This document shows, piece after piece, positions 1 to 64,000 of a DNA stretch of 64,000 nt. The stretch is from assembly GCA_017443405.1 (NCBI GenBank), contig JAFRXS010000208.1:625-64624 (forward strand). Direction: 5' to 3'. Made by a program: the position numbers and the translations under genes. The notes under the pieces were generated by a model. The model ran no database searches. It saw only the letters and a list, made by a program, of their open reading frames with translations, and was not told the origin of the DNA. Every line of letters begins with the position of its first letter. Within the stretch, counting starts at the first letter, position 1. This DNA comes from Clostridia bacterium. Lineage in GTDB: Bacteria; Bacillota; Clostridia; Oscillospirales; Acutalibacteraceae.

Positions 1-199
1 GAGGGAAGGTCAGGACGATGTTCTTCCTGCCGGGCAGGGCCTTGGGGAGGGAAAAGAAGGTGTTCCTGCCCATTATGACGCTCTTGCCCATCGTCACGCG
101 CTTGAAGAACGGCAGATCGCCGTCGAGCTTCCAGATAAGATCGTTGTTTTTGCCGAGCTCGCCGTTTTTGCCGACGGCGGCTATCATCGAAAGTATCAT
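1..199 (-). CDS. folA: dihydrofolate reductase, N-terminal part (gene runs off the left edge)
   Basis: Reverse translation from the ATG at complement 197-199 gives MILSMIAAVGKNGELGKNNDLIWKLDGDLPFFKRVTMGKSVIMGRNTFFSLPKALPGRKNIVLT. This is the canonical DHFR N-terminus (MGR.TF.S...LPGR.NIV). A GAGGGA RBS lies upstream, and the gene sits directly downstream of thyA. Confidence 0.9.
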   Translation of the reverse strand, partial: MILSMIAAVGKNGELGKNNDLIWKLDGDLPFFKRVTMGKSVIMGRNTFFSLPKALPGRKNIVLTFP

Positions 200-215
200 A
201 ATAATTCCCTCATTT

Positions 216-1118
216 TCAGGTCGCTATCGGGAACAGCAGCTTGCCCATGTGCTCGTAGCCGATGAGCTTCACGTCCTTACAGTCGCGTGAGTTGTCGAAG
301 TCGAAGAAGTCTTTTACCTCCGGGTTCAGCCAGAGCTGCGGCGCGGGCAGGGAGCCGTTCTTTTCAAATCGGGAGAGCTGCTCCTTTATCGGGTCGATCT
401 GGTTGACGTAGATATGGGCGTCCTTGATGCTCCAGAAGAGCCTGCCCGGCTTGAGTGAGCACACCTGCGCGAGCATCGACAGCAGCACGGAATACTGCGT
501 GACGTTGAACGGCAGACCCAGCGGCACGTCGCAGCTGCGCTGATGCACCCAGGCGTTGAGCGTCCCGTCGGTCACGTCCCACTCGCTGCTCCAGACGCAG
601 GAGGGCAGTACCGCGGTGTCGAGATAGTCGTTCTGCCACAGGGACATGACCATACGGCGGTCCTCCGGATTGTTTTTCAGCTTGTCGATGAGGTTTTGAG
701 TGAGACCGAATTTGCGGACTATCCAGCCGTAGGCGGTGCCGATCGTGTGCGCCCACTCTTTGCCGAAATCCTTGCGGACCTGCGTCTTTACGAGCTTTCC
801 GTCCGGACCGGGGAGCATCTGCTCGGCGGTCCAGAAGCCGTCCCCGTCGATCTCCCACTCGTTCCAGATGTTGACGTCCCTTTCCCGGAGCCACCGGACG
901 TCGTTCGACTGCGCCTGATATATCCACAGCATCTCGAGCACCGCCTGGCGGATGAAAAGCTGCTTGGTCGTGAGTATCGGGAACTCTTCCGAAAGATCGA
1001 ACTCAAAGCTGTAAGCCGGCAGCTTCACGGTGTCCGTTCCGGTGCGGTTGCGCACACGGCGGCCGTCGGTCAGTATCCTGTCGCACAGGCCGAGATACAT
1101 TTCATCCCATTTAGACAT
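216..1118 (-). CDS. thyA: thymidylate synthase (ThyA type)
   Basis: ORF 216..1148. ThyA hallmarks are present: LPSC (nucleophile Cys), RSCDVPLGLPFNVTQYSVLLSMLAQV and DAHIYVNQ. The ATG at 1148 lies inside the predicted -10 box and has no RBS. The ATG at 1118 (MSKWDEMYLGL) is preceded by AAGGGG, so I prefer 1118 as the start. Confidence 0.9.
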   Translation of the reverse strand: MSKWDEMYLGLCDRILTDGRRVRNRTGTDTVKLPAYSFEFDLSEEFPILTTKQLFIRQAVLEMLWIYQAQSNDVRWLRERDVNIWNEWEIDGDGFWTAEQMLPGPDGKLVKTQVRKDFGKEWAHTIGTAYGWIVRKFGLTQNLIDKLKNNPEDRRMVMSLWQNDYLDTAVLPSCVWSSEWDVTDGTLNAWVHQRSCDVPLGLPFNVTQYSVLLSMLAQVCSLKPGRLFWSIKDAHIYVNQIDPIKEQLSRFEKNGSLPAPQLWLNPEVKDFFDFDNSRDCKDVKLIGYEHMGKLLFPIAT

Positions 1119-1146
1119 ATCGAGCGCCCCTTTTCGGTTTTTTGTC

Positions 1147-1175
1147 ATTGTATCATATCGCCGCGGCTATTGCAA
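1147..1175 (-). promoter_or_regulatory. sigma-A type promoter for thyA-folA
   Basis: On the minus strand: TTGCAA (complement 1170-1175), 17-nt spacer, TACAAT (complement 1147-1152). Confidence 0.55.
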
Positions 1176-1261
1176 GAATCAGAAACCGCGGCGGCTCGGC
1201 GATAGGTTTTCTTCGGGAGGTTACAAATTGTAATTTTTTTTGAAAAACAGCCCCGTACCCC

Positions 1262-1290
1262 TTGAATTCCGCTTTGATATTTGGTAATAT
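1262..1290 (+). promoter_or_regulatory. sigma-A type promoter for murA (extended -10)
   Basis: TTGAAT (1262-1267), 17-nt spacer ending in TGG, TAATAT (1285-1290). Confidence 0.55.
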
Positions 1291-1363
1291 ATCAGCAATG
1301 ATACTATAAGTATAAGTGCGATCATTCGATCCTGTTCAAAGACGAGCGACGGGGACTGAGGAT

Positions 1364-2716
1364 TTGAGGATATACAGAATAAACGGCTCAGGACCTCTTA
1401 ATGGAACTGTCCGGATCAACGGATGCAAGAATTCCGTTGTTGCCATACTTCCGGCGACGATACTCGTCAGGGGGGTATGCAGGCTTACAAACGTGCCCGA
1501 TATCTCGGATATCAGGCTTGAGCTTAAAATGCTCGAGGAGCTCGGCGCAAAGGTCGACGCTTCAGGTCTTGCGTCCGATAATATAATAGAGATCGACACC
1601 TCGGATCTTAGTCCCAAGCCCATAACCGCCGATTTTGCCGACAAGTTCCGCGCTTCGTACTATTTCTGGTCCGTTATGACGGCGCGTTTCGGACGCTGTT
1701 ATTCGGCGCTTCCCGGTGGGGACGATATCTGCGGCAAAAGGGGCAGACCGGTCAATTACCACACCGATCTGCTCAAGGCGCTCGGCGCGTCGGTCATCGA
1801 GATACCCGACAGCTACGATCCGAAATACATCAATATCAGTCTCGACGACGACGGTTTGTTCCGCGGGGCGGAGATCGACGGGAGATTCTCCGTCGGCGCG
1901 ACGATAAACGCGATGCTCGCCTCCGTGCTTGCGGACGGGCCCACCGTCATCAAAAAAGCCGCGATGGAGCCGCATATAGTCGACGTGGCGAACTTCCTCA
2001 ACATTTGCGGAGCCAATATCACGGGAGCGGGCACGCCGGTCATAAAGGTCGGCGGAAGAGACAGGAATTACTGCTGCTCCGAGGATTACGGCAAGGAGGG
2101 CGTCCGGCTCCTGCACGGCGGCGAATACGACGTGATGCCGGATCAGATAGAAGCGGGCACTTATATGCTCGCGGTCGCCGCCGCGGGCGGGGACGTCAAT
2201 CTCGAAAACCTCACCCCTCAGCATCTTGACACCGTCATAAACACGCTTATGCAGTGCGGCGCGACGATAGAGTGCTCGTTCTACGACATGATCCGCGTAA
2301 AGGCGGACAGGCGCATGGACGCGTGCAGCATTACCACCGCCCCGCATCCGGGGTTCCCGACCGACCTGCAGGCGCAGTTCAGCGCGATGCTCGCGACCGC
2401 GAACGGCAAAAGCTCCGTGACGGAGAGCATCTGGCAGAACCGTTTCAAATACGCGAATGAACTCGTGAAGATGGGCGCGGACATCACCCGGCTCAATGAT
2501 CAGCACATAGATATTTTCGGGCTCGACCGTCTGCGCGGAGCCGACACCGTCTGCCCGGATATACGCGGCGGAGCCGCGATAATCATAGCCGCCCTTACCG
2601 CGGACGGCACCACGACCATAAGAGGCGTGGAGCATATCGAGCGCGGTTATCAGGATATAGTCGGCAAGCTCAGCGCTATAGGCGCCGACATAAGCATTGA
2701 AGAGACGGAAGACTGA
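1364..2716 (+). CDS. murA: UDP-N-acetylglucosamine 1-carboxyvinyltransferase
   Basis: ORF 1316..2716. The N-terminus LRIYRINGSGPLNGTVRINGCKNSVVAILPA matches the MurA/EPSP-synthase fold signature. The rest of the protein looks MurA-like throughout (GGDDICGKRGRPVNYH with the active-site Cys, PGFPTDLQAQF, RGYQDIVGKL). The likely start is the TTG at 1364, preceded by GGGGACTGAGGA. Confidence 0.85.
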   Translation: MRIYRINGSGPLNGTVRINGCKNSVVAILPATILVRGVCRLTNVPDISDIRLELKMLEELGAKVDASGLASDNIIEIDTSDLSPKPITADFADKFRASYYFWSVMTARFGRCYSALPGGDDICGKRGRPVNYHTDLLKALGASVIEIPDSYDPKYINISLDDDGLFRGAEIDGRFSVGATINAMLASVLADGPTVIKKAAMEPHIVDVANFLNICGANITGAGTPVIKVGGRDRNYCCSEDYGKEGVRLLHGGEYDVMPDQIEAGTYMLAVAAAGGDVNLENLTPQHLDTVINTLMQCGATIECSFYDMIRVKADRRMDACSITTAPHPGFPTDLQAQFSAMLATANGKSSVTESIWQNRFKYANELVKMGADITRLNDQHIDIFGLDRLRGADTVCPDIRGGAAIIIAALTADGTTTIRGVEHIERGYQDIVGKLSAIGADISIEETED

Positions 2717-3681
2717 TGGGTACCGCTGTCGACATCTACAAAAAGTCGTTCATAACGCGCTACGACGACAACGGCTTTATAAAATACTACTCCGCGGCGG
2801 ATTTTCCCGGTCTTGAGGACGCGCCGTGCAGCTTCAGGTCCGGCGAAAACACCCTCTCGGGGCATTTTTATTCCTATCCCGGGGCGGGCGGCACGCTTGT
2901 CGTGTTCAGTCACGGCATAGGCGGCGGTCACCGCTCGTACATGCGCGAGATAGAAAAGCTCTGCTGTGCGGGCTATACCGTTTTCGCCTACGACTGCACA
3001 GGCTGCTTCGAGTCGGGGGGCAGGGACATACGCTGCATGGGGCAGTCGCTCGCCGACCTTGACGCCGCCTTCGGCTTCCTGGAAACTCAGGGGCATCTTG
3101 CCCGATTTGAGCGCGTGTGCGTGATGGGGCACTCCTGGGGCGGCTACGCCGCGGCGAACATCGCCTCCTGCCGCGAGGGAATAGACAGGGCGGTCGTGCT
3201 CTCGGGCTTCAATTCCGTCGAAAGCATGCTCACGGGCATGCTCAGAGGCGCGAACGGTATACTCGGCAGAGCGGCGCTCAACGATATACTCTCTTATGAG
3301 AAGCGCATGCTGCCCGATTATTACGGCGCGCAGGCGGTCGACTCCGTGCTTACCGGCCGCACGAAATATCTGTTCATACAGTCGGACGATGACAGGAAGG
3401 TCTCCCCGGGGCGCAATTTCGTCTATATCAAGATGCGCTGCGCCGGCTCGGACGCGCGTTTCATCCTCTGTCACGGCAAGAACCACAATCCCAACTACAC
3501 GAAGGACGCCGTCCGCTACATGGACCGCGTTTTCGGGGAATTCACGCTGCGAAGCAAGCTCGGGCTGCTCGGCACGATTGAAAAGAAGAAGGCATATTTC
3601 AAGGATACGGACTGGGAGCGTATGACCCGCCAGGACGATGACGTCTGGAACGAGATACTTTCGTTCCTCGCAAAAAAGTGA
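2716..3681 (+). CDS. alpha/beta-fold hydrolase (unknown substrate)
   Basis: GHSWGG nucleophile elbow (VMGHSWGGYAA) and an HG-type oxyanion segment (VVFSHGIGGGH). The start codon overlaps the murA stop (TGATG). Confidence 0.6.
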   Translation: MGTAVDIYKKSFITRYDDNGFIKYYSAADFPGLEDAPCSFRSGENTLSGHFYSYPGAGGTLVVFSHGIGGGHRSYMREIEKLCCAGYTVFAYDCTGCFESGGRDIRCMGQSLADLDAAFGFLETQGHLARFERVCVMGHSWGGYAAANIASCREGIDRAVVLSGFNSVESMLTGMLRGANGILGRAALNDILSYEKRMLPDYYGAQAVDSVLTGRTKYLFIQSDDDRKVSPGRNFVYIKMRCAGSDARFILCHGKNHNPNYTKDAVRYMDRVFGEFTLRSKLGLLGTIEKKKAYFKDTDWERMTRQDDDVWNEILSFLAKK

Positions 3682-3692
3682 AGGTGATCCGA

Positions 3693-5423
3693 ATGAATTT
3701 TGAAGCTCACAGTAAATACAATTCGTGGCTCTTCCATGAGACCGATCCCGCTCTCAGGGCGGAGCTTGAGGCGATCAAGGGCAATAATTCCGAGATAGAG
3801 AGCCGCTTCGGCGCCGATCTTGAGTTCGGCACGGGCGGCCTGCGCGGCGTGCTCGGCGCGGGAACGGACAGGATGAACATCCGCTCCGTCGGCAGGGCGA
3901 CTCAGGGGCTCGCGGCGTATCTGAACGCCAATTTCGCGAACCCGTCCTGCGCAATAGGCTACGACTCGCGGCACTGCTCCGAGGAATTCGCCAGGACGTC
4001 CGCGTGCATCCTCGCCGCGAACGGCGTCCGCGTATGGATATATCCGTCGCTGCGCCCCACCCCGATGCTCTCCTTCGCCGTCAGGCGGCTTCACTGCTCG
4101 TCGGGCATAGTCATCACCGCGTCGCACAATCCTTCGCAGTACAACGGCTATAAATGCTACGACTCCAACGGCTATCAGATGACGGACGAGGCGGCGGCGG
4201 AGACCTTCCGCTACATCAAGGCTGTCGATCCGTATAAGGACGTCCGCACGATGGGCTTCGAGGAGGCGATAGTCTCCGGGCTCGTCAGCTATATCGGCGA
4301 GGAGATCGACAACGACTTCTACAACGCCGTGCTCGGTCTGCGCCTCGACCCGGAGCTTCCCGCGAGGTCCGACCTGAAGATCATCTACACGCCGCTCAAC
4401 GGCGCAGGCAATATCCCCGTAAGGCGCATCCTCTCCGACATGGGCTTCCCCGAGGACAACGTCCGCGTGGTCCTTTCGCAGGAGAAGCCCGACGGCGACT
4501 TCCCGACCTGTCCGTATCCCAATCCCGAGATACGCCAGGTGTTCGAGGAAGCCTTCGCCATGACGTCGGAATTCCCCGCCGACCTCATCATCGCGACCGA
4601 TCCCGACTGCGACAGGGTGGGGCTCGCGGTCAGGCGTCCCGACGGCACCTACAGCCTGCTCACGGGCAACGAAACGGGCTGCCTGCTCGCCGATTACATA
4701 CTCAGCCGCCGCGCGGAGCTCGGCACGCTGCCGCAGTCTCCGATAGTCGTCAAGACGATAGTCACGACCCCGCTCATCTCCGCCATAACCGCGGCGTCCG
4801 GCGGCGTCATCTACGACCTGCTCACCGGCTTCAAATATATCGGCGAGCTCATCACCACACTCGAAAAGGCGGGCGAGGCGAACCGCTTCGTGTTCGGCCT
4901 TGAAGAGAGCTACGGCTACCTGACCGGCACTCACGTCAGGGACAAGGACGCCGTCAACGCCGCGATGCTGACCGCCGAGATGGCGGCTTACTACAAGGAG
5001 CGCGGTGTCGACCTGCGCGAGCGTATGGAGCAGCTTTACGCTCAGTACGGCATGTACCTCTGCACCCAGCAGAACTTCCAGTTCGCGGGCGAGAACGCCA
5101 TGGCGCGCATGCAGGCTATCATGACCGGTCTTCGAGCCAATATCCCGACGCAGGTCGCGGGGCTCGGCGTCGTCAGCGTCGCCGACTACCTCGAGGGCAC
5201 CTATAAGGACCTCGCCGCGGGCACGGTGACTGAGATAACGCTTCCCAAGTCGAACGTCATCAGCCTCGGTCTGCCGGGCGGCAGCAAGGTCATAATCCGT
5301 CCGTCCGGGACGGAGCCCAAGGTCAAGGCGTATATCACCGCTCACTGCGCTGACCGCGCCGACGCCGTCGTTCTCACCGACCTCATCGCCGCGGATATCA
5401 AGAAGATACTCGGGATAGAGTAA
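3693..5423 (+). CDS. phosphoglucomutase/phosphomannomutase family protein (alpha-D-phosphohexomutase)
   Basis: ORF 3678..5423. Supporting motifs are GTGGLRG, the catalytic-Ser loop ITASHNPSQYNGYK, the metal loop ATDPDCDR and the phosphate-binding RPSGTEPK. The ATG at 3693 is preceded by GAAGGTGA. Confidence 0.85.
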   Translation: MNFEAHSKYNSWLFHETDPALRAELEAIKGNNSEIESRFGADLEFGTGGLRGVLGAGTDRMNIRSVGRATQGLAAYLNANFANPSCAIGYDSRHCSEEFARTSACILAANGVRVWIYPSLRPTPMLSFAVRRLHCSSGIVITASHNPSQYNGYKCYDSNGYQMTDEAAAETFRYIKAVDPYKDVRTMGFEEAIVSGLVSYIGEEIDNDFYNAVLGLRLDPELPARSDLKIIYTPLNGAGNIPVRRILSDMGFPEDNVRVVLSQEKPDGDFPTCPYPNPEIRQVFEEAFAMTSEFPADLIIATDPDCDRVGLAVRRPDGTYSLLTGNETGCLLADYILSRRAELGTLPQSPIVVKTIVTTPLISAITAASGGVIYDLLTGFKYIGELITTLEKAGEANRFVFGLEESYGYLTGTHVRDKDAVNAAMLTAEMAAYYKERGVDLRERMEQLYAQYGMYLCTQQNFQFAGENAMARMQAIMTGLRANIPTQVAGLGVVSVADYLEGTYKDLAAGTVTEITLPKSNVISLGLPGGSKVIIRPSGTEPKVKAYITAHCADRADAVVLTDLIAADIKKILGIE

Positions 5424-5451
5424 GACGCAGTAATTCATACCTCAATTATTT

Positions 5452-5490
5452 CGGCCGCGACGGATAGATTCCGCCGCGGCCGTTTTGTTT
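5452..5490 (+). terminator. rho-independent terminator after the phosphohexomutase gene
   Basis: CGGCCGCG (5452-5459) pairs with CGCGGCCG (5475-5482) and is followed by TTTTGTTTT. Confidence 0.6.
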
Positions 5491-5512
5491 TATGAAAAGT
5501 CCGATATCATCC

Positions 5513-5541
5513 TTGACAAAAACAATACTTCGTGATATGAT
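5513..5541 (+). promoter_or_regulatory. sigma-A type promoter for the padR operon
   Basis: TTGACA (5513-5518), 17-nt spacer, TATGAT (5536-5541). Confidence 0.6.
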
Positions 5542-5565
5542 GTATATCGTGAAAGGAGGTATCGT

Positions 5566-5886
5566 ATGGACGTTCAGCTCAAACGCGGGCTTCTGGACGT
5601 GTGCGTCCTTGCCGCGATCAAGGACGAAGAATCCTACGGGTACAAGATCATCAAGGATATGCAGCCGTACGTGCGGCTGTCCGAGTCCACGCTCTATACT
5701 ATCCTCAAGCGTCTGGAGGACGCAGGTATGCTGACCGTGCGAAACGCTCTGCACGGCGGAAGGCTGCGCAAATACTACCGCATAACGGCTTCCGGCCGTA
5801 AAAGGATAGATGATTTTAAAGCCGACTGGGAGGAGATAATGGCCGTCTATCGGTTCATAACAAAGGAGGACAGGCGATATGACTAA
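5566..5886 (+). CDS. PadR-family transcriptional regulator
   Basis: A winged-helix PadR signature is present: LDVCVLAAIKDEESYGYKIIKDM...STLYTILKRLEDAGML...RKYYRITASGRK. Confidence 0.85.
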   Translation: MDVQLKRGLLDVCVLAAIKDEESYGYKIIKDMQPYVRLSESTLYTILKRLEDAGMLTVRNALHGGRLRKYYRITASGRKRIDDFKADWEEIMAVYRFITKEDRRYD

Positions 5887-6463
5887 ACAGGCATTTTTGT
5901 CGCGTCTTGAAAAGGGACTGTCCGGGCTGCCCCGGGAAGAGGCGGCCGCCCGCGCGGCGTTTTACTCGGAGATCATCGACGACAGGATGGAAGAAGGTCT
6001 TTCGGAGGAGGACGCTGTCGCCGGAGTCGGTCCGGTGGATAAGATAGTAGCGCAGATAATAGAGGAAACGCCTTTTTCGACGCTCGCCAAACAAAAGATC
6101 CGCCCGAAGCGCCCCATGAGCGCGTGGGAGATCATATTGCTTATTCTGGGCTCTCCGCTCTGGCTCTCGCTGCTTATCGCTCTGTTCGCCGTCGTCCTCG
6201 CGGTATTCGCCGTGATCTGGACGGTCGTTCTGGTATTCTGGATCGTCGACCTCGTTCTGTTTTGCGGCTTTCTCGGCGGAGCCGCGGGCGGCGTTCTGCT
6301 GCTTGCAGGCAGCTCGGGGTTTGCCGGGCTGGCGCTGTTCGGCGCGGGGATCGTTCTGACGGGGCTGTCGCTGCTGCTGTTCTTCGTATGCAGGGCGGTG
6401 ACTCTTTTCGCGGCTTTCCTGACGCGAAAGATCGCGCTGATGTTCAAAATGCTGTTTGTTTGA
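5879..6463 (+). CDS. DUF1700-like membrane protein (PadR-associated)
   Basis: The N-terminus MTKQAFLSRLEKGLSGLPREE...YSEIIDDRMEEGLSEEDAV is followed by several TM helices. This protein commonly follows PadR regulators. Its start overlaps the padR stop. Confidence 0.6.
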   Translation: MTKQAFLSRLEKGLSGLPREEAAARAAFYSEIIDDRMEEGLSEEDAVAGVGPVDKIVAQIIEETPFSTLAKQKIRPKRPMSAWEIILLILGSPLWLSLLIALFAVVLAVFAVIWTVVLVFWIVDLVLFCGFLGGAAGGVLLLAGSSGFAGLALFGAGIVLTGLSLLLFFVCRAVTLFAAFLTRKIALMFKMLFV

Positions 6464-6474
6464 GGTGAAGCGTA

Positions 6475-7380
6475 ATGAAAAGAGCTGCTAAAGTATGTCT
6501 TATCATCGCGGTCATACTGATAATTTCCGGCGGCGCCGTCTTCTGCGCCGCGATGCAGAAGATCGGCTGGGACTTCTCCTCCTTCGGCGGCGGAAAATAC
6601 GTGACCCGCACGGTCCCGGTGACCGGGGATTTTCAAAATATATCGGTCTCCGGCGACACGGACGACGTTTCCTTCCTCTTGTCGGACGACGGGAAATGCC
6701 GCGTGGAATTCTATGAGTCGGAAAAAAGACCGCACGACGCCTCGGTCGAAAACGGGACGCTGTCCGTCCGCTGCGCCGACACGCGGGAGTGGTACGTTAA
6801 GTTCCCGGTCGTCTCCGTCGAAACGCCGGTAATAAAGATATATCTGCCCCGAAAGGAGTACGGCGCGGTCTCGGTGCGCTCGGATACGGGCGACGTCACG
6901 GTCCCGAAGGAGTTTTCGTTCGAGAGCGTCGGCATCACTACCGACACCGGCGACGTCGATCTCCTGGCGTCCGCGTCGGGGACGGTAAGGATAGAGACCG
7001 ATACCGGAGATATCCTTTGCGAGGGCGTAAAGGCGGATGAGGTCAGTCTCACCGTGAACACGGGCAAGGTCGACGCGATCTCCGTTTCCTGCGGAAGCTT
7101 CGCTTCAACGGGCGACACCGGCGATATCTCCATGAAGGACGTTATCGCTGCGCGGACTCTCACGGTCGTGCGCGGGACCGGAGACGTGAGCTTTAATAAA
7201 TGCGACGCGGGTTCGCTGTCCGTCGAAACGGATACGGGCGACGTCGGGGGCTCCCTTCTCACTCCAAAGGTCTTTATCGCGACAAGCGACACGGGCAGTA
7301 TCGACGTTCCCGGCTCGGCGTCGGGAGGCGCCTGCACGGTCACGACAGATACCGGCGATATCAAACTGACCGTAGATTGA
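6475..7380 (+). CDS. DUF4097-like beta-strand repeat protein (putative adhesin fold) with N-terminal TM anchor
   Basis: About nine protein-level repeats of (T/S)DTGD(V/I). It is the third member of the common PadR/DUF1700/DUF4097 triad. Confidence 0.65.
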   Translation: MKRAAKVCLIIAVILIISGGAVFCAAMQKIGWDFSSFGGGKYVTRTVPVTGDFQNISVSGDTDDVSFLLSDDGKCRVEFYESEKRPHDASVENGTLSVRCADTREWYVKFPVVSVETPVIKIYLPRKEYGAVSVRSDTGDVTVPKEFSFESVGITTDTGDVDLLASASGTVRIETDTGDILCEGVKADEVSLTVNTGKVDAISVSCGSFASTGDTGDISMKDVIAARTLTVVRGTGDVSFNKCDAGSLSVETDTGDVGGSLLTPKVFIATSDTGSIDVPGSASGGACTVTTDTGDIKLTVD

Positions 7381-7391
7381 TAACAGACGGC

Positions 7392-7431
7392 AAAAAAAGC
7401 CGCGGTCCCTTCCGGGCAGCCGCGGCTTTTT
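7392..7431. terminator. bidirectional terminator between convergent genes
   Basis: A-run, GCCGCGG (7399-7405), loop, CCGCGGC (7420-7426), then TTTTT. Confidence 0.6.
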
Positions 7432-7445
7432 GCGTATCTTTGGTT

Positions 7446-8960
7446 TTATTCCGGAGAGCAGACGGTCGCTTCCTCCCCGGCGGATCCCCGCTTTGCTCTT
7501 CTCGCCTTTATCTCTTTCAGCATCTGCTCGTGGTTTTCGCGCGTGATGCCGTAGAACTTCATCGGTATGAGCATAAGCAGGTAGCCCGCCATCGGTATGA
7601 GCGTGATGCACATGAGAAGCGCGAGCCTCGCGGAGAACGGCTGAGCCGCCGGGAGGGCGTCGTTGTGCGAAACGTAAGCCGCGGCGGACAGCGTCCACAG
7701 ACCTATGGTCGACGAAACGGAATTCGTCAGCTTGCCGGTGAACGACATCAGCGAGAGCATGATGCCCTCCGCGCGCCTGCCTGTTTTGTACTCGACGTAG
7801 TCGACCGTCTCCGCCTCCATCTCCTTGCCGAGTAGGTTCTTGAACTCGAGCGGTATCGCGACGAGAGCGATGAACGCCATCATGATGACGACCCAGTACC
7901 ATTCGAGCCTGCCGTTTATCGGGTCGAAGTAGACGAGCTTTTTATAGCAGACGGCGAAGAACAGACCGTCCATCGCGGCGGCGATAAGGCAGCAGGAACG
8001 GTAGATCTTGGCGAAATCCGCCTTTTTGCCGAGCTTTTCGACGACCATCGGCACGAAGACGCCGGCTATGAACGGCGCGGGCGCGACCGCTATCTGCAAA
8101 GGCGCCTGGAAGGAGGAATTGCCCAGCAGGTCGACCGCGACGAAGGTCGTGACCGAGCTGTTGACCGTGACGAGCAGGAAAGCCATGTTCGCCAGAAACA
8201 GCATGAACAGCGGCTTGTTCTTTATCAGCAGGCGGAAGCACTCGGATACCGTCGGCTCCTCGCTGTCGTGGTGCGCGCGCTCGCGCGTGTTCTTGTACGC
8301 GGGGCGCGAGAGCAGTATCATGCCGACTCCGGCGGCCAGAGCCGAGAGCATATAAAGCGGAGCGGTCGTCGTCTTGAAGTAGGGCACCATGAGCCCTATC
8401 ATCACGAAGCCCTGCGGTATCGCGCCGAGCACCGCGCGCATTATCGAGCTCACGCCGTAGAGCTTCGTGCGCTCCGTGGAGTTGCCCGTCATCGAGAACG
8501 CCAGCGCGCCCATCGGTATGTCGAACGCCGTGTAGGACATATCCCAGCCGACCATGGCGACGACGGCTATCGCGAATCTCAGCCACACCGGGAGGCTTAT
8601 CCTCGCGATGAAGAGCAGGACCGTGAAAAACGCCGATATCGCCGGGGCGACGCGGATGTACGGGCGCATCTGCCCGTCCTTCGTCCTCGTCTTATCGACG
8701 AGTATGCCCATTATCGGGTCGTTGAACGCGTCCCAGATGCCGCACCACAGACGGATGTGCCCGACCGCCTTCTCGCTTATGTCCAGCAGGTTCGTCATGA
8801 AGTAGTTGATGTTGGTCGAGCTCATCATGGACGTGCTCATGCCCTGCGCGCCGCGCCCCATGCCGTACGACAGGGTCTCGCGCCAGGTAAGGACGGTCTC
8901 CTCCGTTTCGGAGTTGTTCTTTACCGTCTTCGAGTCGAGAAAATCTTTTATGCGTGACAT
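7446..8960 (-). CDS. MFS-type glycoside-pentoside-hexuronide (GPH):cation symporter family transporter
   Basis: A 504-aa protein with about 12 TM helices. The N-terminal WRETLSYGMGRGAQGM segment is typical of MelB/XylP-like GPH symporters. Confidence 0.65.
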   Translation of the reverse strand: MSRIKDFLDSKTVKNNSETEETVLTWRETLSYGMGRGAQGMSTSMMSSTNINYFMTNLLDISEKAVGHIRLWCGIWDAFNDPIMGILVDKTRTKDGQMRPYIRVAPAISAFFTVLLFIARISLPVWLRFAIAVVAMVGWDMSYTAFDIPMGALAFSMTGNSTERTKLYGVSSIMRAVLGAIPQGFVMIGLMVPYFKTTTAPLYMLSALAAGVGMILLSRPAYKNTRERAHHDSEEPTVSECFRLLIKNKPLFMLFLANMAFLLVTVNSSVTTFVAVDLLGNSSFQAPLQIAVAPAPFIAGVFVPMVVEKLGKKADFAKIYRSCCLIAAAMDGLFFAVCYKKLVYFDPINGRLEWYWVVIMMAFIALVAIPLEFKNLLGKEMEAETVDYVEYKTGRRAEGIMLSLMSFTGKLTNSVSSTIGLWTLSAAAYVSHNDALPAAQPFSARLALLMCITLIPMAGYLLMLIPMKFYGITRENHEQMLKEIKARRAKRGSAGEEATVCSPE

Positions 8961-9045
8961 ATCGCTGACCTTTCCGGCGCAGCCGCGCCCGTGATCGATT
9001 GAAAACCGCCGTATGTAATTCCGTGTTTCAGGATAGTGTACTGCA

Positions 9046-10299
9046 TTATAGATTCAGACTGTTTTCGTTCAGCAAAAAGTCATAGATGCTCATGACCTGT
9101 ATGCCCTCTTCGGTATACCAGACCGTCGGCGAATCACGGGTCACTATGATTTTTTTGAAATTATCTTCTATCTTCAGCAGAGGACGCTGCTCCTGCTCGG
9201 TTTTTGCCCGGTCGGGCATGGCAAACGCGGATTGGATATAATACCTTGCAGACCCCTTGTTGCAGACAAAGTCGACTTCAAGCTGATTTCTTGTCATTTT
9301 GCCGTCTTCATTCTTTGCGTTTATCGGAACGATCCCGACATCGACGTTGAAACCTCTGGCGCACAGCTCGTTGTATATGACGTTTTCCATCGTGTGCGTT
9401 TCTTCAAGCTGACGGAAGTTTATGCGCGCGTTTCTCAGCCCGATATCCGTGAAATAATACTTGAGAGGGGTGTCGATATACTTCTTTCCCCGGATATCGT
9501 AGCGGTGCGCGGCGCTGATAAGAAACGCGTCGCAAAGATACTCCAGATAATTGCCGATCGTATTGGGGCTGATAGACACCTGTTTGACGCTTTTGAACGT
9601 GGCGGACAGCTTCCTCGGATTTGTAAGCGAACCGATAGACGACGACAGGATATTGAGCAGGTCCTCCATTTCCGCGCGGTTGCGGACGTTATGGCGGCCG
9701 ACTATATCGCTTACATAGGTTTCATCCATGAGCGACTTGAGAAGAGCGGCTTTTTGTTCCGCGGTCGGCAGCAGTACGACCTGAGGCAAACCGCCGTACA
9801 GCATGTATTCCTGCCAGCCGTCATAGCGGTTGCCGGAATAATTATCCATAAATTCACAGAAACGCAGAGGTCCGATATGAAGTTCGTCTCCGCGACCGCG
9901 GAACTCGGTGATGATATCTTTTGACAGGAACTTCGCGTTGCTTCCGGTCACGTATACGTCGACGTTCTTCATTCGAAGAAAACCGTTGAGGACGGATTCG
10001 AACTCACCGAGCAGCTGCACCTCGTCGAAGAGAAGATAGTACATGCCGTCGTCGGTCAAAAGGCTTTTGATATACGGATAAAGCACTTCGGGATCGCGAT
10101 ACTTCTTCATGTCAAATGAATCAAAGCTCATCCCGATGATATGATCCGCCGGTACGCCCTGTAAAAGCAGATGTTCCCGGAACAGTTCAAAAAGCAGATA
10201 TGATTTACCGCAGCGGCGTATACCCGTGATGACCTTGACCAGGCCGTTGTGTTTTTTTTGTATCAGTCTGTCGAGCCATATCTCTCTTTTGAATTCCAT
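9046..10299 (-). CDS. AAA-family ATPase (DUF4143-type ATP-binding protein)
   Basis: Walker A ITGIRRCGKSY and Walker B-like YLLFDEVQ, with the overall layout of the widespread AAA+DUF4143 orphan ATPases. The gene is visibly more AT-rich than its neighbours. Confidence 0.7.
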   Translation of the reverse strand: MEFKREIWLDRLIQKKHNGLVKVITGIRRCGKSYLLFELFREHLLLQGVPADHIIGMSFDSFDMKKYRDPEVLYPYIKSLLTDDGMYYLLFDEVQLLGEFESVLNGFLRMKNVDVYVTGSNAKFLSKDIITEFRGRGDELHIGPLRFCEFMDNYSGNRYDGWQEYMLYGGLPQVVLLPTAEQKAALLKSLMDETYVSDIVGRHNVRNRAEMEDLLNILSSSIGSLTNPRKLSATFKSVKQVSISPNTIGNYLEYLCDAFLISAAHRYDIRGKKYIDTPLKYYFTDIGLRNARINFRQLEETHTMENVIYNELCARGFNVDVGIVPINAKNEDGKMTRNQLEVDFVCNKGSARYYIQSAFAMPDRAKTEQEQRPLLKIEDNFKKIIVTRDSPTVWYTEEGIQVMSIYDFLLNENSLNL

Positions 10300-10309
10300 A
10301 CGCAGACTC

Positions 10310-10330
10310 CTATTGCATATTTTTGCGTAT
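10310..10330. repeat. 21-nt direct repeat, copy 1 (in the leader of the ATPase gene)
   Basis: CTATTGCATATTTTTGCGTAT. It matches copy 2 at 19 of 21 positions, and the two copies start exactly 90 nt apart. Confidence 0.7.
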
Positions 10331-10355
10331 TTATGTAATTCTGTTCAATAGCTTG

Positions 10356-10384
10356 ATTATACCCCGCGTTTCGATATTTGTCAA
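10356..10384 (-). promoter_or_regulatory. sigma-A type promoter for the AAA ATPase gene
   Basis: On the minus strand: TTGACA (complement 10379-10384), 17-nt spacer, TATAAT (complement 10356-10361). Confidence 0.6.
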
Positions 10385-10399
10385 CAGTTTGGCGCCGTT

Positions 10400-10431
10400 C
10401 TATTGCACGTTTTTGCGTATAGACGCAAAAA
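10400..10431. repeat. 21-nt direct repeat, copy 2, overlapping an inverted repeat
   Basis: CTATTGCACGTTTTTGCGTAT (10400-10420). The inverted repeat is TTTTTGCGT-ATAG-ACGCAAAAA (10410-10431). Confidence 0.7.
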
Positions 10432-10495
10432 TATTCAGTAGGAGCGTTTCGGCCCCGCGCTTTTTGTTGCCCTCTCGTACGGCCGCGGTTGCGAA

Positions 10496-10524
10496 TTGAC
10501 TTTGTTTTGTCGAGGGGTTATAAT
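10496..10524 (+). promoter_or_regulatory. sigma-A type promoter for the CHAP-dockerin gene
   Basis: TTGACT (10496-10501), 17-nt spacer, TATAAT (10519-10524). Confidence 0.6.
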
Positions 10525-10562
10525 AAAACAGTAACGATGTCAGTTTCCGGGAGGGTCATACC

Positions 10563-12773
10563 ATGTCAAAGGGAGTAAGGTTTCGCCGGTTTTTCGCTGC
10601 GCTGGTCGCGGCGGTGCTGCTTTGTGCGGTCATTCCGCTTCAGTCGGGTGCGACGGCGTATTATACCGTCAGAACGACGGAGCCCGGCGTATCGAACGCC
10701 TATTACCGTCATACCTCCGCCGGCGGTCTCAACGAGTGCATAAAGATCGCGGACAACGGATACGTCCTGCCGAACTGCGTCGGCTACTGCTGGGGACGCG
10801 CGTACGAAGTGCTCGGGACCAGGCCGAACCTGAGCAGAGGGCACGCCAACCAGTGGTACAGCTATAATATCAACAGCAGAACGTACGGCTACGGAACGGG
10901 GATCAGACCCGGCGCGATCGCCTGCTATTCCGGAGGGACGTACGGCCACGTCCTGTTTATCGAGGAGGCAGTGAACGGCAGATACAGGATCAGTGAATCG
11001 GCTTACAGCGGCGGGGCGTTTTCCACGTCGGTCCTGAGCGAGGCGCAGATAAAATCCAGAAGCCCGGGCGGTTTCCAGGGCTTCATATATCTGGACGCAG
11101 CCCCCAAAAGTCCGAATGTGTCCCTCGACGTGAATCTGGTGGCCAACGGCATCGCGTCGAACGTCGGCCACGATTCGACGACGTTCGATGTTTGGATCAA
11201 TGGTCAGCGCGCAGCGGACGACGTGAAGGATTTCTATCATGAATACAACCCCGGTTGCTCTTATGAAGTGAACGACATCAAGGTCTCCGGATGCTTTAAA
11301 AACGTCGGGCAGCAGTCGTATACCGGCACGCTGAACGCAAACGCCGTGGTGACTATCTCCATTGAGACCGCTCATACTGTCGAGATAATACCCGCCGTCG
11401 AGCCGACCTGCACCGAGACCGGTCTTACCGAGGGCAGCGTCTGCTCGGTCTGCAAAGAGACTCTGACGGCGCAGGAGGAGATACCCGCGCTCGGGCACGA
11501 GTTCAAGACGACCATGCTTTCCGCTACCTGCGCCGATCCCGCGAGGTTCTATAAGACCTGCGAAAGGTGCGGCGCCGTCGAGACCGAGTTCGTCGATGAT
11601 ATCTTTACGGACTGGAGCGAGGAGGAACCGCCCGCGGACGCCGTCGCCTCCGAGAAAAAGACTCAGTACAGAAGCGCGTCCGCCGTCGATCAGTGGACAC
11701 AGGTCGATTCCGGTTCGTTCGTATACGCGGCGTCCTGGCCCGCGGGCTTCGACCGCGGCAATCCGCTTTTCGCGCAGTACAACAAGACGCCTGTGGCCGC
11801 CACGGAGACCGAGACCGAACGCGTCGTCGTGAATACGGCTCCGGCGGGTTATATCTACTGGCACTGGTGCTATAATTCCTACGCGTACGGTCCGATAAAC
11901 AGGAAGATAAGCTCGGCGCAGTCCTCGACTTATCCCGGTTTCCACGCTTTTGTGTCCGATCAGGACGTACCCGTGACCGAGAGCGCGCACGCGAGACAGC
12001 TCGCGAACGGAGCGGTCTGCAAGGACACTTACTGGTGGCTTGTTGAAAGAGTCGAGCTTTACTCCTGCAACTATACGAAGTATGAAAAGACGAGCTCCGA
12101 CGAATGGTCCGAGTGGGGCGAGTGGCAGGACGAGGAGATAGCCGAGGCGGACGGCGTCAAGGTCGAGACTCGCACGGTAAACCGTTGGGCGACCCGGGAC
12201 ACCGCCGGGATGCCCGACCACGTTTGGGATGCCGGCACTCTGACGAAAGCTGCGACCTGCGCCCAACCCGGCGAGATGCTTTACGTTTGCGCCGTCTGCA
12301 AGACGACGAGGAGCGAAGCCGTTCCGGCGGCGGGACATAAGGCGGAGATGGTCGCCGGAAAAGCCGCGACCTGTACCGAAACGGGCCTTACCGACGGCGA
12401 AAAGTGCGCGGTATGCGGTGAGATCATAACCGCGCAGGAGGTCATCCCTTCGCTCGGGCACACCGAGTCCGGCGCGGACGGAAAGTGCTCGCGCTGCGGC
12501 GAGCGGCTCGTCGCTCCCGAGCCGCCGACGACAGAACCGGCCAAGGTCGGCTACCTGCCCGGCGACGTCGACCGCGACGGCAAGGTGACGTCCACCGACG
12601 CCCGCCTCGCGCTGAGGGCGGCGGCAAAGCTGGACACGCTTGACGAGCTCGGAACGCGCATCGCCGATATGGACGGCGACGGAAACGTGACCTCGACCGA
12701 CGCGCGCGTGATACTTCGAATCGCCGCCAAGCTCGACGCGCAGCCGGACAAGCTGATATACGCCGCCGCGTGA
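10563..12773 (+). CDS. secreted CHAP-domain protein with Cys-rich repeats and a C-terminal type-I dockerin
   Basis: The signal peptide is MSKGVRFRRFFAALVAAVLLCAVIPLQSGATA. The CHAP catalytic Cys and His contexts are NCVGYCWGRAY and YGHVLFIEE. C-x(9-10)-C-x2-C modules recur (for example EPTCTETGLTEGSVCSVCKE and AATCTETGLTDGEKCAVCGE). Two dockerin Ca-binding segments are present: GDVDRDGKVTSTDARLALR and DMDGDGNVTSTDARVILR. Confidence 0.8.
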   Translation: MSKGVRFRRFFAALVAAVLLCAVIPLQSGATAYYTVRTTEPGVSNAYYRHTSAGGLNECIKIADNGYVLPNCVGYCWGRAYEVLGTRPNLSRGHANQWYSYNINSRTYGYGTGIRPGAIACYSGGTYGHVLFIEEAVNGRYRISESAYSGGAFSTSVLSEAQIKSRSPGGFQGFIYLDAAPKSPNVSLDVNLVANGIASNVGHDSTTFDVWINGQRAADDVKDFYHEYNPGCSYEVNDIKVSGCFKNVGQQSYTGTLNANAVVTISIETAHTVEIIPAVEPTCTETGLTEGSVCSVCKETLTAQEEIPALGHEFKTTMLSATCADPARFYKTCERCGAVETEFVDDIFTDWSEEEPPADAVASEKKTQYRSASAVDQWTQVDSGSFVYAASWPAGFDRGNPLFAQYNKTPVAATETETERVVVNTAPAGYIYWHWCYNSYAYGPINRKISSAQSSTYPGFHAFVSDQDVPVTESAHARQLANGAVCKDTYWWLVERVELYSCNYTKYEKTSSDEWSEWGEWQDEEIAEADGVKVETRTVNRWATRDTAGMPDHVWDAGTLTKAATCAQPGEMLYVCAVCKTTRSEAVPAAGHKAEMVAGKAATCTETGLTDGEKCAVCGEIITAQEVIPSLGHTESGADGKCSRCGERLVAPEPPTTEPAKVGYLPGDVDRDGKVTSTDARLALRAAAKLDTLDELGTRIADMDGDGNVTSTDARVILRIAAKLDAQPDKLIYAAA

Positions 12774-12796
12774 AACGCGCCCGGCAAAACGGACCG

Positions 12797-12820
12797 CCCG
12801 CCCTTCGGGGCGGGTTTTTA
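12797..12820 (+). terminator. rho-independent terminator
   Basis: CCCGCCC-TTCG-GGGCGGG followed by TTTTT. Confidence 0.75.
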
Positions 12821-12867
12821 TGTGTCCCGAAAAAATATCCGCGCCGGATCAAGTTGACGGTACCGCA

Positions 12868-12896
12868 TTGACTTTGCCGTGATAAGGGAATATAAT
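12868..12896 (+). promoter_or_regulatory. sigma-A type promoter for the SGNH/NUDIX pair
   Basis: TTGACT (12868-12873), 17-nt spacer, TATAAT (12891-12896). Confidence 0.6.
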
Positions 12897-12934
12897 ACGT
12901 TCGGTATCATTTTGACCGAAAGGCGGTATTTTTT

Positions 12935-13552
12935 ATGAAAACTTGGCTGTTCCAGGGCGATTCGGTGACAGATTACGGGCGCGGGCGCGGCGACGACCCC
13001 AATATGGGCGCGGGCTATCCGCTGCTTATAGCGGCGAAGCTCTCGTATGAGCGTCCCGGCGAGTTTAAATTCGTCAACCGCGCGATAAGCGGCAACAGGA
13101 CGGTCGACGTCCTCGCGCGCAGCCGTGAGGACATCACGCAGATCGAGCCTGATATCCTTACCGTCCTCATCGGCGTCAACGACTGCTGGCGCATGTTCGA
13201 CGGCAACAGCTGGCTCACCGCGGACCAGACGCGCGATATGATGGACCTGATGCTGCGCTACGTCAAGGGGGACAGACCCGAATGCCGCGTCATCGTCATG
13301 GAGCCCTTCATCCTGCACGGACCGGCGACCGACGGGAGTTACGACGCCTTCCGCAGCGAGGTCGAAAAGCATTCCGCCGCTCTTAAGAGCGCCGCGGAGG
13401 CGAACGGCTGCGAGTTCATGCCGCTGCAGTACCGTTTTGACGAAGCCGCGAAGAACGCTCCCGCGGAGCTGTACCTGAGGGACGGCGTTCATCCCGCTCC
13501 CGCGGGGCACGAGCTCATCGCCCGCGCGCTTATGGAGTTCGTCGGAGTATGA
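12935..13552 (+). CDS. SGNH/GDSL-family hydrolase
   Basis: Block I is FQGDSVTD at the N-terminus. A GxND block (LIGVNDC) and a C-terminal DGVHP block (Asp-x-x-His) are also present. Confidence 0.8.
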   Translation: MKTWLFQGDSVTDYGRGRGDDPNMGAGYPLLIAAKLSYERPGEFKFVNRAISGNRTVDVLARSREDITQIEPDILTVLIGVNDCWRMFDGNSWLTADQTRDMMDLMLRYVKGDRPECRVIVMEPFILHGPATDGSYDAFRSEVEKHSAALKSAAEANGCEFMPLQYRFDEAAKNAPAELYLRDGVHPAPAGHELIARALMEFVGV

Positions 13553-14181
13553 ATGTCGTAAGACTGTTCGAGTCGAGATTCGTCAGGCTTTTCGATCTTG
13601 TCTACGCGCCGGGCAAGCACTATTACGACGCTTCCCGGCGTGAGGAAAAGGACCTCGTCGCCCTTAAGAGCGACGGGGAATTCAGATCCATGACGCCCGA
13701 CGCGGTGAGCTGCTTCGTCGTCGTCGACGACGGCGTGAACGCGCCCGCTCTGCTGCTGTCGCGGGAGTACCGCTACCCCGCGGGGCGTTATCTTTTGAGC
13801 GTCCCCGCGGGGCTCATCGATCCGGAGGACGAACGGGAGGAACAGCCGCTTTTCTCCGCGGCAAAAAGGGAGATATTCGAGGAGACCGGCGTCCGTGTGA
13901 CGGACGCCGACAGGATGTCCGTCATAAATCCCTGCGTATTCAGCACTCCCGGCATGACGGACGAGAGCAACGCCCTCGTCGGCGCGGTTCTCACCCGCGA
14001 CGTGCGGCCGGAGCTCACGCACTCCGGCGCGGTCGGCTCCGAGAAGTTCGACGGCTTCCTGTTGGCGGACGAGGAGACAGCCCGGGGGATGATCGCCTCC
14101 GGCGCGGACGACAGGGGGATATATTATCCGCTCCACACCTACGCCGCGCTGCTGTACTTCCTCTCCGGCGCGTGGAAATGA
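13549..14181 (+). CDS. NUDIX hydrolase
   Basis: NUDIX box GLIDPEDEREEQPLFSAAKREIFEETGV (Gx5Ex7REUxEExGU). The ATGA start overlaps the upstream stop. Confidence 0.8.
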   Translation: MNVVRLFESRFVRLFDLVYAPGKHYYDASRREEKDLVALKSDGEFRSMTPDAVSCFVVVDDGVNAPALLLSREYRYPAGRYLLSVPAGLIDPEDEREEQPLFSAAKREIFEETGVRVTDADRMSVINPCVFSTPGMTDESNALVGAVLTRDVRPELTHSGAVGSEKFDGFLLADEETARGMIASGADDRGIYYPLHTYAALLYFLSGAWK

Positions 14182-14184
14182 CAA

Positions 14185-14211
14185 GGCGCCGCTTTGCGGC
14201 GTCTTTTTTTT
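14185..14211 (+). terminator. rho-independent terminator
   Basis: A GC-rich hairpin (GGCGCCGC-TTT-GCGGCGTC) followed by a T8 run. Confidence 0.7.
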
Positions 14212-14221
14212 GACTGACCGC

Positions 14222-14250
14222 TTGACATATACACGTTATCCGTGTATAAT
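14222..14250 (+). promoter_or_regulatory. sigma-A type promoter for higBA
   Basis: TTGACA (14222-14227), 17-nt spacer, TATAAT (14245-14250). The -10 box ends only 7 nt before the likely higB ATG. Confidence 0.6.
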
Positions 14251-14257
14251 ATGGATG

Positions 14258-14542
14258 ATGATCAAGAGTTTTGCGGATAAGGAAACAAAAAAGGTATACG
14301 ATCAGGTTTTCTCAAGAAAACTTCCCGAATCGATACAGAAAGTGGCTCTACGCAAGCTGATCATGATAGACAATGCTCAAAAGTTAGAGGACTTGAAAGT
14401 CCCGCCGAACAACCGGTTGGAGCTTTTGACCGGAGACCGGAAGGGACAATACAGCATTCGAATTAACGATCAGTTCCGCATTTGTTTTTCTTTCAGGGAA
14501 AACAACTGTTATGATGTGGAGATCACAGATTATCATCATTGA
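14258..14542 (+). CDS. higB: HigB-type (RelE superfamily) toxin, plasmid maintenance system killer family
   Basis: ORF 14210..14542. MIKSFADKETKKVYDQ...LEDLKVPPNNRLELLTGDRKGQYSIRINDQFRICF is the typical HigB pattern. The upstream part of the ORF overlaps the promoter, so the start is probably 14255 or 14258. Confidence 0.8.
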   Translation: MIKSFADKETKKVYDQVFSRKLPESIQKVALRKLIMIDNAQKLEDLKVPPNNRLELLTGDRKGQYSIRINDQFRICFSFRENNCYDVEITDYHH

Positions 14543-14556
14543 GAGGCGGTGTGAAA

Positions 14557-14850
14557 ATGGAAAAGACAATAGATACTCCGACTGCGGGGGAGATCTTATT
14601 TGAAGAGTTTATGGAACCCTTCGGTATCTCGGCATACAAGCTGGCGAAAGATATCGGCGTGCCCACTTCAAGGATACAGGATATACTGCACTGCAGGAGA
14701 AAAATAACCGCGGATACTTCGCTGAGACTCGCCAGATATTTCGGGGTGTCGGACAGCTATTTCCTTGATATCCAGAACGATATCGATTTGAGGGAGCTTC
14801 GCGGTTTGATGTCCTCTGAGCTGGACAGCATCAGGGCTTTCGCAGGATAA
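14557..14850 (+). CDS. higA: HigA-type antitoxin (XRE-family HTH)
   Basis: ORF 14539..14850. GEILFEEFMEPFGISAYKLAKDIGVPTSRIQDILHCRRKITADTSLRLARYFGVS is the HigA/VapI HTH signature. The ATG at 14557 follows a GAGG RBS. The toxin-first gene order is typical of hig modules. Confidence 0.85.
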   Translation: MEKTIDTPTAGEILFEEFMEPFGISAYKLAKDIGVPTSRIQDILHCRRKITADTSLRLARYFGVSDSYFLDIQNDIDLRELRGLMSSELDSIRAFAG

Positions 14851-14914
14851 ACCGATCCGATCATAATTTGCGTAGCTTTTATTGCTGCGTGATCCCTTCA
14901 TGAAAAACTTATTA

Positions 14915-14937
14915 AAAACCCCTTGACAAGGGGTTTT
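14915..14937 (+). terminator. hairpin terminator after higA
   Basis: AAAACCCCTT-GAC-AAGGGGTTTT, a 10-bp stem. Confidence 0.55.
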
Positions 14938-14951
14938 GCCGCGTGTATAAT
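14923..14951 (+). promoter_or_regulatory. sigma-A type promoter for the symporter gene
   Basis: TTGACA (14923-14928, inside the hairpin loop), 17-nt spacer, TATAAT (14946-14951). A 12-nt palindrome CGCTTTAAAGCG lies at 14959-14970, just downstream. Confidence 0.55.
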
Positions 14952-15003
14952 AATTTAGCGCTTTAAAGCGTCTATTCGTTAAATCGTTTTCGGAGGCAAT
15001 CGG

Positions 15004-16533
15004 ATGTCACAGGTCGCGATCATTTACACGACTATAGCGGTATACGTTGTGATGATAGCCGTCATCGGCGTCATAACGGGGCGCAGGTCCCGCGGTATAT
15101 CGGATTTCACCGTGGGAGGCAGGAACGCGGGCGCGTGGCTGTCCGCCCTTTCCTACGGCACGGCGTATTTCTCCGCCGTCATGTTCGTCGGCTACGCCGG
15201 CGGCACGGGCAAGGGCTTCGGACTCTGGGGCATTCTCGCGGGTCTCGGCAACGCCGTTTTCGGCTCGTGGCTCGCTTGGAAGGTGCTCGCGCGCCGCACG
15301 CGCGACGTTTCCTCGAGACTCAAGCTCAAGACCATGCCCGAATACTTTGAGCAGAGGTACGGCTCCACGGCGCTCAAATACTTCGCCGCCGCCGTCATCT
15401 TCGTCTTCATGGTCCCGTATTCCGCGTCCGTCTACAAGGGGCTCGCGTCGATAGCCGACGAGCTTCTCGGCATAGACGTCAACGTCTGCATGATAATCAT
15501 CGCCGTCATGGCGATGCTGATACTCGTGCTGGGCGGCTACCTCGTCCAGGCGAGGGCGGACTTCGTGCAGGGCATCATCATGTTCGCGGGCATCGTGCTG
15601 CTGCTCGTGTTCGTCATCAAGAGCGACAAGCCCCTGTTCGACGGCGGTATGTCCGGCATAATCGAGTACGCCCGCACCGCGGAGGGTCTCCCGAAACTGA
15701 ACGCCTCGCAGTGGATCACGCTTTGGGCGACCGTCCTCATGACGTCCTTCGGCACCTGGGGACTTCCCCAGATGGTCACTAAATACTTCGGCATAAAGGA
15801 CGACAGGCAGGCGAAGCGCGGCGTCACGATCTCGACGGTCTTTGCTCTTCTCGTCGCGGGCGGCGGATACTTTATCGGCGCGCTGTGCTACATGTACTTC
15901 AACAAGGCGGACGTCCTCGCCGGCACTCCCGCGCAGGATTATCTGGTGCCGAAGATGCTCAAGCTGACCAGTCTGCCGACGGTCCTGCTCGGCATAGTCA
16001 TAGTTCTGCTTCTGTCCGCTTCCGTTTCGACGCTTTGCTCGGTCTCCCTGACCGCGAGCTCGGTGCTTTCCGTCGACCTTATCAACGACCGCGCCAAAAA
16101 GCCGCTCGGGCAGAAGAAGCTGACCGCGCTGACCAAGATACTCTGCGCCGTCTTTGTCGTCATCTCCTTCGTCGTCGCCAACACCGAGACGCCGATACTC
16201 GACATGATGAGCTATTCCTGGGGCGTCATCTCGGGCTCGTTCCTCGCTCCTTACGTCCTCGCGCTCTACGATAAGAAGATCACGAAAAAGGGAGCCTGGG
16301 CGGGCGTTCTCACCGGCTTCTGCATCGCCATGATCCCTGCGGTATCGAAGATCATCACCATGTTCGCGGCTCCCGAGCTCGCGGTCAAACTTGCCGGCAT
16401 GGGCCCGACGTTCGCCTGCATAGCGATGATCGCCTCGATAATCGTCACCGAGGTCGTCAGCAGGCTCACCTATAAGCCCTCGGACGAGCTGTACATCGCT
16501 CCGTTCTATTCGGAGGTCAAAGAGGAGGAATAA
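15004..16533 (+). CDS. sodium:solute symporter family (SSF) transporter
   Basis: A 509-aa protein with about 13 TM helices. The N-terminal FTVGGRNAGAWLSALSYGTAYFSAVMFVGYAG segment is typical of PutP/PanF-like SSF proteins. Confidence 0.75.
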   Translation: MSQVAIIYTTIAVYVVMIAVIGVITGRRSRGISDFTVGGRNAGAWLSALSYGTAYFSAVMFVGYAGGTGKGFGLWGILAGLGNAVFGSWLAWKVLARRTRDVSSRLKLKTMPEYFEQRYGSTALKYFAAAVIFVFMVPYSASVYKGLASIADELLGIDVNVCMIIIAVMAMLILVLGGYLVQARADFVQGIIMFAGIVLLLVFVIKSDKPLFDGGMSGIIEYARTAEGLPKLNASQWITLWATVLMTSFGTWGLPQMVTKYFGIKDDRQAKRGVTISTVFALLVAGGGYFIGALCYMYFNKADVLAGTPAQDYLVPKMLKLTSLPTVLLGIVIVLLLSASVSTLCSVSLTASSVLSVDLINDRAKKPLGQKKLTALTKILCAVFVVISFVVANTETPILDMMSYSWGVISGSFLAPYVLALYDKKITKKGAWAGVLTGFCIAMIPAVSKIITMFAAPELAVKLAGMGPTFACIAMIASIIVTEVVSRLTYKPSDELYIAPFYSEVKEEE

Positions 16534-16578
16534 GGCGGGTCCTGCGTTTTGCGGACCGCGTCTGACGCAGAAATAATA

Positions 16579-16606
16579 AGTCCCACCCGAGAGGGTGGGC
16601 TTTTTG
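16579..16606. terminator. bidirectional terminator between convergent genes
   Basis: AAG-TCCCACCC-GAGA-GGGTGGG-CTTTTT. Confidence 0.7.
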
Positions 16607-16632
16607 TCGGAAAGACGGGGCGCGGAACATTT

Positions 16633-17559
16633 TTAATTCGAAAAACGCTTAAGCTTTTCGTATTCTTCGTCGTCTATCTCCATCACCCCTCCGTGCTTGA
16701 AGCCGTAGGGGAAGGAGAAGAGGCCGGGTGCGGGGGAGAAGCGGGCGTCGCCGGGGGCGGGGGAAACGTAGGGGCGGTAGCCCATCTCGGGTTTCGGGCA
16801 GCCGAAAAAGTCCGCCATAAGGCACCATCTGCCGTCGGGCAGGACGAAAGTCGTCGGCGCCTCGTACGCGCCGGGCATGTCTATCGCGTCCATGCGGGCG
16901 TTGAAGTCTTCGTCGTCCTCATATTCGCCGTAAAGACTGTCCGAGGTCGCGAGGGAGACGCGCCCGGGAACGCAGTTTTTGTAAAAGAGGAAGTACCTGT
17001 CCCCGATCTTTCGCAGGTGCGAGTCGAGACAGCCGTTTTCGCGTGAGAAAAACAGCTCGGGGCGGGAGAAGGACTTAAAATCGCGCGTTTCGCTGCGGTA
17101 TATCTGCGTGTGCTTGAAGCCGTTCTCCGACGTCGTGGAGCTGAAATGGACGACGTAGACCCCGCGGTCCCCGTCGTAAAAGACCTCGGGCGCCCATACG
17201 CAGCCGAAATCCTCCCTGCCGACGGGGATCGTCTCCTGCTCTCCGAAAGAGGTGAGCGTATCTCCGCGCCACACGGAAATGTTCCTGCTTCCGTGGCTGT
17301 TTATATACGCCCAGTCGACGTTGCAGTTTTCGTCCATGTGCTTTACTATGCACAGGTCGGTCGCGACGATGACGAAACCGCCGTCACGCAGGCGGACTAT
17401 CTCTATATCCCGGCAGCCGCCCGCGCCCCTGTCGCAGGTCAGCGCGGGGCTGCCCCCGTTGACCTCTTCCCACAGAAAACCGTCGCGGCTGACCGCGAAA
17501 TAGACCTGCTCGCCGTCGACGGTCGTTTTTTCCTTGAAATGAGCGAAAAGATAAGGCAT
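16633..17559 (-). CDS. five-bladed beta-propeller glycoside hydrolase-like protein (GH43-like)
   Basis: LFAHFKE...EQVYFAVSRDGFLW, WAPEVFYD and a C-terminal FKHGGVMEIDDEEYEKL resemble GH43-type propellers. No signal peptide is apparent. Confidence 0.5.
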   Translation of the reverse strand: MPYLFAHFKEKTTVDGEQVYFAVSRDGFLWEEVNGGSPALTCDRGAGGCRDIEIVRLRDGGFVIVATDLCIVKHMDENCNVDWAYINSHGSRNISVWRGDTLTSFGEQETIPVGREDFGCVWAPEVFYDGDRGVYVVHFSSTTSENGFKHTQIYRSETRDFKSFSRPELFFSRENGCLDSHLRKIGDRYFLFYKNCVPGRVSLATSDSLYGEYEDDEDFNARMDAIDMPGAYEAPTTFVLPDGRWCLMADFFGCPKPEMGYRPYVSPAPGDARFSPAPGLFSFPYGFKHGGVMEIDDEEYEKLKRFSN

Positions 17560-17560
17560 A

Positions 17561-18232
17561 TCACAGTTTACCGAGCTTCGCCATGACTATCGCGCCCAGG
17601 AGCGAGGAGATGACGCCGACGAACAGAAGGTTGCCGGAGGACATCGTGCCCGCGAAGATGAGTATCACGCACATCAGAACGACGGGGAAAACGCTTATCT
17701 TCAGGTGCTTCATGAAGTACGGAGCGCCCAGAGCGCCGAAAAGGGCGGGGACCACGTTTTTCAGAGCCGGAGCGAACGCCGAGCCCTCGGCCGTCAGATA
17801 CGGCAGCAGGGAGCGCAGCGGCAGGACGAACAGCGCGAGTATCACCGTCGTGACTATCGCCGAGGTCGAGATCGCGATGGTCGATATGACGTCGCCCTCC
17901 TCCGTGTCGCCTCTGACTCCCGCGTTGTCAAGAGCCGCGAGAGCGCAGGGGAGCTTTAAGTTGCTTATGTTGCCGGTCGTGAAGCAGAGGAAGATGCTGC
18001 CGACGCCGATGAGCGGCGTATAGGCGATGACCTCGACCGCGCCGGTCACGTAGAACAGCGGAGCGACCTTGACGAGTCCCGCGGCGACCGCGCCGCCTAT
18101 GCCGCGGACGCCGTAGCGCGCGCCGATGATCGCGGGGACGGCAAGCATAGCGGCGAGCAGGACGATATCCCACACCGTGCCGCGGATATACATGAGCTCG
18201 GAGTAGCTTCTTTCCTTCTTTTCCCTTGCCAT
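17561..18232 (-). CDS. polytopic membrane protein (unknown, putative transporter subunit)
   Basis: ORF 17561..18277. The likely start is MAREKKERSY at 18232, 2 nt after the upstream stop. About 6 hydrophobic helices. Confidence 0.5.
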   Translation of the reverse strand: MAREKKERSYSELMYIRGTVWDIVLLAAMLAVPAIIGARYGVRGIGGAVAAGLVKVAPLFYVTGAVEVIAYTPLIGVGSIFLCFTTGNISNLKLPCALAALDNAGVRGDTEEGDVISTIAISTSAIVTTVILALFVLPLRSLLPYLTAEGSAFAPALKNVVPALFGALGAPYFMKHLKISVFPVVLMCVILIFAGTMSSGNLLFVGVISSLLGAIVMAKLGKL

Positions 18233-18234
18233 GT

Positions 18235-19110
18235 TCACGCCCCCATTGCCGTTATCGCCGCCGCGACCGGACGCCATTCAAGATTCGCTATGCTTTCGGG
18301 CAGCACGCGCGAAAGCAGTACGCAGACCCCCAGAGCCGCGAACATCGAGATAGGCATCGCGAAATCTTTGAGCCAGCGTATGTTTTTCTTCTCGGCGAGA
18401 GTGCCGAGGATGAGCATGAATATCACGGCGGAAATGAGCGTCGCGACGGACAGCACGCCCGCGCCGTCGCCGTTGGACATGAATACGCCGTCGACCGTCT
18501 TGCCTGTGTCCTGCCCGATGAGCGAGCGCGCTACGAAAACGGCGATGAGTCCGATGAACGCGGCTGCGGAAAGAGCGTCTATGAGCTTCGGGTCCTTCGC
18601 CGCCGTGACCTTGTTCATCTTCTTTTTCAGGGTTTTGAGGACTATCGGAAGGATGATCAGCGGGCTTATGCTGCCGACTGTCATTACCCACGCGACCGTA
18701 GTGAAAACGGCGGGGTCGGTTATAGAGCTGCCGAGGCCGCCCGCTCCGGCAGCCTCGACCGCTGCGGAAGCGGCGGTCGTTTCATACATGATGTTGCCGA
18801 TGACCGTAAGGCGCATCCATGGCAGCACGATGCCCAGAGCAGGCGCGAGCGCGAGCACCGTCGCGACTATCGCGAGTGCGGGCGTGACTGTGAAGAGCGC
18901 GGAGGATATGATCGTGGAGCGCATCGTCCGGCTGTCCAGACCGAGTTTTTTCCCTCTGCGCCAGGCGTGGATGAGGAAGCTGAGGGACTGCGCGAGTATC
19001 AGCGCGACTATCCCCAGCCCGAGGGCTATCATGAAGCCGTTTTCTTTGAAGTCCTGCATGTTTGTCAAGTCCTTTTCGGTTAACAAGGATGAAGAGCGCG
19101 AAAGAGCCAA
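18235..19110 (-). CDS. polytopic membrane protein (unknown, putative transporter subunit)
   Basis: A 291-aa protein with multiple TM helices, tightly coupled to the next gene. Confidence 0.5.
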   Translation of the reverse strand: MALSRSSSLLTEKDLTNMQDFKENGFMIALGLGIVALILAQSLSFLIHAWRRGKKLGLDSRTMRSTIISSALFTVTPALAIVATVLALAPALGIVLPWMRLTVIGNIMYETTAASAAVEAAGAGGLGSSITDPAVFTTVAWVMTVGSISPLIILPIVLKTLKKKMNKVTAAKDPKLIDALSAAAFIGLIAVFVARSLIGQDTGKTVDGVFMSNGDGAGVLSVATLISAVIFMLILGTLAEKKNIRWLKDFAMPISMFAALGVCVLLSRVLPESIANLEWRPVAAAITAMGA

Positions 19111-19164
19111 AAAGACCCGGCCAAAGGCGATTCGGGTTCGACTCCCCTTACCCTAAGAAGTGAT

Positions 19165-20400
19165 TCAGCCGACCGTCCAGAGTCCGAGAGCGGGATTGCT
19201 TATATAGTAGAAGCCGTCGTGTTCCCCGTCCGTGAGAGTTTCGGGGTCGTAGAGCCGGGCGGCCTCGCCGTAGGGCATATAGTCGAAGCCCGCGCCGCGC
19301 ACCTCCCGCTCGGTGAGGTACCGGGTGCAGTAGGTGATCGAGAACCTGCCGTCGGACGAGCCGTGTATCAGGTGCGCCGCGACGGAAAGATTCGCCCTTA
19401 AGTCCTCGTTTTCGGCGACGAGCTCGAGTATCCTCTTCCGCCCGACGTAGCCGTATTTGCGGATGAGCCGGTCGTTTTCGTCGTCCTCGCCGAACCTGCG
19501 CACGCCCGGCGCGAGCACGACGAGGCTGCCGCCGTCGGCTATCGCCATCCTCGTGCGGTAGACCGCCTTGTTGCCCAGCCACGTGCTTTTGAATTCCGAC
19601 GGATCGAGGTAGACGACCGCCTTTTTTATCGGCTCCTTCATGTGGACGAGGTTCACGTCCTGCGAATGGCCGACCGCCTGCTCGAAGCTGCGTCTGCCCT
19701 CGCCGGAGTATATACCGCGAAGCACCGTTTCGCCCCCGTCGGAGGTCGTTACGGTCATGATATAGGATATCGGGAAGGCGGCGAGGAAATGCTCCTGCGC
19801 GTAGTCGAAGACCTTGCGGACGGGCGAGAAATCCCTGCCCATTATGCGCTCGAGCCCGTAGAACGCGCCGAGCATATGCGACGAGTTGATCATGGACGAG
19901 CCGCCGCAGCCGACGAAGATGTTTTTGGAGTAGTTCGCCATGCCGACGACCTCGTGAGGGACGACCTGACCGACGGAAACGATGAGGTCGTAGGACGGGT
20001 CGGCGATGAGGCGGTTGACTTCGACGTCTATCCTGTCGTTGACGAGCCCCTCGGAAACGGAGGAAACGAAGTCCGCAGGCACCTCGCCGAGCTTCACGAC
20101 GTCCGTGCGCCAGTTGTGGACTATCAGCTTTCCGGGGTCGACGCCCGGGCCGAAAAACTTCATGCTCTCTTCCGCCGTCATCGGCGCGTGCGTGCCCAGA
20201 GCGGGCATTATATCCACCCGCGCGCCGCGCGAGAGGAACATTTCGTTGAGTATTGCCGTTATCTTTCCCGCGCCGGAGTACATCCTCGTGAAATCCGGCG
20301 GGAGGATCAGTACTTTTTTGACGCTCCTGCCGCCGTAAAGCTCCTCGAGGAAGCCGCGCAGACGGGCGTCGCTTATGCCGTTATCGTCTTTGATAAACAT
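19165..20400 (-). CDS. LarA-like (DUF2088) nickel-pincer-dependent racemase/epimerase family protein
   Basis: A 411-aa protein. The layout KKVLILPPDFTRMYSG...DIMPALGTHAPMT...VPHEVVGM...GCGG resembles the lactate racemase N-terminal domain family. Confidence 0.5.
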   Translation of the reverse strand: MFIKDDNGISDARLRGFLEELYGGRSVKKVLILPPDFTRMYSGAGKITAILNEMFLSRGARVDIMPALGTHAPMTAEESMKFFGPGVDPGKLIVHNWRTDVVKLGEVPADFVSSVSEGLVNDRIDVEVNRLIADPSYDLIVSVGQVVPHEVVGMANYSKNIFVGCGGSSMINSSHMLGAFYGLERIMGRDFSPVRKVFDYAQEHFLAAFPISYIMTVTTSDGGETVLRGIYSGEGRRSFEQAVGHSQDVNLVHMKEPIKKAVVYLDPSEFKSTWLGNKAVYRTRMAIADGGSLVVLAPGVRRFGEDDENDRLIRKYGYVGRKRILELVAENEDLRANLSVAAHLIHGSSDGRFSITYCTRYLTEREVRGAGFDYMPYGEAARLYDPETLTDGEHDGFYYISNPALGLWTVG

Positions 20401-21938
20401 CAGTACACATCCGATTCAACGTAGTCGACGCCGAGGCTCCTCGCGTACTCGAAGCTGTCGGGGTCGTTGCAGGTCCATACCGCGAATTCGAGCCCTGCGT
20501 CGTGGAAGAGCTTTACCGCCTCCGGCGTCGCGATATAAACGTCCATATCCATAGAGAAACCGAGGTCGACGATGGTCTGCAGTTCTATTCTGTCCTTTTC
20601 GCCGCAGCCGTAGGTCATCATTATCGCGAGCTCCGGGTAGAGCCTTTTCGCGGTCTTGAGGTTGTCGAGGTCGAAGGACTGCAGTATCACCCTGTCCATG
20701 CGGTAGACCTCTTTGACGAGCTCGAAGGACCTGACCACGAGCTCCTCCGAGAATCTGCCCTTGAACTCGACGAAGCAGATAAGGCCGTATTCGCGGCATA
20801 TCTCGAGGTATCTTTTGAAGGTGCAGAGATATACGTCGCCGTTGTCGAACTTGTTGAACAGCGGCTGCGCCGTCAGCTCGGCGTAGGTCGAATCGGCGAC
20901 GACAAGCTTCGTGCCGTCGGCGAGGACGGCGGTATCGTCGTGAGAGCAGACGAGGACGCCGTCCTTTGTTGAGCGGATATCGGTCTCGACCCCGCCGGAA
21001 TAGTGCTTCGCCGCGGCGACGAAAGCCGCCTCGGTGTTCATCACGTATTTCGAGGAATAGCCCCTGTGACCGATAAGCGTGATGCCCTGCGCTACCGTCT
21101 CGATGAACGGCGCGAGTGAGCAGACGAAACTGTCCGGGCTGTGGCTGTGCCACGCGACGGCTATATTCAGCCTGCGGCTGTACATCACTATCTGACCTAT
21201 CATGCCGCCCTTGCTCAGAAAGCTCGTGTGGCCCTCTTTTTTAAGGCAGATCTCGTTTTTTTCGGCGTAGTCGACCCACTGCTCGCTCAGCAGCCTTTTG
21301 CCGTCCCATACGCCGCGGTCAAGATAAAGCTTTCCGAGCTTGACGACGTCGGACGCCCTCATCGACGAGCCGGACGAGCCGACCGTGTAGCCCTGCGGGC
21401 AGCGCGCCCACGATACCTGGCGGAAGCCCATCGGCTTGAGAAGCTCGTCGTAAATGAACTGATCCGCGATCTTGCCCGTGACCGCGGTTATGACTCTTGA
21501 CAGCAGGTAATGGGCCGTGTCCGTGTATTTCGCGACTGAGCCCGGCTCGCTGACGGGCGGACAGTCAAAGGCGGTTTTGAGCCAGTTGCAGCCCGCCTTC
21601 GCCGTAAGTTCATCGTCGTCTATATTGATCACCTCGCGGTCGATGCCCATGCGGTGCTGCAGGCAGTTGAGGACCGTCACGCGGTCCCATATAGGGTCGT
21701 AATCAAAATCTATCTGACCGCGCAGAAGGTCCGTCAGCCTGTCCTCCGGTTTTACTAGGCCGCGGTCGATGAGGACTCCGATCGCGGTCGAGATGAATAT
21801 CTTTGTGACGGAGTAATTCTCGCTGCAGGGGTTGCAGGGGCAGTAATAACGCTCCTCCGCGCCCTCGTCCGAAATCATCGCGATATCGTAGACGTCGATG
21901 TGCTCGCGTTTTATGTAACGTTCGACTTTTTCAAGCAT
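20400..21938 (-). CDS. fusion protein: beta-lactamase/PBP-fold serine hydrolase (N) + glycerophosphodiester phosphodiesterase domain (C)
   Basis: The N-terminal half has SxxK (SVTK) in a class-C-like context. The C-terminal half has GHRGYSS...NTEAAF...GVETDIRSTKDGVLVCSHDDT, the GDPD signature (HRG, E.D, H.D). Confidence 0.7.
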   Translation of the reverse strand: MLEKVERYIKREHIDVYDIAMISDEGAEERYYCPCNPCSENYSVTKIFISTAIGVLIDRGLVKPEDRLTDLLRGQIDFDYDPIWDRVTVLNCLQHRMGIDREVINIDDDELTAKAGCNWLKTAFDCPPVSEPGSVAKYTDTAHYLLSRVITAVTGKIADQFIYDELLKPMGFRQVSWARCPQGYTVGSSGSSMRASDVVKLGKLYLDRGVWDGKRLLSEQWVDYAEKNEICLKKEGHTSFLSKGGMIGQIVMYSRRLNIAVAWHSHSPDSFVCSLAPFIETVAQGITLIGHRGYSSKYVMNTEAAFVAAAKHYSGGVETDIRSTKDGVLVCSHDDTAVLADGTKLVVADSTYAELTAQPLFNKFDNGDVYLCTFKRYLEICREYGLICFVEFKGRFSEELVVRSFELVKEVYRMDRVILQSFDLDNLKTAKRLYPELAIMMTYGCGEKDRIELQTIVDLGFSMDMDVYIATPEAVKLFHDAGLEFAVWTCNDPDSFEYARSLGVDYVESDVY

Positions 21939-22728
21939 TTATCTCATCTCCGTGGAAATACGTTCCTATGCTGTGGCCGTCAAAGAGCTTGTAGATATCG
22001 TCAGGGTCGGCGCCGTTCATCAGCACGGTGTCTATCCCTGCCTCAGCCGCGCTTTTCACCGCGCTGAGCTTCGTGACCATGCCGCCCGTGCCGCGCGTAG
22101 AGCCGGCGGAGCCCGCGGAATCGAGCATCTCCTCCGTCACACGGCGGACGTCGGTTATCAGCCGGGCGTCCTCGTCCGTCCTCGGGTCGGCGGTATAAAG
22201 ACCGTCGATATCGCTGAGTATCACGAGAGCGTCGGCGTTTATCAGCTTCGCGACCGTGGCGGAAAGATTGTCGTTGTCGCCGAAAACTATCTCCTCGACC
22301 GCGATGCCGTCGTTTTCGTTGATGACGGGTATAACGCCGTAGGAGAACATCTTCTCGAAGGCGTTGATGAGGTTCGTGCGCCTTTCGTCGTTTTCGACGT
22401 CGCTGCGCGTCATGAGCAGCTGACCTATGTTCTTGCCGTACTCGAGAAACGCCTTGTCGTACATATATATCAGCTCGCACTGACCGATACAGGACGCCGC
22501 CTGACGCGAGCGCGTGTCCTCCGGGCGTTTTTCGAGGCCGAGCTTGCTGACTCCGACCGCTATGGCGCCCGAGGTCACGAGTGCTATGTCGAGCCCGCGG
22601 TTGGAAAGGTCCGACAGGACCCTCGCGAGCGCGCGCAGACGGCGGATATTCGGCTTGTGGTTCTCGTAGGTCAGGGTCGAAGTGCCGACCTTAAATACTA
22701 TACGGTGTTTTTTCTCAAACTGATTCAT
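21931..22728 (-). CDS. proB: glutamate 5-kinase (short form without PUA domain)
   Basis: RIVFKVGTSTL, VTSGAIAVG, IPVINENDG and GTGGMVTKL are typical ProB amino-acid-kinase motifs. At 265 aa the protein has no room for a PUA domain. Confidence 0.85.
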   Translation of the reverse strand: MNQFEKKHRIVFKVGTSTLTYENHKPNIRRLRALARVLSDLSNRGLDIALVTSGAIAVGVSKLGLEKRPEDTRSRQAASCIGQCELIYMYDKAFLEYGKNIGQLLMTRSDVENDERRTNLINAFEKMFSYGVIPVINENDGIAVEEIVFGDNDNLSATVAKLINADALVILSDIDGLYTADPRTDEDARLITDVRRVTEEMLDSAGSAGSTRGTGGMVTKLSAVKSAAEAGIDTVLMNGADPDDIYKLFDGHSIGTYFHGDEINA

Positions 22729-25183
22729 CTTTTATCTCCGTTGTATCGGCGGCGCCTCCCTCGAAGAGGCTCCTTGCGTATTTTACGGACCCGGGCGCGT
22801 CGCGGCTGTAGGAATCCGCGCCTATTTCGGCGGCGTATTCCGCGGTGAGCACCGCGCCGCCGACCATGACCTTGGTTCCGGGCGATAATTCGTGCACGAG
22901 CTTTACCGTTTGCGCCATCGCGGGCAGGGTGGTCGTCATCAGCGCGGACAGCCCGACGAGGCGTATCCCGTTGTCTCTCGCGGCAGTCGCGACCGCCTCG
23001 GGCGGGACGTCGCGGCCGAGGTCGAGCACCTCGAAGCCGCTGTTTTCAAGCAGGGCGCGCACGATGTTCTTGCCTATGTCGTGGACGTCGCCGGACACCG
23101 TCGCGAGCAGTACCCTGCCCTTGGGGTCCGCGCAGGTCCCCTCGTTTTTGAGCGCTTCCCTTATCACGTCGAAGGCCGCCTGCGCCGCGTTCGCCGACGC
23201 GAGAAGAGCGGGAAGGAAGATCCTTTTCGCGCCGTAGGCGTCGCCCGTCTTTTCGAGGGCGGGGACTATACATGCGTTGATTATATCCTGCGGCGGCCTG
23301 TCTTTGAGAAGCTGAGCGCAAAGGCTTTTCGCTTCGTCGGACCTGCCGCCCGTGACGGCGGAGATCAGCCTGCCCTCCGGCGTTTCGTAGGCTTCCGTCG
23401 AGGGACCGGCGGACGTCCCCGGAGTTTTTATTGACTCCTGCGCCGCGGCGGGGTGCTCCTCGCAGAACGCGACGTAGTCCTTAAAATCCCCGTCGCGCCC
23501 GGTAAGAGCGCGGAACGCGCGGAAAGCTCCCGACACGGCGGCGTCGCATGGGTTGACTATCGCGGCGGAGAGACCGTGAGTCAGCGCCATGGTAAGGAAT
23601 ACGGAATTGATGAGCTCGCGGCGGGGAAGACCGAAGGAGACGTTGGAAACTCCCAGAGCCGTCCTTCCGCCTTTCGCGGCGATCTCCGAGAGCGCGCCGA
23701 GAGTTATCTGCGCCGCTTCCGGGTCGACGCCTACGGTCATCGTGAGCGCGTCGACGATTATGTCTTTCTTTTTTATGCCGTATTTTTCCGCTTCAGCGTA
23801 TATCCTGCCGGCCGCCGCGACCCGCCGCTCCGCGGTATCGGGTATGCCGTTTTCGTCTATCGTAAGGGCGATGAGCGCGCCGCCGTATTTCTTCGCGAGA
23901 GGGAACACGGCGTCCATGACGTCCTGCCGCGCGTTGACGGAGTTGATGAGGGGCCTGCCGTTGTACGCGCGCAGCGCAGCCTCCATCGCCGACGGGTCGG
24001 ACGTGTCTATCTCGAGCGGCAGCGGGCAGGAAGCCTGTATCTTGCCGATGAGAGCGGTGAGCGCCGCTTTTTCGTCTATGCCCGGCACGCCGACGTTGAC
24101 GTCGAGGATGTCCGCTCCGGCGGCGAACTGCTCCGCGGCGAGGGTGACGGCGGTCTCGCTGTCCCCGGCCTTGAGCGCGGCCTTGAGCTTCGGCTTGCCT
24201 GTGGGGTTTATCCTTTCGCCGATCATGACAGGCGATCTGCCTATCTCGACGCTGCGGGCGTAGGACGTTACGAAGCATCTGCCGTTTTCGCGGACGGGAA
24301 GCGGCTCGAGCTCCGATACGGCGCTTACCATCGCCGAGATATGCTCCGGCGTCGTGCCGCAGCAGCCGCCGAATATCCGGGCGCCGAGCTTCGCCGCCTC
24401 TGTCATGTCGCGGGCGAATTCCGATGGAGTCAGCCTGTATACCGCCCTGCCGTTCACTATCTCCGGCATGCCGGCGTTCGGCGAGACCATTACCGGCAGC
24501 GAGCAGGCGCCGGTCAGCATCGGGACCAGCTTCGGGATGACGTCGGGTCCGGTGCCGCAGTTCATCCCGCCGGCGATGACGCCCAGCCCCTCGAGCATCG
24601 GCATGACCGCGTAGGGGTCCGCGCCGCACTGCGTCTTCCCGCCGGAGTCGTAGGTCGCGGTCACGATGACCGGAACGTCCGAATTCTCCTTCGCCGCGAG
24701 GACCGCCGCCTTCATCTCGAGCGTGTCGCTCATCGTTTCGATGAGTATAACGTCCGGGCGGTGTTTTGCCGCAGCCCTTACGGACTCGGCGAAATGCCCC
24801 ACCGCCTCGTCGAACGGAAGGTCGCCGAAGGGCTCTATGAGCCTGCCGAGCGGACCGATATCGAACGCTTTATAACGCTGTTTGCCGCCGACTGAGGCTA
24901 TCGCCTCGTCCGCGCGGGCGAAGGCGGCGTCGATCAGGTCGACATAGGAAAGGCCCTCCCCCTCGGGGAAGGCGAGCCTGTTCGCGCCGAAGGTGTTGAG
25001 GGTCAGAACGTCGCTGCCCGCCCCGAGATAAAGAGAGTGCAGACGGACGGTCTCCTCAGGCCTGTTTATGTTCCACAGCTCCGGACGTTCTCCGGCGGAC
25101 AGGCCGCGCTCCTGAAGATAGGTGCCCGTCGCTCCGTCGAAGAAGACGAAACCGCTTTTGAGTTTTTCCTCAAACGTCATCAA
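22715..25183 (-). CDS. metH: methionine synthase (Hcy S-methyltransferase + pterin-binding + B12-binding modules; no AdoMet reactivation module)
   Basis: The N-terminus has FFDGATGT and GGCCGTTP (the Zn/Hcy domain). The pterin-binding middle region follows. SGDVHDIGKNIV supplies the DxHxxG cobalamin motif. The ORF ends about 120 aa after that motif. Confidence 0.85.
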   Translation of the reverse strand: MMTFEEKLKSGFVFFDGATGTYLQERGLSAGERPELWNINRPEETVRLHSLYLGAGSDVLTLNTFGANRLAFPEGEGLSYVDLIDAAFARADEAIASVGGKQRYKAFDIGPLGRLIEPFGDLPFDEAVGHFAESVRAAAKHRPDVILIETMSDTLEMKAAVLAAKENSDVPVIVTATYDSGGKTQCGADPYAVMPMLEGLGVIAGGMNCGTGPDVIPKLVPMLTGACSLPVMVSPNAGMPEIVNGRAVYRLTPSEFARDMTEAAKLGARIFGGCCGTTPEHISAMVSAVSELEPLPVRENGRCFVTSYARSVEIGRSPVMIGERINPTGKPKLKAALKAGDSETAVTLAAEQFAAGADILDVNVGVPGIDEKAALTALIGKIQASCPLPLEIDTSDPSAMEAALRAYNGRPLINSVNARQDVMDAVFPLAKKYGGALIALTIDENGIPDTAERRVAAAGRIYAEAEKYGIKKKDIIVDALTMTVGVDPEAAQITLGALSEIAAKGGRTALGVSNVSFGLPRRELINSVFLTMALTHGLSAAIVNPCDAAVSGAFRAFRALTGRDGDFKDYVAFCEEHPAAAQESIKTPGTSAGPSTEAYETPEGRLISAVTGGRSDEAKSLCAQLLKDRPPQDIINACIVPALEKTGDAYGAKRIFLPALLASANAAQAAFDVIREALKNEGTCADPKGRVLLATVSGDVHDIGKNIVRALLENSGFEVLDLGRDVPPEAVATAARDNGIRLVGLSALMTTTLPAMAQTVKLVHELSPGTKVMVGGAVLTAEYAAEIGADSYSRDAPGSVKYARSLFEGGAADTTEIKDESV

Positions 25184-26042
25184 AGCACAGCCCCTTGAGG
25201 TTCGCCTGTATCGCCCGCGCGATCTCCGGCTTGTTCATAGTGTAGAGATGTATCCTGTCGACGCCGTTGGCGACGAGCTCGAGTATCTGCTCCGTCGCGT
25301 AGATTATCCCCGCGCGTTTCATGCTCTCGGGGTCGGAGCCGAAACGGTCGAGCAGGGAAGTGAACTTGCGCGGCAGCGCCGTGCCGGTCATATCGCGCGT
25401 GCGGATGATCTGCTTTACGTTGGTTATCGGCATTATGCCGGCGAGCACCGGGACGGTTATCCCCGCCTCGCGGATCTGATAGAGGAAGTTATACATGATG
25501 TTGTTGTCGAAGAACATCTGCGTCGTCAGAAAATCGCAGCCGGAATCGACCTTGATCTTCAGGTTTTCTATGTCCTTTTTCCTGTTCTCGCACTCGGGAT
25601 GCCCCTCGGGGTAGCAGGCGGCGCCCACGCAGAAATCGCCCTTTTCCCTGATGAACGGGATGAGCTCGCTCGTGTGCGCGAAAACGCCGGGCTCCTTTAT
25701 GCCCTCGCGCGGAACGTCCCCCCTGAGCGCCATGATATTCTCTATCCCCGCCGACTTCATCTCGTTTATCTGTCGTTCGAGCGCTTCGAGCCCTGAGCCT
25801 ATGCAGGTCATGTGCGCGAGAGCGGGCACTCCGTACTCGTTCTGGATGCGCGACGCGATCTCCGTCGTGTTGCGGCTGTTCGAGCCTCCCGCGCCGTAGG
25901 TCACGCTCATGAAGGCGGGCTTCAGCGCGGCTATCCCGAGAGCGGCGGCAGTCACGCCGTCGTGCCTGTCGTCGTTTTTCGGCGGAAAGACCTCGAAGGA
26001 AAGAAGAGGTCCGCCGGTGGAAAACAAGTCGGTTATTTTCAT
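25170..26042 (-). CDS. metF: 5,10-methylenetetrahydrofolate reductase
   Basis: LSFEVFPPK, TYGAGGS, HMTC, IENIMALRGD and CYPEGHPE are typical MetF blocks. Confidence 0.85.
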   Translation of the reverse strand: MKITDLFSTGGPLLSFEVFPPKNDDRHDGVTAAALGIAALKPAFMSVTYGAGGSNSRNTTEIASRIQNEYGVPALAHMTCIGSGLEALERQINEMKSAGIENIMALRGDVPREGIKEPGVFAHTSELIPFIREKGDFCVGAACYPEGHPECENRKKDIENLKIKVDSGCDFLTTQMFFDNNIMYNFLYQIREAGITVPVLAGIMPITNVKQIIRTRDMTGTALPRKFTSLLDRFGSDPESMKRAGIIYATEQILELVANGVDRIHLYTMNKPEIARAIQANLKGLCFDDV

Positions 26043-26123
26043 ATTTCCGGATCCTTTTCGGAGGTTTTTGACCGTTTACCGGTGTTTGCGTACAATGCGA
26101 CATTTTTATTCATCGTAACCCGT

Positions 26124-26151
26124 ATTTTACCATAACCGCAACGGGTTGTAA
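26124..26151 (-). promoter_or_regulatory. candidate promoter for metF-metH-proB (extended -10)
   Basis: On the minus strand: TTACAA (complement 26146-26151), 16-nt spacer, TGGTAAAAT (complement 26124-26132). Confidence 0.4.
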
Positions 26152-26164
26152 AGTGCTTTATCGG

Positions 26165-26193
26165 TTGACTTGTGAGCTTATATATGATATAAT
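26165..26193 (+). promoter_or_regulatory. consensus sigma-A promoter heading locus operon 1
   Basis: TTGACT (26165-26170), 17-nt spacer, TATAAT (26188-26193). It sits about 60 nt upstream of the ATG at 26253, which has an AAGAAGG RBS. Confidence 0.65.
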
Positions 26194-26252
26194 TATTATA
26201 GATTGGTATATTGTCCCTTAGTGGTTGATCAGTCGGCCATATTGAAGAAGGC

Positions 26253-27764
26253 ATGGGTTTGAGAGTATTACTGTTTAACGCGAATTTCAACGCGGAGACA
26301 TTGACATATGCAAGAATGAGCGGGTTGCCCCTCGGTGTCATGTCGATTGCGACCTATCTCAATAAAAACGGGCACGAAGCTTTTTTTGTCGACCGCTTCT
26401 ACGACTCGACCCCCCTTGACGAGCTGACCCTGCGCTATTCCCCCGACGTCGTCGGCATCGCGCTTATGTCGGACACGATGCTTCTCGACACGATGCGTTT
26501 AGGCGAGTATTTCAGGGACAATGGCGTACCCGTCGTTATCGGCGGAACGCACGCGTCCATTATCCCCGAGATGCTCATCCGCGAGGAAAAGGCGGATTAC
26601 GTGGTGATCGGCGAGGGGGAGCAGACCTGGCTCGAGCTCGCGGACGCGCTTCGCGACGGCGCCGACCCGCGTAAAGTCCCGGGGCTTTATTATTCCGACG
26701 GCGGGGAGCCTGTGTTCTCCGGTCAGAGAGAGCATATCGATCTTTCCGCTCTGGGGCCGACCGATTTTACCCTCGTGCCGGACGTCAGCAGGTATTTCCA
26801 GTCGGTCTATTTCTACGACAAGATGCTATACCTGTATATGTCGAAGGGCTGCACAGGAACCTGCCGCTTCTGCTTCAACCCCTATTTCCACCGCTGTCAG
26901 CGGCGCGTACGCCCGGTAGAACACCTTTTCGGCGAGATAGAGTATCTGATCCGAGAGTGCGGGCTGAAGACGGTTTATTTTGCCGACGAGCTGTGGGGGC
27001 TTACCCGAAGCGAGCGCGAGAGCTTTTACGCCGAGAAGAAAAGGCGCGGACTCGATTTCGTCTGGGGCTGTCAGACGCGTATCGGCGTGCTGAAACGCGA
27101 CGATATAAAAGAAATGCACGAAAACGGCTGCCGCTGGATAATGTTCGGCGTCGAGGCGCCGCCCGGCAAGCTCGAAAAGCTCGTAGACAAGCGTATCCCC
27201 TATAATCTTATCCAGCCCACGCTTCTCGACTGCCGCGCCGTGGGGATGATAACGAATATCTCGTTTATCATCAATTATCCGTTTACCGAAGAGCAGGATC
27301 TGAGGGATACGGTCTCGTTCGCGAAGACGCTTACCCCGACCTATATCAGCTTCCATTATTACGTTCCCCTTGAAAAAAGCGAGCTTTACGACATCATCGT
27401 GGAAAACGGCATGTACAAGCCGCCCGAAACGCTTGACGAGATGTCGCGCCGCTTTTTGTGGGAAACGGTAATTCCCGAGTTTTCCGACGTTCCCGAGATC
27501 GATTTCAGGGTCGTGCGCGGCTCGTTCCAGCTGAAATCCCTGCTCACCCGCACACCGCGCAGCTATTCCGGCGGGAAATCGTTTATCGTCGAGGCGGTCA
27601 AGAGCGTTCTGCTGAACCTCGGCGCGGGGACGTTCAGGACCCGGGTGACCGGCTTCTTTTATACCGCCAAATACTTTTTCGACACGGTCGGGAGCGTGTT
27701 GCTGCATCCGCGCATAAGAAAAAAATACGGTCTGGAGATCGGCTATATCTTACGCAGCGCGTAA
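26253..27764 (+). CDS. B12-binding-domain radical SAM protein, short class (rSAM-A1)
   Basis: The N-terminal Rossmann-like cobalamin-domain pattern is LRVLLFNAN...PLGVMSIATYLNKNGHEAFFVD...PDVVGIALMS...VPVVIGGTHAS. The 4Fe-4S motif is SKGCTGTCRFC (CxxxCxxC). It is a paralog of 48932..50416(-) and 60051..61517. Confidence 0.8.
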   Translation: MGLRVLLFNANFNAETLTYARMSGLPLGVMSIATYLNKNGHEAFFVDRFYDSTPLDELTLRYSPDVVGIALMSDTMLLDTMRLGEYFRDNGVPVVIGGTHASIIPEMLIREEKADYVVIGEGEQTWLELADALRDGADPRKVPGLYYSDGGEPVFSGQREHIDLSALGPTDFTLVPDVSRYFQSVYFYDKMLYLYMSKGCTGTCRFCFNPYFHRCQRRVRPVEHLFGEIEYLIRECGLKTVYFADELWGLTRSERESFYAEKKRRGLDFVWGCQTRIGVLKRDDIKEMHENGCRWIMFGVEAPPGKLEKLVDKRIPYNLIQPTLLDCRAVGMITNISFIINYPFTEEQDLRDTVSFAKTLTPTYISFHYYVPLEKSELYDIIVENGMYKPPETLDEMSRRFLWETVIPEFSDVPEIDFRVVRGSFQLKSLLTRTPRSYSGGKSFIVEAVKSVLLNLGAGTFRTRVTGFFYTAKYFFDTVGSVLLHPRIRKKYGLEIGYILRSA

Positions 27765-27778
27765 GAGGGAGACAGGAT

Positions 27779-29695
27779 TTGAGCAAAAGAAGGGTCTATC
27801 TGTTCCAGCCCACGTTTATGACGGGGTCTGACGTATATCTGCCGTACGCCATAGGCGCGCTGGCGTCATACGCATGGAAATTTGACTCCGTCCGCGATAA
27901 TTACGAGCTTGCCGGGGCTTTCTTCCTGCGCGAACCCGTAGACGACGTATTCGACAGGGTCGGGGACCCCGACGTCGCGGCTTTCAGCTGCTACATGTGG
28001 AATTACGAGTACAACAAGACCCTCGCTTCGCGTATCAAACGGAAATACCCCGAATGCTTCATCATCTTCGGCGGTCAGCAGGTCGCGCCCGGAGAGGGGG
28101 TCCTCGAGGAGTGTCCGTTTGTCGACGCGATCATCCACAATGAGGGCGAGATACCCTTCCGCGAGCTGCTCGAATGTCTCGCGGCCGGCGGCGACCCCTC
28201 GGAGGTCGGTTCGCTTTCGGTGAGGACGCCTCACGGCATCGTGACGACTCCGCCGTCGAAGAACAGGGATTTTGACTTTCCGTCGCCTTATCAGAGCGGT
28301 TTCTTTGAAAGCATCATCAAAAGATATCCCGATTTGAATTTCGTTCCCCTTGTGGAGACGAACAGGGGCTGCCCGAACAAATGCACGTACTGCAGCTGGG
28401 GCAGCATGAAGGCGGGAGTCAGGCTGTTCCCTATGTCGAGGGTCATGTACGATATAGAATGGTGCAGCAGTCACGGGCTTAAGTATCTCGTCATATCCGA
28501 CGCGAATTTCGGGATCATCCCGCGCGACGAGGAGATAACCGACAGAATAGTCGAGCTCAAAAAAAACACCGGCTGCCCCGAAAAGTTCCAGGTGTCCTAC
28601 ACTAAGGACTCCAACGACCGTGTTTTCAGGATAACCGAAAAACTCAACGCCAATAAGATGGACAAGGGAGTTACGCTGTCCTTCCAGACGATGTCGCCTA
28701 TCGTTCAGAAGAACATCGGCAGGGAAAACATAGATCTGGAAAGCTACAAGGCGCTGCTCAAAAGATATTCCGACGCAGGCATCCCGACTTATACCGAGCT
28801 TATCCTCGGACTTCCGGGCGAGACAGTCGAAAGTCTCACCGACGGCATAGAAGAACTGCTTGAAATGGGGCAGCACGTGGCGTTTTTCGTGCATATGTGC
28901 GAGTGGCTGCCCTGCGCCGAAATGGGAAACCGCGAGTATATGGAAAGATTCGGTCTCAAGTACAGCACGATACCGATAAACAGGGCGCATACCGCAAAAG
29001 GCTCCGGCGACGACATTCCCGAGTATTCGAGGATAATCACCGCGTCGTCGTCCATGTCCTCCGACGACTGGATACAAATGAACCTCATCTCCTACTGCGT
29101 CATCTGCTTCCATCATCTGGGGCTGCTGCAGTGTTTCGCGCTTTATCTCTACCGCGAAAAAGGCATAAGATACGTCGATTTCTATTCCGATCTGCTGAAA
29201 TACCTTCTTGAGAAGGATAACGGCGCGGCGCCGGTGTTCCGCTTTATCCGCGAGAGGCTCGCGGGGATCGTCAACGGCGAGGCGTCAGCCATCTGCTTCG
29301 ACGACAGATTCGGAGACGTCGCCTGGACGTTCGAGGAGTACGCGTATCTTACGGTCGTCGCCGAAAAGGATGAGTTTTATAAGGCCGTCGGGCCGTTCCT
29401 TAAAAAGTACGTCGGAAACGACGGCATATGCGACGAGATACTCCGGTATCAGTCGTTCATTATGAAATCCGTCGGCGATACCCGCCGCGAGTTCACCGGT
29501 ACGTACGACTGGAATAAGTATTTCGTCGCCCTGCGCTCCGGAAAGGACGCCGCGCTTGATAAAAGACCGGTCAGGTACGCGGTCAACGATCCGTCCGCCG
29601 TTCCCTCGTGGGACAGGTACGCCGTCGAAGTAATGTGGTACGGCAGAAAAGGCGGAAAGAACATTTATACCAACGAGATAGAATATGTCGGATGA
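27779..29695 (+). CDS. B12-binding-domain radical SAM protein, long class (rSAM-B1)
   Basis: ORF 27458..29695. The 5' 107 codons overlap the upstream gene and are Arg-rich nonsense. The TTG at 27779 follows GGGAGACAGGA. Supporting sequence: DVAAFSCYMWNYEYNKTLASRIKRKYPECFIIFGGQQV and ETNRGCPNKCTYCSWG. It is a paralog of 30407 and 32335. Confidence 0.8.
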   Translation: MSKRRVYLFQPTFMTGSDVYLPYAIGALASYAWKFDSVRDNYELAGAFFLREPVDDVFDRVGDPDVAAFSCYMWNYEYNKTLASRIKRKYPECFIIFGGQQVAPGEGVLEECPFVDAIIHNEGEIPFRELLECLAAGGDPSEVGSLSVRTPHGIVTTPPSKNRDFDFPSPYQSGFFESIIKRYPDLNFVPLVETNRGCPNKCTYCSWGSMKAGVRLFPMSRVMYDIEWCSSHGLKYLVISDANFGIIPRDEEITDRIVELKKNTGCPEKFQVSYTKDSNDRVFRITEKLNANKMDKGVTLSFQTMSPIVQKNIGRENIDLESYKALLKRYSDAGIPTYTELILGLPGETVESLTDGIEELLEMGQHVAFFVHMCEWLPCAEMGNREYMERFGLKYSTIPINRAHTAKGSGDDIPEYSRIITASSSMSSDDWIQMNLISYCVICFHHLGLLQCFALYLYREKGIRYVDFYSDLLKYLLEKDNGAAPVFRFIRERLAGIVNGEASAICFDDRFGDVAWTFEEYAYLTVVAEKDEFYKAVGPFLKKYVGNDGICDEILRYQSFIMKSVGDTRREFTGTYDWNKYFVALRSGKDAALDKRPVRYAVNDPSAVPSWDRYAVEVMWYGRKGGKNIYTNEIEYVG

Positions 29696-30410
29696 TTACA
29701 GGCTCTCGGTGCTCATCTGCGCCGTAGACGAGACGGAGTCCCTTGAAAAATGCGTCGCTCAGCTGAGGGACGCCGTGGACGCTTACGAATACGTTTTTGT
29801 TCTGTCGCGCGACTGTCTGCCCGAAACGAGGCGGACCGTACTGCGCTTATGCGAGGCGCCGGACTGCAGATACCTTGTCCAGGATTCCTACGGCTACGGC
29901 AACGCGATAAGAAACGGCATAGCCGCTACGGCTGGCACGCATATGCTCATGTGGACCGCGGACGGCGGGCTCGACGTGTCGTCGGTGCCGGAGATGAAAA
30001 GGATATCCGAGAGCGACCCGAAAAATATAGTCAAGGTCAGCAGATGGTTGCCCGGCGGCGGCTTCGTGAACTACGGAAGGTTAAGAAAGATCGCGAATTA
30101 TCTGTCGCAGAAGGCATTCGCCGTTCTGTACGGCGTAAAGCTCACCGACTTTACGAACGGGGCGCTAATCGCCCCCCTCGACTTATTCAAAAACATCAGA
30201 TGGGACAATAAGGATTTCTCCTTCGTTCCCGAAATGATATTCAAGCCCCTGCGCCTCGGCGTGCGTTTCACTGAGGTGCCGTGCGTCAACTACGAGCGCC
30301 GCGAGGGCGTCTCGCACGTGTCCTTCGCCCATCTCGTAAAGTATTATCTGGTCATATTCAGGATCAGATTCGAGGACAGATCGAAATTGATCTTAAACTC
30401 CGGTAAATGA
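29685..30410 (+). CDS. family-2 glycosyltransferase, soluble DPM1/Ppm1-like type
   Basis: LSVLICAVDETESL (GT-A N-terminus), YGYGNAIRNG and WTADGG (DxD-like). There are no TM helices. The gene overlaps both flanking rSAM genes. Confidence 0.7.
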   Translation: MSDDYRLSVLICAVDETESLEKCVAQLRDAVDAYEYVFVLSRDCLPETRRTVLRLCEAPDCRYLVQDSYGYGNAIRNGIAATAGTHMLMWTADGGLDVSSVPEMKRISESDPKNIVKVSRWLPGGGFVNYGRLRKIANYLSQKAFAVLYGVKLTDFTNGALIAPLDLFKNIRWDNKDFSFVPEMIFKPLRLGVRFTEVPCVNYERREGVSHVSFAHLVKYYLVIFRIRFEDRSKLILNSGK

Positions 30411-32338
30411 AAAAACTCTGTTTCGTTCAGCCTAATAACGCGTACGGCGGGTCGTATTATTTTCCCTACGCCTGCGGCTGTCTCGCCGCGTACGCTTACT
30501 CCGACGAACGGATAAGAGCGTCTTACGGAAAACCGGTATTCTTCTACAGGCGCGATCCCGTCGACGAAGTGCTCGACAGGATGGAGGGCGTCGACGTCGC
30601 GGCGTTTTCGTGCCTCGTTTACACGTTCGAGTACAATAAAGCGCTCGCGAAGAAAGTCAAGGAGAGATACCCCGGCTGCGCCGTTGTTTTCGGCGGTCAC
30701 GTGATCTCCGACAATTACGACGTTTTCCCGGAACTGCCTTACGTCGATTACCTCGTTTACGGCGAGGGCGAGCGGGCGTTCAGGGACGTGCTGGACTGCA
30801 TAGACGGCTTGCGCGATCCGCATTCGGTGCCGAATATCGCTTTCCGCGACGGCGGGCGCATAGTCAAAACGCCGCGCGAATACCCGGACTCTCTCGACGA
30901 CCTCCCGTCGCCGTATCTCACGGGCATGTTCGACGGCATAATAGAAGAGGATCCGGACGCGCTTTTCTCCGCGTCGGTCGAGACGAACAGGGGCTGTCCC
31001 TACGGCTGCGCGTACTGCGACTGGAGCTTCACTAAAAAAATACGGGCGTTCCCGATAGACCGGGTCAAGCGGGAGATAGACTGGTTCGGCAGGCACGGTA
31101 TAGACTACGTTTTCTGCACCGACGGCAATTTCGGCATACTCGAGCGCGACGTCGAGATCGCGCGTTTCGTCTGCGAAACGAAGAAAAAATACGGTTTTCC
31201 GCATATTTTCAACGCGGACTACGCGAAAAAGAGCAACGACAGGGTCTTCGATATCTCCCGTATGTTTTTCGATCTGGGACTCACAAAGGGAGTCACGCTG
31301 TCTTTCCAGTCGGTCAACGAACAGGCGCTCAAAAACATCGGCAGGGAGAATTTTTCGCTCGACGAGTTTTCGCGGCTGATAAAAAAATACAACGAGTACG
31401 GCATCCCGACTTACACGGAGATGATACTCGGCCTGCCCGGCGAAACGCGGGACAGCTTCTGCCGCGGACTTTGCGACCTGATAGAATCCGGGCAGCAGAA
31501 CGCGATATCTGTTTTTTCCTGCCAGGTCTATCACAACGCCGTTATGGGGGATCCGGACTACCGGCGGCGCTTCGGGATAAAGACCGCGCACGTGCCCCAG
31601 AACATCTGGCACAGGAGCGTGCAGGAGGACGATATCGCCGAATATACGGACGTCGTCGTCGAGACCGCGACGATGCCGTTCGAGGATACTCTGCGGTGCC
31701 TTATGTTCACCGCGTGCCTCCAGTGTTTCCATAATATCGGTCTTCTCAAGTTTTTCGCGCTTTACCTCAGATATGAGAAAAACGTGAGTTATTACGGTTT
31801 CTACTCGGCGCTGTTTGAATATATACTCAACAGCGAAGGGACGCTCCTCAACTCGATATTCCGCAGGCTCATCTCGGAGTGCAGGGAGTTCAAATACGGC
31901 GAGTGGTCGTATTTCGACCCGAGGTTCGGCGATATCGGCTGGTTCATGGAGGAGGGCGTTTTTATGGAAACGGTCTGCTCTTTCGACCGGTTCAGCCGCG
32001 AGATAACGCCTTTCCTCAGTAGTTTCGGCGTCGCGCCCGACGTATTCGGAGAGCTCCTGCGTTATCAGCGGTTCACTCTTTTGATGCCGGGGATGACTCG
32101 CGCGAGCGCCGAATTCGACTACGACTTCTACTCCTATTTCAACCGCGCGCTCATAGGCGAGCGCAGCCGTCTTGAAAAAAAACGGACCCGGATAAGCGTT
32201 AAGATCGCCGAGCCCGTATCCGACTGGAAGGAATACGCCCTGAAGATAATGCTTCGCGGAAAGAAAAAGGGCAGACCGCTGATCGTAAACGACAGGGAGA
32301 ACGTAGAGATCTCTTACCCGAATGGTGAAGGACAATGA
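30407..32338 (+). CDS. B12-binding-domain radical SAM protein, long class (rSAM-B2)
   Basis: DVAAFSCLVYTFEYNKALAKKVKERYPGCAVVFGGHV and ETNRGCPYGCAYCDWS. ATGA overlaps occur at both ends. Confidence 0.8.
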   Translation: MKKLCFVQPNNAYGGSYYFPYACGCLAAYAYSDERIRASYGKPVFFYRRDPVDEVLDRMEGVDVAAFSCLVYTFEYNKALAKKVKERYPGCAVVFGGHVISDNYDVFPELPYVDYLVYGEGERAFRDVLDCIDGLRDPHSVPNIAFRDGGRIVKTPREYPDSLDDLPSPYLTGMFDGIIEEDPDALFSASVETNRGCPYGCAYCDWSFTKKIRAFPIDRVKREIDWFGRHGIDYVFCTDGNFGILERDVEIARFVCETKKKYGFPHIFNADYAKKSNDRVFDISRMFFDLGLTKGVTLSFQSVNEQALKNIGRENFSLDEFSRLIKKYNEYGIPTYTEMILGLPGETRDSFCRGLCDLIESGQQNAISVFSCQVYHNAVMGDPDYRRRFGIKTAHVPQNIWHRSVQEDDIAEYTDVVVETATMPFEDTLRCLMFTACLQCFHNIGLLKFFALYLRYEKNVSYYGFYSALFEYILNSEGTLLNSIFRRLISECREFKYGEWSYFDPRFGDIGWFMEEGVFMETVCSFDRFSREITPFLSSFGVAPDVFGELLRYQRFTLLMPGMTRASAEFDYDFYSYFNRALIGERSRLEKKRTRISVKIAEPVSDWKEYALKIMLRGKKKGRPLIVNDRENVEISYPNGEGQ

Positions 32339-34245
32339 AAAAGCACGTTTATTTTGTTCAGGTGGGCTTCGAATTCGACGGAGCGGTGTATCTTCCGTAC
32401 GCCGCCGGCGCAATGATCGCTTACGCGCGGACCGTACCTGAGATAACGGATAATTACGATTTCCCGGATATCATCTATATGCGGGAAAAGCTCGCCGACG
32501 CGCTCGAAAAGATAAAGGACCCCGCCGTCGTCGCTTTCTCCTGCAGCGTATGGAATATCGAATACAACAAGGAGCTGGCGAGGCGCGTAAAGGAGCGATA
32601 TCCCGACTGCGTCATCTGCTTCGGCGGTCACAGCGTGCTTGAAAACGGCGAACTCCTCTCTCAGGCGGAATATATCGACATCCTGACCTTCGGCGAGGGC
32701 GAGCAGACGATGACGAACCTGATGCTCAATCTCCTTCACGGAGAGCCAGAAAAAACAAAGAACGCTGCTTTCCGCAGGGGCGGGGAGACGATCTGCACCG
32801 AGAGGGAGTATTACTACGACATTTCGAATTATCCCTCGCCCTATCTGACGGGCGAGTTCGATGAGCTCATGAGCAAAAAGACCGACGTCGAATGGCTGAC
32901 GGTGCTCGAGACCAACCGCGGCTGCCCGTATTCCTGCGCGTACTGCGACTGGACGGGCGGGCGTCGCATGCGCTTTTTCCCGATCGAGAAGGTGCTGGGC
33001 GAGGTCACGTGGCTCGCGGAGCATAAGGTGACCTACTGCTTCTGCGGCGATTCGAATTTCGGTATGTACGACCGCGACGTCGATATCGCGGATTTTATAG
33101 TCGAAACCAAGAAGAAATACGGCTACCCGCAGGTCTTCCGGCCCTGTTACGAAAAGAACAGCGAGGACAGAGTCTTCCGTATCTGCAAGGCGCTCAACAG
33201 CGTCAAGCTCGACAAGGGCGCGACATTCGCCTATCAGACGCTTTGTGACGAAGCGCTTAAAAACATCGGCAGGAAGAATCTGACGATGGAGCATTTCTCC
33301 GGGCTCATGAAAAAATACAACGAGGAGGGCATACCGTCTTATTCGGAGCTCATCCTCGGACTTCCGGGCGAAACGCTGGACAGCTTCTGCCGCGGCATTT
33401 GCCGCCTGCTTGAAAACGGCCAGCACAATTCGCTTTCCGTCTACTACTGCGAGGTGCTTCCGAATTCCCGTCTTGCAGAGCCGGACTATATAAAACAGCA
33501 CGGCATAGACATCATAAGGGTCGCGTTCAACCATCTGCACAGCGCCCCGGGCAAAGACGAGGAGGTAAAAGAATACTCTAACCTCGTCCGGGCGACGGCC
33601 TCGATGAGCCGCGACGACTGGACCGCGTCGAACCTGTTCTCGATATGCGTGCAGGTGTTCCACAGCCTCGGCGTGCTGCGCTGCTTCGGTATGTATCTGC
33701 ACAGCGAGGGCGGCATGAGCTACTACGATTTTTACGGCAGTCTGCTCGAGTTTATCCAAAACTCCGACGGCAGGCTCCATTCCCTTTGGGAGAGCTTCAA
33801 GAACAAGTACGATCACTCGCTCGAGGGCGACTGGAACTATTACAACGAAAAGTTCGGCAACGTGACCTGGTTCTTCGAGGAAGGCGCTTTCATAGAGATA
33901 GCCGACGAGCCCGATCTGTTCTACGGGGAACTGAAGCCGTTCCTCGATTCCCTCGATATGGAGCCGGAGCTTAAAAATCAACTGCTGCGCTATCAGCGGC
34001 TTATCCTGAGGATGCCGGATTCCTCGCCGAGGACGGAGACCTTCGACTGGGATTTCCATTCGTTCATCAACGCGGTATTCCGCAGCGAACCGGCTAAACT
34101 GGTCAAAAAGAAGACAAGGGTGAGCATAAAGCCCGAAATGCATTTCAGGGATATCGCGCAGTACGGCAAGGAAGCCGTCTGGTGGGGCAGACGCCGCGGC
34201 GACACGATGATCTCAAACAGGGAAATGACGGTAGAATATATCTGA
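32335..34245 (+). CDS. B12-binding-domain radical SAM protein, long class (rSAM-B3)
   Basis: AVVAFSCSVWNIEYNKELARRVKERYPDCVICFGGHSV and ETNRGCPYSCAYCDWT. Confidence 0.8.
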   Translation: MKKHVYFVQVGFEFDGAVYLPYAAGAMIAYARTVPEITDNYDFPDIIYMREKLADALEKIKDPAVVAFSCSVWNIEYNKELARRVKERYPDCVICFGGHSVLENGELLSQAEYIDILTFGEGEQTMTNLMLNLLHGEPEKTKNAAFRRGGETICTEREYYYDISNYPSPYLTGEFDELMSKKTDVEWLTVLETNRGCPYSCAYCDWTGGRRMRFFPIEKVLGEVTWLAEHKVTYCFCGDSNFGMYDRDVDIADFIVETKKKYGYPQVFRPCYEKNSEDRVFRICKALNSVKLDKGATFAYQTLCDEALKNIGRKNLTMEHFSGLMKKYNEEGIPSYSELILGLPGETLDSFCRGICRLLENGQHNSLSVYYCEVLPNSRLAEPDYIKQHGIDIIRVAFNHLHSAPGKDEEVKEYSNLVRATASMSRDDWTASNLFSICVQVFHSLGVLRCFGMYLHSEGGMSYYDFYGSLLEFIQNSDGRLHSLWESFKNKYDHSLEGDWNYYNEKFGNVTWFFEEGAFIEIADEPDLFYGELKPFLDSLDMEPELKNQLLRYQRLILRMPDSSPRTETFDWDFHSFINAVFRSEPAKLVKKKTRVSIKPEMHFRDIAQYGKEAVWWGRRRGDTMISNREMTVEYI

Positions 34246-34287
34246 TTTTCGGTACCGGTTTCGTAATGAAGAGCTGAGCCCGTTCTT

Positions 34288-35544
34288 ATGAAGAAAATGA
34301 TCGGCAGGTACAGATACGGCGCGTGGATATTCCTCCTCGGGGGGATATACGCGTTCGTTTTCCCCGGAGCTCTCGCGCCGTGGCGTGAGGGCGCCGTTCC
34401 GTATGTCTTCTATCTTGTCGACTACAGTATGGGCTTCTGCACGCGGTTTCTGCCCGGGGCGGTATACAAGCTTCTTATCGGCGTATACACGCATGAAGCC
34501 GAGACCGCGTTCGTCATCGTTCTCCAGACGCTGTTTTTCGCCGCTGCGTCCCTTGTGTGCGGAAGGCTCGTGTCGCGCGTCGAGTCCGAAAACCGGCCCT
34601 GCGTCCTCCTGCTTCTGTTTTTCCTATTTACGGGACCGTATTCGCTTTCGATATTCAGCGCGACGCCCGGCATGCTCGATTTTTACTGGCTTCTTTTTTC
34701 TTTTGCGGCGGTCCTTTTGATCGCGAACAAAAAGACGGTATGGCTTGCCGTCCCGTTTTTCGCGCTTCTTATTCTCGTCCATTACGCGTCTGTTTTTACC
34801 TATATCCCGCTTCTCGCTCTGCTGCTTCTTTATAAGGCGGTCTATTCCCCGGGCGGGAGCGAAAGACGGACGTACGTTGCCGTGCTTGCCGTTTCTCTCG
34901 CGCTTGCCGCCGGGCTGTTTGTGTATTTCGTTCTGTTCGAGCGCAGCAATCTTACTTACCCGCTCGAAGAATTTGCGGAAATACTCTATTCCCGCGGGGC
35001 CGGAAAGGGAATGGATGTATATTATGATTACGTTCTCTACCGCGATCTTATTGACCCGGAGACGAAAGCGCGAATGGCGGCGGAAAAGGGGCTGACCGAT
35101 TTCGGCGGCGACGCCTCCGCGCTTACCGGTGGATTGGCTGGCCTTATCCGCGTCGTTCTGCAGCAGATCGGCTCGACCGTCGTGCTGTGGGACCTTGACG
35201 GCAAGGTGCCCGCCATGCTGATCTCTCTGCCCGCGGCCGCTCTGCTTTTTGTCTTCGTGTTCTATATTGTAAAAAAAGAACACGGTTTTATGAAAAGGCT
35301 CGCGCTCGTCGGCGGACCGCTCGTTTATCTGCTTGCCGCCGTCGGAGGCTGCCTGTTCTCGAGCGATATCAACAGATGGCTCTCGCACGCCTTCGTCGCG
35401 CTTTTCGTTTTCGTCCTTTTCCTGATGAACGAGCGGCGCGGCTGCGAAGCGTTTTTTAAAAAGGCTTTCAAACGCCTGCCCTCGGTCCTGATCTTCGCCT
35501 ATATGTTCATATACGCTGTCACGGTGGTGGCGCCTTATGACTGA
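34288..35544 (+). CDS. polytopic membrane protein, tandem paralog 1 of 4 (unknown family)
   Basis: About 10 TM helices. Shared motifs are VDYSMGFCTRFLPGAVY after TM1, TGPYS, GMLDFYW, HYAS and SSDINRWLSHA. Confidence 0.6.
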   Translation: MKKMIGRYRYGAWIFLLGGIYAFVFPGALAPWREGAVPYVFYLVDYSMGFCTRFLPGAVYKLLIGVYTHEAETAFVIVLQTLFFAAASLVCGRLVSRVESENRPCVLLLLFFLFTGPYSLSIFSATPGMLDFYWLLFSFAAVLLIANKKTVWLAVPFFALLILVHYASVFTYIPLLALLLLYKAVYSPGGSERRTYVAVLAVSLALAAGLFVYFVLFERSNLTYPLEEFAEILYSRGAGKGMDVYYDYVLYRDLIDPETKARMAAEKGLTDFGGDASALTGGLAGLIRVVLQQIGSTVVLWDLDGKVPAMLISLPAAALLFVFVFYIVKKEHGFMKRLALVGGPLVYLLAAVGGCLFSSDINRWLSHAFVALFVFVLFLMNERRGCEAFFKKAFKRLPSVLIFAYMFIYAVTVVAPYD

Positions 35545-36814
35545 GAAGATGATAACAAAGACGTCCGCGTTGAAAAAGCTGATATCGCGCCGCAGGTACT
35601 CCCTTTTCATCTTCGGTTTTCTTCTTGTTTATTCTTTCATCGTTCCCGGGGAGCTGAAGCCGTGGCGCGAGGGCGCGGTCGTTTACGCCTTCCACGCGGT
35701 GGATTACGGCATGGGCTTCTGCTCGAGATTCCTGCCCGGGGCGATCTACGGCGCCCTTATCGGTAAATACAATGAAACTGCGATGACGGTATATGAGCTC
35801 GTTTTGCTCGTGCTGTTTTTCCTGCTCGTTTCGCTGATGCTCGAAGGCGTGCTCAAGAGAGTAAAGGATAAGGACCGTCCGTATGTCGCTGTCCTGATGT
35901 TTTTCCTCCTTACGGGACCCTACGCGCTGCCGATCTTCGCGAGAAGGCTCGGTATGCTCGATTTTTACTGGGCGCTGTTCTGCATCCCCGTCGTGTTCTG
36001 TCTTTCGAACAGAAAACTGTACTTTTTCGCCGTCCCGTTTTTCGCGCTGCTGATATTGACGCACTACGCGGCGATACTCAATTACGTTCCGCTTTTGCTG
36101 CTTATGACGCTTTATAAGCTGGCGTGCGCGGACGAAAAAAAAGAAAAAGCGGCTCTCGGCGCGGTTTTCGCTCTTTCTCTCGCGGTCTCCGTCGGGCTCA
36201 CGCTGTATTTCGTATTGCACGAACGGGAAAACCTCGTTTATCCGATGGACGAGTTCGCGCGGCTGCTCATTTCACGGGGAGTCGACTCGCGCGAGGGGCT
36301 TTACTATGATTACGTCCTGTACCGCGACGTTTACGATCCCGAGCTCAAACAGTATTTCGCCGAAAAATACTCCTTCGACGTTTTCGGTATGACGGACGGG
36401 AGCGCCCCGTCTGTCGTCCGGCAGCAGATAATATCGAGTCTCGGGCGTATCGATCTCTCGGATAAGATACCTCAGCTGCTCCTGTCGGCTCCTGTCGCCG
36501 CGCTGTTGTTCTCATTCGTCGTAACTGAGATCAAAAAGCGGGACGGTCACTTGAAAAAACTCGTCCTTTGCTGCGTTCCGATCCTGTTCGTCGTCGCTTT
36601 CGCCGGCGGGTGCTGTTTCTCGACCGACGCCAACAGATGGGCGGCGCACGCGCTTATAGGTCTTTTCGCGTTCGTCCTGTTCGTCATACACGAAGAAAAA
36701 GGCGATCCGGCGTCTTATTTCCGCGAAGTCTTTTCGCGCGTTCCCGTGCGCCTGCTCGTCCTTTATATGATCATATACTGTCTGAAGGTTGCGGAACCCT
36801 ATGAATCCTCTTGA
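35537..36814 (+). CDS. polytopic membrane protein, tandem paralog 2 of 4
   Basis: VDYGMGFCSRFLPGAIY, TGPYA, GMLDFYW, HYAA and STDANRWAAHA. An 8-nt ATGACTGA overlap links it to paralog 1. Confidence 0.6.
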   Translation: MTEKMITKTSALKKLISRRRYSLFIFGFLLVYSFIVPGELKPWREGAVVYAFHAVDYGMGFCSRFLPGAIYGALIGKYNETAMTVYELVLLVLFFLLVSLMLEGVLKRVKDKDRPYVAVLMFFLLTGPYALPIFARRLGMLDFYWALFCIPVVFCLSNRKLYFFAVPFFALLILTHYAAILNYVPLLLLMTLYKLACADEKKEKAALGAVFALSLAVSVGLTLYFVLHERENLVYPMDEFARLLISRGVDSREGLYYDYVLYRDVYDPELKQYFAEKYSFDVFGMTDGSAPSVVRQQIISSLGRIDLSDKIPQLLLSAPVAALLFSFVVTEIKKRDGHLKKLVLCCVPILFVVAFAGGCCFSTDANRWAAHALIGLFAFVLFVIHEEKGDPASYFREVFSRVPVRLLVLYMIIYCLKVAEPYESS

Positions 36815-38078
36815 GCCGGGACTCAAAAAACAGAATATAATAAAGCGTCACAGGTTTTTTATCGCCGCTTTTGTTGTTCTTATGCTTTACTCCGCGATCC
36901 CTGCGGGCTTCAAGCTCTGGAGCGTCGACGAAAACACTTTTATCTTCCATACCGTGGATTTTTCTCTGGGGTTCTGTACCCGCATGCTGCCCGGCGCGAT
37001 CTACGGACTGTTTTTCCCCGAGCGCTCTCCCGAAACGGCGAGCCTATTCGACAGCGTCATGCTCGTACTTCTGTTCCTGATGACCGCGTATCTCTGCGAA
37101 AAGCTGCTGCTTTCCGTCGGAGCCGGGGCAAGATCCGCGACGGCGACAGCGCTGCTGTTCTTCCTTACCGGACCCTGTACCTTCTCGATATTCGTCAACA
37201 GGCTCGGGATGATCGATTTTTACTGGATATTCTTCTCAGCCGTCGCGTTGATACTGCTTGAAAAAAAACGTCTCGTTTTCGCTGTTGTGCCGATCTTCTT
37301 CCTGCTCGTCCTCAACCACTACGCTTCTGTGATGGATTATATCCCGTGGCTGTGGATGATAATGCTGTACAAGATATTCTGCACGGAGGATAAAAAAGAG
37401 AAGAAGACCCTGTGGATCGTTCTGGCGCTGTCGGTCGCGGTCGCCGCCTCATCTTTCCTGTATTTCGTTATGTACGACAGGAACAATCTCGTTTATTCGC
37501 AGGAGGAGTTCGACAGCATACTGCTTTCGCGCGGCGCGGTCGATACGTTCTATTATGATACGGGGCTTTACCGCGATCTGCATAACGTTCTTGACGAATC
37601 GCACATTCAGACCGTCGAGGGGGGAATGTCCGGGGTCGGTTCGGCGCTGGCGTCGGTCCTGCAGCAGCTTCAGATCAGTTTGCAGGAAGCTCACCCTTAT
37701 ATTTTGCTGCCCCCGCTTATCGTGATCCTTCCCTGCCTTCTGGTATTATTAAGTTTTGTTGTTTCGCGGCGCCTCAGTGAAGAGAACAGAGGTAAAAAGC
37801 TGCTGCTGACTGTTTCGCCGATACTGTTTTTGCTGTCGATCGCCGGCGAGTGCCTGCTTTCGACCGATCTCATCAGATGGCTTGACCACGCTTATATATG
37901 TTTCTTTGCCTTTATCCTGTACGTTGTCTATAAGGAGAAGGACGCGTGCGCGGATCATTTCAGGTCGGTCTTTGATAAGGTGCCCGCGCCTTCGTGTTTC
38001 GTGTATTTTCTGTTCTATACGTTCGCCGTCTTCGATCCTTATATCGACGGCGTAGGCACTGTGTTCTGGACGTCATGA
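36801..38078 (+). CDS. polytopic membrane protein, tandem paralog 3 of 4
   Basis: ORF 36789..38078, with an ATG at 36801. Motifs: VDFSLGFCTRMLPGAIY, TGPCT, GMIDFYW, HYAS and STDLIRWLDHA. Confidence 0.6.
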   Translation: MNPLEPGLKKQNIIKRHRFFIAAFVVLMLYSAIPAGFKLWSVDENTFIFHTVDFSLGFCTRMLPGAIYGLFFPERSPETASLFDSVMLVLLFLMTAYLCEKLLLSVGAGARSATATALLFFLTGPCTFSIFVNRLGMIDFYWIFFSAVALILLEKKRLVFAVVPIFFLLVLNHYASVMDYIPWLWMIMLYKIFCTEDKKEKKTLWIVLALSVAVAASSFLYFVMYDRNNLVYSQEEFDSILLSRGAVDTFYYDTGLYRDLHNVLDESHIQTVEGGMSGVGSALASVLQQLQISLQEAHPYILLPPLIVILPCLLVLLSFVVSRRLSEENRGKKLLLTVSPILFLLSIAGECLLSTDLIRWLDHAYICFFAFILYVVYKEKDACADHFRSVFDKVPAPSCFVYFLFYTFAVFDPYIDGVGTVFWTS

Positions 38079-39328
38079 AAAAAGCTTTTGTCAAGCACCG
38101 GTACTCGGTCGGCGTATTCGCGTTCCTGCTGCTGCACTCTTTTCTCGTGTCGGGCGGAGCGAAGCCGTGGAGCAACGATTTTGTGACCTACTCGTTCCAC
38201 GCCGTGGATTTCTCCATGGGCTTCTGCACGCGCATACTGCCCGGAGCGGTGTATAAGCTCCTTGTCGGAAAATGGAGCATGGAAGCGGTCAACGCCTTTG
38301 ACTCCGTTTTTATGATACTGCTTTTCGCCGTTCTTTCCGTTTTCTGTGAGAAGCTCATCCTCGGCGTCGGGAAAAAAGACAGGCTCGCTTTTCTGCTTGT
38401 GGTACTGCTGTTCCTGACCGGTCCGTGCACCTTCCCGATGTACATTATCGAGCTCGGGATGATAGACGTCTGGTGGGTGTTCTTCACCGCCGCGGCGGTC
38501 GTTCTGCTGTCGTGCAGACGCCTGTTTCCGCTGGTTGTCCCGATAGGCGCTCTGTGCGTTACGATACACTTTTCGGCTATGTACACCTTCGTTCCGCTCA
38601 TAGTTCTGCTTATCCTATATAAATGTGCTTCGGAGCAAAATAAGAAAACAAAGGCTGCGCTTTTCTCCGTCGCCGTCCTTACGGCAGCGGCAGCCTGCGC
38701 GACGGCTGTCTACTTCCTTGTAAACGAAAAGAACAACCTCGTCTATACCCGCGAGGAGTTCGACGCCGTACTCGCTTCGCGCGGCGTGACGTTTTTCGAT
38801 TATTACGATTACGCTTTTTACGGTTTTATCTCGGACGCGCAGCCGCGCCTCGTGGAGGCGATGTCGTCATCGGAACCGGTATCTTTTATCCAGCGTGTCA
38901 TGCAGCAGATCAGCATTAATGCTTCCACTCTGGAATTCGCCACAAAGCTGTACGTACTCGTTCTGATGATCCCCGCCGTCGTTCTGCTTTTCGGATTTGT
39001 CTTTACTGCGGTGAAGGGCAGGAGCGGCAAAGCCGAAAAAGCCGTATTGCTTTCAGCTCCCGCGCTGTTCGTCGTCTCACTCGGCTTCGGCTGGCTGTTT
39101 TCGACTGACGTGATCAGATTCCTCGGTCACAGCTTCCTCGGTTTGTTCACATTCGTTATGTTCGTTATTTATATCGATAATAAAGACAGGAACGCGGAAA
39201 ACGGTCCGTCCGAAAACAAAGATCCCGCGTCGTATTTTACCGATGTTTTCCGGCGTATAGATCCGAAAATAACGTTCATTTACTTCGCGATGTACGTTTT
39301 GACGGTATGGGAACCGTACAGGACATAA
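38075..39328 (+). CDS. polytopic membrane protein, tandem paralog 4 of 4
   Basis: ORF 37994..39328. The ATG at 38075 (MKKAFVKHRYS) forms an ATGA overlap with the paralog 3 stop. Motifs: VDFSMGFCTRILPGAVY, TGPCT, GMIDVWW, HFSA and STDVIRFLGHS. Confidence 0.6.
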   Translation: MKKAFVKHRYSVGVFAFLLLHSFLVSGGAKPWSNDFVTYSFHAVDFSMGFCTRILPGAVYKLLVGKWSMEAVNAFDSVFMILLFAVLSVFCEKLILGVGKKDRLAFLLVVLLFLTGPCTFPMYIIELGMIDVWWVFFTAAAVVLLSCRRLFPLVVPIGALCVTIHFSAMYTFVPLIVLLILYKCASEQNKKTKAALFSVAVLTAAAACATAVYFLVNEKNNLVYTREEFDAVLASRGVTFFDYYDYAFYGFISDAQPRLVEAMSSSEPVSFIQRVMQQISINASTLEFATKLYVLVLMIPAVVLLFGFVFTAVKGRSGKAEKAVLLSAPALFVVSLGFGWLFSTDVIRFLGHSFLGLFTFVMFVIYIDNKDRNAENGPSENKDPASYFTDVFRRIDPKITFIYFAMYVLTVWEPYRT

Positions 39329-39342
39329 GGCAGGTGTCAGGC

Positions 39343-40173
39343 ATGAAAAAATATATCAATATGCTCGTCGGCGCTCTGATGATATCCGCCTGGGTAGTGG
39401 CGGAGATCTATCTTGAGCTCAAGCTCGAAAGGGCGGAGACCTGGCTGTATATCTCCGGGGTCCTGTTGTTCTTCGTGTCGGCAGGTTTCTGCCTGTTTAT
39501 GAAGGACCTGAAAAAGGCGATGATCGTATCCCTTTTCTGCGCTGCGGTCATGTGCGTTTTGTCGCGCGGACTTATCTGGACGGCGCTTCCCGTCGTTATA
39601 ATGTTCTGGGAATACAGGTGCGTCTCGGACAGGCTCAAGGGCGAAAACACGGCCTTTCACGCTGTGGTATTTACCGCTTTATCTGCGATATATGCGGCGG
39701 CCGCCGTTACGCGTATCGTGACCGCTTCCCCCAAAAGCGGGGCTCCGTCAACAAGATTTTTCGCCGTCGGCGATATTTGCGTCGCGGTCATTCTTTTCGC
39801 TGCGTTCGTCTTCCTCGCCATTGTCTGCGAGGGGCGGAAAAAACGCGAGTCGACGCCGGCAACAAAGAAAAACAGCCGGCCGGGCAAAAAGGGCGGCGAT
39901 AAGGCGGTCATCTCGCGCTTCCCGATAGGGTATAAAGAAATGTATATCCAGTGCGCCGCGCTTCTGGCGCTGAGTATGTGGGTCTGCTTCGCGCCCGGCG
40001 TGCTCGGCTACAGATACACGCTCAGGATGACGCTTTACCCGTGGCTCATGTTCGTCTACCTGACGCAATGCCGCGACAGGGCGCTAATGGGAGTTCTCGG
40101 TAAGATCAGGTCCCGCGGCCTTGAGATAGTCGCCTCTGACGGGCCGGAGCCCGCCTCTGCGGAAGAACGGTAA
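39343..40173 (+). CDS. polytopic membrane protein (orphan)
   Basis: ORF 39307..40173, with an ATG at 39343 (MKKYINMLVGAL) 14 nt after the upstream stop. It has about 6 TM helices and a Lys-rich loop (RKKRESTPATKKNSRPGKKGGDK). Confidence 0.5.
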   Translation: MKKYINMLVGALMISAWVVAEIYLELKLERAETWLYISGVLLFFVSAGFCLFMKDLKKAMIVSLFCAAVMCVLSRGLIWTALPVVIMFWEYRCVSDRLKGENTAFHAVVFTALSAIYAAAAVTRIVTASPKSGAPSTRFFAVGDICVAVILFAAFVFLAIVCEGRKKRESTPATKKNSRPGKKGGDKAVISRFPIGYKEMYIQCAALLALSMWVCFAPGVLGYRYTLRMTLYPWLMFVYLTQCRDRALMGVLGKIRSRGLEIVASDGPEPASAEER

Positions 40174-41078
40174 TGGCAAACGTTAAAAATAAGGGCTCAG
40201 GTCCCGCCCGCCGGGGTCCCGGCGGCAAATACGGTAAAGGTCAGAAGACGGCAGCCGTTCGCCCGGAGTCGTCTCGCGTCGAAAAAAGACCCGCCGTGAA
40301 AACGGTCTCCCGGAGGGATATAATAAAAAGAGCGTCATACGCTCTGATCGTTATCGCTCTTTGTTTGGTCTGGGCGCTTTCTTACAGCGGTCTGAAGACT
40401 ATCGGTGGTTCCGAGGGAAGGAATACGGTCGTTGCTTTCATCCTTTTTGTTCTCGGCGCGATTTCATGTTTTTTGTTCCGCCCGCTATACGTTTCCCTGC
40501 CTCTTGCCGTGGGTTTTTTCTCGGCGATGATACTTGTAAGAAGCGATTTGATCTTCTGCGCCCTTTGTCCCGCCGCCGTCTGTCTTTACCGCAGATGCCT
40601 GCGTGAATGCGGACGGTCACGCCCGTCAAAATATCTCGCGATAGGCGCGGGCGTTCTCGCAGCCGTTTGCGTGCCGGTCCCCATGTCGGTTCTGGCGTCG
40701 AACGGGGAGTTTTACGGTTTGTCTCATATCCCTCAGGTCTACAGAACGGGGGAGATGCGCTCGCTCGTTCTTATGGCGGCGATCTATATCGTCGTTCTCG
40801 CCGTCACGGTCTTTGTCAGGAGCCCCGCGCCGGAGAAGATCGGTCACGTTTATCTTTACGTTTTGTGCCTTGTTTCTCTGTTTGAGACGGCGGTATATTA
40901 TCATCCGACCGTCAACACGGACAATTTCTACTTTACCTATCTGCCGTCGCTGCTGCTTTTTTTCGCGGCGGTCGGCATGCCGTCGCCGGGAGTTGTACGA
41001 GCGTTGAAAAAGCTGCGTGAGCGCGTCGCGGGACCGCCCGCACCCGCTCCGGCGGACGAAGCGCAAAACCCCGGCTGA
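40173..41078 (+). CDS. polytopic membrane protein with basic Gly/Lys/Arg-rich N-terminal tail (orphan)
   Basis: A TAATG overlap links it to the upstream gene. The N-terminal roughly 55 aa (MANVKNKGSGPARRGPGGKYGKGQK...) are followed by about 6 TM helices. Confidence 0.5.
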   Translation: MANVKNKGSGPARRGPGGKYGKGQKTAAVRPESSRVEKRPAVKTVSRRDIIKRASYALIVIALCLVWALSYSGLKTIGGSEGRNTVVAFILFVLGAISCFLFRPLYVSLPLAVGFFSAMILVRSDLIFCALCPAAVCLYRRCLRECGRSRPSKYLAIGAGVLAAVCVPVPMSVLASNGEFYGLSHIPQVYRTGEMRSLVLMAAIYIVVLAVTVFVRSPAPEKIGHVYLYVLCLVSLFETAVYYHPTVNTDNFYFTYLPSLLLFFAAVGMPSPGVVRALKKLRERVAGPPAPAPADEAQNPG

Positions 41079-41090
41079 CCGGACAACCTC

Positions 41091-41135
41091 GAAAGACGGC
41101 AAAACCCCGCTAACCGCGGGGTTTTGCCGTCTTTC
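41091..41135. terminator. 20-bp perfect hairpin between the convergent operon ends (no clear U tract)
   Basis: GAAAGACGGCAAAACCCCGC (41091-41110), loop TAACC, GCGGGGTTTTGCCGTCTTTC (41116-41135). Confidence 0.6.
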
Positions 41136-41144
41136 GGATGACAT

Positions 41145-43067
41145 TCAGCGCCGCGGTATCCTTATCATATAACCGACGTCGCTTTCGGTCACCTCACAGT
41201 CATAGTTCGTTGTCCAGTATTTAAGCCGGTCTTTCGTCGGGTCGTTCACGTCAGGCCCGACCTCGAACATGCTGTCGACGAAATTGCCGTATTTATACCG
41301 CAGCACCGAAAGGTTCGTTATGTTGAAAAAGCCGCGGCACTCATATTTCGGTATATAAACATATTCCGGGAATTTATCCGGGTGCAGTTTCCAGTAAAGG
41401 AGCTGACGCGATTCGAAGTCCCTGTCCACGTACCACGTGCTGTAACAGGCGTAGGGTCTGTCGACGTAAAGATACAGCCACGCGTAATCGTGCACGTAGA
41501 ACGCGCCGTTCCCATTGTCCTTTATCGCGTCCATATCGTCCAGCAGCTTGTCGTAAATCTCCGCTGCCGAGCTTGTCGTCAGTATCCCCTTCATCGGTCC
41601 GCGGTCAAGTTTCGTGTCGAGCTTTTCATCGTTGAAATCGCCGTAGCGGTACTCAAAATAAGGGTACCGCGTTTCATATATGAAGGTACCGATCTCTCCG
41701 AGCGGCGCCGAGACGGCGACGAGACATAGAGCGACGACTGCTGCGCGGTTTAATAATATAATAGCTTTCCCTTTTGCGCTTTTTCCGCCCGCGTCTTCTC
41801 TTTCTTTATTGTCGGTCCTGATCTCGCCTATGATCTTTTCGATCATGATCAGCACCGCGGGGGCGACGAATACCCCGCCCAGCAGGAAGCCGAGAACATA
41901 AGCGTCCGATGAGATATCGAAAAGCTCGGAATACACGAAACCGCTGAGCAGCCAGAACAGCAGGGCTTTATTGTTTTTTTTGTCTTTAAGGAGCAGCCAC
42001 GCGAAAAGCCCGAACAGGAACAGGGGGATATAGCGGGGAATGGTCGTGACGAGCAGCCATTTCTCTGTCGCGCAGTCGAGATACAGCTTGTTTATATGGA
42101 TCAGGAAAACGATATTGAAAACGCCTGCGACGATCAGATAGACCGGTCTGCGTTTGAGCCTTTTTATATCAACGAGGACTATCAGGAAAAGAGCCGCTTC
42201 GATGATATAATAGACCGGACCCATGATATATACGGCGGTATACCAGTCATTTGCTATGAGGGTCTGAGGTCTGCCGGAAAGGACCGGGAAAATGTATTCG
42301 GAGTCCGTAAAGAAATTCGGAAGGGCTTCGATATACTCTTTGAGCGTTCCCCTTGTGAACATAAAGGTCAGGAAGACAGCTGCCGCAGCGGCGACGCCGG
42401 CTGTGACGAGAAGGAACGTCTTTAAGCTCAGCAGTCCCGGTTTTCTGCGGTACTTCGGGAAACACGCGCGGATAACGACCACGGCGGCGTATATGAAATA
42501 TACGACCGCGAGCAGCGGTTCGCTCAAGACCGCGCAGGCGGCGACGACTCCCGCGACGATATAGCCGGGCGTTCCGAGCGGCTTCCCTGCGAACAGGAGC
42601 GCGCAAAGTATCGCGCAGAACATGATGCTCTCGGTGTAATAGCAAAGATCGGGGACAAAGACGAAATGGCAGAAGGTCAGCGAGGCTATCAGCGCCGTTA
42701 TCCCGTGCTCGCGCAGCCGTATGAACAGAAAGACCGAAACCGCGAGCTGACAGCAGACGAACAGCCGACGCGCGTACAGCAGCATCCCTTCGGTTCCGAA
42801 CAAAGAGTAATATAGCTTTACCGGCAGGTATATGAACGGAGAGGAAAACTGAGATACGTGCCACTCGTCTATGAGCAGTCTGTCGCCGAAGAACATCCTG
42901 TGCGGGAAATTAAGATAAAAGGTCTCGTCTATATAACCGAGCCCGCGCCCTGCGAGGATGAACAAATAGACGGCGAGCGCGGTGAAGCAGACCGCCGCGA
43001 ACGGGTACAGCAGTTTTTTATCGTTTATCGCGGAGATGATGCCGTTGATCCGTTTATTTCGTTCCAT
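41145..43067 (-). CDS. GT-C-like polytopic membrane protein with C-terminal extracytoplasmic domain (paralog G1 of 6)
   Basis: A 640-aa protein. An Asp-Glu motif follows TM1 directly (GLGYIDETFYLNFPHRMFFGDRLLIDEWHVSQF). About 11 TM helices come next, then a roughly 200-aa soluble tail with GPMKGILT, WLYLYVD and PEYVYIP. Confidence 0.55.
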   Translation of the reverse strand: MERNKRINGIISAINDKKLLYPFAAVCFTALAVYLFILAGRGLGYIDETFYLNFPHRMFFGDRLLIDEWHVSQFSSPFIYLPVKLYYSLFGTEGMLLYARRLFVCCQLAVSVFLFIRLREHGITALIASLTFCHFVFVPDLCYYTESIMFCAILCALLFAGKPLGTPGYIVAGVVAACAVLSEPLLAVVYFIYAAVVVIRACFPKYRRKPGLLSLKTFLLVTAGVAAAAAVFLTFMFTRGTLKEYIEALPNFFTDSEYIFPVLSGRPQTLIANDWYTAVYIMGPVYYIIEAALFLIVLVDIKRLKRRPVYLIVAGVFNIVFLIHINKLYLDCATEKWLLVTTIPRYIPLFLFGLFAWLLLKDKKNNKALLFWLLSGFVYSELFDISSDAYVLGFLLGGVFVAPAVLIMIEKIIGEIRTDNKEREDAGGKSAKGKAIILLNRAAVVALCLVAVSAPLGEIGTFIYETRYPYFEYRYGDFNDEKLDTKLDRGPMKGILTTSSAAEIYDKLLDDMDAIKDNGNGAFYVHDYAWLYLYVDRPYACYSTWYVDRDFESRQLLYWKLHPDKFPEYVYIPKYECRGFFNITNLSVLRYKYGNFVDSMFEVGPDVNDPTKDRLKYWTTNYDCEVTESDVGYMIRIPRR

Positions 43068-43069
43068 TC

Positions 43070-44962
43070 CTATTTTTTCCTTATAACCTTGACCGTGTAT
43101 CCGACATCGCTTTGTGTGACCTCGCAGTCGAACAGGGAAAGTATGAGCCGGAGTCTTTCCGCAGCCTCTGACCCGTTGTCGAGGAAGCCCGAATAATAAA
43201 ACTTGGGGATGTAAACGTATTCCGGCGTTTTCTCGGGATTCAGCTCCCAGTAATCGATCTGCCTTGGGTCAAAATCTTCCGCGATGAACCAAGTTGCGTA
43301 ACAGGAATACGGTTTGTCTGTATAAAGGTATGCCCAGGCGAACAATTCGTAAACGTAAACGGGACCCGTCGCGTTTTCTCTGATAACGTCAAGGTCGGAA
43401 AGCATCTTATTATACCGGTCTCCCGTTTCCGGAAGAGTGTAGATCCCCTTGAAAGGACCGGCGGAGAGCTTGTACGACAGATCTGGTGAAGGTGACTTAT
43501 AAGCCCCGTTGTAAGCTGAAAAAGAATCGTCAAATTCCTCGGTCCTTTCGCTGACGTTCTCAAAAAGCAGAAAGTCTTTCTCGAACAGCAGGGAGGCAGC
43601 CTCGCAGACGGGGTGCGCCCAGATGAGGACGCATAGCAGCGCGCAGACGGCTTTTTTGACGGGAAAGCTTCGTTTTTTATCCTTATTTGCGTCCGCGGCG
43701 GCTTCCGCCGCGGATGCTCTTATTTCGTCGAGCAGAGCTTTCGCGAGTATGAAAACGGCGATATTCGATATGACTCCGCCGAGCATGCATACCACAAGAT
43801 AGTTTTCGGAGGAGACGTCCATCATCGCCGAATACAGTATACCCGCCGCGTAGAACGCAAAAAACCGTTTGTATTTGCTCTTGTTTTCGATCAGCAGACA
43901 GCAGAACGCGCCGAAGATGAAAAACGGAATATGCCTCCAGAAATACATGAGCTTCGAGGCGAAGCCCATTTTGATAAGTATGCAGGCATACGTCGCGATC
44001 GCCAAAACAGCCGCGGCGGTGATATAGACAAGTCTGTGCTTCAGCCTTTTTCGGTCGGCGAGGACGGCTGTGAACAGTACGGCGTCCGCTATGAAGAAAG
44101 GAAGCCAGATCTTTCCGAGGATGTCAAACAGATCGAGGCTGAACAGGTTCTGTTTTCCGCCGTTGAGGAGCGGGAACTGATACTCGGAGTCGGTAAAGAA
44201 ATTCGGCAGGGCGGCGAGGTATTCGCTCAAAGACCCTCTTGACAGAATAAATGCGAAAAACGCCGCGGCGGAAACAACGACTCCCGCGGCGATGAACAAA
44301 AACGGTTTAAGATCGAGCAGATAGAGCGGTTTTATTTTCTTCTTAAAAATGAGAGATACAATGACTGCTATGACGTAGATAAAAAAGAAAACCGCGAGCA
44401 GCGGCTCGCTGAGCACGGCGGCACCTATAAGAAGACCGGTAATAATCAGCGTGACGGGGCGTTTGGGCTCTTTTCCGGTGAACAGAAGCAGGCAGATAAG
44501 GGTGCACGACATAAGGCTCATCGTGTAATAGCTGAGAGCCGGGCAGTTCATTACGAGATAGTGGCAGTACAGTAGAGAGCCTGCGGCAGCCGCGAAGCCG
44601 TATTTCCGCAGACGGAAGAACGCGAACAGCGAGACCCCGAACTGCGCCGCGAGATACAGATATCTGAAAGCCAGAACGATCCCTTCGGTGCCGAACAGGG
44701 CGTAATAGATCCTGAACGGTATATAGATAAGCGGCGCCGCGAACTGCGACACGTGCCATTCCTCAATAAGCAGTCTGTCGCCGAAGAACAGTCTGTGGGG
44801 AAAGGTCAGATAGACGGCTTCGTCGACCGTTCCGAGTCCCCGGTGTATATACCACACCATATAGGCGGCGAGCAGAACAAATGCTGCCCCCGTTGCGATA
44901 TACAGAGACTTATCGCGAAGTGTCGACATGATCGATCCGTTTTTTCGGCCTTTTTCAGACAT
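43070..44962 (-). CDS. GT-C-like polytopic membrane protein (paralog G2 of 6)
   Basis: ORF 43070..45025. The ATG at 44962 (MSEKGRKNG) gives an 8-nt ATGTCTGA overlap with the upstream stop. Motifs: GLGTVDEAVYLTFPHRLFFGDRLLIEEWHVSQF, GPFKGIYT and PEYVYIP. Confidence 0.55.
   Translation of the reverse strand: MSEKGRKNGSIMSTLRDKSLYIATGAAFVLLAAYMVWYIHRGLGTVDEAVYLTFPHRLFFGDRLLIEEWHVSQFAAPLIYIPFRIYYALFGTEGIVLAFRYLYLAAQFGVSLFAFFRLRKYGFAAAAGSLLYCHYLVMNCPALSYYTMSLMSCTLICLLLFTGKEPKRPVTLIITGLLIGAAVLSEPLLAVFFFIYVIAVIVSLIFKKKIKPLYLLDLKPFLFIAAGVVVSAAAFFAFILSRGSLSEYLAALPNFFTDSEYQFPLLNGGKQNLFSLDLFDILGKIWLPFFIADAVLFTAVLADRKRLKHRLVYITAAAVLAIATYACILIKMGFASKLMYFWRHIPFFIFGAFCCLLIENKSKYKRFFAFYAAGILYSAMMDVSSENYLVVCMLGGVISNIAVFILAKALLDEIRASAAEAAADANKDKKRSFPVKKAVCALLCVLIWAHPVCEAASLLFEKDFLLFENVSERTEEFDDSFSAYNGAYKSPSPDLSYKLSAGPFKGIYTLPETGDRYNKMLSDLDVIRENATGPVYVYELFAWAYLYTDKPYSCYATWFIAEDFDPRQIDYWELNPEKTPEYVYIPKFYYSGFLDNGSEAAERLRLILSLFDCEVTQSDVGYTVKVIRKK
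43599..43655. repeat. 57-nt block identical to 45493..45549
   Basis: GCCTCGCAGACGGGGTGCGCCCAGATGAGGACGCATAGCAGCGCGCAGACGGCTTTT occurs in both G2 and G3, offset by 1894 nt. Confidence 0.9.
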
Positions 44963-46862
44963 TATATTTTCTCCCGAGGATCCTGATGGTATATCCGACT
45001 TCGCTCGTTTCGACCTCGCACTCAAACAAAGAAAGCGTTTTCTCCAGCCGCTCGGCAGCCTCCGGGTAGAAGTCGTGGAAACCCGAATGGTAGATTCTCG
45101 GTATGTATATGTATTCCGGCGATCTTTGAGGGTGCAGGTCCCAGTATTCTATCTGCCTCGTTTCGAAATCAAGCGGTATGAACCACGCGGTATAAGCGGA
45201 GTACGGCTTGTCAAGACTCATATACATCCACGAAAACAAGCCGAAAACATATACGGGGCCGGTCGCTTTATCGCGGATCGCGTTCAGATCCCTCAAAAGC
45301 GCGTCGTACTTCTCCGCCGCCTGAGGCAGGGTGTATATCCCCTTGAGCGGACCGGCGGTCAGCTTCTCAGACAGATCCGGCGACTCGCTGCCGTAAGCCC
45401 CTCCGTAAACCGAGAAGGAGTCGACGTACAGCTCGCTCCTGCCGCAGATGTTCTCAAACAGAAGAAAATCCTTTTCGAACGCAAGGGAGGCCGCCTCGCA
45501 GACGGGGTGCGCCCAGATGAGGACGCATAGCAGCGCGCAGACGGCTTTTGCCGGAATACGAAGGTTTTTGCGATTATTTATCTTTATTTCCGTATCCTGT
45601 CCGGACGCTTTTATCTCGTCGAGCAGTGCTTTTGCGAATATGAACACGGCGATATTCGATATGACTCCGCCGAGCATGCAGACCACAAGATAGTTTTCGG
45701 AGGAGACGTCCATCATCGCCGAATACGGTATCCCCGCCGCGTAAAAGGCGATAAGCCTTTTGTGTTCCTTTTTGTTTTCGAGCAGCAGGCAGCAGAACGC
45801 GCCGAAGATGAAAAGCGGAATGTGCCGCCAGAGGTACATCAGGCGCGACGAAACGCCCATCCGTATCAGTATGCAAATATACGTCGCGATCGCGAGAACG
45901 GCAGCAGCGGCGATATAGACGAGCCTGCGCTCAAGTCTTTTCCTGTCCGCGAGAACGGCGATGAACAGTACCGCGTCCGCGATAAAGAACGGCAGCCATA
46001 TCTTTGACAGGACGTTGAAAAGACCGGCGTCGAAAAGGTTCTGTCCGCCGCCGCTGAGCAGCGGGAAACGGTATTCGGAGTCGGTGAAGAAGTTCGGCAA
46101 GGCGGAGAGATATTCGCTCAGAGAACCCCTTGAAAGCAAAAAAGCGAAAAAAGCCGCGGCGGAAACAACGATTCCCGCGGTGATGAATAAAAACGATTTA
46201 AGATCGAGCAGATAGAGCGGTTTTCTTTTCTTCTTGAGTATCAGAGATACCGCGACTGCGATAACGTAGATGAAATAAAACACGGCGAGCAGCGGCTCGC
46301 TGAGTACCGCCGCGCCGGTGAGCAGACCGGTAATCAAAAGCGTGAGCGGTTTCTTTGGCTCGTCGCCCGTGAACAGAAGCAGGCAGATGAGCGTGCACGA
46401 CATCAGGCTCATCGTGTAGTAGCTCAGAGCCGGGCAGTTCATCACGGTGTAGCGGCAGTACATCAGAGAAGCAACGGCGGCGATGAAACCGTATTTCCTC
46501 AGCCGGAAAAACGCGAAAAGCGAAACGCCGAACTGCGCTATAAGATACAGATACCTGAAGAAAAGTATTATGCCCTCCGTACCGCGCAGCGAGTAATAGA
46601 TCCTGAACGGAAGATACACAAGCGGTGCGGAGAACTGCGACACGTGCCACTCGTCTATCAGCAGTCTGTCGCCCTGAAGGAGCCTATGCGCGACGTTCAG
46701 GTACATGCTTTCGTCCATCGCGCCCATCCCGCGATGGATATACCATACCATATAAGCGGCGAGAAGCGCGAAGCAGCCGAGTGAGATCCCGTAAAACAAA
46801 GCGGCGTTCCGCCGCGTGAGCGGAGCGCGTAATTTTTCGATCGTCGCGCTGTTTTTTGTCAT
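44955..46862 (-). CDS. GT-C-like polytopic membrane protein (paralog G3 of 6)
   Basis: GMGAMDESMYLNVAHRLLQGDRLLIDEWHVSQF, GPLKGIYT and PEYIYIP. It is very close to G2 through the TM core. Confidence 0.55.
   Translation of the reverse strand: MTKNSATIEKLRAPLTRRNAALFYGISLGCFALLAAYMVWYIHRGMGAMDESMYLNVAHRLLQGDRLLIDEWHVSQFSAPLVYLPFRIYYSLRGTEGIILFFRYLYLIAQFGVSLFAFFRLRKYGFIAAVASLMYCRYTVMNCPALSYYTMSLMSCTLICLLLFTGDEPKKPLTLLITGLLTGAAVLSEPLLAVFYFIYVIAVAVSLILKKKRKPLYLLDLKSFLFITAGIVVSAAAFFAFLLSRGSLSEYLSALPNFFTDSEYRFPLLSGGGQNLFDAGLFNVLSKIWLPFFIADAVLFIAVLADRKRLERRLVYIAAAAVLAIATYICILIRMGVSSRLMYLWRHIPLFIFGAFCCLLLENKKEHKRLIAFYAAGIPYSAMMDVSSENYLVVCMLGGVISNIAVFIFAKALLDEIKASGQDTEIKINNRKNLRIPAKAVCALLCVLIWAHPVCEAASLAFEKDFLLFENICGRSELYVDSFSVYGGAYGSESPDLSEKLTAGPLKGIYTLPQAAEKYDALLRDLNAIRDKATGPVYVFGLFSWMYMSLDKPYSAYTAWFIPLDFETRQIEYWDLHPQRSPEYIYIPRIYHSGFHDFYPEAAERLEKTLSLFECEVETSEVGYTIRILGRKYNV
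45493..45549. repeat. 57-nt block identical to 43599..43655
   Basis: Exact copy of the block at 43599..43655. Confidence 0.9.
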
Positions 46863-46863
46863 A

Positions 46864-47976
46864 TCAGCCTCCGAAGCGGTCGCAGGCGTCTATTATCCGT
46901 TCGATCTCTTCACGGGTAAGCTCCGGGAACAGCGGCAGCGTGACGCAGTGCGCGGCGTGATACTCGCTGACGCCCAGCGGAAAGCGGGGAGCGGGAACGT
47001 CCCCGAACGCTTTCATCAGATGGCAGGGGAGCGGGTAATGGACGCGGCAGTCTATGCCGAGATCGCTCATGTGCCGAAGGAAACGGTCGCGTTCGCTGAC
47101 GTGTATGACGTACAGATGCCGCGCGGGGGAGGAATCCTCATTGTATTTCTGTTTCACGATAAGCGGATTCGTTATGCCGCGGTCGTAGATCCCGCTTATC
47201 TCCCGGCGTCGTTGGAGAGCCCCGTCGAGATGCCTAAGTTTGACTGAGAGAATTGCCGCCTGGATATCGTCCATCCTCATATTGAAGCCGACGTCGGAAT
47301 GATCTCCGTCCGCCGTTGTGCAATGCGTCTTGAACGAGTTTATAAGCTTGATCTTCTCACGGTCGCCGGATACGACGCAGCCCGCGTCCCCGCACGCGCC
47401 GAGATTTTTGGTCGGATAAAAGCTGAAGCAGCCCAGTTCACCGAGCGAGCCGGTCTTCTTGCCCTTATACAGCGCGCCGTGAGCCTGGGCGCAGTCCTCA
47501 ACGACGGGTATGCCGTGCGCGTCGGCTATGCCTTTCACCCGGTCAAAGTCGAACGGCACGCCGTAGAGATGCACGCCGACTATCGCCTTTGTCGCTTTCG
47601 TTATCCTTTTTTCGAGATCGGCGGGATCGATCTCCCACGTGTCGGGGTCTATGTCGCAGAATACCGGCGTCGCTCCGTTGTAAACGGCGCCCCACGCCGT
47701 CGCGACAAAGGTATTCGAGGGTATTATGACTTCGTCGCCTTCCCCTATGCCGAGCGCCTTGAGCGCAAGGAAGACCGCGTCGGTGCCGTTGTCGACGGCC
47801 GCTGCGTATGAAACCCCGCAGAAAGCCGCGAAGTCCTTTTCAAATCCCTTTACGAAGCGCCCGTTGCAGAAGTCGGCCGTCCCGAGGACTTCTCCCGCGG
47901 CCCTGACGTATTCGTCGTAAAGGCGCCTGTGCTGCCTGCTCAGGTCGCAGAACGGTATGGGTACTTTATTCATCAT
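46864..47976 (-). CDS. DegT/DnrJ/EryC1/StrS-family PLP-dependent sugar aminotransferase
   Basis: IPFCDL, AVDNGTDAVFLALKALGIGEGDEVIIPSNTFVATAW, VEDCAQAHGA, and FSFYPTKNLGACGDAG carrying the PLP Lys. Confidence 0.85.
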   Translation of the reverse strand: MMNKVPIPFCDLSRQHRRLYDEYVRAAGEVLGTADFCNGRFVKGFEKDFAAFCGVSYAAAVDNGTDAVFLALKALGIGEGDEVIIPSNTFVATAWGAVYNGATPVFCDIDPDTWEIDPADLEKRITKATKAIVGVHLYGVPFDFDRVKGIADAHGIPVVEDCAQAHGALYKGKKTGSLGELGCFSFYPTKNLGACGDAGCVVSGDREKIKLINSFKTHCTTADGDHSDVGFNMRMDDIQAAILSVKLRHLDGALQRRREISGIYDRGITNPLIVKQKYNEDSSPARHLYVIHVSERDRFLRHMSDLGIDCRVHYPLPCHLMKAFGDVPAPRFPLGVSEYHAAHCVTLPLFPELTREEIERIIDACDRFGG

Positions 47977-48916
47977 TCAACAGACTTTCCTCGACAATAT
48001 AACGCGGTCTGTTTTTTGAGTTCAGACCCGAAGAGTAAATATATTCCCCGAGTATCCTCAGCGCGAAAAGAAGCATCGCCGCGACAAGGAAAACGCAGGA
48101 TAAAACGAGAGCGGTCGAGGGGAAACCGCCGCGGCAGACTTTGACGAGCGAACAGATGAAGCCGGCGACCGACAGGAGAAAGCTCGCAAGGCTCATAAGA
48201 CCGATAAGGCGTATCGGCGCGCTGCTGTAGGAGGTGACCGCGCCGACGGCCATGCGGAAAAGCGATTTGAAATTATAGTGCGAGCTCCCCGCCTCGCGCG
48301 GCTTTCTGTCGTGGCAGACCACGCTGTGCTTAAAGCCCAGGAGCGGCACCTCGGCGGGCAGGAAAACGTCCGATCCGCCTCGGTCCAGCAGCGCTTCGAC
48401 CGCTCTTTTGCTCATCAGCCTGTACTGTGAATGCTCGCGGACGAATTCTATTCCGCAAAAGTCGATAAGACGGTAAAATGCACCGGACGTAAGGCGTGTC
48501 ATGAGCGGTTCGTTTCCGCGCGAGCGCCTGACGCCGTAGACTATCTCGCTGCCCTTTGCGTATTCTCTCAGCATTTCGTCTATTGCGTCCGTGCCGTCCT
48601 GAAGGTCGGCGTCAGTCGTGATCACGACGTCGGCGAAGCTTATCGCCGCCTCCATGCCCGCGAGGTTCGCGTTCTGCTCCCCGCTGTTGTGCGCCAGGCT
48701 TATGCCGGTGAACAAACTGTCGTTCTCGGACGCTTCACGGATGAGCTCCCACGTGCGGTCGGTCGAACAGTCGTTGACCATAAGGACGCGGCTCTTCGGA
48801 GAAACCAGCCCCTCGCCGATGAGCGCGCGGAGCTTTTCTTGCATGGCCGGAATGGTCAGCGGCAGCACTTCCGCCTCGTTATAGCAGGGGAGAACGATAC
48901 ACAGAGTATCCGCCAA
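47966..48916 (-). CDS. polyprenyl-phosphate glycosyltransferase, GT2 of the GtrB/ArnC/CsbB type
   Basis: IVLPCYNEAEVL, VNDCSTDRT, TTDADLQD and YRLMSKRAV are followed by two C-terminal TM helices and LGEYI...K.RPRYIVEE. This is the typical bactoprenol-P sugar synthase architecture. Confidence 0.8.
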   Translation of the reverse strand: MADTLCIVLPCYNEAEVLPLTIPAMQEKLRALIGEGLVSPKSRVLMVNDCSTDRTWELIREASENDSLFTGISLAHNSGEQNANLAGMEAAISFADVVITTDADLQDGTDAIDEMLREYAKGSEIVYGVRRSRGNEPLMTRLTSGAFYRLIDFCGIEFVREHSQYRLMSKRAVEALLDRGGSDVFLPAEVPLLGFKHSVVCHDRKPREAGSSHYNFKSLFRMAVGAVTSYSSAPIRLIGLMSLASFLLSVAGFICSLVKVCRGGFPSTALVLSCVFLVAAMLLFALRILGEYIYSSGLNSKNRPRYIVEESLLNDE

Positions 48917-48931
48917 GAGAGATCACGTCCT

Positions 48932-50416
48932 TTATTTCAGATCGTATTTTTTGAGGATGAGAGGGAAGAAATAGCGGTTGACGAAAACGCTCAGGAACTG
49001 ATAGGCGGCGGCAAACGCCTCGGAGAAAAAGTATATGACGCCGTGGCCGAACAGACCCTTTACCGCGTCGGTGACGGTCTTTACCGCGAAGCTGTGCTCC
49101 TGCTCTTTGCCGTCGGCGCTCCCCTTTGCCCAGAAGCTCTGCCACAGGAAGAACGCCCTGACGACCTTGAGGTCGCGGTTCGGTATCTCCGAATAGTTTT
49201 TAAGGACCTTGTAAAGCGAAAACGCTCTTGCTTCCCTTTTGAGATCGAAGGTCCTCGCGTGGAGTTTTTCATAGTCCGGCAGGTTGTTGTACATGGCGGA
49301 CCGCGCGAAGGGCAGGTAAAAATTGAACTGGTACTGGGAAGTCCTTATCTTTTTCGCGAAGTCGACCGTCTGCTTGAAATCCTCCGTCTTCTCGCCCGGC
49401 AGGGCGATGATGAACGCCGTGACGGTATTGAGCCCCGCGTCGTAAGCGGCGTTGACGGAAGCGGCAGCGGCGTCGAGGTCCAGCCCCTTGCAAACCGTTT
49501 TCTGCATGCGCGGGCTGCCCGTTTCTATGCCGATGAAGACCCAGCGGCAGCCGACGGAATACATCAGATCGTAATCCTCTCTGCTGAAGATGTCCGCCCT
49601 GGTCTGGCAGCCCCATTTGATGTCGAGCCCGGAGTCGCGCAGCTTTTCGCAGAACTCTTTGAGCCACGCTCTGCCGGTGCCGAAGCACTCGTCGGCGAAA
49701 TAAGCCGCGCGCATATCGTATCCATCATGAAGCATCTTAAGCTCTGCGATAACGTCGTCTATCGGCCGCAGCCGCTGCCTGCACAGATGGAAATACGGGT
49801 TGTAGCAGAAGGTGCAGGACCCCGGGCAGCCCTTTGAGGCGTAGACGTGAAGGCCGTTTTTGCAGCCGTAAAAGGTCTCGAAATACTTGGCGACGGGCAC
49901 GAGCGACCAGTCGAGCACGCCGAGTTCGGCAAGATCCAGGAACGGGGCGCGTCGGTTCGTGACCATTTTGCCGTCCTTTAAATAAGCTGCCGAGCCGACG
50001 TCCTCTATCTTCCTTTTGCCCTCGTAGTACTCTATAATGTGGAGCCACGAGATCTCGCCCTCGCCGATCGAAACTATGTCGCCTATGCGGTTGTGAAGCA
50101 TCGATTCGGGCATCATGGAAGCCACCGGACCGCCGGCTACGACGTGCGCGCCGTGCTCTCTCGCCATTGAGGCTATGAACACCGCATCCTCGAGTCCCAG
50201 AGCGGATACCGTGGATATCCCGACTATATCGGGTCGCCTGAGCGTTAGCTCCTCCTTAAGGTCGAGGTGGTTCATCATTCGGTCGCAGATCCACGCTTCG
50301 TGCCCCCGCCGGTTCAGAAAGGTACACAACGAAATGGCCCCCAGCGGAGCGGCCGGCGAACCTGTGTATTTTTCTGCCATGGGGAGAACAAAGAGTATCT
50401 TCACGTTGACGTCCAA
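48932..50416 (-). CDS. B12-binding-domain radical SAM protein, short class (rSAM-A2)
   Basis: PLGAISLCTFLNRRGHEAWICD, PDIVGISTVS, AHVVAGGPVAS and ASKGCPGSCTFC. The start is uncertain (TTG at 50416 or GTG at 50404), and no strong RBS is visible. Confidence 0.8.
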   Translation of the reverse strand: MDVNVKILFVLPMAEKYTGSPAAPLGAISLCTFLNRRGHEAWICDRMMNHLDLKEELTLRRPDIVGISTVSALGLEDAVFIASMAREHGAHVVAGGPVASMMPESMLHNRIGDIVSIGEGEISWLHIIEYYEGKRKIEDVGSAAYLKDGKMVTNRRAPFLDLAELGVLDWSLVPVAKYFETFYGCKNGLHVYASKGCPGSCTFCYNPYFHLCRQRLRPIDDVIAELKMLHDGYDMRAAYFADECFGTGRAWLKEFCEKLRDSGLDIKWGCQTRADIFSREDYDLMYSVGCRWVFIGIETGSPRMQKTVCKGLDLDAAAASVNAAYDAGLNTVTAFIIALPGEKTEDFKQTVDFAKKIRTSQYQFNFYLPFARSAMYNNLPDYEKLHARTFDLKREARAFSLYKVLKNYSEIPNRDLKVVRAFFLWQSFWAKGSADGKEQEHSFAVKTVTDAVKGLFGHGVIYFFSEAFAAAYQFLSVFVNRYFFPLILKKYDLK

Positions 50417-50427
50417 AATAAAATAAC

Positions 50428-50455
50428 TTGACTATAATTCAATTATCATTATAAT
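50428..50455 (+). promoter_or_regulatory. consensus sigma-A promoter for operon 3 (CotH side)
   Basis: TTGACT (50428-50433), 16-nt spacer, TATAAT (50450-50455). Confidence 0.6.
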
Positions 50456-50476
50456 ATATACAGAAGTTCATGTCAA
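50448..50476 (-). promoter_or_regulatory. consensus sigma-A promoter for operon 2 (rSAM-A2 side)
   Basis: On the minus strand: TTGACA (complement 50471-50476), 17-nt spacer, TATAAT (complement 50448-50453). Its -10 overlaps the plus-strand -10 within ATTATAAT. Confidence 0.6.
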
Positions 50477-50534
50477 TATAAATCACCCTTAACGCTGCAG
50501 CGCGACGCGAAGAAAACCGATCACACCGAACGGT

Positions 50535-52547
50535 GTGTGGCGATATGAAAAACGCCGAACAGCGCCCCGGGCGGAACGCTCTGTCGTTGTGAAGAATCAG
50601 CGGTCGCAGCGGACAAAAGGCTCCGCTCCGGTAAAAGACCGGCGACCGCCCGAAGCCGAGAGTCCAGACTTGAAGAAAAAAAGACCGACAGCGATGATAA
50701 TCGCCGCCGCGGCGCTGGTTCTCGCGGCGGCTATCGCCGTCGTCGTGTTTTTTTACTTTTACGGCAAAAACAGCCGCTCTCCGACGATCCTAGTGAATCC
50801 CTACGGCGGCGAACCTGATTCGCCTGATACGATATCGGTGAGGAACGAGGGCGATAGCTACCGTCTCGATCTCCCCGCCGACGCCGACCGGAAAAACCTT
50901 AAAGTCTGGTGGTATCCCGAGGAACAGAGCATGAGCGTCAACGGGAAGCAGCTCGCCTACGGCGAGTCGACCTCCGTTTTCGGCGTCAGGGACAGCTACT
51001 CGCTAACGTTCGGAGGTGAAAACTATTCCCTTAAACTGGAGCAGTCGCTCGACCTCCCCGCCGTGTTTCTTGTGACGGACTCACGAAAAACAGAATACCT
51101 TTTGGCCGACAAGGACAACAAGGAGCCCGGGCGCGCGGTCGTGCGCGAGAACGGCGAAGCCGTGATCGACGCGGAGCTCGAGCATATCAAGGGCAGGGGG
51201 AACCACTGGGACGAATACGGCGCGCCGGCAAGACTCGCCAGACCCTACAACATTAAATTTAAGGAAAAAACAGAGCTTCTGGGTATGGCGTCCGCCAAAA
51301 AGTGGGTGCTTAAGCCTACAGGCATCGTGGAGGACAACAGCGCCTACGCTCTGGCGCGCCGCATGGGGCTAAGCTTTACCCCCGAGCTGCGCAGCGCGGA
51401 CGTCTACCTCAACAACGTCTATCTCGGAAAGTATCAGATAAGCTCGAGCGTCCAGGTCTCCGGCAGCAGGGTCGACATCGCCGACCTTAAGGAACTTAAC
51501 GAAAAAGCGAACCCTTCCGTCGACTTTAAAACGCTTCCCAAAAGCGGCACGAGCGCGCCAGATGACCTGAGTCCCGGCTGCAGAAAATGGGTGGAGGCGC
51601 CGAACGACCCGGACGATATCACCGGCGGGTACCTGATCGAGGTCGACGATTCCGACCATTACGCCGAGGACGTTTCCGGTTTCATCACCGACCGCGGATT
51701 CTCCCTGGTGATCAAGGACCCAGAATACGCAACGCGCTCCGAGGTTGAGTATATCGCCGACTACTGGCAGGAAGCAGAGGACGCGCTGTATTCCGAGACC
51801 GGATATAATTCTCTGGGAAAGCATTACGGCGAGTATTTTGATATGGATTCTCTTGTAAGGATATATATCCTTCAGGAGATAACCAAAAACGCCGACTCCG
51901 GCGTCACGAGCTGCTTTTTCTACAAGGACGCGGGCGGAAAGCTTTTCGCCGGTCCCGCCTGGGATTACGACGCCGCGCTCGGCCTCGAGTACGAATACGA
52001 GGGGCTCGATCTCAACGATCCCGGGACCTGGTGGGTCAACCAGCGCGTGCGCGATTGGTGGGACGACTATCCGCTGCTGTTCTGCGCGCTTTATTCCCGC
52101 GAGGATTTCAGGTCGGCGGTGTTCGATATGTGGGAGGAAAACGCCGACGCCTGGCTGAGCGAAGATTATTTCTCGGAGCTTTACGCCTTCGGGGAGTCAC
52201 TTGCCGCGACGAGCGCCGGCGTGTTTTCGCAGAGAGGCGCGGCGTATATTGAGTCGCGGGACAGGGTGATCCGGTTCCTGAAAGAAAGAAAAACTGCTCT
52301 CGATCTGGGGTTTTCGCCCGACGCGGCTTACGTCCGCTACGACGCCGGCGGCGGGACCGGGCACATCTACGAGACCGCCATGTACAGGATCGGGGACGGG
52401 TACACGCTTAAGGAAAACGCATATGAAAAGGACGGCTCCGAATTTAAGGGCTGGAGCACGGTCCCCGGCGGAGAAGCAGAGTATCAGCCGGGCGACAGGA
52501 CGACCCTCGAAACGGGATATACCGTTTTTTACGCAGTTTGGGAATGA
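50535..52547 (+). CDS. CotH-family (atypical kinase fold) protein with N-terminal membrane anchor and C-terminal Listeria/Bacteroides-type repeat
   Basis: The TM anchor is MIIAAAALVLAAAIAVVVFFYF. The CotH-like core includes KPYNIKF, KKWVLKP, DVYLNNVYLGKYQ, YLIEVD and FFYKDAGGKLFAGPAWDYD. The C-terminal segment is YDAGGGTG...YEKDGSEFKGWSTVPGG...TVFYAVWE. The start is uncertain: TTG at 50670 or ATG at 50694 is more plausible than 50535. Confidence 0.65.
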   Translation: MWRYEKRRTAPRAERSVVVKNQRSQRTKGSAPVKDRRPPEAESPDLKKKRPTAMIIAAAALVLAAAIAVVVFFYFYGKNSRSPTILVNPYGGEPDSPDTISVRNEGDSYRLDLPADADRKNLKVWWYPEEQSMSVNGKQLAYGESTSVFGVRDSYSLTFGGENYSLKLEQSLDLPAVFLVTDSRKTEYLLADKDNKEPGRAVVRENGEAVIDAELEHIKGRGNHWDEYGAPARLARPYNIKFKEKTELLGMASAKKWVLKPTGIVEDNSAYALARRMGLSFTPELRSADVYLNNVYLGKYQISSSVQVSGSRVDIADLKELNEKANPSVDFKTLPKSGTSAPDDLSPGCRKWVEAPNDPDDITGGYLIEVDDSDHYAEDVSGFITDRGFSLVIKDPEYATRSEVEYIADYWQEAEDALYSETGYNSLGKHYGEYFDMDSLVRIYILQEITKNADSGVTSCFFYKDAGGKLFAGPAWDYDAALGLEYEYEGLDLNDPGTWWVNQRVRDWWDDYPLLFCALYSREDFRSAVFDMWEENADAWLSEDYFSELYAFGESLAATSAGVFSQRGAAYIESRDRVIRFLKERKTALDLGFSPDAAYVRYDAGGGTGHIYETAMYRIGDGYTLKENAYEKDGSEFKGWSTVPGGEAEYQPGDRTTLETGYTVFYAVWE

Positions 52548-52550
52548 CAG

Positions 52551-54461
52551 ATGAAAAAAACAGCCGCGGGAAAGAAGATCGCAACCGTATCCGCCCTCGC
52601 CTTATGCGCGGCGGCTGTTGCTTTTTGTCTTTTTTTCTTTTTGCGCGGCGGCTCCGACCCGCTTGAAAACCTCCGGGTGAATCCGTACGGCGGCTCGAAA
52701 AACGACGCCGATACCGTCGTATGGAACAAGATAGGGGAGAGTTATTATCTCTTTCTTCCGTCGGACGCAGACGTTTCCTCGCTGCGCGTGTTTTTCCGGC
52801 CCTTCACGAAAGTGACCGTTGACGGCGACCCCGTTGTCAGCGGCAGAGAGACGGACGTCTTTTCCGGCGGCGGCAGGTTTACTCTCGAGTGCCGCGGGAC
52901 GGAGTATCCTCTCACGGTCATGCGGTCCGAAAACATCCCCGCCGTGTTCATCACCACCGATACCGGCGGACTTGCGTATATCCACAAGGACAAGGACAAC
53001 AAAGTCCCCGGGAGGCTCATCGTCCGTGAAGGCGGGCGTATCACGCTCGACGAGAGGCTCAGCCGCATAAAAATGCGGGGCAACAGCTGGGAGGAAACGC
53101 CTGAGGATTATCTCAAGGCGTATAACATAAAATTCGAGACCCGGCAATCCCTGCTCGGGCTCGGCAAAGCGAAAAAATGGTCGCTTTTGTACTCCGAGGT
53201 CGAGCGAAATCAGTTCGCTCTCGGTCTGGCTAAACGCGCCGGGATAGAGTTTACCCCGGACTGCGCGCCCGCCGATCTTTATATCGACGGCGACTACCGC
53301 GGGACTTATCTTTTCTGTGAGAGCGTGCAGATCGCGAAGAACCGCGTGGACATCCCCGATCTCAAGGATGCGAACGAAGCCGCCAATCCCGGCGTCGACA
53401 TAAAAAAGTGTGCTCTTGCGGGCGACAGGAACAGCGAATCCACAATACCCGGATCTCGAAAGTGGGTCGAAATACCGAACGATCCGTCAAATATCAGCGG
53501 GGGATATCTGATAGAACTTGACTCGTACGAAAGGTACTGCGAGGAGATCTCCGGATTCGTTTCGAGCCTTTCTACGCCCATAGTCATAAAATCCCCCGAG
53601 TACGCCTCTGAAGCCGAGGTCGATTATATTTCGGATTACTGGCAGGAAGCGGAGGACGCTCTGTACTCCGATACGGGCTATAACTCTCAGGGAGGCTACT
53701 ACTCCGATTATTTCGATCTTGATTCGCTCGTTAAAGTCTTTATCGTACAGGAGTTCTGCATGAACGGCGACGCCGGGGGAACAAGCTGCTTTTTCTACAA
53801 AAAGCCGGACGGAAAGCTTTACGCAGGGCCGGTATGGGATTACAACGGAGCGTTGGGTGCGGAAAAGATTGATTACGAGGGCTTGAAGCTCGGAGACCCG
53901 ACGACCTGGTGGACGGTCCAGCGTGTTCGCGAAGAGGTGGACGACGTGCCGTTCTTCTTCGGTATGCTTTTCCGTCACGGCGATTTCCGCGAAGCGGTGC
54001 AAAAAGCTTGGCCCGATTTCTCGTCTGTCTATCTCGACGGCGCGGCGGAAAGTGTCGACGCTTCGGGCGCTTCCCTGTCGGCTTCGTCCGTCATGAAGGC
54101 TATGCGCTGGCAACTGTACGGCTCTGTCGCCACGCCCGAGCTGACCGGCAGCATCTACCGCTCCAAGGTCGTCGCTCTGAGAAAATATATAACCGCCAGG
54201 ACCGCGAACCTCGACAGGGGCTTCTCGGCGGATTCGGCTTATTTCAGATACGATCCCAACGGCGGACGCGGCCACGTTTACGATTCTCCGATACTTTCCG
54301 CCGGGGAAAAGATAAAGCTGTCGGGTAACGCTTATTCAAAAGACGGGGCGGTCTTTATCGGTTGGAATACCGAGGCGGACGGAAGCGGTACGGATTGCTT
54401 CCCGGGTGAAGAGGTGACTCTTGACGCCGGGTATACGGTGTTCTACGCCCAATGGAAATAA
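52551..54461 (+). CDS. CotH-family protein, paralog 2, same architecture
   Basis: The anchor is IATVSALALCAAAVAFCLFFFL. Core motifs are KAYNIKF, KKWSLLY, DLYIDGDYRGTYL, YLIELD and FFYKKPDGKLYAGPVWDYN. The C-terminal segment is YDPNGGRG...YSKDGAVFIGWNTEADGSG...TVFYAQWK. Confidence 0.65.
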   Translation: MKKTAAGKKIATVSALALCAAAVAFCLFFFLRGGSDPLENLRVNPYGGSKNDADTVVWNKIGESYYLFLPSDADVSSLRVFFRPFTKVTVDGDPVVSGRETDVFSGGGRFTLECRGTEYPLTVMRSENIPAVFITTDTGGLAYIHKDKDNKVPGRLIVREGGRITLDERLSRIKMRGNSWEETPEDYLKAYNIKFETRQSLLGLGKAKKWSLLYSEVERNQFALGLAKRAGIEFTPDCAPADLYIDGDYRGTYLFCESVQIAKNRVDIPDLKDANEAANPGVDIKKCALAGDRNSESTIPGSRKWVEIPNDPSNISGGYLIELDSYERYCEEISGFVSSLSTPIVIKSPEYASEAEVDYISDYWQEAEDALYSDTGYNSQGGYYSDYFDLDSLVKVFIVQEFCMNGDAGGTSCFFYKKPDGKLYAGPVWDYNGALGAEKIDYEGLKLGDPTTWWTVQRVREEVDDVPFFFGMLFRHGDFREAVQKAWPDFSSVYLDGAAESVDASGASLSASSVMKAMRWQLYGSVATPELTGSIYRSKVVALRKYITARTANLDRGFSADSAYFRYDPNGGRGHVYDSPILSAGEKIKLSGNAYSKDGAVFIGWNTEADGSGTDCFPGEEVTLDAGYTVFYAQWK

Positions 54462-54531
54462 ACAGGTATCTGTCGGATCGTATCATTATTGAATATCAGT
54501 GTTTTTCTGTAATATCACGGAGGATGCGTCA

Positions 54532-56346
54532 TTGTTTGATAAACGTACCGCCAAAACAGTATATACGGATATCGCATTTATTGTGGCGTTGGTATCGTTT
54601 TGTTCGCTTTTTGTCTATAAGGCGTTTCACTCAGTCTGCGATAACGACGAGAGCTCGATCATTTTTTACGCGCTTAGGTATGTCACAGGCGCGCGCGTAT
54701 TGTTTGAGGAAAGGCTCTCCGGCATCTTCGTTCTGCCCGTCGTAAAGCTGTGGTACGCTCTCGCCGGGACGACCGAGGGCATCGTACTGTTTTCGCGGCT
54801 GTCATTCGTCGCGTCGCAGACGGCGGTTGCCGCTTTCCTTTACTCACGGCTGAGAAAATACGGCGTTTTCTCTGTGCCCGCCGTCCTGATTTGGTATTTC
54901 AACGTCCCGTCCTGGTCGATGACCCTGCTGTATTACAATACCGTAGTCGTCATGATGACGGGCGTCGTCGCAGCGCTGGTGCTATCGATCCCAAAGCGTC
55001 GTTCGGGGCTCCATATGTTCTTTATCGGTTTTGCCGGGGCTGTCGCGATCCTCTGCTCTCCCTTTTCTGCTTCGGCATATTTTGCCTATACCGTCGCGGT
55101 TGCGGTCTGCTTTATCCGAGCGAAAAAACGCCCCGCGAGCTTCGCCGCGCCCGTCATGCTCAGGCCAGGCTCGTGGCTGCTCGTGACGCTCGGAGCTTTC
55201 TTTGTTGCTGCTGCCGTCGTTGTTTACCTGTTTCAAGGGACGTCTCCGGAACAGGTTCTCGCTGAGTATACGTTCTTTAACGGTGACGGTTCGTCCGGCG
55301 GCGCGATATCCGTTATCTTCGGTTCAAAGGATAAACTGGCTCCGCTGTTCCTGGCGTATCTTCCTCTGACTGTCGGAGTCATCCTGCCCCCGTCGATCCT
55401 GACGCTCGCCGCGGCGGTCGATAAAAAACGGGTCGGTCACGGGGAGGTCTACATCATCGCCGGGACTGTCGTCTGTATCGTGTGTGACGCCGTGATCCTG
55501 TTTTATAAAACATACTCAGAAGTAAACAGGGCGCTTGAGAACATTCTGCTTTTGTATGCCGTATTCGCTCTTTACGGTCTGCTTTGCTATCTCGTTACCG
55601 AAAAAAAGGAGCGTTTGGTCTTTACCACGCTGTTTTGCGGAGGTCTTTTTGCCGCGATCATGAGGTGCTGCGAATCGCAAAGCTTCGTATTCGCCGGCGC
55701 TGCGGTGATGTCAGGTTGTCTCGCGGGCGCGGCCGTATCTGCTGGAAAGAAGGCGGAGGAGGGCTTCGTCAGGGGAAGCAAATCAGGGAAAGCGATCGCG
55801 GTCCTGATCGCCGCCGCCATGAGCGTTCAGCTTTTTTCTCAGGTCTTTCTGTTCCTGAATATGAGGTTTTCAGTTGAAAACCACTACGGCGCAAGCATCA
55901 GCGCGGACAGGCTCGACTCTCGTATCGGTTCCGGTCCTCTGAAAGGTATATACACGACTGAAGCCATGGCGGAATACTATTCCGGTATTATGTCGGATAT
56001 CGAAGTTATCAAAGCCGAGACCGAAGGACAGGTCCTTACGACAAACGAGCTCACCTGGATATATCTTGCCCTGGGTGACAGAGCGACCGCTATGTACAGC
56101 GAGTATTTGGACAACGAATGGGTCGACGCAGAGAGTATGCGGCAGTACTACGAGCGTTATCCCGATACGGTCCCGGGCTGCATCTACGTCACATACCGGG
56201 ATGTCTCCTCAACACGTTCCGGAGTCATTCTGCCGTCTGTTCGCGTCGCAGAACCGGAACAGAAGGACCTGTTCAGGGAAATAATCAATAATTATCCGGG
56301 GAGAGTCACGTTCGGGGAATCGGGATATATAATAGATCTTCGATAA
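54532..56346 (+). CDS. GT-C-like polytopic membrane protein (paralog G4 of 6)
   Basis: ORF 54499..56346. The TTG at 54532 lies 9 nt after a GGAGG. Motifs: CDNDESSIIFYALRYVTGARVLFEERLSGIF, GPLKGIYT, and WIYLALGD in the tail. Confidence 0.5.
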   Translation: MFDKRTAKTVYTDIAFIVALVSFCSLFVYKAFHSVCDNDESSIIFYALRYVTGARVLFEERLSGIFVLPVVKLWYALAGTTEGIVLFSRLSFVASQTAVAAFLYSRLRKYGVFSVPAVLIWYFNVPSWSMTLLYYNTVVVMMTGVVAALVLSIPKRRSGLHMFFIGFAGAVAILCSPFSASAYFAYTVAVAVCFIRAKKRPASFAAPVMLRPGSWLLVTLGAFFVAAAVVVYLFQGTSPEQVLAEYTFFNGDGSSGGAISVIFGSKDKLAPLFLAYLPLTVGVILPPSILTLAAAVDKKRVGHGEVYIIAGTVVCIVCDAVILFYKTYSEVNRALENILLLYAVFALYGLLCYLVTEKKERLVFTTLFCGGLFAAIMRCCESQSFVFAGAAVMSGCLAGAAVSAGKKAEEGFVRGSKSGKAIAVLIAAAMSVQLFSQVFLFLNMRFSVENHYGASISADRLDSRIGSGPLKGIYTTEAMAEYYSGIMSDIEVIKAETEGQVLTTNELTWIYLALGDRATAMYSEYLDNEWVDAESMRQYYERYPDTVPGCIYVTYRDVSSTRSGVILPSVRVAEPEQKDLFREIINNYPGRVTFGESGYIIDLR

Positions 56347-56369
56347 GACGTCTGCCCGGGGAGGCGAAT

Positions 56370-58217
56370 ATGAATACCGGCGGTTCTGCCCGCGGAAAAA
56401 TCAGCATATATGACGTGGCTTTTATTGCTGGAGCAATGATCTGCGTCGGGCTGCTCGCGTACAAGGCGTTTTTTTCGTTAGGCTACGATGACGAGAGCGA
56501 GATCATACTCAACTCCCTGCGTTTTGTACGCGGGGACAGGATGCTCGTCGACGACTGGCACGTTTCCCAGTTGAGCTCGTTTTTTCTTTATCCTTTTATC
56601 CTGGCGTATCATAAGCTGACCGGCTCGGCAGAAGGGATCGTTCTTTTCTCCCGCGTCGTTTACGTCTTCGTCAAGACGTTCGTTTCTGCGGCGGCGTATA
56701 TCACGCTGCGCCCGTATAAAAAAGGAGCCGTCGCCGCCTCGCTGCTTTTCCTCATCCACGAGCCGGTCTGGACCTCGTTGACCATTTACTACAACACCGG
56801 TCTGCTTCTTGCCGGCGAGTGCCTTTCGCTTCTGCTGTTTTCCCTTGATTCCGGGCGCGCGCGGCTGAAAACGTATCTTATAGGCGTGTGCTGCGCGTTA
56901 TGCGTCGTCGCCTCGCCCTATACAGCCGTCCTTTTCGCGGGCTATACCGCCGCCGTGACCGCCGCTGCCGTCAAGGGGCGGATAAAAAAAGCGCGCGGCG
57001 CGGACGGAGGGAAAGCCGCAGGCTTTTCTTTGCTGACTGCGAAGAGCTGGCTCACCGTTTCGGCGGGCATAGCGACCGTCGCGCTCGTTTTCTTCGCGTA
57101 TCTGATGAGAAGCAACTCGTTCGGAGAGATAGTCAAAAACCTGCCGATGGTCTTTTATGACGACGAGTACACCGCCGGCGTGCTTTCCGGCTTCGCCGAC
57201 CTGCCGGTCAACATGAAGAGGTATCTGCTTCATGTCGCCTCCGTAATCCCCGTGTGGGCGAGCGCCGCCGGCGCGGCCGTTCTCATAGCCGCAGCCGTCG
57301 ACAGGGGACGGGTCAGACGCCGCATAGTCTATATCGTCCCGATGTTTGCGGTCTGCCTGTTCGGAGTCGTATATCCTTACGCCTCCGGGGATGGAGCGGC
57401 GGGGGATCGCAGATATGAATCGTTGATCTTCGCGGCATTCGGCGTTCTGTGCTATATGCTGACGGTCGGCAGGAATAAAAGAGTTTTTCGTTTTCTGTTC
57501 GTCCCCGGTGCGCTCATGACCATCCTTCGGACGCTGGAGTCCGATATCTTCTTTGCCTCCGGGGCGATGATCGCTCCGGTCGCCCTGACCGGCGCCGCGC
57601 TGATGATCGCAGACTGCTTCCGCGAGATCGTAAAGAACGCGCCGTCAAGGGCTTTCTCCCGCTGCGCGGCGGTATTCGCCGCCCTGTTCTTCGCCGTCCA
57701 GTTCTGCTACCGGTTCGACAATCTGCGTTCGCCCGCCTCCTTCGTGGAGTATGAGTACGGCGACAGCGTCACCGCGGGCAAAATGTCCGAAAGACTCGGG
57801 CGCGGCCCGATGAAAGGGCTTTTTACTGCGAGGTGGACGGCGAGGATGTACTGTTCGGCGCTGGACGACCTCGATCTGATAGCCTCGCGGTGCGACGGGC
57901 CGGTGATGGTCCCCGACGAGGTCTGCTGGATCTATATGTACCTTGACGATATGCCGATGGGCTCGTACAGCGGTTATATCGTCGCCGAAAACTGGGTGGA
58001 GTTCGACAGCGTCAAAATGCGCCGGTATTACGAGCGTCACCCCGAGCGGTATCCGTCCGTTATCTACATTCCGTATTTCACGGCGAATTACGAGCGCAAA
58101 AATCCGGCTCTGCGCGAGGTCGTCGACTCGATAAGGGCAGAGTACCCCGGGGAAATAAATAAAGGTCGGGCGGGATATATCTACTATGTCTCCCGCGGAG
58201 AAACGAATGAGGAATAA
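56370..58217 (+). CDS. GT-C-like polytopic membrane protein (paralog G5 of 6)
   Basis: LGYDDESEIILNSLRFVRGDRMLVDDWHVSQL, GPMKGLFT, WIYMYLDD and PSVIYIPY. Confidence 0.55.
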   Translation: MNTGGSARGKISIYDVAFIAGAMICVGLLAYKAFFSLGYDDESEIILNSLRFVRGDRMLVDDWHVSQLSSFFLYPFILAYHKLTGSAEGIVLFSRVVYVFVKTFVSAAAYITLRPYKKGAVAASLLFLIHEPVWTSLTIYYNTGLLLAGECLSLLLFSLDSGRARLKTYLIGVCCALCVVASPYTAVLFAGYTAAVTAAAVKGRIKKARGADGGKAAGFSLLTAKSWLTVSAGIATVALVFFAYLMRSNSFGEIVKNLPMVFYDDEYTAGVLSGFADLPVNMKRYLLHVASVIPVWASAAGAAVLIAAAVDRGRVRRRIVYIVPMFAVCLFGVVYPYASGDGAAGDRRYESLIFAAFGVLCYMLTVGRNKRVFRFLFVPGALMTILRTLESDIFFASGAMIAPVALTGAALMIADCFREIVKNAPSRAFSRCAAVFAALFFAVQFCYRFDNLRSPASFVEYEYGDSVTAGKMSERLGRGPMKGLFTARWTARMYCSALDDLDLIASRCDGPVMVPDEVCWIYMYLDDMPMGSYSGYIVAENWVEFDSVKMRRYYERHPERYPSVIYIPYFTANYERKNPALREVVDSIRAEYPGEINKGRAGYIYYVSRGETNEE

Positions 58218-60054
58218 GACGCGCGGCGTCGGAAAGATCGATAAATGGGACCTCGTTTTCGCTGCGGGTCTTATTGCCTGCGTCTGTCTTATGCTTTATA
58301 AGGCGCTTATGTCGACCGGCGATGACGACGAGCACGTGCTTATCCTCAACGCCTTCCGTCTTGCCCGGGGCGACCGACTGCTTGTCGACGACTGGCACAT
58401 GTCGCACATGAGCGGCATTTTCCTCGCTCCGTTTCTTTGGGTCTTCCACGCTGTCACCGGCTCATGCGACGGCATGGTACTTTATTCCCGCTGCGTCTTT
58501 ATCGCCGTTCAGGCGGCTGTCGGCGCCGCGACCTATCTCACCCTGCGGAGATACGGCCGTCCGTCCGCAGCGGCTGCGTCGCTCGTTTTCTTTTTCAACG
58601 TGCCGACCTACACCGATATGGTGCTTTACTATAACTCAACGCTCTGTCTGGCGGCTCAGCTCTGCTCTTTGCTGCTTATCTCCGTCTGCGGACGTTTCTC
58701 GTTCGTAAAAGCCGTGCTCGCAGGCGTGCTGTTCTCTGTCTGTGTTATTTCGTCCCCCTACGCCGCATTTATTTTCCTCGCATACACCCTGTCCGTTCCC
58801 GTATACCGCGCGGTCGTAAAGAAACGCGGCGGAGCGTTCGCTCCCGTTTTCGGCTTTAAATGCTGGGCGGGCGTTACTCTGGGCGTCGTTCTTTCGGCGG
58901 CGGTTTTCGCCGCGGCCGTGCTGAGCCGCGCGAGCCTCGACGAGCTTCGCGTGAGCATACCGATGCTGCTGAGCGACGGCGATTATCCCGGCGGCGCGGC
59001 GGACGGCATAATCAATCTGTTCTCGAAGTACAAAAAGTTTTTCACCCGTCACAGCTTTGCCTTCATAGCGCCCTTCGCTGCGGCCGGAGGTGTTCTTGCC
59101 CTCGTCGCGGCGTTTGACCGCGGACGGAAAAGGCGGCGCTGTGTATACGTCCTGCTCGCCTGCGCATGGTACGCGGCGTCTGTCGCCGCGACGCTCCTGC
59201 ATAAAGCTTCCCTGACGGTGAAGCCGCAGATCGCCGTCGCTCTGCCGGGCATGATCTTCACGCTCGCGGGCTTTGTCGTTTATATCTGCGTATCAAAGAA
59301 AAACAAACCGGTCTATCTGATACCGACCGTGCTCGGCCTGCTTGCCGCGTTCGCCAGGAGCTGCGAATCCGAGATGGTAATTTTCGCTTTCGGGACCGTC
59401 GTGCCCGTCTGTCTTACCGGCGCGGTCATGGCGTTCGGCGGCGCCGCGCGCGAGCTCTTTGTCGACGGCGGCGCGCGCGCGGGGCTCAAAAAGGCGGCGG
59501 CAGTTTCGCTTGCCGTTGTCACCGCGCTCGAGCTGTCTGTTCAGGCAGGCGTGAACGTCTACCCCAAATTCAACGACGAGTATACCTATTACGGCGTCGC
59601 CCGAAGCGAAAAGCTCGACACAAGGATAAGCGTCGGCCCGCTTAAGGGGCTTTACACGACCGCGAACGAGGAAAAGCTCTACCTCGACACGCTTGCCGAC
59701 CTCGACCTCATCAAATCCGAGTGCGAAGGGCCCGTCATGGTCGCCTCCAAGCTCTCGTGGGCATATCTGTATATGGATTCGCTGACGGTAGGCGCGTTCA
59801 GCGGCTGCCTTGACAGCAGCGACTGGCTGCCGTACAAGAGCGAAAAGATGAAGCTGTATTTCAAGCAGTATCCCGAGCGTTATCCCGAGTTCATCTATAT
59901 ACCTTATTACGACAACCACGCCAGGGTATATTATCTTCTGAGAGTGAAGACCCCGGTCGAGATACAAAAGGGCATTTTCGAGAACGTCAGAGAGGATTAT
60001 CCCGGCGAGCTCACTCGCGGCAAGGCCGGATATATTATCAGGACGCAGGCATGA
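58207..60054 (+). CDS. GT-C-like polytopic membrane protein (paralog G6 of 6)
   Basis: ORF 58186..60054, with an ATG at 58207 (MRNKTRGVG). Motifs: STGDDDEHVLILNAFRLARGDRLLVDDWHMSHM, GPLKGLYT, WAYLYMDS and PEFIYIPY. Confidence 0.55.
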   Translation: MRNKTRGVGKIDKWDLVFAAGLIACVCLMLYKALMSTGDDDEHVLILNAFRLARGDRLLVDDWHMSHMSGIFLAPFLWVFHAVTGSCDGMVLYSRCVFIAVQAAVGAATYLTLRRYGRPSAAAASLVFFFNVPTYTDMVLYYNSTLCLAAQLCSLLLISVCGRFSFVKAVLAGVLFSVCVISSPYAAFIFLAYTLSVPVYRAVVKKRGGAFAPVFGFKCWAGVTLGVVLSAAVFAAAVLSRASLDELRVSIPMLLSDGDYPGGAADGIINLFSKYKKFFTRHSFAFIAPFAAAGGVLALVAAFDRGRKRRRCVYVLLACAWYAASVAATLLHKASLTVKPQIAVALPGMIFTLAGFVVYICVSKKNKPVYLIPTVLGLLAAFARSCESEMVIFAFGTVVPVCLTGAVMAFGGAARELFVDGGARAGLKKAAAVSLAVVTALELSVQAGVNVYPKFNDEYTYYGVARSEKLDTRISVGPLKGLYTTANEEKLYLDTLADLDLIKSECEGPVMVASKLSWAYLYMDSLTVGAFSGCLDSSDWLPYKSEKMKLYFKQYPERYPEFIYIPYYDNHARVYYLLRVKTPVEIQKGIFENVREDYPGELTRGKAGYIIRTQA

Positions 60055-61517
60055 ACGTATTGCTCATAGAACCCGCGGTCGGCTTTTACGACCGTACTAT
60101 GTCGACTCCGCTGGGGCTTCTCTCCATCGGGTCCTATTTGAAGTATCACGGTCATAACGTCCGCATCCTTGACAGGAGCCTCGAAAAAACGACTCTGAAA
60201 ACGGTCTGCGATGAGTTCCGCCCCGACGTCGCCGGCGTTTCCGTCATGTCGTCAAGAGGACTTTCCGACGCGATCGGGGTTTCAAAGCTTCTTAAGTCAT
60301 TCGGTCTTACCGTCGTCTGGGGCGGTCAGCTGCCCACGTTTTATCCTGAGCTCGTTATTGAAAAGGAGTATGTGGATATCGTGTCCGTGGGCGAGGGCGA
60401 GGAGACGTGGCTGGAGCTTCTTGACCGGTTCTCCAAGGGCGCAGATATCGACGGAGTACTCGGCGTGGTTTATAAAAAAGACGGCGCCGTCATCCGTACC
60501 GCTTGCCGCCCGTTCAGCGACCTCAGCTCTTTCCCGCCGACGGATTGGTCGCTGATAGACGTGCCCAAATATATGCAGACGTACATCGGCTGCAAAAAAA
60601 TGATGTACCTTTATTCCTCCAAGGGCTGCCCGGGGCGCTGCGCGTTCTGCTCAAACGTCACCTACCACAAAAGCACGCACCGCGACCGGCCGAACGAACA
60701 GGTCGTCGCCGAGATCAGGTATCTTTACGAGAACTACGGGCTGGACGGCGTTTACTTCTCAGACGAGGTCTGGCGCCTCAGGCGCTCCGATATGCAGGAT
60801 TTCTGCCGCCGCATGAAGGAGGAGGGTATGCCCGTCAGGTGGGGCGTCGACCTGCGCGTCGGCATATTCAACGAGGAGGATTACCGCCTTATGTATGAGG
60901 CGGGCTGCCGGTGGATCTTCTTCGGCATAGAGAGCGGCTCGCGCGAGATGCAGCGTCTGATACACAAGAACATAGACTACGACGCGATAAAACCGACTGT
61001 TGAGCTTCTCAACCGCATCGGCTATACGACCATGTCGTCCTTTATCGTCGGTTTTCCCGACGAGACCGAACAGCAGCTTCGCGACACGGCCGCGATGCTC
61101 AATTCACTTCCGATCGGCCTCACGCCGATCTTCCACTTCACCCCGCTCCCCGGCACGGAGCTTTACGAAAAACTGGTCGCCGACGGACGGCTGATCCCGC
61201 CGCGCAGGCTCGAGGACCTGCTCGAGGTCATACCGACCGAGACCTTGGGCGTCAATTACTCCGCCGTACCCGACCGGGACCTCAAGGTCGTTCGCAACTG
61301 GTTCCACTGGAAGAGCTTCACGAAGAAAAACGCCATTCAGGACTCAAAGCCGTTCGAGTTCGCGCGGCAGACGATCAAAAGCACGCTGAAAGAGATCTCA
61401 AAAATGGGGTTCCACGGTTTGTTTGTGAACGTCTTTTCCGCCGCTTTTGAGTTCCTTTACGTGTTTTGGTATTCGCATATGTTTCCGGGCGTAAAGAAAA
61501 AATACGGACTGAGGTGA
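60051..61517 (+). CDS. B12-binding-domain radical SAM protein, short class (rSAM-A3)
   Basis: PLGLLSIGSYLKYHGHNVRILD, PDVAGVSVMS, LTVVWGGQLPT and SKGCPGRCAFC. An ATGA overlap links it to G6. Confidence 0.8.
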   Translation: MNVLLIEPAVGFYDRTMSTPLGLLSIGSYLKYHGHNVRILDRSLEKTTLKTVCDEFRPDVAGVSVMSSRGLSDAIGVSKLLKSFGLTVVWGGQLPTFYPELVIEKEYVDIVSVGEGEETWLELLDRFSKGADIDGVLGVVYKKDGAVIRTACRPFSDLSSFPPTDWSLIDVPKYMQTYIGCKKMMYLYSSKGCPGRCAFCSNVTYHKSTHRDRPNEQVVAEIRYLYENYGLDGVYFSDEVWRLRRSDMQDFCRRMKEEGMPVRWGVDLRVGIFNEEDYRLMYEAGCRWIFFGIESGSREMQRLIHKNIDYDAIKPTVELLNRIGYTTMSSFIVGFPDETEQQLRDTAAMLNSLPIGLTPIFHFTPLPGTELYEKLVADGRLIPPRRLEDLLEVIPTETLGVNYSAVPDRDLKVVRNWFHWKSFTKKNAIQDSKPFEFARQTIKSTLKEISKMGFHGLFVNVFSAAFEFLYVFWYSHMFPGVKKKYGLR

Positions 61518-61540
61518 CCCTCAGTCCGTATTCGTTTATT
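61502..61540. terminator. bidirectional terminator closing operon 3 and the convergent acyltransferase gene
   Basis: ATACGGACTGAGG-TGAC-CCTCAGTCCGTAT, a 13-14 bp stem. The rSAM-A3 stop codon lies in the loop. An A-run precedes the stem and a T-rich tail follows it. Confidence 0.7.
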
Positions 61541-61545
61541 CGGCG

Positions 61546-62673
61546 TTACCCGGCAGCCGCCCGATCCTTCTTTTCTCCGGGCTTCCGGCATTTCGCCGCC
61601 TTTTTTATCCTGTTCCAGAGCAGGCTCGCCCCGACCGTCAGCAGGCAGACGGCGACGGAGAGCGGCGCTCCCGCGGCGGGGTGAAGGAGACCGCCGGATG
61701 AAAGCTTGACGGCGATATACCCGATCAGCATGAACGGCCACTGCAGCACGTAGATATTCGTGATATTGCGCGAAAGATACTCCGCGCCCTTCTTCGCTCT
61801 GCCTTTTACGATATGCGCCGCGGCGAAGAACAGCGCCGCCCACACGACCTCCTGACTGATATACCATACGGCGGCGGGCAGTATCTGCGAATGATACATG
61901 TCCGTGAGTAAATAATCCGTGATATCGAAGTCGGTGAGGCGGAATATCACGCTCGCCGCCGCGCAGACCGCCGCTCCGCAGGCTGCGCAGATGATATAGA
62001 ATCTGCGTTTGTTCGCCGTCCGTTTAAGAAGCCCGCCGAAAAGCATCCCGGATGCCGCGTATATGAAGAACGGGAAAAGAGGGTACATCGTGATCGACGT
62101 CGAGCCGGTGAACAACAGCGTGCCCGCGAGATACCTCACGGCGGTCGGGCTCCCGTCGAACGCTCCCGTCAGGAACGTGGAGGCGCAAAGCTGCATAACG
62201 AGCGCCGTCAGCGCGATCGCCCACGGCCTGAACCTCAGTTTTTTGAGCAGGGCGGTCAGCAGGAAAGTCAGCCCCGCGAACTGCAGTATCTCCGTCGTGA
62301 AGACGAGGTACAGATCTCCGCCGGCGGCGAGCTCCTTCACGTTGAAGCCGGTGAATATCAGGCTCGGTAAAACGTCCTTCGCGAAATTGAGAAGGTAGCC
62401 CTCAAGCATCAGCTTGACGCCGCGTTTCGCGAATGCGTCGGGGGAGGAGCGCGACGTGTAGACCATGCCTATCCCCATACAGAAGATAAAAAGCCCCGAT
62501 GCGGAGTTTCCCAGATAGTATATAACATGTTTCAGAAGATCGTCGTTCACGCCGGCTGTCGTCATAAGATCGAACACGTGGCATACTATCATGGTTATGA
62601 TGCTGAACGCTTTTATGAGGTCTATCTCGAACTGTCTTCCCGCGTTCGGGAATCCGGTCTTCAAGTCGGTCAT
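61546..62673 (-). CDS. acyltransferase-3/DUF1624-like integral membrane protein
   Basis: RQFEIDLIKAFSIITMIVCH fits the R-x3-(I/L)D-x2-(R/K)-x9-H N-terminal signature of membrane O-acyltransferases. About 10 TM helices. Confidence 0.5.
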   Translation of the reverse strand: MTDLKTGFPNAGRQFEIDLIKAFSIITMIVCHVFDLMTTAGVNDDLLKHVIYYLGNSASGLFIFCMGIGMVYTSRSSPDAFAKRGVKLMLEGYLLNFAKDVLPSLIFTGFNVKELAAGGDLYLVFTTEILQFAGLTFLLTALLKKLRFRPWAIALTALVMQLCASTFLTGAFDGSPTAVRYLAGTLLFTGSTSITMYPLFPFFIYAASGMLFGGLLKRTANKRRFYIICAACGAAVCAAASVIFRLTDFDITDYLLTDMYHSQILPAAVWYISQEVVWAALFFAAAHIVKGRAKKGAEYLSRNITNIYVLQWPFMLIGYIAVKLSSGGLLHPAAGAPLSVAVCLLTVGASLLWNRIKKAAKCRKPGEKKDRAAAG

Positions 62674-62694
62674 TTCACTTAAGCTCCGTCTCTG

Positions 62695-62723
62695 TTGACT
62701 TTATAGAATAATGATAGTATAAT
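62695..62723 (+). promoter_or_regulatory. consensus sigma-A promoter for paaK
   Basis: TTGACT (62695-62700), 17-nt spacer, TATAAT (62718-62723). Confidence 0.6.
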
Positions 62724-62739
62724 ATTAATGTTTTGTCAA
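62711..62739 (-). promoter_or_regulatory. sigma-A promoter for the acyltransferase gene
   Basis: On the minus strand: TTGACA (complement 62734-62739), 17-nt spacer, TATCAT (complement 62711-62716). It interdigitates with the paaK promoter. Confidence 0.55.
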
Positions 62740-62773
62740 GCTGATCCAATCCTTAAACTCCCGGGGGACTCCA

Positions 62774-64000
62774 ATGCGTATTTCCGAATTTCAGTTTGAT
62801 CTCATAAGACGCGAGGTCGCAGTCCTGCCTTCGGTCTCTGAATTTTACAGAAAAAAATACGAGGGCGTCGACGTGAACTCTGTCAGGACTCTCGAGGACT
62901 TTCAAAAACTGCCCTTCCTGAGCAAGGAGGATCTGCGAGAGGCGTACCCCATGGGGCTCGCTGCCGTTCCGGCCGACCGGATCGTCAGGGTGCATTCCTC
63001 GTCCGGCACGACCGGGACGCCGGTCATAATACCCTACACGGCGAAGGACGTCGAGGATTGGGCGGTCATGATGGAGAGATGCCTCATGTACGCCGGCGTC
63101 ACAAGACAGGATATAGTCCAGATCACCCCGGGTTACGGTCTCAACACGTCCGGCATCGGTTTCCAGACTGCGGTCGAAAGGCTCGGCGCAATGGCCCTCC
63201 CGATAGGTCCGGGCAATACCGACAAGCAGCTGAAAATGATGACGGATCTCGGCTCCACGGTCATCGGCGCCACCGCGTCGTACGCTCTTGTCCTCGCTGA
63301 GGAGATAGCGAAAAGGGGCATAGGCGATAAGATAAAGCTCCGTACCGGTCTTATCGGCTCGGAGCGCTGCGGTCCGAAGATGCGCGAGCGCATCAAAAAC
63401 GAGCTCGGCATAGAGTATCACGAGCTTTTACGGCATCACCGAGATCTACGGTCCCGGAGTCGCCGTGTCCTGCAAACACGACTGCGGCATGCATATCTGG
63501 ACCGACTTTTACTATATCGAGATCATAGATCCCGTTACGGGCGAGGTCCTGCCCGACGGTGAGATCGGCGAGCTCGTTTTCACCACCCTGCGCAAGGAGG
63601 GCGCGCCGCTTATCCGCTACAGGACTCACGATCTTACGCGCATCATCCCGGGCGACTGCCCCTGCGGCAGCGAGTATCCCCGCATAGACGAGATCTTCGG
63701 CAGGAGCGACGATATGGTCAAGATCAAGGGCGTCTGCGTGTTCCCGGGGCAGGTCGATTCCCTGCTTGCGGACGTTCCGTTCGCGAGCAGCGAGTTCCGG
63801 CTCGTCGTCGACCGAAAGGACGGGCGCGATACCTGCGGGCTCGAGGTCGAGATCCTGCCCGGCGCCGATCCGGGCGCAGCCGCGGCCGCGATCGCTTCGG
63901 AATTCAGAAAAAAAACGGGTATCTCCGCCGTCGTAAGGGTTTCGGAGATCGGCAGTCTTCCCAGAAGCGAGGGCAAGACCAAAAGAGTGATCGACAAGAG
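62774..64000 (+). pseudogene. paaK: phenylacetate-CoA ligase with an apparent +1 frameshift (or homopolymer sequencing error); C-terminus at or beyond the window edge
   Basis: Frame 1 (62774..63425) contains SSGTTGTPV (AMP-binding P-loop) and typical PaaK blocks. From 63426 a different frame continues the homology: FYGITEIYGPGVAVSC...GRSDDMVKIKGVCVFPGQV...LPRSEGKTKRVID. The switch falls at the T4 run 63426-63429. Confidence 0.75.

Follow-up and report, generated by a model that had tools for sequence, protein, structure and literature searches.

A GT2-DegT cassette beside a B12-type radical SAM gene, apparently built to charge a lipid carrier with an amino sugar, in an uncharacterised Clostridia locus

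Gene content of the locus

The window analysed here is the whole 64 kb stretch of Clostridia DNA, of uncultured gut origin, and it spans an entire 35 kb envelope-glycan supercluster. Within this supercluster the original prediction had described a donor module consisting of a radical SAM enzyme, a GT2 glycosyltransferase and a DegT aminotransferase, and we confirmed all three genes on the minus strand, followed by three GT-C-fold genes:

50448 to 50476, minus strand: promoter-like site (TTGACA-17-TATAAT) matching the sigma-70 consensus at 12 of 12 positions
48932 to 50416, minus strand: rSAM-A2 (A2), class B radical SAM protein with an N-terminal B12-binding-type Rossmann domain
47966 to 48916, minus strand: GT2 of GtrB/ArnC architecture, 316 aa (PF00535, 1.7e-18)
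46864 to 47976, minus strand: DegT/DnrJ/EryC1 sugar aminotransferase (PF01041, 4.3e-108)
44955 to 46862, minus strand: GT-C-fold paralog 1, no Pfam model, about 12 TM helices
43070 to 45025, minus strand: GT-C-fold paralog 2, 72% identical to paralog 1
41145 to 43067, minus strand: GT-C-fold paralog 3, the last gene, 42% identical to paralog 1

These six genes form one operon with tight junctions (+15, −11, +1, −71 and +2 nt), and since the promoter-like site lies just upstream of A2, the operon opens with that gene. The end of GT2 overlaps the start of DegT by 11 nt, while the −71 nt junction is probably due to a mis-called start, the real start of paralog 2 probably being an internal Met. 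A2 starts at TTG 50416 or GTG 50404. The same gene order was found in a second metagenome contig (L001) at 79–88% identity.

The rest of the supercluster contains the following features:

26253 to 34245, plus strand: upstream operon of five genes
26253 to 27764, plus strand: rSAM-A1
about 27779 to 29695, plus strand: rSAM-B1, KedN5-like
29685 to 30410, plus strand: short GT2, AglJ/Dol-P-hexose-synthase-like
30407 to 32338, plus strand: rSAM-B2
32335 to 34245, plus strand: rSAM-B3
34288 to 41078, plus strand: four paralogous membrane proteins of about 420–444 aa, then two polytopic membrane proteins (288 and 301 aa)
50428 to 50455, plus strand: divergent promoter-like site (11 of 12 positions) for the CotH operon
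50535 to 54461, plus strand: start of the divergent operon, encoding two CotH-family proteins that both have an N-terminal TM helix
54499 to 60054, plus strand: three further GT-C-fold paralogs (615, 615 and 622 aa), 22–25% identical to paralog 1
60051 to 61517, plus strand: rSAM-A3, B12-type radical SAM protein (Pfam, NCBIfam, tree)
61546 to 62673, minus strand: membrane acyltransferase (Acyl_transf_3 / HGSNAT_cat; Pfam)

The supercluster thus has six B12-type radical SAM paralogs, A2 among them. The paralogs of about 640 aa matched the KedN5 family at 1e-65 to 1e-72, and rSAM-A3 falls in a clade with 200/200 support whose members lie near orthologues of the 316 aa GT2 in other genomes (L001, L037). 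The membrane proteins of about 420–444 aa are remote kin of the N-terminal half of the GT-C-like family, and several window proteins have no assignable family. Of the CotH pair, the Pfam scan covered the first protein (50535–52547), whose C-terminus also matched Flg_new (PF09479) below threshold; the second was called by its similarity to the first and by a tblastn match (68% identity, with the L001 orthologue annotated as CotH by Pfam). The Acyl_transf_3 / HGSNAT_cat domain is sometimes fused to homologues of the GT-C-like family.

GT2, DegT and GT-C-fold proteins

The sequence supports a polyprenyl-phosphate sugar synthase architecture for GT2. Both predicted hallmarks were found, namely the TTDADLQD motif at residue 100 (DAD motif within 48596–48619) and two C-terminal hydrophobic helices (about residues 237–255 and 270–288), and the protein aligned over its full length with GtrB (5EKP, 4e-30), compared with about 1e-21 for ArnC structures. 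Its best NCBIfam neighbour was PgfS, at 145 bits against a cutoff of 500. DegT likewise carries the expected FSFYPTKNLG lysine motif at residue 184 (47398–47427), including the predicted catalytic Lys190. Its best solved relatives include QdtB (2e-84), DesV (1e-82), WlaRG (9e-73) and WbpE (1.5e-64). Matches to QdtB-type enzymes reached 1e-84 to 1e-94, as against 1e-48 to 1e-51 for ArnB structures, which places DegT nearest to the C-3 aminotransferases (QdtB, DesV, WbpE) and not to the C-4-type ArnB.

The three downstream proteins of about 640 aa had no match in Pfam or NCBIfam. Paralog 1 ends in a soluble domain of about 170 aa and has a conserved DE in its first loop. An AF2 model of one of the three (pLDDT 87.7, pTM 0.90) matched PglB, ArnT, AftA, AglB, STT3 and Pmt4 (rank 16, probability 0.98), with probabilities of 0.99–1.00 and a TM-score of about 0.4 for the top 13 GT-C matches. 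The model thus bears out, at the level of fold, the GT-C-like label previously given to these proteins. Together, GT2, DegT and A2 have the appearance of a set that charges a membrane lipid carrier with an amino sugar for cell-surface glycosylation.

The same three protein superfamilies, in a single operon, would also be expected of a true Arn orthologue producing undecaprenyl-phosphate-L-Ara4N, but we regard this as very improbable. The ArnB and ArnC models scored 198.8 bits (cutoff 631) and 92.4 bits (cutoff 529), ArnA, ArnD and ArnE/F were absent from the 64 kb, and the GT-C proteins had no PMT/ArnT Pfam match. Moreover, the origin of the contig and its relatives point to a Gram-positive-type member of Clostridia (Oscillospirales) as host, in which lipid A would not be expected. 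The description of the module as Arn-like therefore applies to its pathway logic but not to orthology, as scores for the ArnB, ArnC and PgfS models were 3–6 fold below their cutoffs.

A recurrent cassette and its missing oxidase

A Pfam scan of every sizeable ORF in the 64 kb detected no SDR/epimerase-dehydratase, Gfo/Idh/MocA or UDP-sugar dehydrogenase, and neither a DAO gene nor a twitch-like radical SAM gene was found in the window. The predicted absence of a conventional keto-sugar-forming enzyme thus held, and it extended to all eight related loci in which GT2 and DegT recur (43–83% identity for GT2 and 45–79% for DegT). The two genes are adjacent or at most one small gene apart in the window, L001, L009, L024, L082, L084, L085/86 and L132, an arrangement that identifies GT2-DegT as a conserved two-gene cassette. 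In L037, the same GT2 stands, without DegT, beside six GT-C-like genes and genes for a nucleotidyltransferase and an SDR epimerase, and the sugar-tailoring part is therefore exchangeable.

In a sister clade of DegT, the first gene of the cassette is always an FAD oxidoreductase (PF01266). This was seen in five independent DAO-type cassettes (L083, L087/88, L089/90, L133 and L134), none of which contains a radical SAM gene, whereas all eight rSAM-type loci lack DAO. Because the DAO-type and rSAM-type DegTs form separate clades in the tree, the dichotomy amounts to about one evolutionary switch rather than twelve independent observations. L133 is a compact five-gene cassette flanked by housekeeping genes; that even this locus brings its own oxidoreductase speaks against a keto substrate drawn freely from housekeeping metabolism.

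Among the rSAM-type loci, a second subclade (B) has a twitch/SPASM-like radical SAM gene, which in L132 lies at the head, directly upstream of GT2, the position that A2 occupies in the window. The approximately 400 aa radical SAM protein of related loci matched BtrN weakly (E 0.07). A2 is restricted to the window/L001 lineage, and no other lineage was shown to lack the twitch-like gene. A locus-encoded, non-canonical oxidant is thus plausible, with A2 at the equivalent position. However, subclade B also contains a B12-type radical SAM gene translationally coupled to DegT despite having the twitch-like gene, so the pairing of a B12-type radical SAM gene with DegT does not imply oxidation.

Identity of A2

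A2 contains a B12-binding domain (PF02310, 2.9e-13), a Radical_SAM domain (PF04055, 3.8e-19) and a CxxxCxxC motif at residues 197–204 (49805–49828), with no conserved cysteines outside this motif that could serve an auxiliary cluster. BtrN, cited in the original prediction as a precedent for a radical SAM enzyme feeding DegT, does not fit a class B protein lacking these cysteines; by analogy, AprD4, a diol dehydratase yielding a keto sugar, is the better precedent. The closest solved structure by sequence was MgmA (9ccb, 5e-22), followed by AprD4 (3.5e-21, core only). The AF2 model of A2 (pLDDT 88.6) matched MgmA, OxsB, AprD4, TsrM and CysS in Foldseek, MgmA being best by E-value and AprD4 by TM-score (0.66/0.71), so that A2 superposes on AprD4 as well as on any methyltransferase. 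The top NCBIfam neighbours were the MgmA-type methyltransferase, ApyD and PhpK (a P-methyltransferase), all far below family cutoffs. PDB entry 9CCB has been identified as the C-methyltransferase MgmA/QCMT, and AprD4 does not bind cobalamin (PMC12931638); the recognisable PF02310 domain of A2 therefore counts against an AprD4-like role.

The A2 family (about 490 aa) occurs in about 70 Acutalibacteraceae/Oscillospirales loci, with DegT within 10 kb in only three and no DegT in more than 60. From lineage to lineage, the radical SAM gene next to DegT is not the same paralog (0/200 bootstraps grouped these genes), and A2 itself is a long-branch paralog confined to the window/L001 lineage. By these comparisons, A2 is not specifically dedicated to DegT.

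Proposed role of the locus

We propose, with a probability of roughly 0.45, that these genes supply the donor and the transfer step of an extracytoplasmic glycosylation system of the GtrB/GT-C ('three-component') kind, in which A2 is a methyltransferase-type tailoring enzyme and the keto-forming enzyme is encoded elsewhere. DegT would aminate a keto sugar, the most likely substrate being a 3-keto derivative of a hexose, and the 316 aa GT2 would load the resulting amino sugar onto undecaprenyl phosphate at the inner membrane face. After flipping, the GT-C-fold paralogs would transfer the sugar to one or more envelope acceptors. A2, like the five other B12-type paralogs, would most likely carry out cobalamin-dependent, methyltransferase-type tailoring of the sugar, possibly while it is lipid-linked. 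The keto-forming step would not be catalysed by any NAD-dependent enzyme of the locus but by one encoded outside the contig: an FAD oxidoreductase or twitch-type radical SAM enzyme, as in the sister cassettes, or a housekeeping enzyme.

For A2, tailoring is favoured by its proximity to MgmA and PhpK, the KedN5-like C-methyltransferase character of the paralogs of about 640 aa, the scarcity of DegT around its family, the lack of extra cysteines and the gene pairing in subclade B. An unlinked oxidant is compatible with the source, an incomplete MAG of which the analysis saw one contig. On the other hand, conventional oxidases occur in none of the eight related loci, the sister clade always supplies its own oxidoreductase, and the whole supercluster lies in the window without a DAO or twitch-like gene.

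These latter points lend some weight to the suggestion, which we consider possible but rather unlikely, that A2 itself makes the carbonyl for DegT. A2 would then remove H from a carbinol carbon of a hexose linked to NDP or to undecaprenyl phosphate. A keto sugar would result, either through dehydration of a 1,2-diol as in AprD4, which gives a deoxy-keto sugar, or through net two-electron oxidation, and A2 would be a non-orthologous replacement of the FAD oxidoreductase. The complementary distribution of DAO and radical SAM genes, the position of the twitch-like gene in L132, the restriction of A2 to the lineage without that gene, its long branch and the AprD4 superposition agree with such a role, as does the kinship of DegT to C-3 aminotransferases, enzymes that in every case depend on a dedicated oxidase or isomerase for their 3-keto substrates. 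Against it, most characterised class B enzymes are methyltransferases, the distribution reflects about one switch, and the B12-binding domain, the absence of BtrN-type cluster cysteines, the mostly DegT-free family and the incomplete MAG all weaken the case. Thus, the idea that the radical SAM enzyme forms the keto sugar stands in part, as a non-canonical locus-encoded oxidant is plausible, and the C-methylation offered as an alternative is at least as likely as oxidation; overall, the original interpretation is partly supported.

Oxidation and transamination might instead take place on the lipid-linked sugar after GT2, in a DprE1-like logic, with another supercluster protein (e.g., a Pfam-less membrane protein) as oxidant and A2 in an unrelated role. 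Lipid-linked sugar modification ahead of GT-C transfer has precedents (PMC11194591), the oxidoreductase of the sister cassettes is paired with two GT2 proteins and not with nucleotide-sugar enzymes, and unassigned proteins are available in the window. We nevertheless consider this improbable: DegT is soluble with no predicted membrane segment, those of its solved relatives for which a substrate is named use nucleotide sugars or small soluble substrates, and the unassigned proteins showed no redox cofactor motif. With the usual keto-sugar enzyme absent from all the related loci, the adjacent B12-type radical enzyme is left as a candidate, unproven yet testable, for the keto-sugar step, and the system is worth testing.

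Comparison with known systems

The analysis establishes which genes are present, their folds, the layout of the operon and its distribution among related loci, whereas the substrates, the sequence of steps and the chemistry attributed to A2 are inferred. With Arn (ArnB, ArnC and ArnT; lipid A L-Ara4N) the window shares the logic of a DegT enzyme, a GT2 acting onto undecaprenyl phosphate and a GT-C protein outside, but it lacks ArnA (oxidative decarboxylase/formyltransferase), ArnD and ArnE/F, and its DegT belongs to the C-3 branch in a Clostridia host. The C-3 aminotransferases of the pairs WbpB/WbpE, GnnA/GnnB, QdtA/QdtB and NtdC/NtdA are encoded beside an NAD-dependent dehydrogenase, or a 4,6-dehydratase plus an isomerase, whereas the window DegT and its eight closest genomic relatives have no such partner gene.

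BtrN (butirosin), which has a twitch domain and an auxiliary cluster, showed no detectable kinship with A2. AprD4/AprD3 (apramycin) resembles A2 in its core and demonstrates that ketone formation from a sugar diol is within reach of such a fold. Cobalamin-dependent radical SAM methyltransferases (MgmA/QCMT, TsrM, CysS and KedN5) include the sugar C-methylases GenK and GenD1, and every score against the family models was far below its cutoff. The substrate of A2, by contrast, would be a sugar of the cell envelope, either as such or linked to polyprenyl phosphate, for which no radical SAM methyltransferase was described in the literature searched.

The DAO-GT2-GT2-DegT-GT-C cassette of Lachnospiraceae and other Clostridia (L083, L087–L090, L133 and L134) also appears uncharacterised, as no description was found in the literature searched. 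Its DegT is 47–51% identical to that of the window, and it likewise lacks an NAD-type sugar oxidase. L087–L090 and L133 combine a GtrB-like GT2 with a GT-C protein (PMT_2 or GT_STM0557_N), L083 has Glucos_trans_II further downstream, and no GT-C was seen in L134; L087–L089 have CotH neighbours, as in the window. It differs in the FAD oxidoreductase at its head, the lack of radical SAM genes and its GT2s, which are only 22–26% identical.

GT2 and its surroundings also resemble the GtrA/GtrB/GtrC three-component glycosylation systems (Synechocystis GtrB; CsbB/YfhO and PgfS/PgfM in Gram-positives), which share the full-length alignment, the DAD motif, the two C-terminal TM helices and downstream polytopic GT-C-fold proteins, the presumed extracytoplasmic transferases. 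No GtrA-type flippase was recognised at the window locus, which has six to ten GT-C-like paralogs of families without a Pfam model instead of one, and which adds a DegT aminotransferase and B12-type radical SAM enzymes to the system.

Gene content of the operon and its surroundings

The operon comprises six closely packed genes on the minus strand (41145-50416). It opens with a radical SAM gene (rSAM-A2, hereafter A2), a 316 aa family 2 glycosyltransferase (GT2) and a DegT-family aminotransferase, followed by three GT-C-like paralogs.

Leading genes of the operon
48932-50416, minus strand, A2, start codon TTG at 50416 or GTG at 50404
47966-48916, minus strand, GT2 (PF00535, 1.7e-18)
46864-47976, minus strand, DegT aminotransferase (PF01041)

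As an observation, the original prediction was borne out in every particular, including the genes, their motifs, the GT-C-like followers and the position of A2 at the operon head. The 119 bp intergenic region 50416-50535 carries divergent sigma-70 sites that overlap back-to-back, scoring 12/12 on the A2 side (minus strand) and 11/12 for the plus-strand operon. No obvious Shine-Dalgarno sequence precedes the first gene of either divergent operon there, and an Rfam scan of the window returned no cobalamin riboswitch, SAM riboswitch or other RNA family. Two mechanically called ORFs probably start too far upstream. For the second GT-C paralog (43070-45025), the true start is most likely an internal Met, with which a 71 nt overlap would vanish; for rSAM-B1, a ~640 aa radical SAM paralog (27458-29695), it is most likely the TTG at 27779, which is preceded by the ribosome-binding site AAGAGGGAG.

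The A2 operon forms one arm of a ~35 kb supercluster (26253-62673). Six B12-type radical SAM genes lie in this region and fall into two families, three of ~490 aa (A1-A3) and three of ~640 aa that resemble KedN5 (1e-65 to 1e-72, far below the family cutoff). It also contains a second, short GT2 resembling archaeal dolichyl-phosphate hexose synthases, two CotH proteins and one membrane acyltransferase. The encoded proteins match those of an NCBI Clostridia MAG with 100% identity, and the same layout was found in a second metagenome contig (L001; ERZ27298201, k141_174236) at 79-94% identity.

Other features of the window
10563-12773, plus strand, 736 aa protein with CHAP and dockerin domains
14210-14850, plus strand, HigB-like toxin with its HTH antitoxin partner
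22715-26042, minus strand, cobalamin-dependent methionine synthase (MetH) and MTHFR, directly upstream of and divergent from the first radical SAM operon
34288-39328, plus strand, four paralogous polytopic proteins of ~420-444 aa with an invariant Asp in loop 1
50535-54461, plus strand, CotH-family proteins with an N-terminal TM helix

MetH and MTHFR could supply methyl groups or SAM to the cluster, or their position could be coincidental. The dockerin domain fits a cellulosome-related Oscillospirales host.

A predicted GtrB-type donor module with new GT-C-fold proteins

The GT2 aligned end to end with GtrB (5EKP, 4e-30, residues 5-310). Its GT-A domain carries the TTDADLQD motif, with DAD at residues 102-104, and two C-terminal hydrophobic helices lie at ~237-255 and ~270-288. 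We therefore predict from its architecture a GtrB-type enzyme that would load undecaprenyl phosphate with the sugar of an NDP-sugar. Its nearest NCBIfam neighbour was PgfS (145 bits against a cutoff of 500). The aminotransferase matched PF01041 with 362 bits (cutoff 19.8), and its FSFYPTKNLG motif retains the catalytic Lys190 and not the histidine of the dehydratase subgroup. Among solved structures, its nearest relatives were 7B0D (9e-94), QdtB (2e-84), DesV (1e-82), WlaRG (9e-73) and WbpE (1.5e-64), of which we take the last four to be C-3 aminotransferases. The signals for regiochemistry were mixed, since C-3 enzymes were the top solved relatives and the top NCBIfam model was the C-4 enzyme PseC (239 bits, cutoff 423). 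Literature searches for the PDB entries 7B0D and 7N63 found nothing.

The original prediction described this module as Arn-like, a comparison that stands for the logic of the pathway and fails for orthology. Although the GT2 aligned over its full length with ArnC structures (1e-21 to 1e-22), it scored only 92.4 bits against the ArnC model PRK10714 (NCBIfam cutoff 529). Likewise, the DegT protein scored 198.8 bits against the ArnB model PRK11658 (cutoff 631), and it matched ArnB structures at 1e-48 to 1e-51 versus 1e-84 to 1e-94 for QdtB-type enzymes. The ORFs of the window also gave no Pfam or NCBIfam match to ArnA, ArnD or ArnE/F, and true Arn orthology was excluded.

The three ~640 aa proteins encoded after DegT had no Pfam match (including PMT and PMT_2) and no NCBIfam match. 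An AlphaFold model of one of them, built on 33 homologues, reached a pLDDT of 87.7 and a pTM of 0.90. In a Foldseek search of the PDB, its 13 best matches were all GT-C enzymes (PglB, ArnT, AftA, AglB and STT3; probability 0.99-1.00, TM ~0.4), with Pmt4 at rank 16 (probability 0.98). ArnT (5F15) matched at E 8.9e-5 with TM 0.41-0.46, and PglB and AftA matched equally well. Besides the modelled polytopic GT-C fold, the first extracytoplasmic loop carries an acidic pair (D50 and E51) that is nearly invariant across the family alignment; these proteins have the predicted features of GT-C enzymes. The family is small, with 34 clusters (P0100-P0133) among 5.8 billion proteins. Three homologues (P0126, P0128 and P0129) are fused to an Acyl_transf_3 domain, and the window itself encodes six paralogs (41145-46862, minus strand; 54499-60054, plus strand). 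The ~420-444 aa proteins showed a remote profile-profile match to the N-terminal half of this family (hhalign 91.6%, E 8e-7), and one of their homologues had a weak PMT_2 match; they may be truncated GT-C enzymes. Neither GT-C-fold family has a Pfam model, and both are new. The window further encodes two polytopic proteins, of 288 aa and 301 aa, without family assignment.

There is good support for a GtrB/GT-C-type extracytoplasmic glycosylation system that handles an amino sugar and has this operon as its donor-and-transfer arm. In this system, also on good support, GT2-DegT is the conserved cassette and transfer falls to the new GT-C families.

A2 is a putative class B radical SAM enzyme

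A2 combines an N-terminal B12-binding Rossmann domain (PF02310, 2.9e-13, 50.1 bits, cutoff 32.1) with a radical SAM core (PF04055, 3.8e-19, 69.9 bits) that has CxxxCxxC at residues 197-204, which marks it as a putative cobalamin-dependent (class B) enzyme. AprD4, a 1,2-diol dehydratase, leaves a ketone on an aminoglycoside sugar. The top solved relatives of A2 by sequence were MgmA/QCMT (5e-22) and, over the core only, AprD4 (3.5e-21). Foldseek matches of its model (pLDDT 88.6) were MgmA (4e-23), OxsB, AprD4 (1e-20), TsrM and CysS, with the highest TM-scores for AprD4 (0.66/0.71). According to a review (PMC12931638), MgmA/QCMT is a glutamine C-methyltransferase and AprD4, despite sharing the A2 fold, does not bind cobalamin, whereas A2 retains a recognisable B12-binding domain.

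The original prediction offered BtrN as the precedent for A2. BtrN was absent both from the sequence matches of A2 and from the best 50 Foldseek matches listed, and A2 had no Pfam match to SPASM or Fer4_12. Because the only invariant cysteines across the A2 family are the three of the SAM-cluster motif, dehydrogenation of the BtrN type, which uses an auxiliary cluster, is unsupported, and this mechanism was rejected. By analogy, AprD4 is the better precedent for a possible keto-forming role. Fold and family, as seen in sequence and model, would fit methylation as well as keto formation and cannot decide between them.

Distribution of the radical SAM family

Full-length A2-family relatives (29-41% identity) were found at ~70 loci in species-representative genomes, for the most part animal-gut MAGs of Acutalibacteraceae or other Oscillospirales. 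The typical locus is an array in which a short GT2 is surrounded by multiple radical SAM genes of both the ~490 aa and the ~640 aa kind. Such arrays around a short GT2 resembling Dol-P-hexose synthases recur in dozens of Acutalibacteraceae MAGs; the window (26253-34245, plus strand) and the loci L004, L021, L025, L026, L030, L034, L046 and L053 hold 3-6 paralogs of ~490 aa and 3-8 KedN5-like paralogs of ~640 aa.

Only three loci carried DegT and the 316 aa GT2 within 10 kb (L009, L024 and, by separate look-up, L001). At L037, the GT2 is accompanied by a nucleotidyltransferase, an SDR epimerase and six GT-C-like genes, with no DegT. Taken as a whole, the family is thus not bound to transamination, and the sugar-tailoring genes beside GT2 are exchangeable. 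The 'solo' radical SAM genes nearest to A2 have neighbourhoods that are not conserved between genomes and are thus uninformative on function.

Beside radical SAM arrays, an HddA-like GHMP sugar kinase was observed in L001 (166-1143), L019, L028, L033, L038, L041, L043, L044, L047 and L055, adjoined in several loci by a nucleotidyltransferase; in L085 (9443-11437) kinase and nucleotidyltransferase form a single fused protein of 664 aa. The combination is a hint that the nucleotide sugar may come from a salvage-type route.

Two context types of DegT cassette and the source of the keto sugar

Amino sugars of bacterial cell envelopes are thought to arise when a nucleotide sugar is first oxidised by an NAD-dependent enzyme or 4,6-dehydrated and then transaminated. 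A scan of every sizeable ORF in the 64 kb window detected no SDR epimerase or dehydratase, no Gfo/Idh/MocA oxidoreductase and no UDP-sugar dehydrogenase, which confirmed the absence of such an enzyme from the locus, as originally predicted. That an unrecognised protein of the locus acts on the lipid-linked sugar seems to us distinctly improbable. Since DegT is nearest to C-3 aminotransferases, a missing partner is more likely to be a 3-dehydrogenase, or a dehydratase with an isomerase, than an ArnA-like enzyme.

The closest relatives of DegT (45-59% identity) occurred in two types of gene context.

Context types of the closest DegT relatives
rSAM type: the window, L001, L082 (truncated), L009, L024, L084, L085/86 and L132
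DAO type (with an FAD oxidoreductase, PF01266): L083, L087/88, L089/90, L133 and L134, from Lachnospiraceae and other Clostridia

In the rSAM type, DegT adjoins a ~316 aa GtrB-like GT2 amid B12-type radical SAM and GT-C-like genes, and none of the eight loci has an SDR, Gfo/Idh/MocA or DAO gene. The DAO type follows the order PF01266 oxidoreductase (~380 aa), GT2 (~313-320 aa), GT2 (~241-256 aa) and DegT, usually continued by a GT-C gene (PMT_2 or GT_STM0557_N); it contains no radical SAM gene, and in L089 three genes intervene between the two GT2 genes. L133 is a compact five-gene example flanked by housekeeping genes. In this one copy examined, the 313 aa GT2 has GtrB-like TM helices and no DxD, and the short GT2 has a DxD and no clear TM helix, so the pair may be a split enzyme. 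The DAO cassette is widespread and apparently undescribed.

A Fisher-type reading of 5/5 against 0/8 as independent samples was rejected, because the DegTs of the two types form separate clades and the split of five versus eight contexts thus amounts to about one evolutionary switch. A metagenome scan with exact DegT peptides recovered only relatives of at most 44% identity from unrelated environments, three of which were used, as outgroups only. In the DAO type, the commoner relative, DegT is accompanied by an unconventional oxidoreductase. This speaks for a keto substrate produced by the cassette, and against the earlier alternative of a supply from core metabolism.

A subclade of the rSAM type (L024, L084, L085 and L132) carries an additional ~395-436 aa radical SAM protein without a B12 domain. 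It has CxxxCxxC and a conserved C-terminal cysteine cluster, with weak twitch/SPASM similarity to BtrN (E 0.07), BlsE, MoaA and GDGT-MAS.

Locations of the ~400 aa twitch-like radical SAM gene
L024, 4657-5865
L084, 14832-16019
L085, 15301-16506
L132, 3809-5119
L050, ~14950-16120

This gene co-occurs with one DegT subclade, in which its product is a candidate sugar dehydrogenase. In L132 it lies directly upstream of GT2; it is absent from the window and L001, where A2 holds that position. Because the subclade has both this enzyme and a DegT-coupled B12-type radical SAM enzyme, a B12 enzyme beside DegT need not be the oxidant. The coupled paralog, whose start codons overlap the DegT stop, was common to L024, L084 and L132 in 200/200 bootstraps of a distance tree. 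The A2 pair from the window and L001 grouped with it in 0/200, lying on a long branch near the 'solo' genes. Judged by this tree, the DegT-adjacent radical SAM genes are not orthologous across lineages.

CotH genes occur near cassettes of both types (rSAM type: the window, L001 and L009; DAO type: L087/88 and L089), which points to CotH being functionally connected with glycosylation of this type. The one window CotH protein scanned has a C-terminal Listeria-Bacteroides repeat below threshold. Near the DAO-type cassettes L087/88, L089 and L134, we also observed VTC and DUF4956 genes.

Role of A2 and comparison with known systems

Class B radical SAM enzymes carry a strong prior for methyltransferase activity. 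We weighed the readings of A2 on this prior, on the presence of five sister paralogs and on the evidence from position and distribution. Our main reading, to which we give a probability of about 0.45, is that A2 would be a methyltransferase-type tailoring enzyme and the oxidant unlinked. That A2 forms the keto group, by AprD4-like dehydration or by oxidation, is possible and in our view doubtful: the AprD4 fold and the place of A2 at the position of the twitch-like enzyme bear on one side, and its separate placement in the tree and a family not tied to transamination on the other. The remaining weight falls to other explanations.

A wider proposal, which we put forward as speculative and rather unlikely, is that these strict anaerobes use a radical SAM enzyme with a B12 domain in place of an FAD- or NAD-dependent oxidoreductase. 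It would form the sugar carbonyl, possibly on an Und-P-linked sugar, and DegT would then aminate that carbonyl. More broadly, the Acutalibacteraceae arrays around polyprenyl-phosphate GT2 genes would tailor lipid-linked monosaccharides before transfer by the new GT-C family. If true, this would constitute a new route to amino (deoxy) sugars of the cell envelope. In a whole clade of DegT-GT2 cassettes from gut and rumen Clostridia, the NAD-dependent or 4,6-dehydration step is missing; in its place these cassettes have an FAD oxidoreductase or a radical SAM enzyme of the twitch or B12 type. Identifying the carbonyl-forming enzyme and the carrier would delineate a new branch in the biosynthesis of amino sugars and give a first function to two large and so far unstudied groups, the Acutalibacteraceae radical SAM arrays and the two Pfam-less GT-C-fold families. 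The system is testable with three or four recombinant proteins and poses a concrete question about amino-sugar biosynthesis in anaerobes.

Literature searches (B12 radical SAM with undecaprenyl or GT-C; GtrB with aminotransferase and FAD oxidoreductase; CotH/VTC/DUF4956) returned no description of either cassette. The Arn pathway includes the UDP-GlcA oxidative decarboxylase/formyltransferase ArnA, the deformylase ArnD and the flippase ArnE/F, whereas the window has no counterparts of these. Similarly, the three-component GtrABC system has a GtrA flippase, whereas no GtrA-family match was recognised among the scanned window ORFs, and the operon is too tightly packed to hide a small gene that escaped the scan. 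The nearest idea in print is that lipid-linked sugars can undergo remodelling ahead of the GT-C step, in some cases with FAD oxidoreductases and more than one GT-C enzyme (PMC11194591). Set beside these systems, we read the locus as a case of three-component glycosylation in which the tailoring enzymes are without precedent and the GT-C families are new.

Follow-up and report, generated by a model that had tools for sequence, protein, structure and literature searches.

Six paralogous GT-C-fold membrane proteins in two divergent Clostridia operons: a probable variable surface-decoration repertoire

Why should one bacterial locus encode six related but non-identical polytopic membrane proteins? 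The question arises in a 64-kb stretch of DNA (hereafter the window) from a member of the Clostridia, an uncultured bacterium of gut or rumen. Most extracytoplasmic glycans are assembled or decorated by GT-C enzymes, and an earlier note had read three plus-strand genes of the window (G4, G5 and G6) as a second, more diverged triplet of the GT-C-like family found in the opposite operon (G1, G2 and G3), with six different linkages or acceptors as in the mycobacterial assembly lines. Searching with a family HMM, we found that the window holds exactly six members, G1–G6. The features of the locus are:

41090..41136, no strand: perfect 21-bp inverted repeat (hairpin) just past G1, likely the minus-operon terminator
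41145..43067, minus strand: G1, 640 aa, family member by alignment and family HMM
43070..44962, minus strand: G2, family member; likely ATG start at 44962, longest ORF from TTG 45025
44955..46862, minus strand: G3, 635 aa, family member by alignment and family HMM
46864..47976, minus strand: DegT/PseC/ArnB-like sugar aminotransferase (Pfam DegT_DnrJ_EryC1, 4e-108)
47966..48916, minus strand: GT2 of the ArnC/GtrB/PgfS (polyprenyl-phosphate sugar synthase) type, with C-terminal TM helices
48932..50416, minus strand: B12-binding radical SAM enzyme, 494 aa, first gene of the minus operon
50428..50476, no strand: back-to-back sigma-70-like promoters inside a 118-bp AT-rich divergent intergenic region
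50535..54461, plus strand: tandem CotH-kinase-family pair (50535-52547 and 52551-54461) with C-terminal Flg_new repeat (Pfam CotH, E 2e-20 and 2e-23)
54532..56346, plus strand: G4, predicted GT-C-fold family member, 604 aa from TTG 54532 (family HMM E 1e-144)
56370..58217, plus strand: G5, predicted GT-C-fold family member, 615 aa, the paralogue chosen for AF2 modelling
58207..60054, plus strand: G6, predicted GT-C-fold family member, 615 aa from ATG 58207 (family HMM E 3e-164)
60051..61517, plus strand: B12-binding radical SAM enzyme, 488 aa (Pfam B12-binding and Radical_SAM)
61500..61533, no strand: terminator-like bidirectional hairpin with a 14-15 bp stem, closing the plus operon
61546..62673, minus strand: AT3/HGSNAT Acyltransferase-3 membrane protein (Pfam), convergent with the plus operon

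Each operon has one consensus promoter, TTGACA-17-TATAAT on the minus strand (12/12) and TTGACT-16-TATAAT on the plus strand (11/12). The two CotH genes open the plus operon, and the start of its radical SAM gene overlaps the G6 stop. The arrangement described earlier, three family members plus one short radical SAM gene per divergent operon, is present on both strands; "short" holds only in a relative sense, since it compares 494 and 488 aa with four upstream radical SAM copies of 503 to about 745 aa. For G4, a GTG at 54499 is an alternative start; TTG 54532 is likelier because GGAGGA lies ahead of it at 54519-54524 and the resulting 604 aa agree with orthologue lengths of 600-605 aa. For G6, an alternative ATG at 58186 would give 622 aa, and the database call (P0008) starts at 58207. 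All three plus-strand ORFs are unbroken, and their products can be aligned with G1–G3 over the full length. We consider them probably functional and co-transcribed, as part of the whole GT-C reading set out below. Family members at L001/L003, L004, L021 and L024 likewise have CotH genes nearby. In relatives A and D the AT3 gene directly precedes the G4 orthologue and in relative B another family member, and some family members bear an N-terminal AT3 fusion.

BLASTP E values place the homology of G1–G6 far above chance. Within the plus-strand triplet, G4 and G5 are 31% identical (E 8e-73), G4 and G6 32% (1e-85), and G5 and G6 36% (3e-123); between triplets, eight of the nine pairs show 26-29% identity over about 560-660 aligned residues (E 1e-32 to 1e-42), and for G3-G5 the best single segment spans just 133 residues (30%, E 3e-17). 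The proposal of a second triplet in the same family, more diverged than the first, is thus borne out by BLASTP, alignment and HMM: G2 and G3 are 73% identical, and G1 is 39% identical to either. The motifs listed earlier were largely recovered as well. The alignment contains the acidic clusters DNDESS, YDDESE and DDDEHV, the WHVS-type block of G5 (LVDDWHVSQ) and G6 (LVDDWHMSH), and GPLKGIYT, GPMKGLFT and GPLKGLYT; W(I/A)Y(L/M)Y and P..IYIPY are complete in G5 and G6 but read WIYLA and PGCIYVTY in G4. As had been noticed, G4 has lost WHVSQ, reading LFEE----RLSGIF with a 4-residue deletion. This loss is common to G4 orthologues in L001, L004 and L056 (61-65% identity), which argues that it does not reflect decay. 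An invariant Asp-Glu pair following TM1 is retained by all six copies, and in 170 family sequences D41 is present in 98% and E42 in 95%; D56, W63 and Q67 are retained by 92-96% of the family and missing from the G4 orthogroup alone. Of 28 columns conserved across the family, every copy retains 24-28 (24 in G4, 25 in G6).

The family lies outside the curated models. No paralogue matched Pfam or NCBIfam at E up to 0.1, five unfused family representatives gave zero significant Pfam matches, profile searches of the PDB with 6 and with 144 sequences returned nothing relevant, and hhalign against E. coli ArnT gave a probability of 1%. Membership in the curated GT-C families, namely PMT_2/ArnT (GT83), PMT (GT39), STT3/PglB (GT66), YfhO and Emb/Aft, was considered and rejected. 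We modelled one paralogue, G5, with AF2 (pLDDT 78.8, pTM 0.84). Foldseek ranks 1-18 with this predicted model were all GT-C enzymes of the GT-C_A type (STT3, AglB, PglB, yeast OST, Pmt4, EmbA/B, AftA and AftB), with probabilities of 0.96-1.00, a best E of 4e-5 and TM-scores of 0.31-0.45, all below 0.5; transporters came next, with probabilities of at most 0.25 and TM-scores near 0.1. AF2 secondary structure and loop charge (12 K+R in 55 residues of short cytoplasmic loops, 10 in 128 of short outer loops) predict 13 TM helices, a cytoplasmic N-terminus and an extracytoplasmic C-terminal alpha/beta domain of ~160 residues. Members of the GT-C superfamily have polytopic membrane domains whose TM helices number 7-13 (PMC11127046), a range that includes the predicted 13. 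External loop 1 (residues 34-89) contains D41, E42, R51, G55-D56 and E62-W63-Q67, placing acidic residues with a putative catalytic role in the extracytoplasmic loop past TM1. The GT-C assignment made earlier therefore holds on fold matches, topology and the invariant acidic pair. The family, which comprises 3449 clusters at 50% identity (E up to 1e-3), most likely consists of GT-C-fold, lipid-sugar-dependent glycosyltransferases that probably decorate the cell surface.

The neighbouring genes point to the donor. The GT2 protein aligns end to end with the NCBIfam models PgfS (3e-42, model positions 3-305 of 308) and ArnC (3e-26, positions 8-312 of 316), both at scores under the equivalog cut-offs, and with E. 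coli ArnC over residues 5-310 (BLASTP 26% identity, E 4e-27). It has the GT-A (GT2) domain, the DxD motif (TDADLQ, aligned to LDADLQ of ArnC) and the C-terminal TM helices of the ArnC/GtrB/PgfS type, and the adjacent aminotransferase is 32% identical to E. coli ArnB (E 9e-53). The same combination of GT2, DegT gene and tandem paralogues occurs in relatives A and C and, with four tandem family copies, at the distant locus L026; at locus L029, three tandem copies are found together with a GT2, three radical SAM genes and an NTP-transferase. Many distant family members are solitary, with no GT2 nearby. In three-component systems of extracytoplasmic glycosylation, undecaprenyl-phosphate-sugar is the product of a GtrB-type GT2, and both acceptor and linkage are determined by a GT-C enzyme (PMC11127046; 10.1101/2024.05.05.592596). 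The GT2 and aminotransferase of the minus operon fit this scheme, and by analogy we infer from the ArnC/PgfS-type GT2, in this operon and in relatives, that the family uses a polyprenyl-phosphate-linked sugar donor.

The earlier note had set conserved orthogroups as the test of six distinct functions, and the outcome is mixed. Five of the six paralogues have orthogroups: G1 (72-74% identity in four contigs), G2 (L003_632/P0162, 74%), G3 (P0166, 79%, and P0009, 76%), G4, and G5 (60-61% in L001, L056 and L057). For G6, a search of 5.8 billion proteins and a metagenome scan yielded no orthologue, with full-length matches at or below about 37%. Copy number at the locus also varies, with six family members in the window, four each in relatives A and B, and two in C. 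The slot after G4-G5 in the plus operon is variable and is occupied by G6 in the window. Evolution is faster in the paralogues than in the genes of the donor pathway: orthologues of the former are 60-79% identical where adjacent donor genes are 79-97% identical. The neighbouring GT2 copies of relatives A and C are 83-97% identical to that of the window, and the radical SAM enzyme encoded at 60051..61517 has counterparts in relatives A, C and B at 94%, 85% and 74% identity, respectively. NG86 dN/dS is 0.12-0.26 (G1, G2, G4 and G5 against relative A, G3 against relative C), values that are rough because most pairs approach saturation in dS. The paralogues having orthologues are under purifying selection, and together with the intact acidic motifs this speaks against decay.

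Different acceptors or linkages remain the best reading of the six paralogues, on indirect evidence. Between paralogues, conservation is highest in external loop 1 and lowest in external loop 4 (8-20% within G4–G6). The latter loop is nevertheless 52-62% identical between orthologues, and the C-terminal domain is likewise divergent between paralogues and conserved between orthologues. We consider it probable that G4–G6 are GT-C paralogues using a lipid-linked amino sugar and that the set forms a variable surface-decoration repertoire. The DegT aminotransferase would make a nucleotide-activated amino sugar, which the GT2 would place on polyprenyl phosphate at the inner membrane face; the adjacent B12-dependent radical SAM enzymes may remodel the sugar. 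The lipid-linked sugar would then flip across the membrane, and at the outer face each paralogue would attach it to an acceptor or site of its own, on a surface protein or a glycan of the cell envelope. A common catalytic loop would serve all paralogues, with external loop 4 and the C-terminal domain setting acceptor choice. The repertoire would be variable rather than fixed, with G1, G2/G3 and G4-G5 recurring in relatives and G6 filling a variable third slot.

The strongest competitor, which we nonetheless regard as unlikely, is that the paralogues act in hetero-oligomeric GT-C complexes, like Pmt1-Pmt2 or EmbA-EmbB, with G4 a catalytically altered partner of G5. Such pairing would suit the G4-G5 adjacency kept in relatives A, D and E, the motif loss peculiar to the G4 orthogroup, and locus L026, where two copies are closest to G1–G3 and two to G4–G6. 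It sits poorly with relative B, in which the G4 orthologue adjoins a G1 orthologue and none of the four members on 22 kb is a G5 orthologue, with the 16.9-kb contig of relative C, which has no G4–G6-group member, and with the conserved columns and Asp-Glu pair that G4 retains. The model of a fixed assembly line with sequential steps, one linkage of a single polymer per paralogue as with the Emb and Aft enzymes of mycobacterial arabinan synthesis, appears improbable. Six intact, non-identical copies in two co-regulated divergent operons, the five orthogroups and the presence of EmbA/B, AftA and AftB among the fold matches are what it would lead one to expect, but a strict pathway should persist as a set, and copy number changes between close relatives, G6 is an orphan, the third slot varies, and a mosaic of dS between adjacent genes indicates recombination. 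The parallel drawn earlier with the mycobacterial line thus survives for different acceptors or linkages and is not supported for a fixed six-step order, and the variable surface repertoire is favoured. That the proteins are not glycosyltransferases at all, being transporters, flippases, polymerases, ligases or non-sugar transferases that are GT-C-like only in a predicted model, seems very improbable: the searches gave no sequence-level tie to known GT-C families, TM-scores are low and the radical SAM substrate in this B12 radical SAM-rich locus could be a lipid instead of a sugar, yet the top fold matches are uniformly GT-C_A-type, the invariant acidic pair is placed exactly as in GT-C enzymes, and ArnC/GtrB-type GT2 genes are recurrent neighbours. 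Redundant, decaying or phase-variable copies, an idea that the G2-G3 identity and the orphan status of G6 might encourage and whose phase-variable form the earlier note had doubted, can largely be set aside given six intact copies, dN/dS well under 1, separate orthologues for G2 and G3, one promoter per operon, and no simple-sequence repeats or invertible-promoter inverted repeats found.

Beyond the variable-repertoire reading, a bolder extension is possible, and we offer it tentatively: a new CAZy-level GT-C family working in a four-part system. Here membrane-associated B12-dependent radical SAM enzymes would remodel the lipid- or nucleotide-linked amino sugar before transfer, for example by C-methylation or deoxygenation, and arrays of rapidly evolving paralogues, including the conserved G4-G5 pair with its swappable third slot, would put this unusual sugar on different surface acceptors, so that surface glycotypes would differ from strain to strain among Clostridia of gut and rumen. 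GT-C sequence families continue to be established, GT136 as recently as 2024 (PMC11127046). The present family has no curated model, structure or characterised member, and it recurs in tandem arrays beside ArnC-type GT2, sugar aminotransferase and B12 radical SAM genes. Its characterisation would provide annotation for thousands of hypothetical membrane proteins of gut and rumen Clostridia, would probably define a new glycosyltransferase family and might bring to light a surface sugar modified by radical SAM enzymes. The changing set of paralogues is also a candidate source of surface differences between strains, differences that matter for recognition by phage and host.

Among known systems, PglB/AglB/STT3 (CAZy GT66) give the best fold matches to the G5 model and share its 13 TM helices, N-in/C-out topology, extracytoplasmic C-terminal domain and an acidic residue opening external loop 1. 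Unlike them, the present family shows no sequence similarity in profile searches, lacks WWDYG, has C-terminal motifs of its own (GPxKG, WxYL and PxxIYIP) and, judging from the neighbouring GT2, would use a monosaccharide-phosphate rather than a pyrophosphate-linked oligosaccharide. EmbA/B/C, AftA and AftB also have the GT-C fold, and their tandem paralogues presumably use one lipid-linked donor for different acceptors; they show no sequence similarity to the present family, in whose C-terminal part no carbohydrate-binding module or other curated Pfam domain was detected and whose repertoire is not fixed between close relatives. PMTs (GT39) bear a DE motif in the first external loop, as this family does, Pmt4 is a fold match, and we count their action as paralogue dimers as a further likeness; the family here has no PMT or MIR domain match, and its loop architecture and C-terminal domain differ. 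For GT136 (pentofuranose, C. youngae ORF12), the partner is a PRPP-dependent polyprenyl-phosphoribose synthase, whereas here it is a GT2. The three-component systems (GtrA/GtrB/GtrC, ArnB-ArnC-ArnT, CsbB/YfhO, GacI/GacL, PgfS/PgfM1 and GT136) differ in that the GT-C proteins here fall outside YfhO, PMT_2/ArnT and the other curated families, three to six paralogues accompany each GT2, no flippase gene is recognised in the locus, and the operons contain B12 radical SAM and CotH genes. They share with this locus a GT2 gene beside genes for polytopic GT-C-fold proteins, and the operon here also has an ArnB-like aminotransferase. As with the serotype-specific GtrC proteins, the donor genes are conserved and the GT-C genes are faster-evolving and strain-variable (PMC11127046).

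The six GT-C-like proteins, G1-G3 from a minus-strand operon and G4-G6 from a divergent plus-strand operon, could be aligned end to end, and a family HMM found exactly six members in the window, confirming the earlier note's observation of six paralogues (hereafter the 620-aa family). By BLASTP, G4 and G5 are 31% identical (E 8e-73), G4 and G6 32% (E 1e-85), and G5 and G6 36% (E 3e-123); in the other triplet, G1 is 39% identical to both G2 and G3, which share 73% with each other. Eight of the nine pairs between triplets showed 26-29% identity (E 1e-32 to 1e-42), and for G3-G5 the best single segment covered only 133 residues (30%, E 3e-17). The motifs listed in the note were found as quoted, with two small exceptions in G4 (WIYLA and PGCIYVTY).

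The two operons are separated by a shared 118-bp AT-rich intergenic region in which two near-consensus promoters lie back to back: the minus strand has TTGACA-17-TATAAT and the plus strand TTGACT-16-TATAAT.

Features of the two divergent operons, each in order of transcription
50535-54461, plus strand: pair of CotH-family genes, both with a Flg_new repeat, first in the plus operon
54532-56346, plus strand: G4
56370-58217, plus strand: G5
58207-60054, plus strand: G6
60051-61517, plus strand: B12-binding radical SAM gene (488 aa), last gene of the plus operon
61500-61533: strong hairpin terminator at the end of the plus operon
48932-50416, minus strand: B12 radical SAM gene (494 aa), first in the minus operon
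47966-48916, minus strand: GT2
46864-47976, minus strand: DegT aminotransferase
46862-41145, minus strand: G3, G2 and G1, in that order
41090-41136: perfect 21-bp hairpin after G1

The G4 start in the earlier note, 54532, is upheld as the likely one, a TTG with GGAGGA in front of it, and 58207 is the most likely start of G6. The longest G2 reading frame (TTG 45025) runs 71 nt into the end of G3 (44955-45025); the in-frame ATG at 44962, which gives an 8-nt overlap with G3, is more likely the start than this TTG.

Even at E 0.1, none of the six proteins matched a Pfam or NCBIfam model. Profiles built from 6 or 144 members gave no meaningful match in the PDB, hhalign found no similarity between the family and E. 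coli ArnT, and literature searches returned no paper on the 620-aa family or on a system that combines GT-C and radical SAM enzymes. When 1.84 billion cluster representatives were searched exhaustively with a profile, there were 3449 hits at E <=1e-3 and 1181 at E <=1e-30. An AlphaFold2 model of G5, built from 13 sequences, had a pLDDT of 78.8 and a pTM of 0.84. When this model was searched against the PDB with Foldseek, ranks 1-18 were exclusively GT-C glycosyltransferases (matches included STT3, AglB, PglB, yeast OST, Pmt4, EmbA/B, AftA and AftB), with probabilities of 0.96-1.00, a best E of 4e-5 and modest TM-scores of 0.31-0.45; transporters ranked below them (probability <=0.25, TM-scores near 0.1).

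Model helices and loop charge predict 13 TM helices, with the N-terminus inside and the C-terminal domain outside; the short loops on the cytoplasmic side have 12 K+R in 55 residues, those on the outer side 10 in 128. Positions conserved among 170 family sequences are found mainly on the outer face. They include, in G5 numbering, D41 (98%), E42 (95%), E62-W63 (96%), R51, G55-D56 and Q67 in external loop 1 (34-89), and G479-P-x-x-G483, Y494, D500, Y522, P562 and Y566 in the C-terminal domain. An anatomy of this sort defines GT-C enzymes (PMC11127046). Since the proteins combine GT-C anatomy with no relation to E. coli ArnT, the predicted structure places the 620-aa family in a known fold class, where its sequences form a new family outside the known ones. 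The note's GT-C reading is supported by predicted fold and topology, and also by gene context.

To define orthogroups, we combined a neighbour-joining tree with reciprocal BLAST.

Orthologues of the six paralogues (bootstrap computed for the G1, G4 and G5 groups only; L-numbers, related loci on other contigs; P-numbers, family proteins in the database)
G1: orthologues in four contigs, 72-74% identity, bootstrap 100%
G2: L003_632 / P0162, 74%
G3: P0166, 79%; P0009, 76%
G4: L001, L004, L056 and P0005, 61-65%, bootstrap 100%
G5: L001, L056 and L057, 60-61%, bootstrap 100%
G6: none

Across full-length matches in a search of 5.8 billion proteins and a metagenome scan, G6 had no relative above ~37% identity. 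The metagenome scan for G5 and G6 relatives yielded nothing orthologous to G6; the family members it recovered were distant (~25-30% over full-length matches, with higher identity only over short fragments), and many came from human-gut assemblies. A contig scan queried with the radical SAM protein gave chance matches only (23-28% identity, unrelated phyla).

Copy number at the locus ranged from six in the window to four in relative A (L001/L003), four in relative B, where the locus is rearranged and includes two other paralogues, and two in relative C (L024), whose contig lacks G1 and G4-G6. The G4-G5 adjacency is kept in relatives A, D and E, and the slot that follows is occupied by G6 in the window, directly by the radical SAM gene in A, by no further paralogue in D, and by a paralogue closer to G1-G3 in E. 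Between the window and relative C, GT2 is 97% and DegT 95% identical, whereas the G3 orthologue is only 79% identical. Between adjacent genes dS jumps from 0.15 to 1.2: against relative C it is 0.15 for GT2, 0.20 for DegT, 0.68 for G3 and 1.23 for the 494-aa radical SAM gene, and against relative A it is 0.31 for the 488-aa radical SAM gene and ~1 for its neighbours. Such jumps indicate recombination, and the locus is a recombination mosaic (comparison of 46864-50416 and 60051-61517 to L024 and L001/L003). The conserved orthogroups on which the note had staked its reading were recovered for G1-G5, yet the varying copies, slot and dS indicate that the paralogue repertoire is not fixed.

Phase-variable redundancy, which the note had doubted, was rejected because we found neither simple repeats nor inverted repeats on either side of the promoters. 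Decay, the note's other concern, would predict that most copies lack intact acidic motifs; no decay was seen, and of the 28 alignment columns with >=85% conservation across the family, each copy retains 24-28. A 4-residue deletion has cost G4 the residues D56, W63 and Q67, a loss found in its orthologues and nowhere else. Orthologue pairs gave NG86 dN/dS values of 0.12-0.26, which are rough given a dS of ~1. Because the G4 motif loss is shared with orthologues under purifying selection, we rejected decay of G4; the loss is a derived trait that characterises a conserved orthogroup.

Among paralogues, conservation is highest in external loop 1. It is lowest in external loop 4 (G5 247-294), where G4-G6 share 8-20% identity versus 52-62% between orthologues, and in the young pair G2/G3 the C-terminal domain is the most diverged part (60% versus 79-85% in the membrane core). 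This pattern fits a common donor chemistry with acceptor recognition that diverged among paralogues, making the note's proposal of different acceptors or linkages the best-supported reading.

The neighbouring genes suggest what the donor might be. GT2 matches PgfS and ArnC end to end, including the C-terminal membrane helices (26% identity to E. coli ArnC over residues 5-310, E 4e-27), and DegT is 32% identical to ArnB, so the minus operon mirrors arnB-arnC...arnT. In streptococci, PgfS with the GT-C enzyme PgfM1, and likewise GtrB with PgtC2, glycosylate extracytoplasmic protein regions, with undecaprenyl-phosphate-sugar donors in both systems (10.1101/2024.05.05.592596). Similar neighbourhoods recur elsewhere (the relatives derive from rumen and gut metagenomes and a Clostridia MAG): radical SAM gene, GT2, DegT and tandem paralogues in relatives A and C; FdtA, DegT, GT2 and four tandem paralogues in L026, a distant locus in a Clostridia MAG; in L029, NTP-transferase, three B12 radical SAM genes, GT2, methyltransferase and three tandem paralogues; and in L023 a single family member with DegT, FdtA, radical SAM genes and a 241-aa GT2. 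An N-terminal acyltransferase-3 (AT3) domain is fused to a GT-C-like body in P0045, P0055, P0093 and P0146, outside the window. A free-standing AT3 gene adjoins the window locus (61546-62673, minus strand); in relatives A and D the AT3 gene directly precedes the G4 orthologue, and in B it directly precedes another family member. Together, these likenesses, neighbourhoods and AT3 associations point to a pathway, inferred in all its steps, that would use a lipid-linked amino sugar to modify an extracytoplasmic glycan or glycoprotein.

Within ~35 kb there are six genes for B12-binding radical SAM enzymes (26253-34245, plus; 48932-50416, minus; 60051-61517, plus). A 241-aa GT2 resembling AglJ/dolichyl-phosphate-hexose transferases (29685-30410, plus) sits in a radical SAM - GT2 - radical SAM module conserved in L003 and L023, and in L029 the three radical SAM genes precede the three tandem family members. 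In translation, the 488-aa and 494-aa proteins both finish with a tail of ~25 residues, hydrophobic and rich in aromatics, and then KKYxL(K/R) (encoded at 61420-61517, plus, and 48932-49030, minus); this tail could be a membrane anchor, consistent with a lipid-linked substrate. The CotH-kinase family proteins (50535-54461, plus) each have an N-terminal membrane anchor and the Flg_new repeat at the C-terminus, and could be acceptors or partners. CotH genes also occur near family members in L001/L003, L021 and L024, and beside VTC and DUF4956 genes in L004.

Within 34288-41078 (plus), four tandem polytopic membrane paralogues of ~420 aa, 35-49% identical, are followed by two membrane proteins of ~290-300 aa; none of the six matched Pfam or NCBIfam. 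The 420-aa family, in three copies in L003, adjoins the 620-aa family there and also in L023 and L024. Its AlphaFold2 model is poor (pLDDT 58.8), with PglB as top Foldseek match (E 0.064), and hhalign gave a 45% probability against the 620-aa family, weak hints of a GT-C-like fold that we treat as leads only.

What is new is a sequence family of a known enzyme kind, whose partnering with B12 radical SAM and CotH genes is unusual. In Gtr systems, the GT-C component fixes acceptor and linkage (PMC11127046). We favour a variable decoration repertoire like that of Gtr or serotype systems, possibly with G4-G5 as a working pair, over a fixed assembly line of the mycobacterial type to which the earlier note compared it; copy number and the third slot vary between relatives of the window locus.
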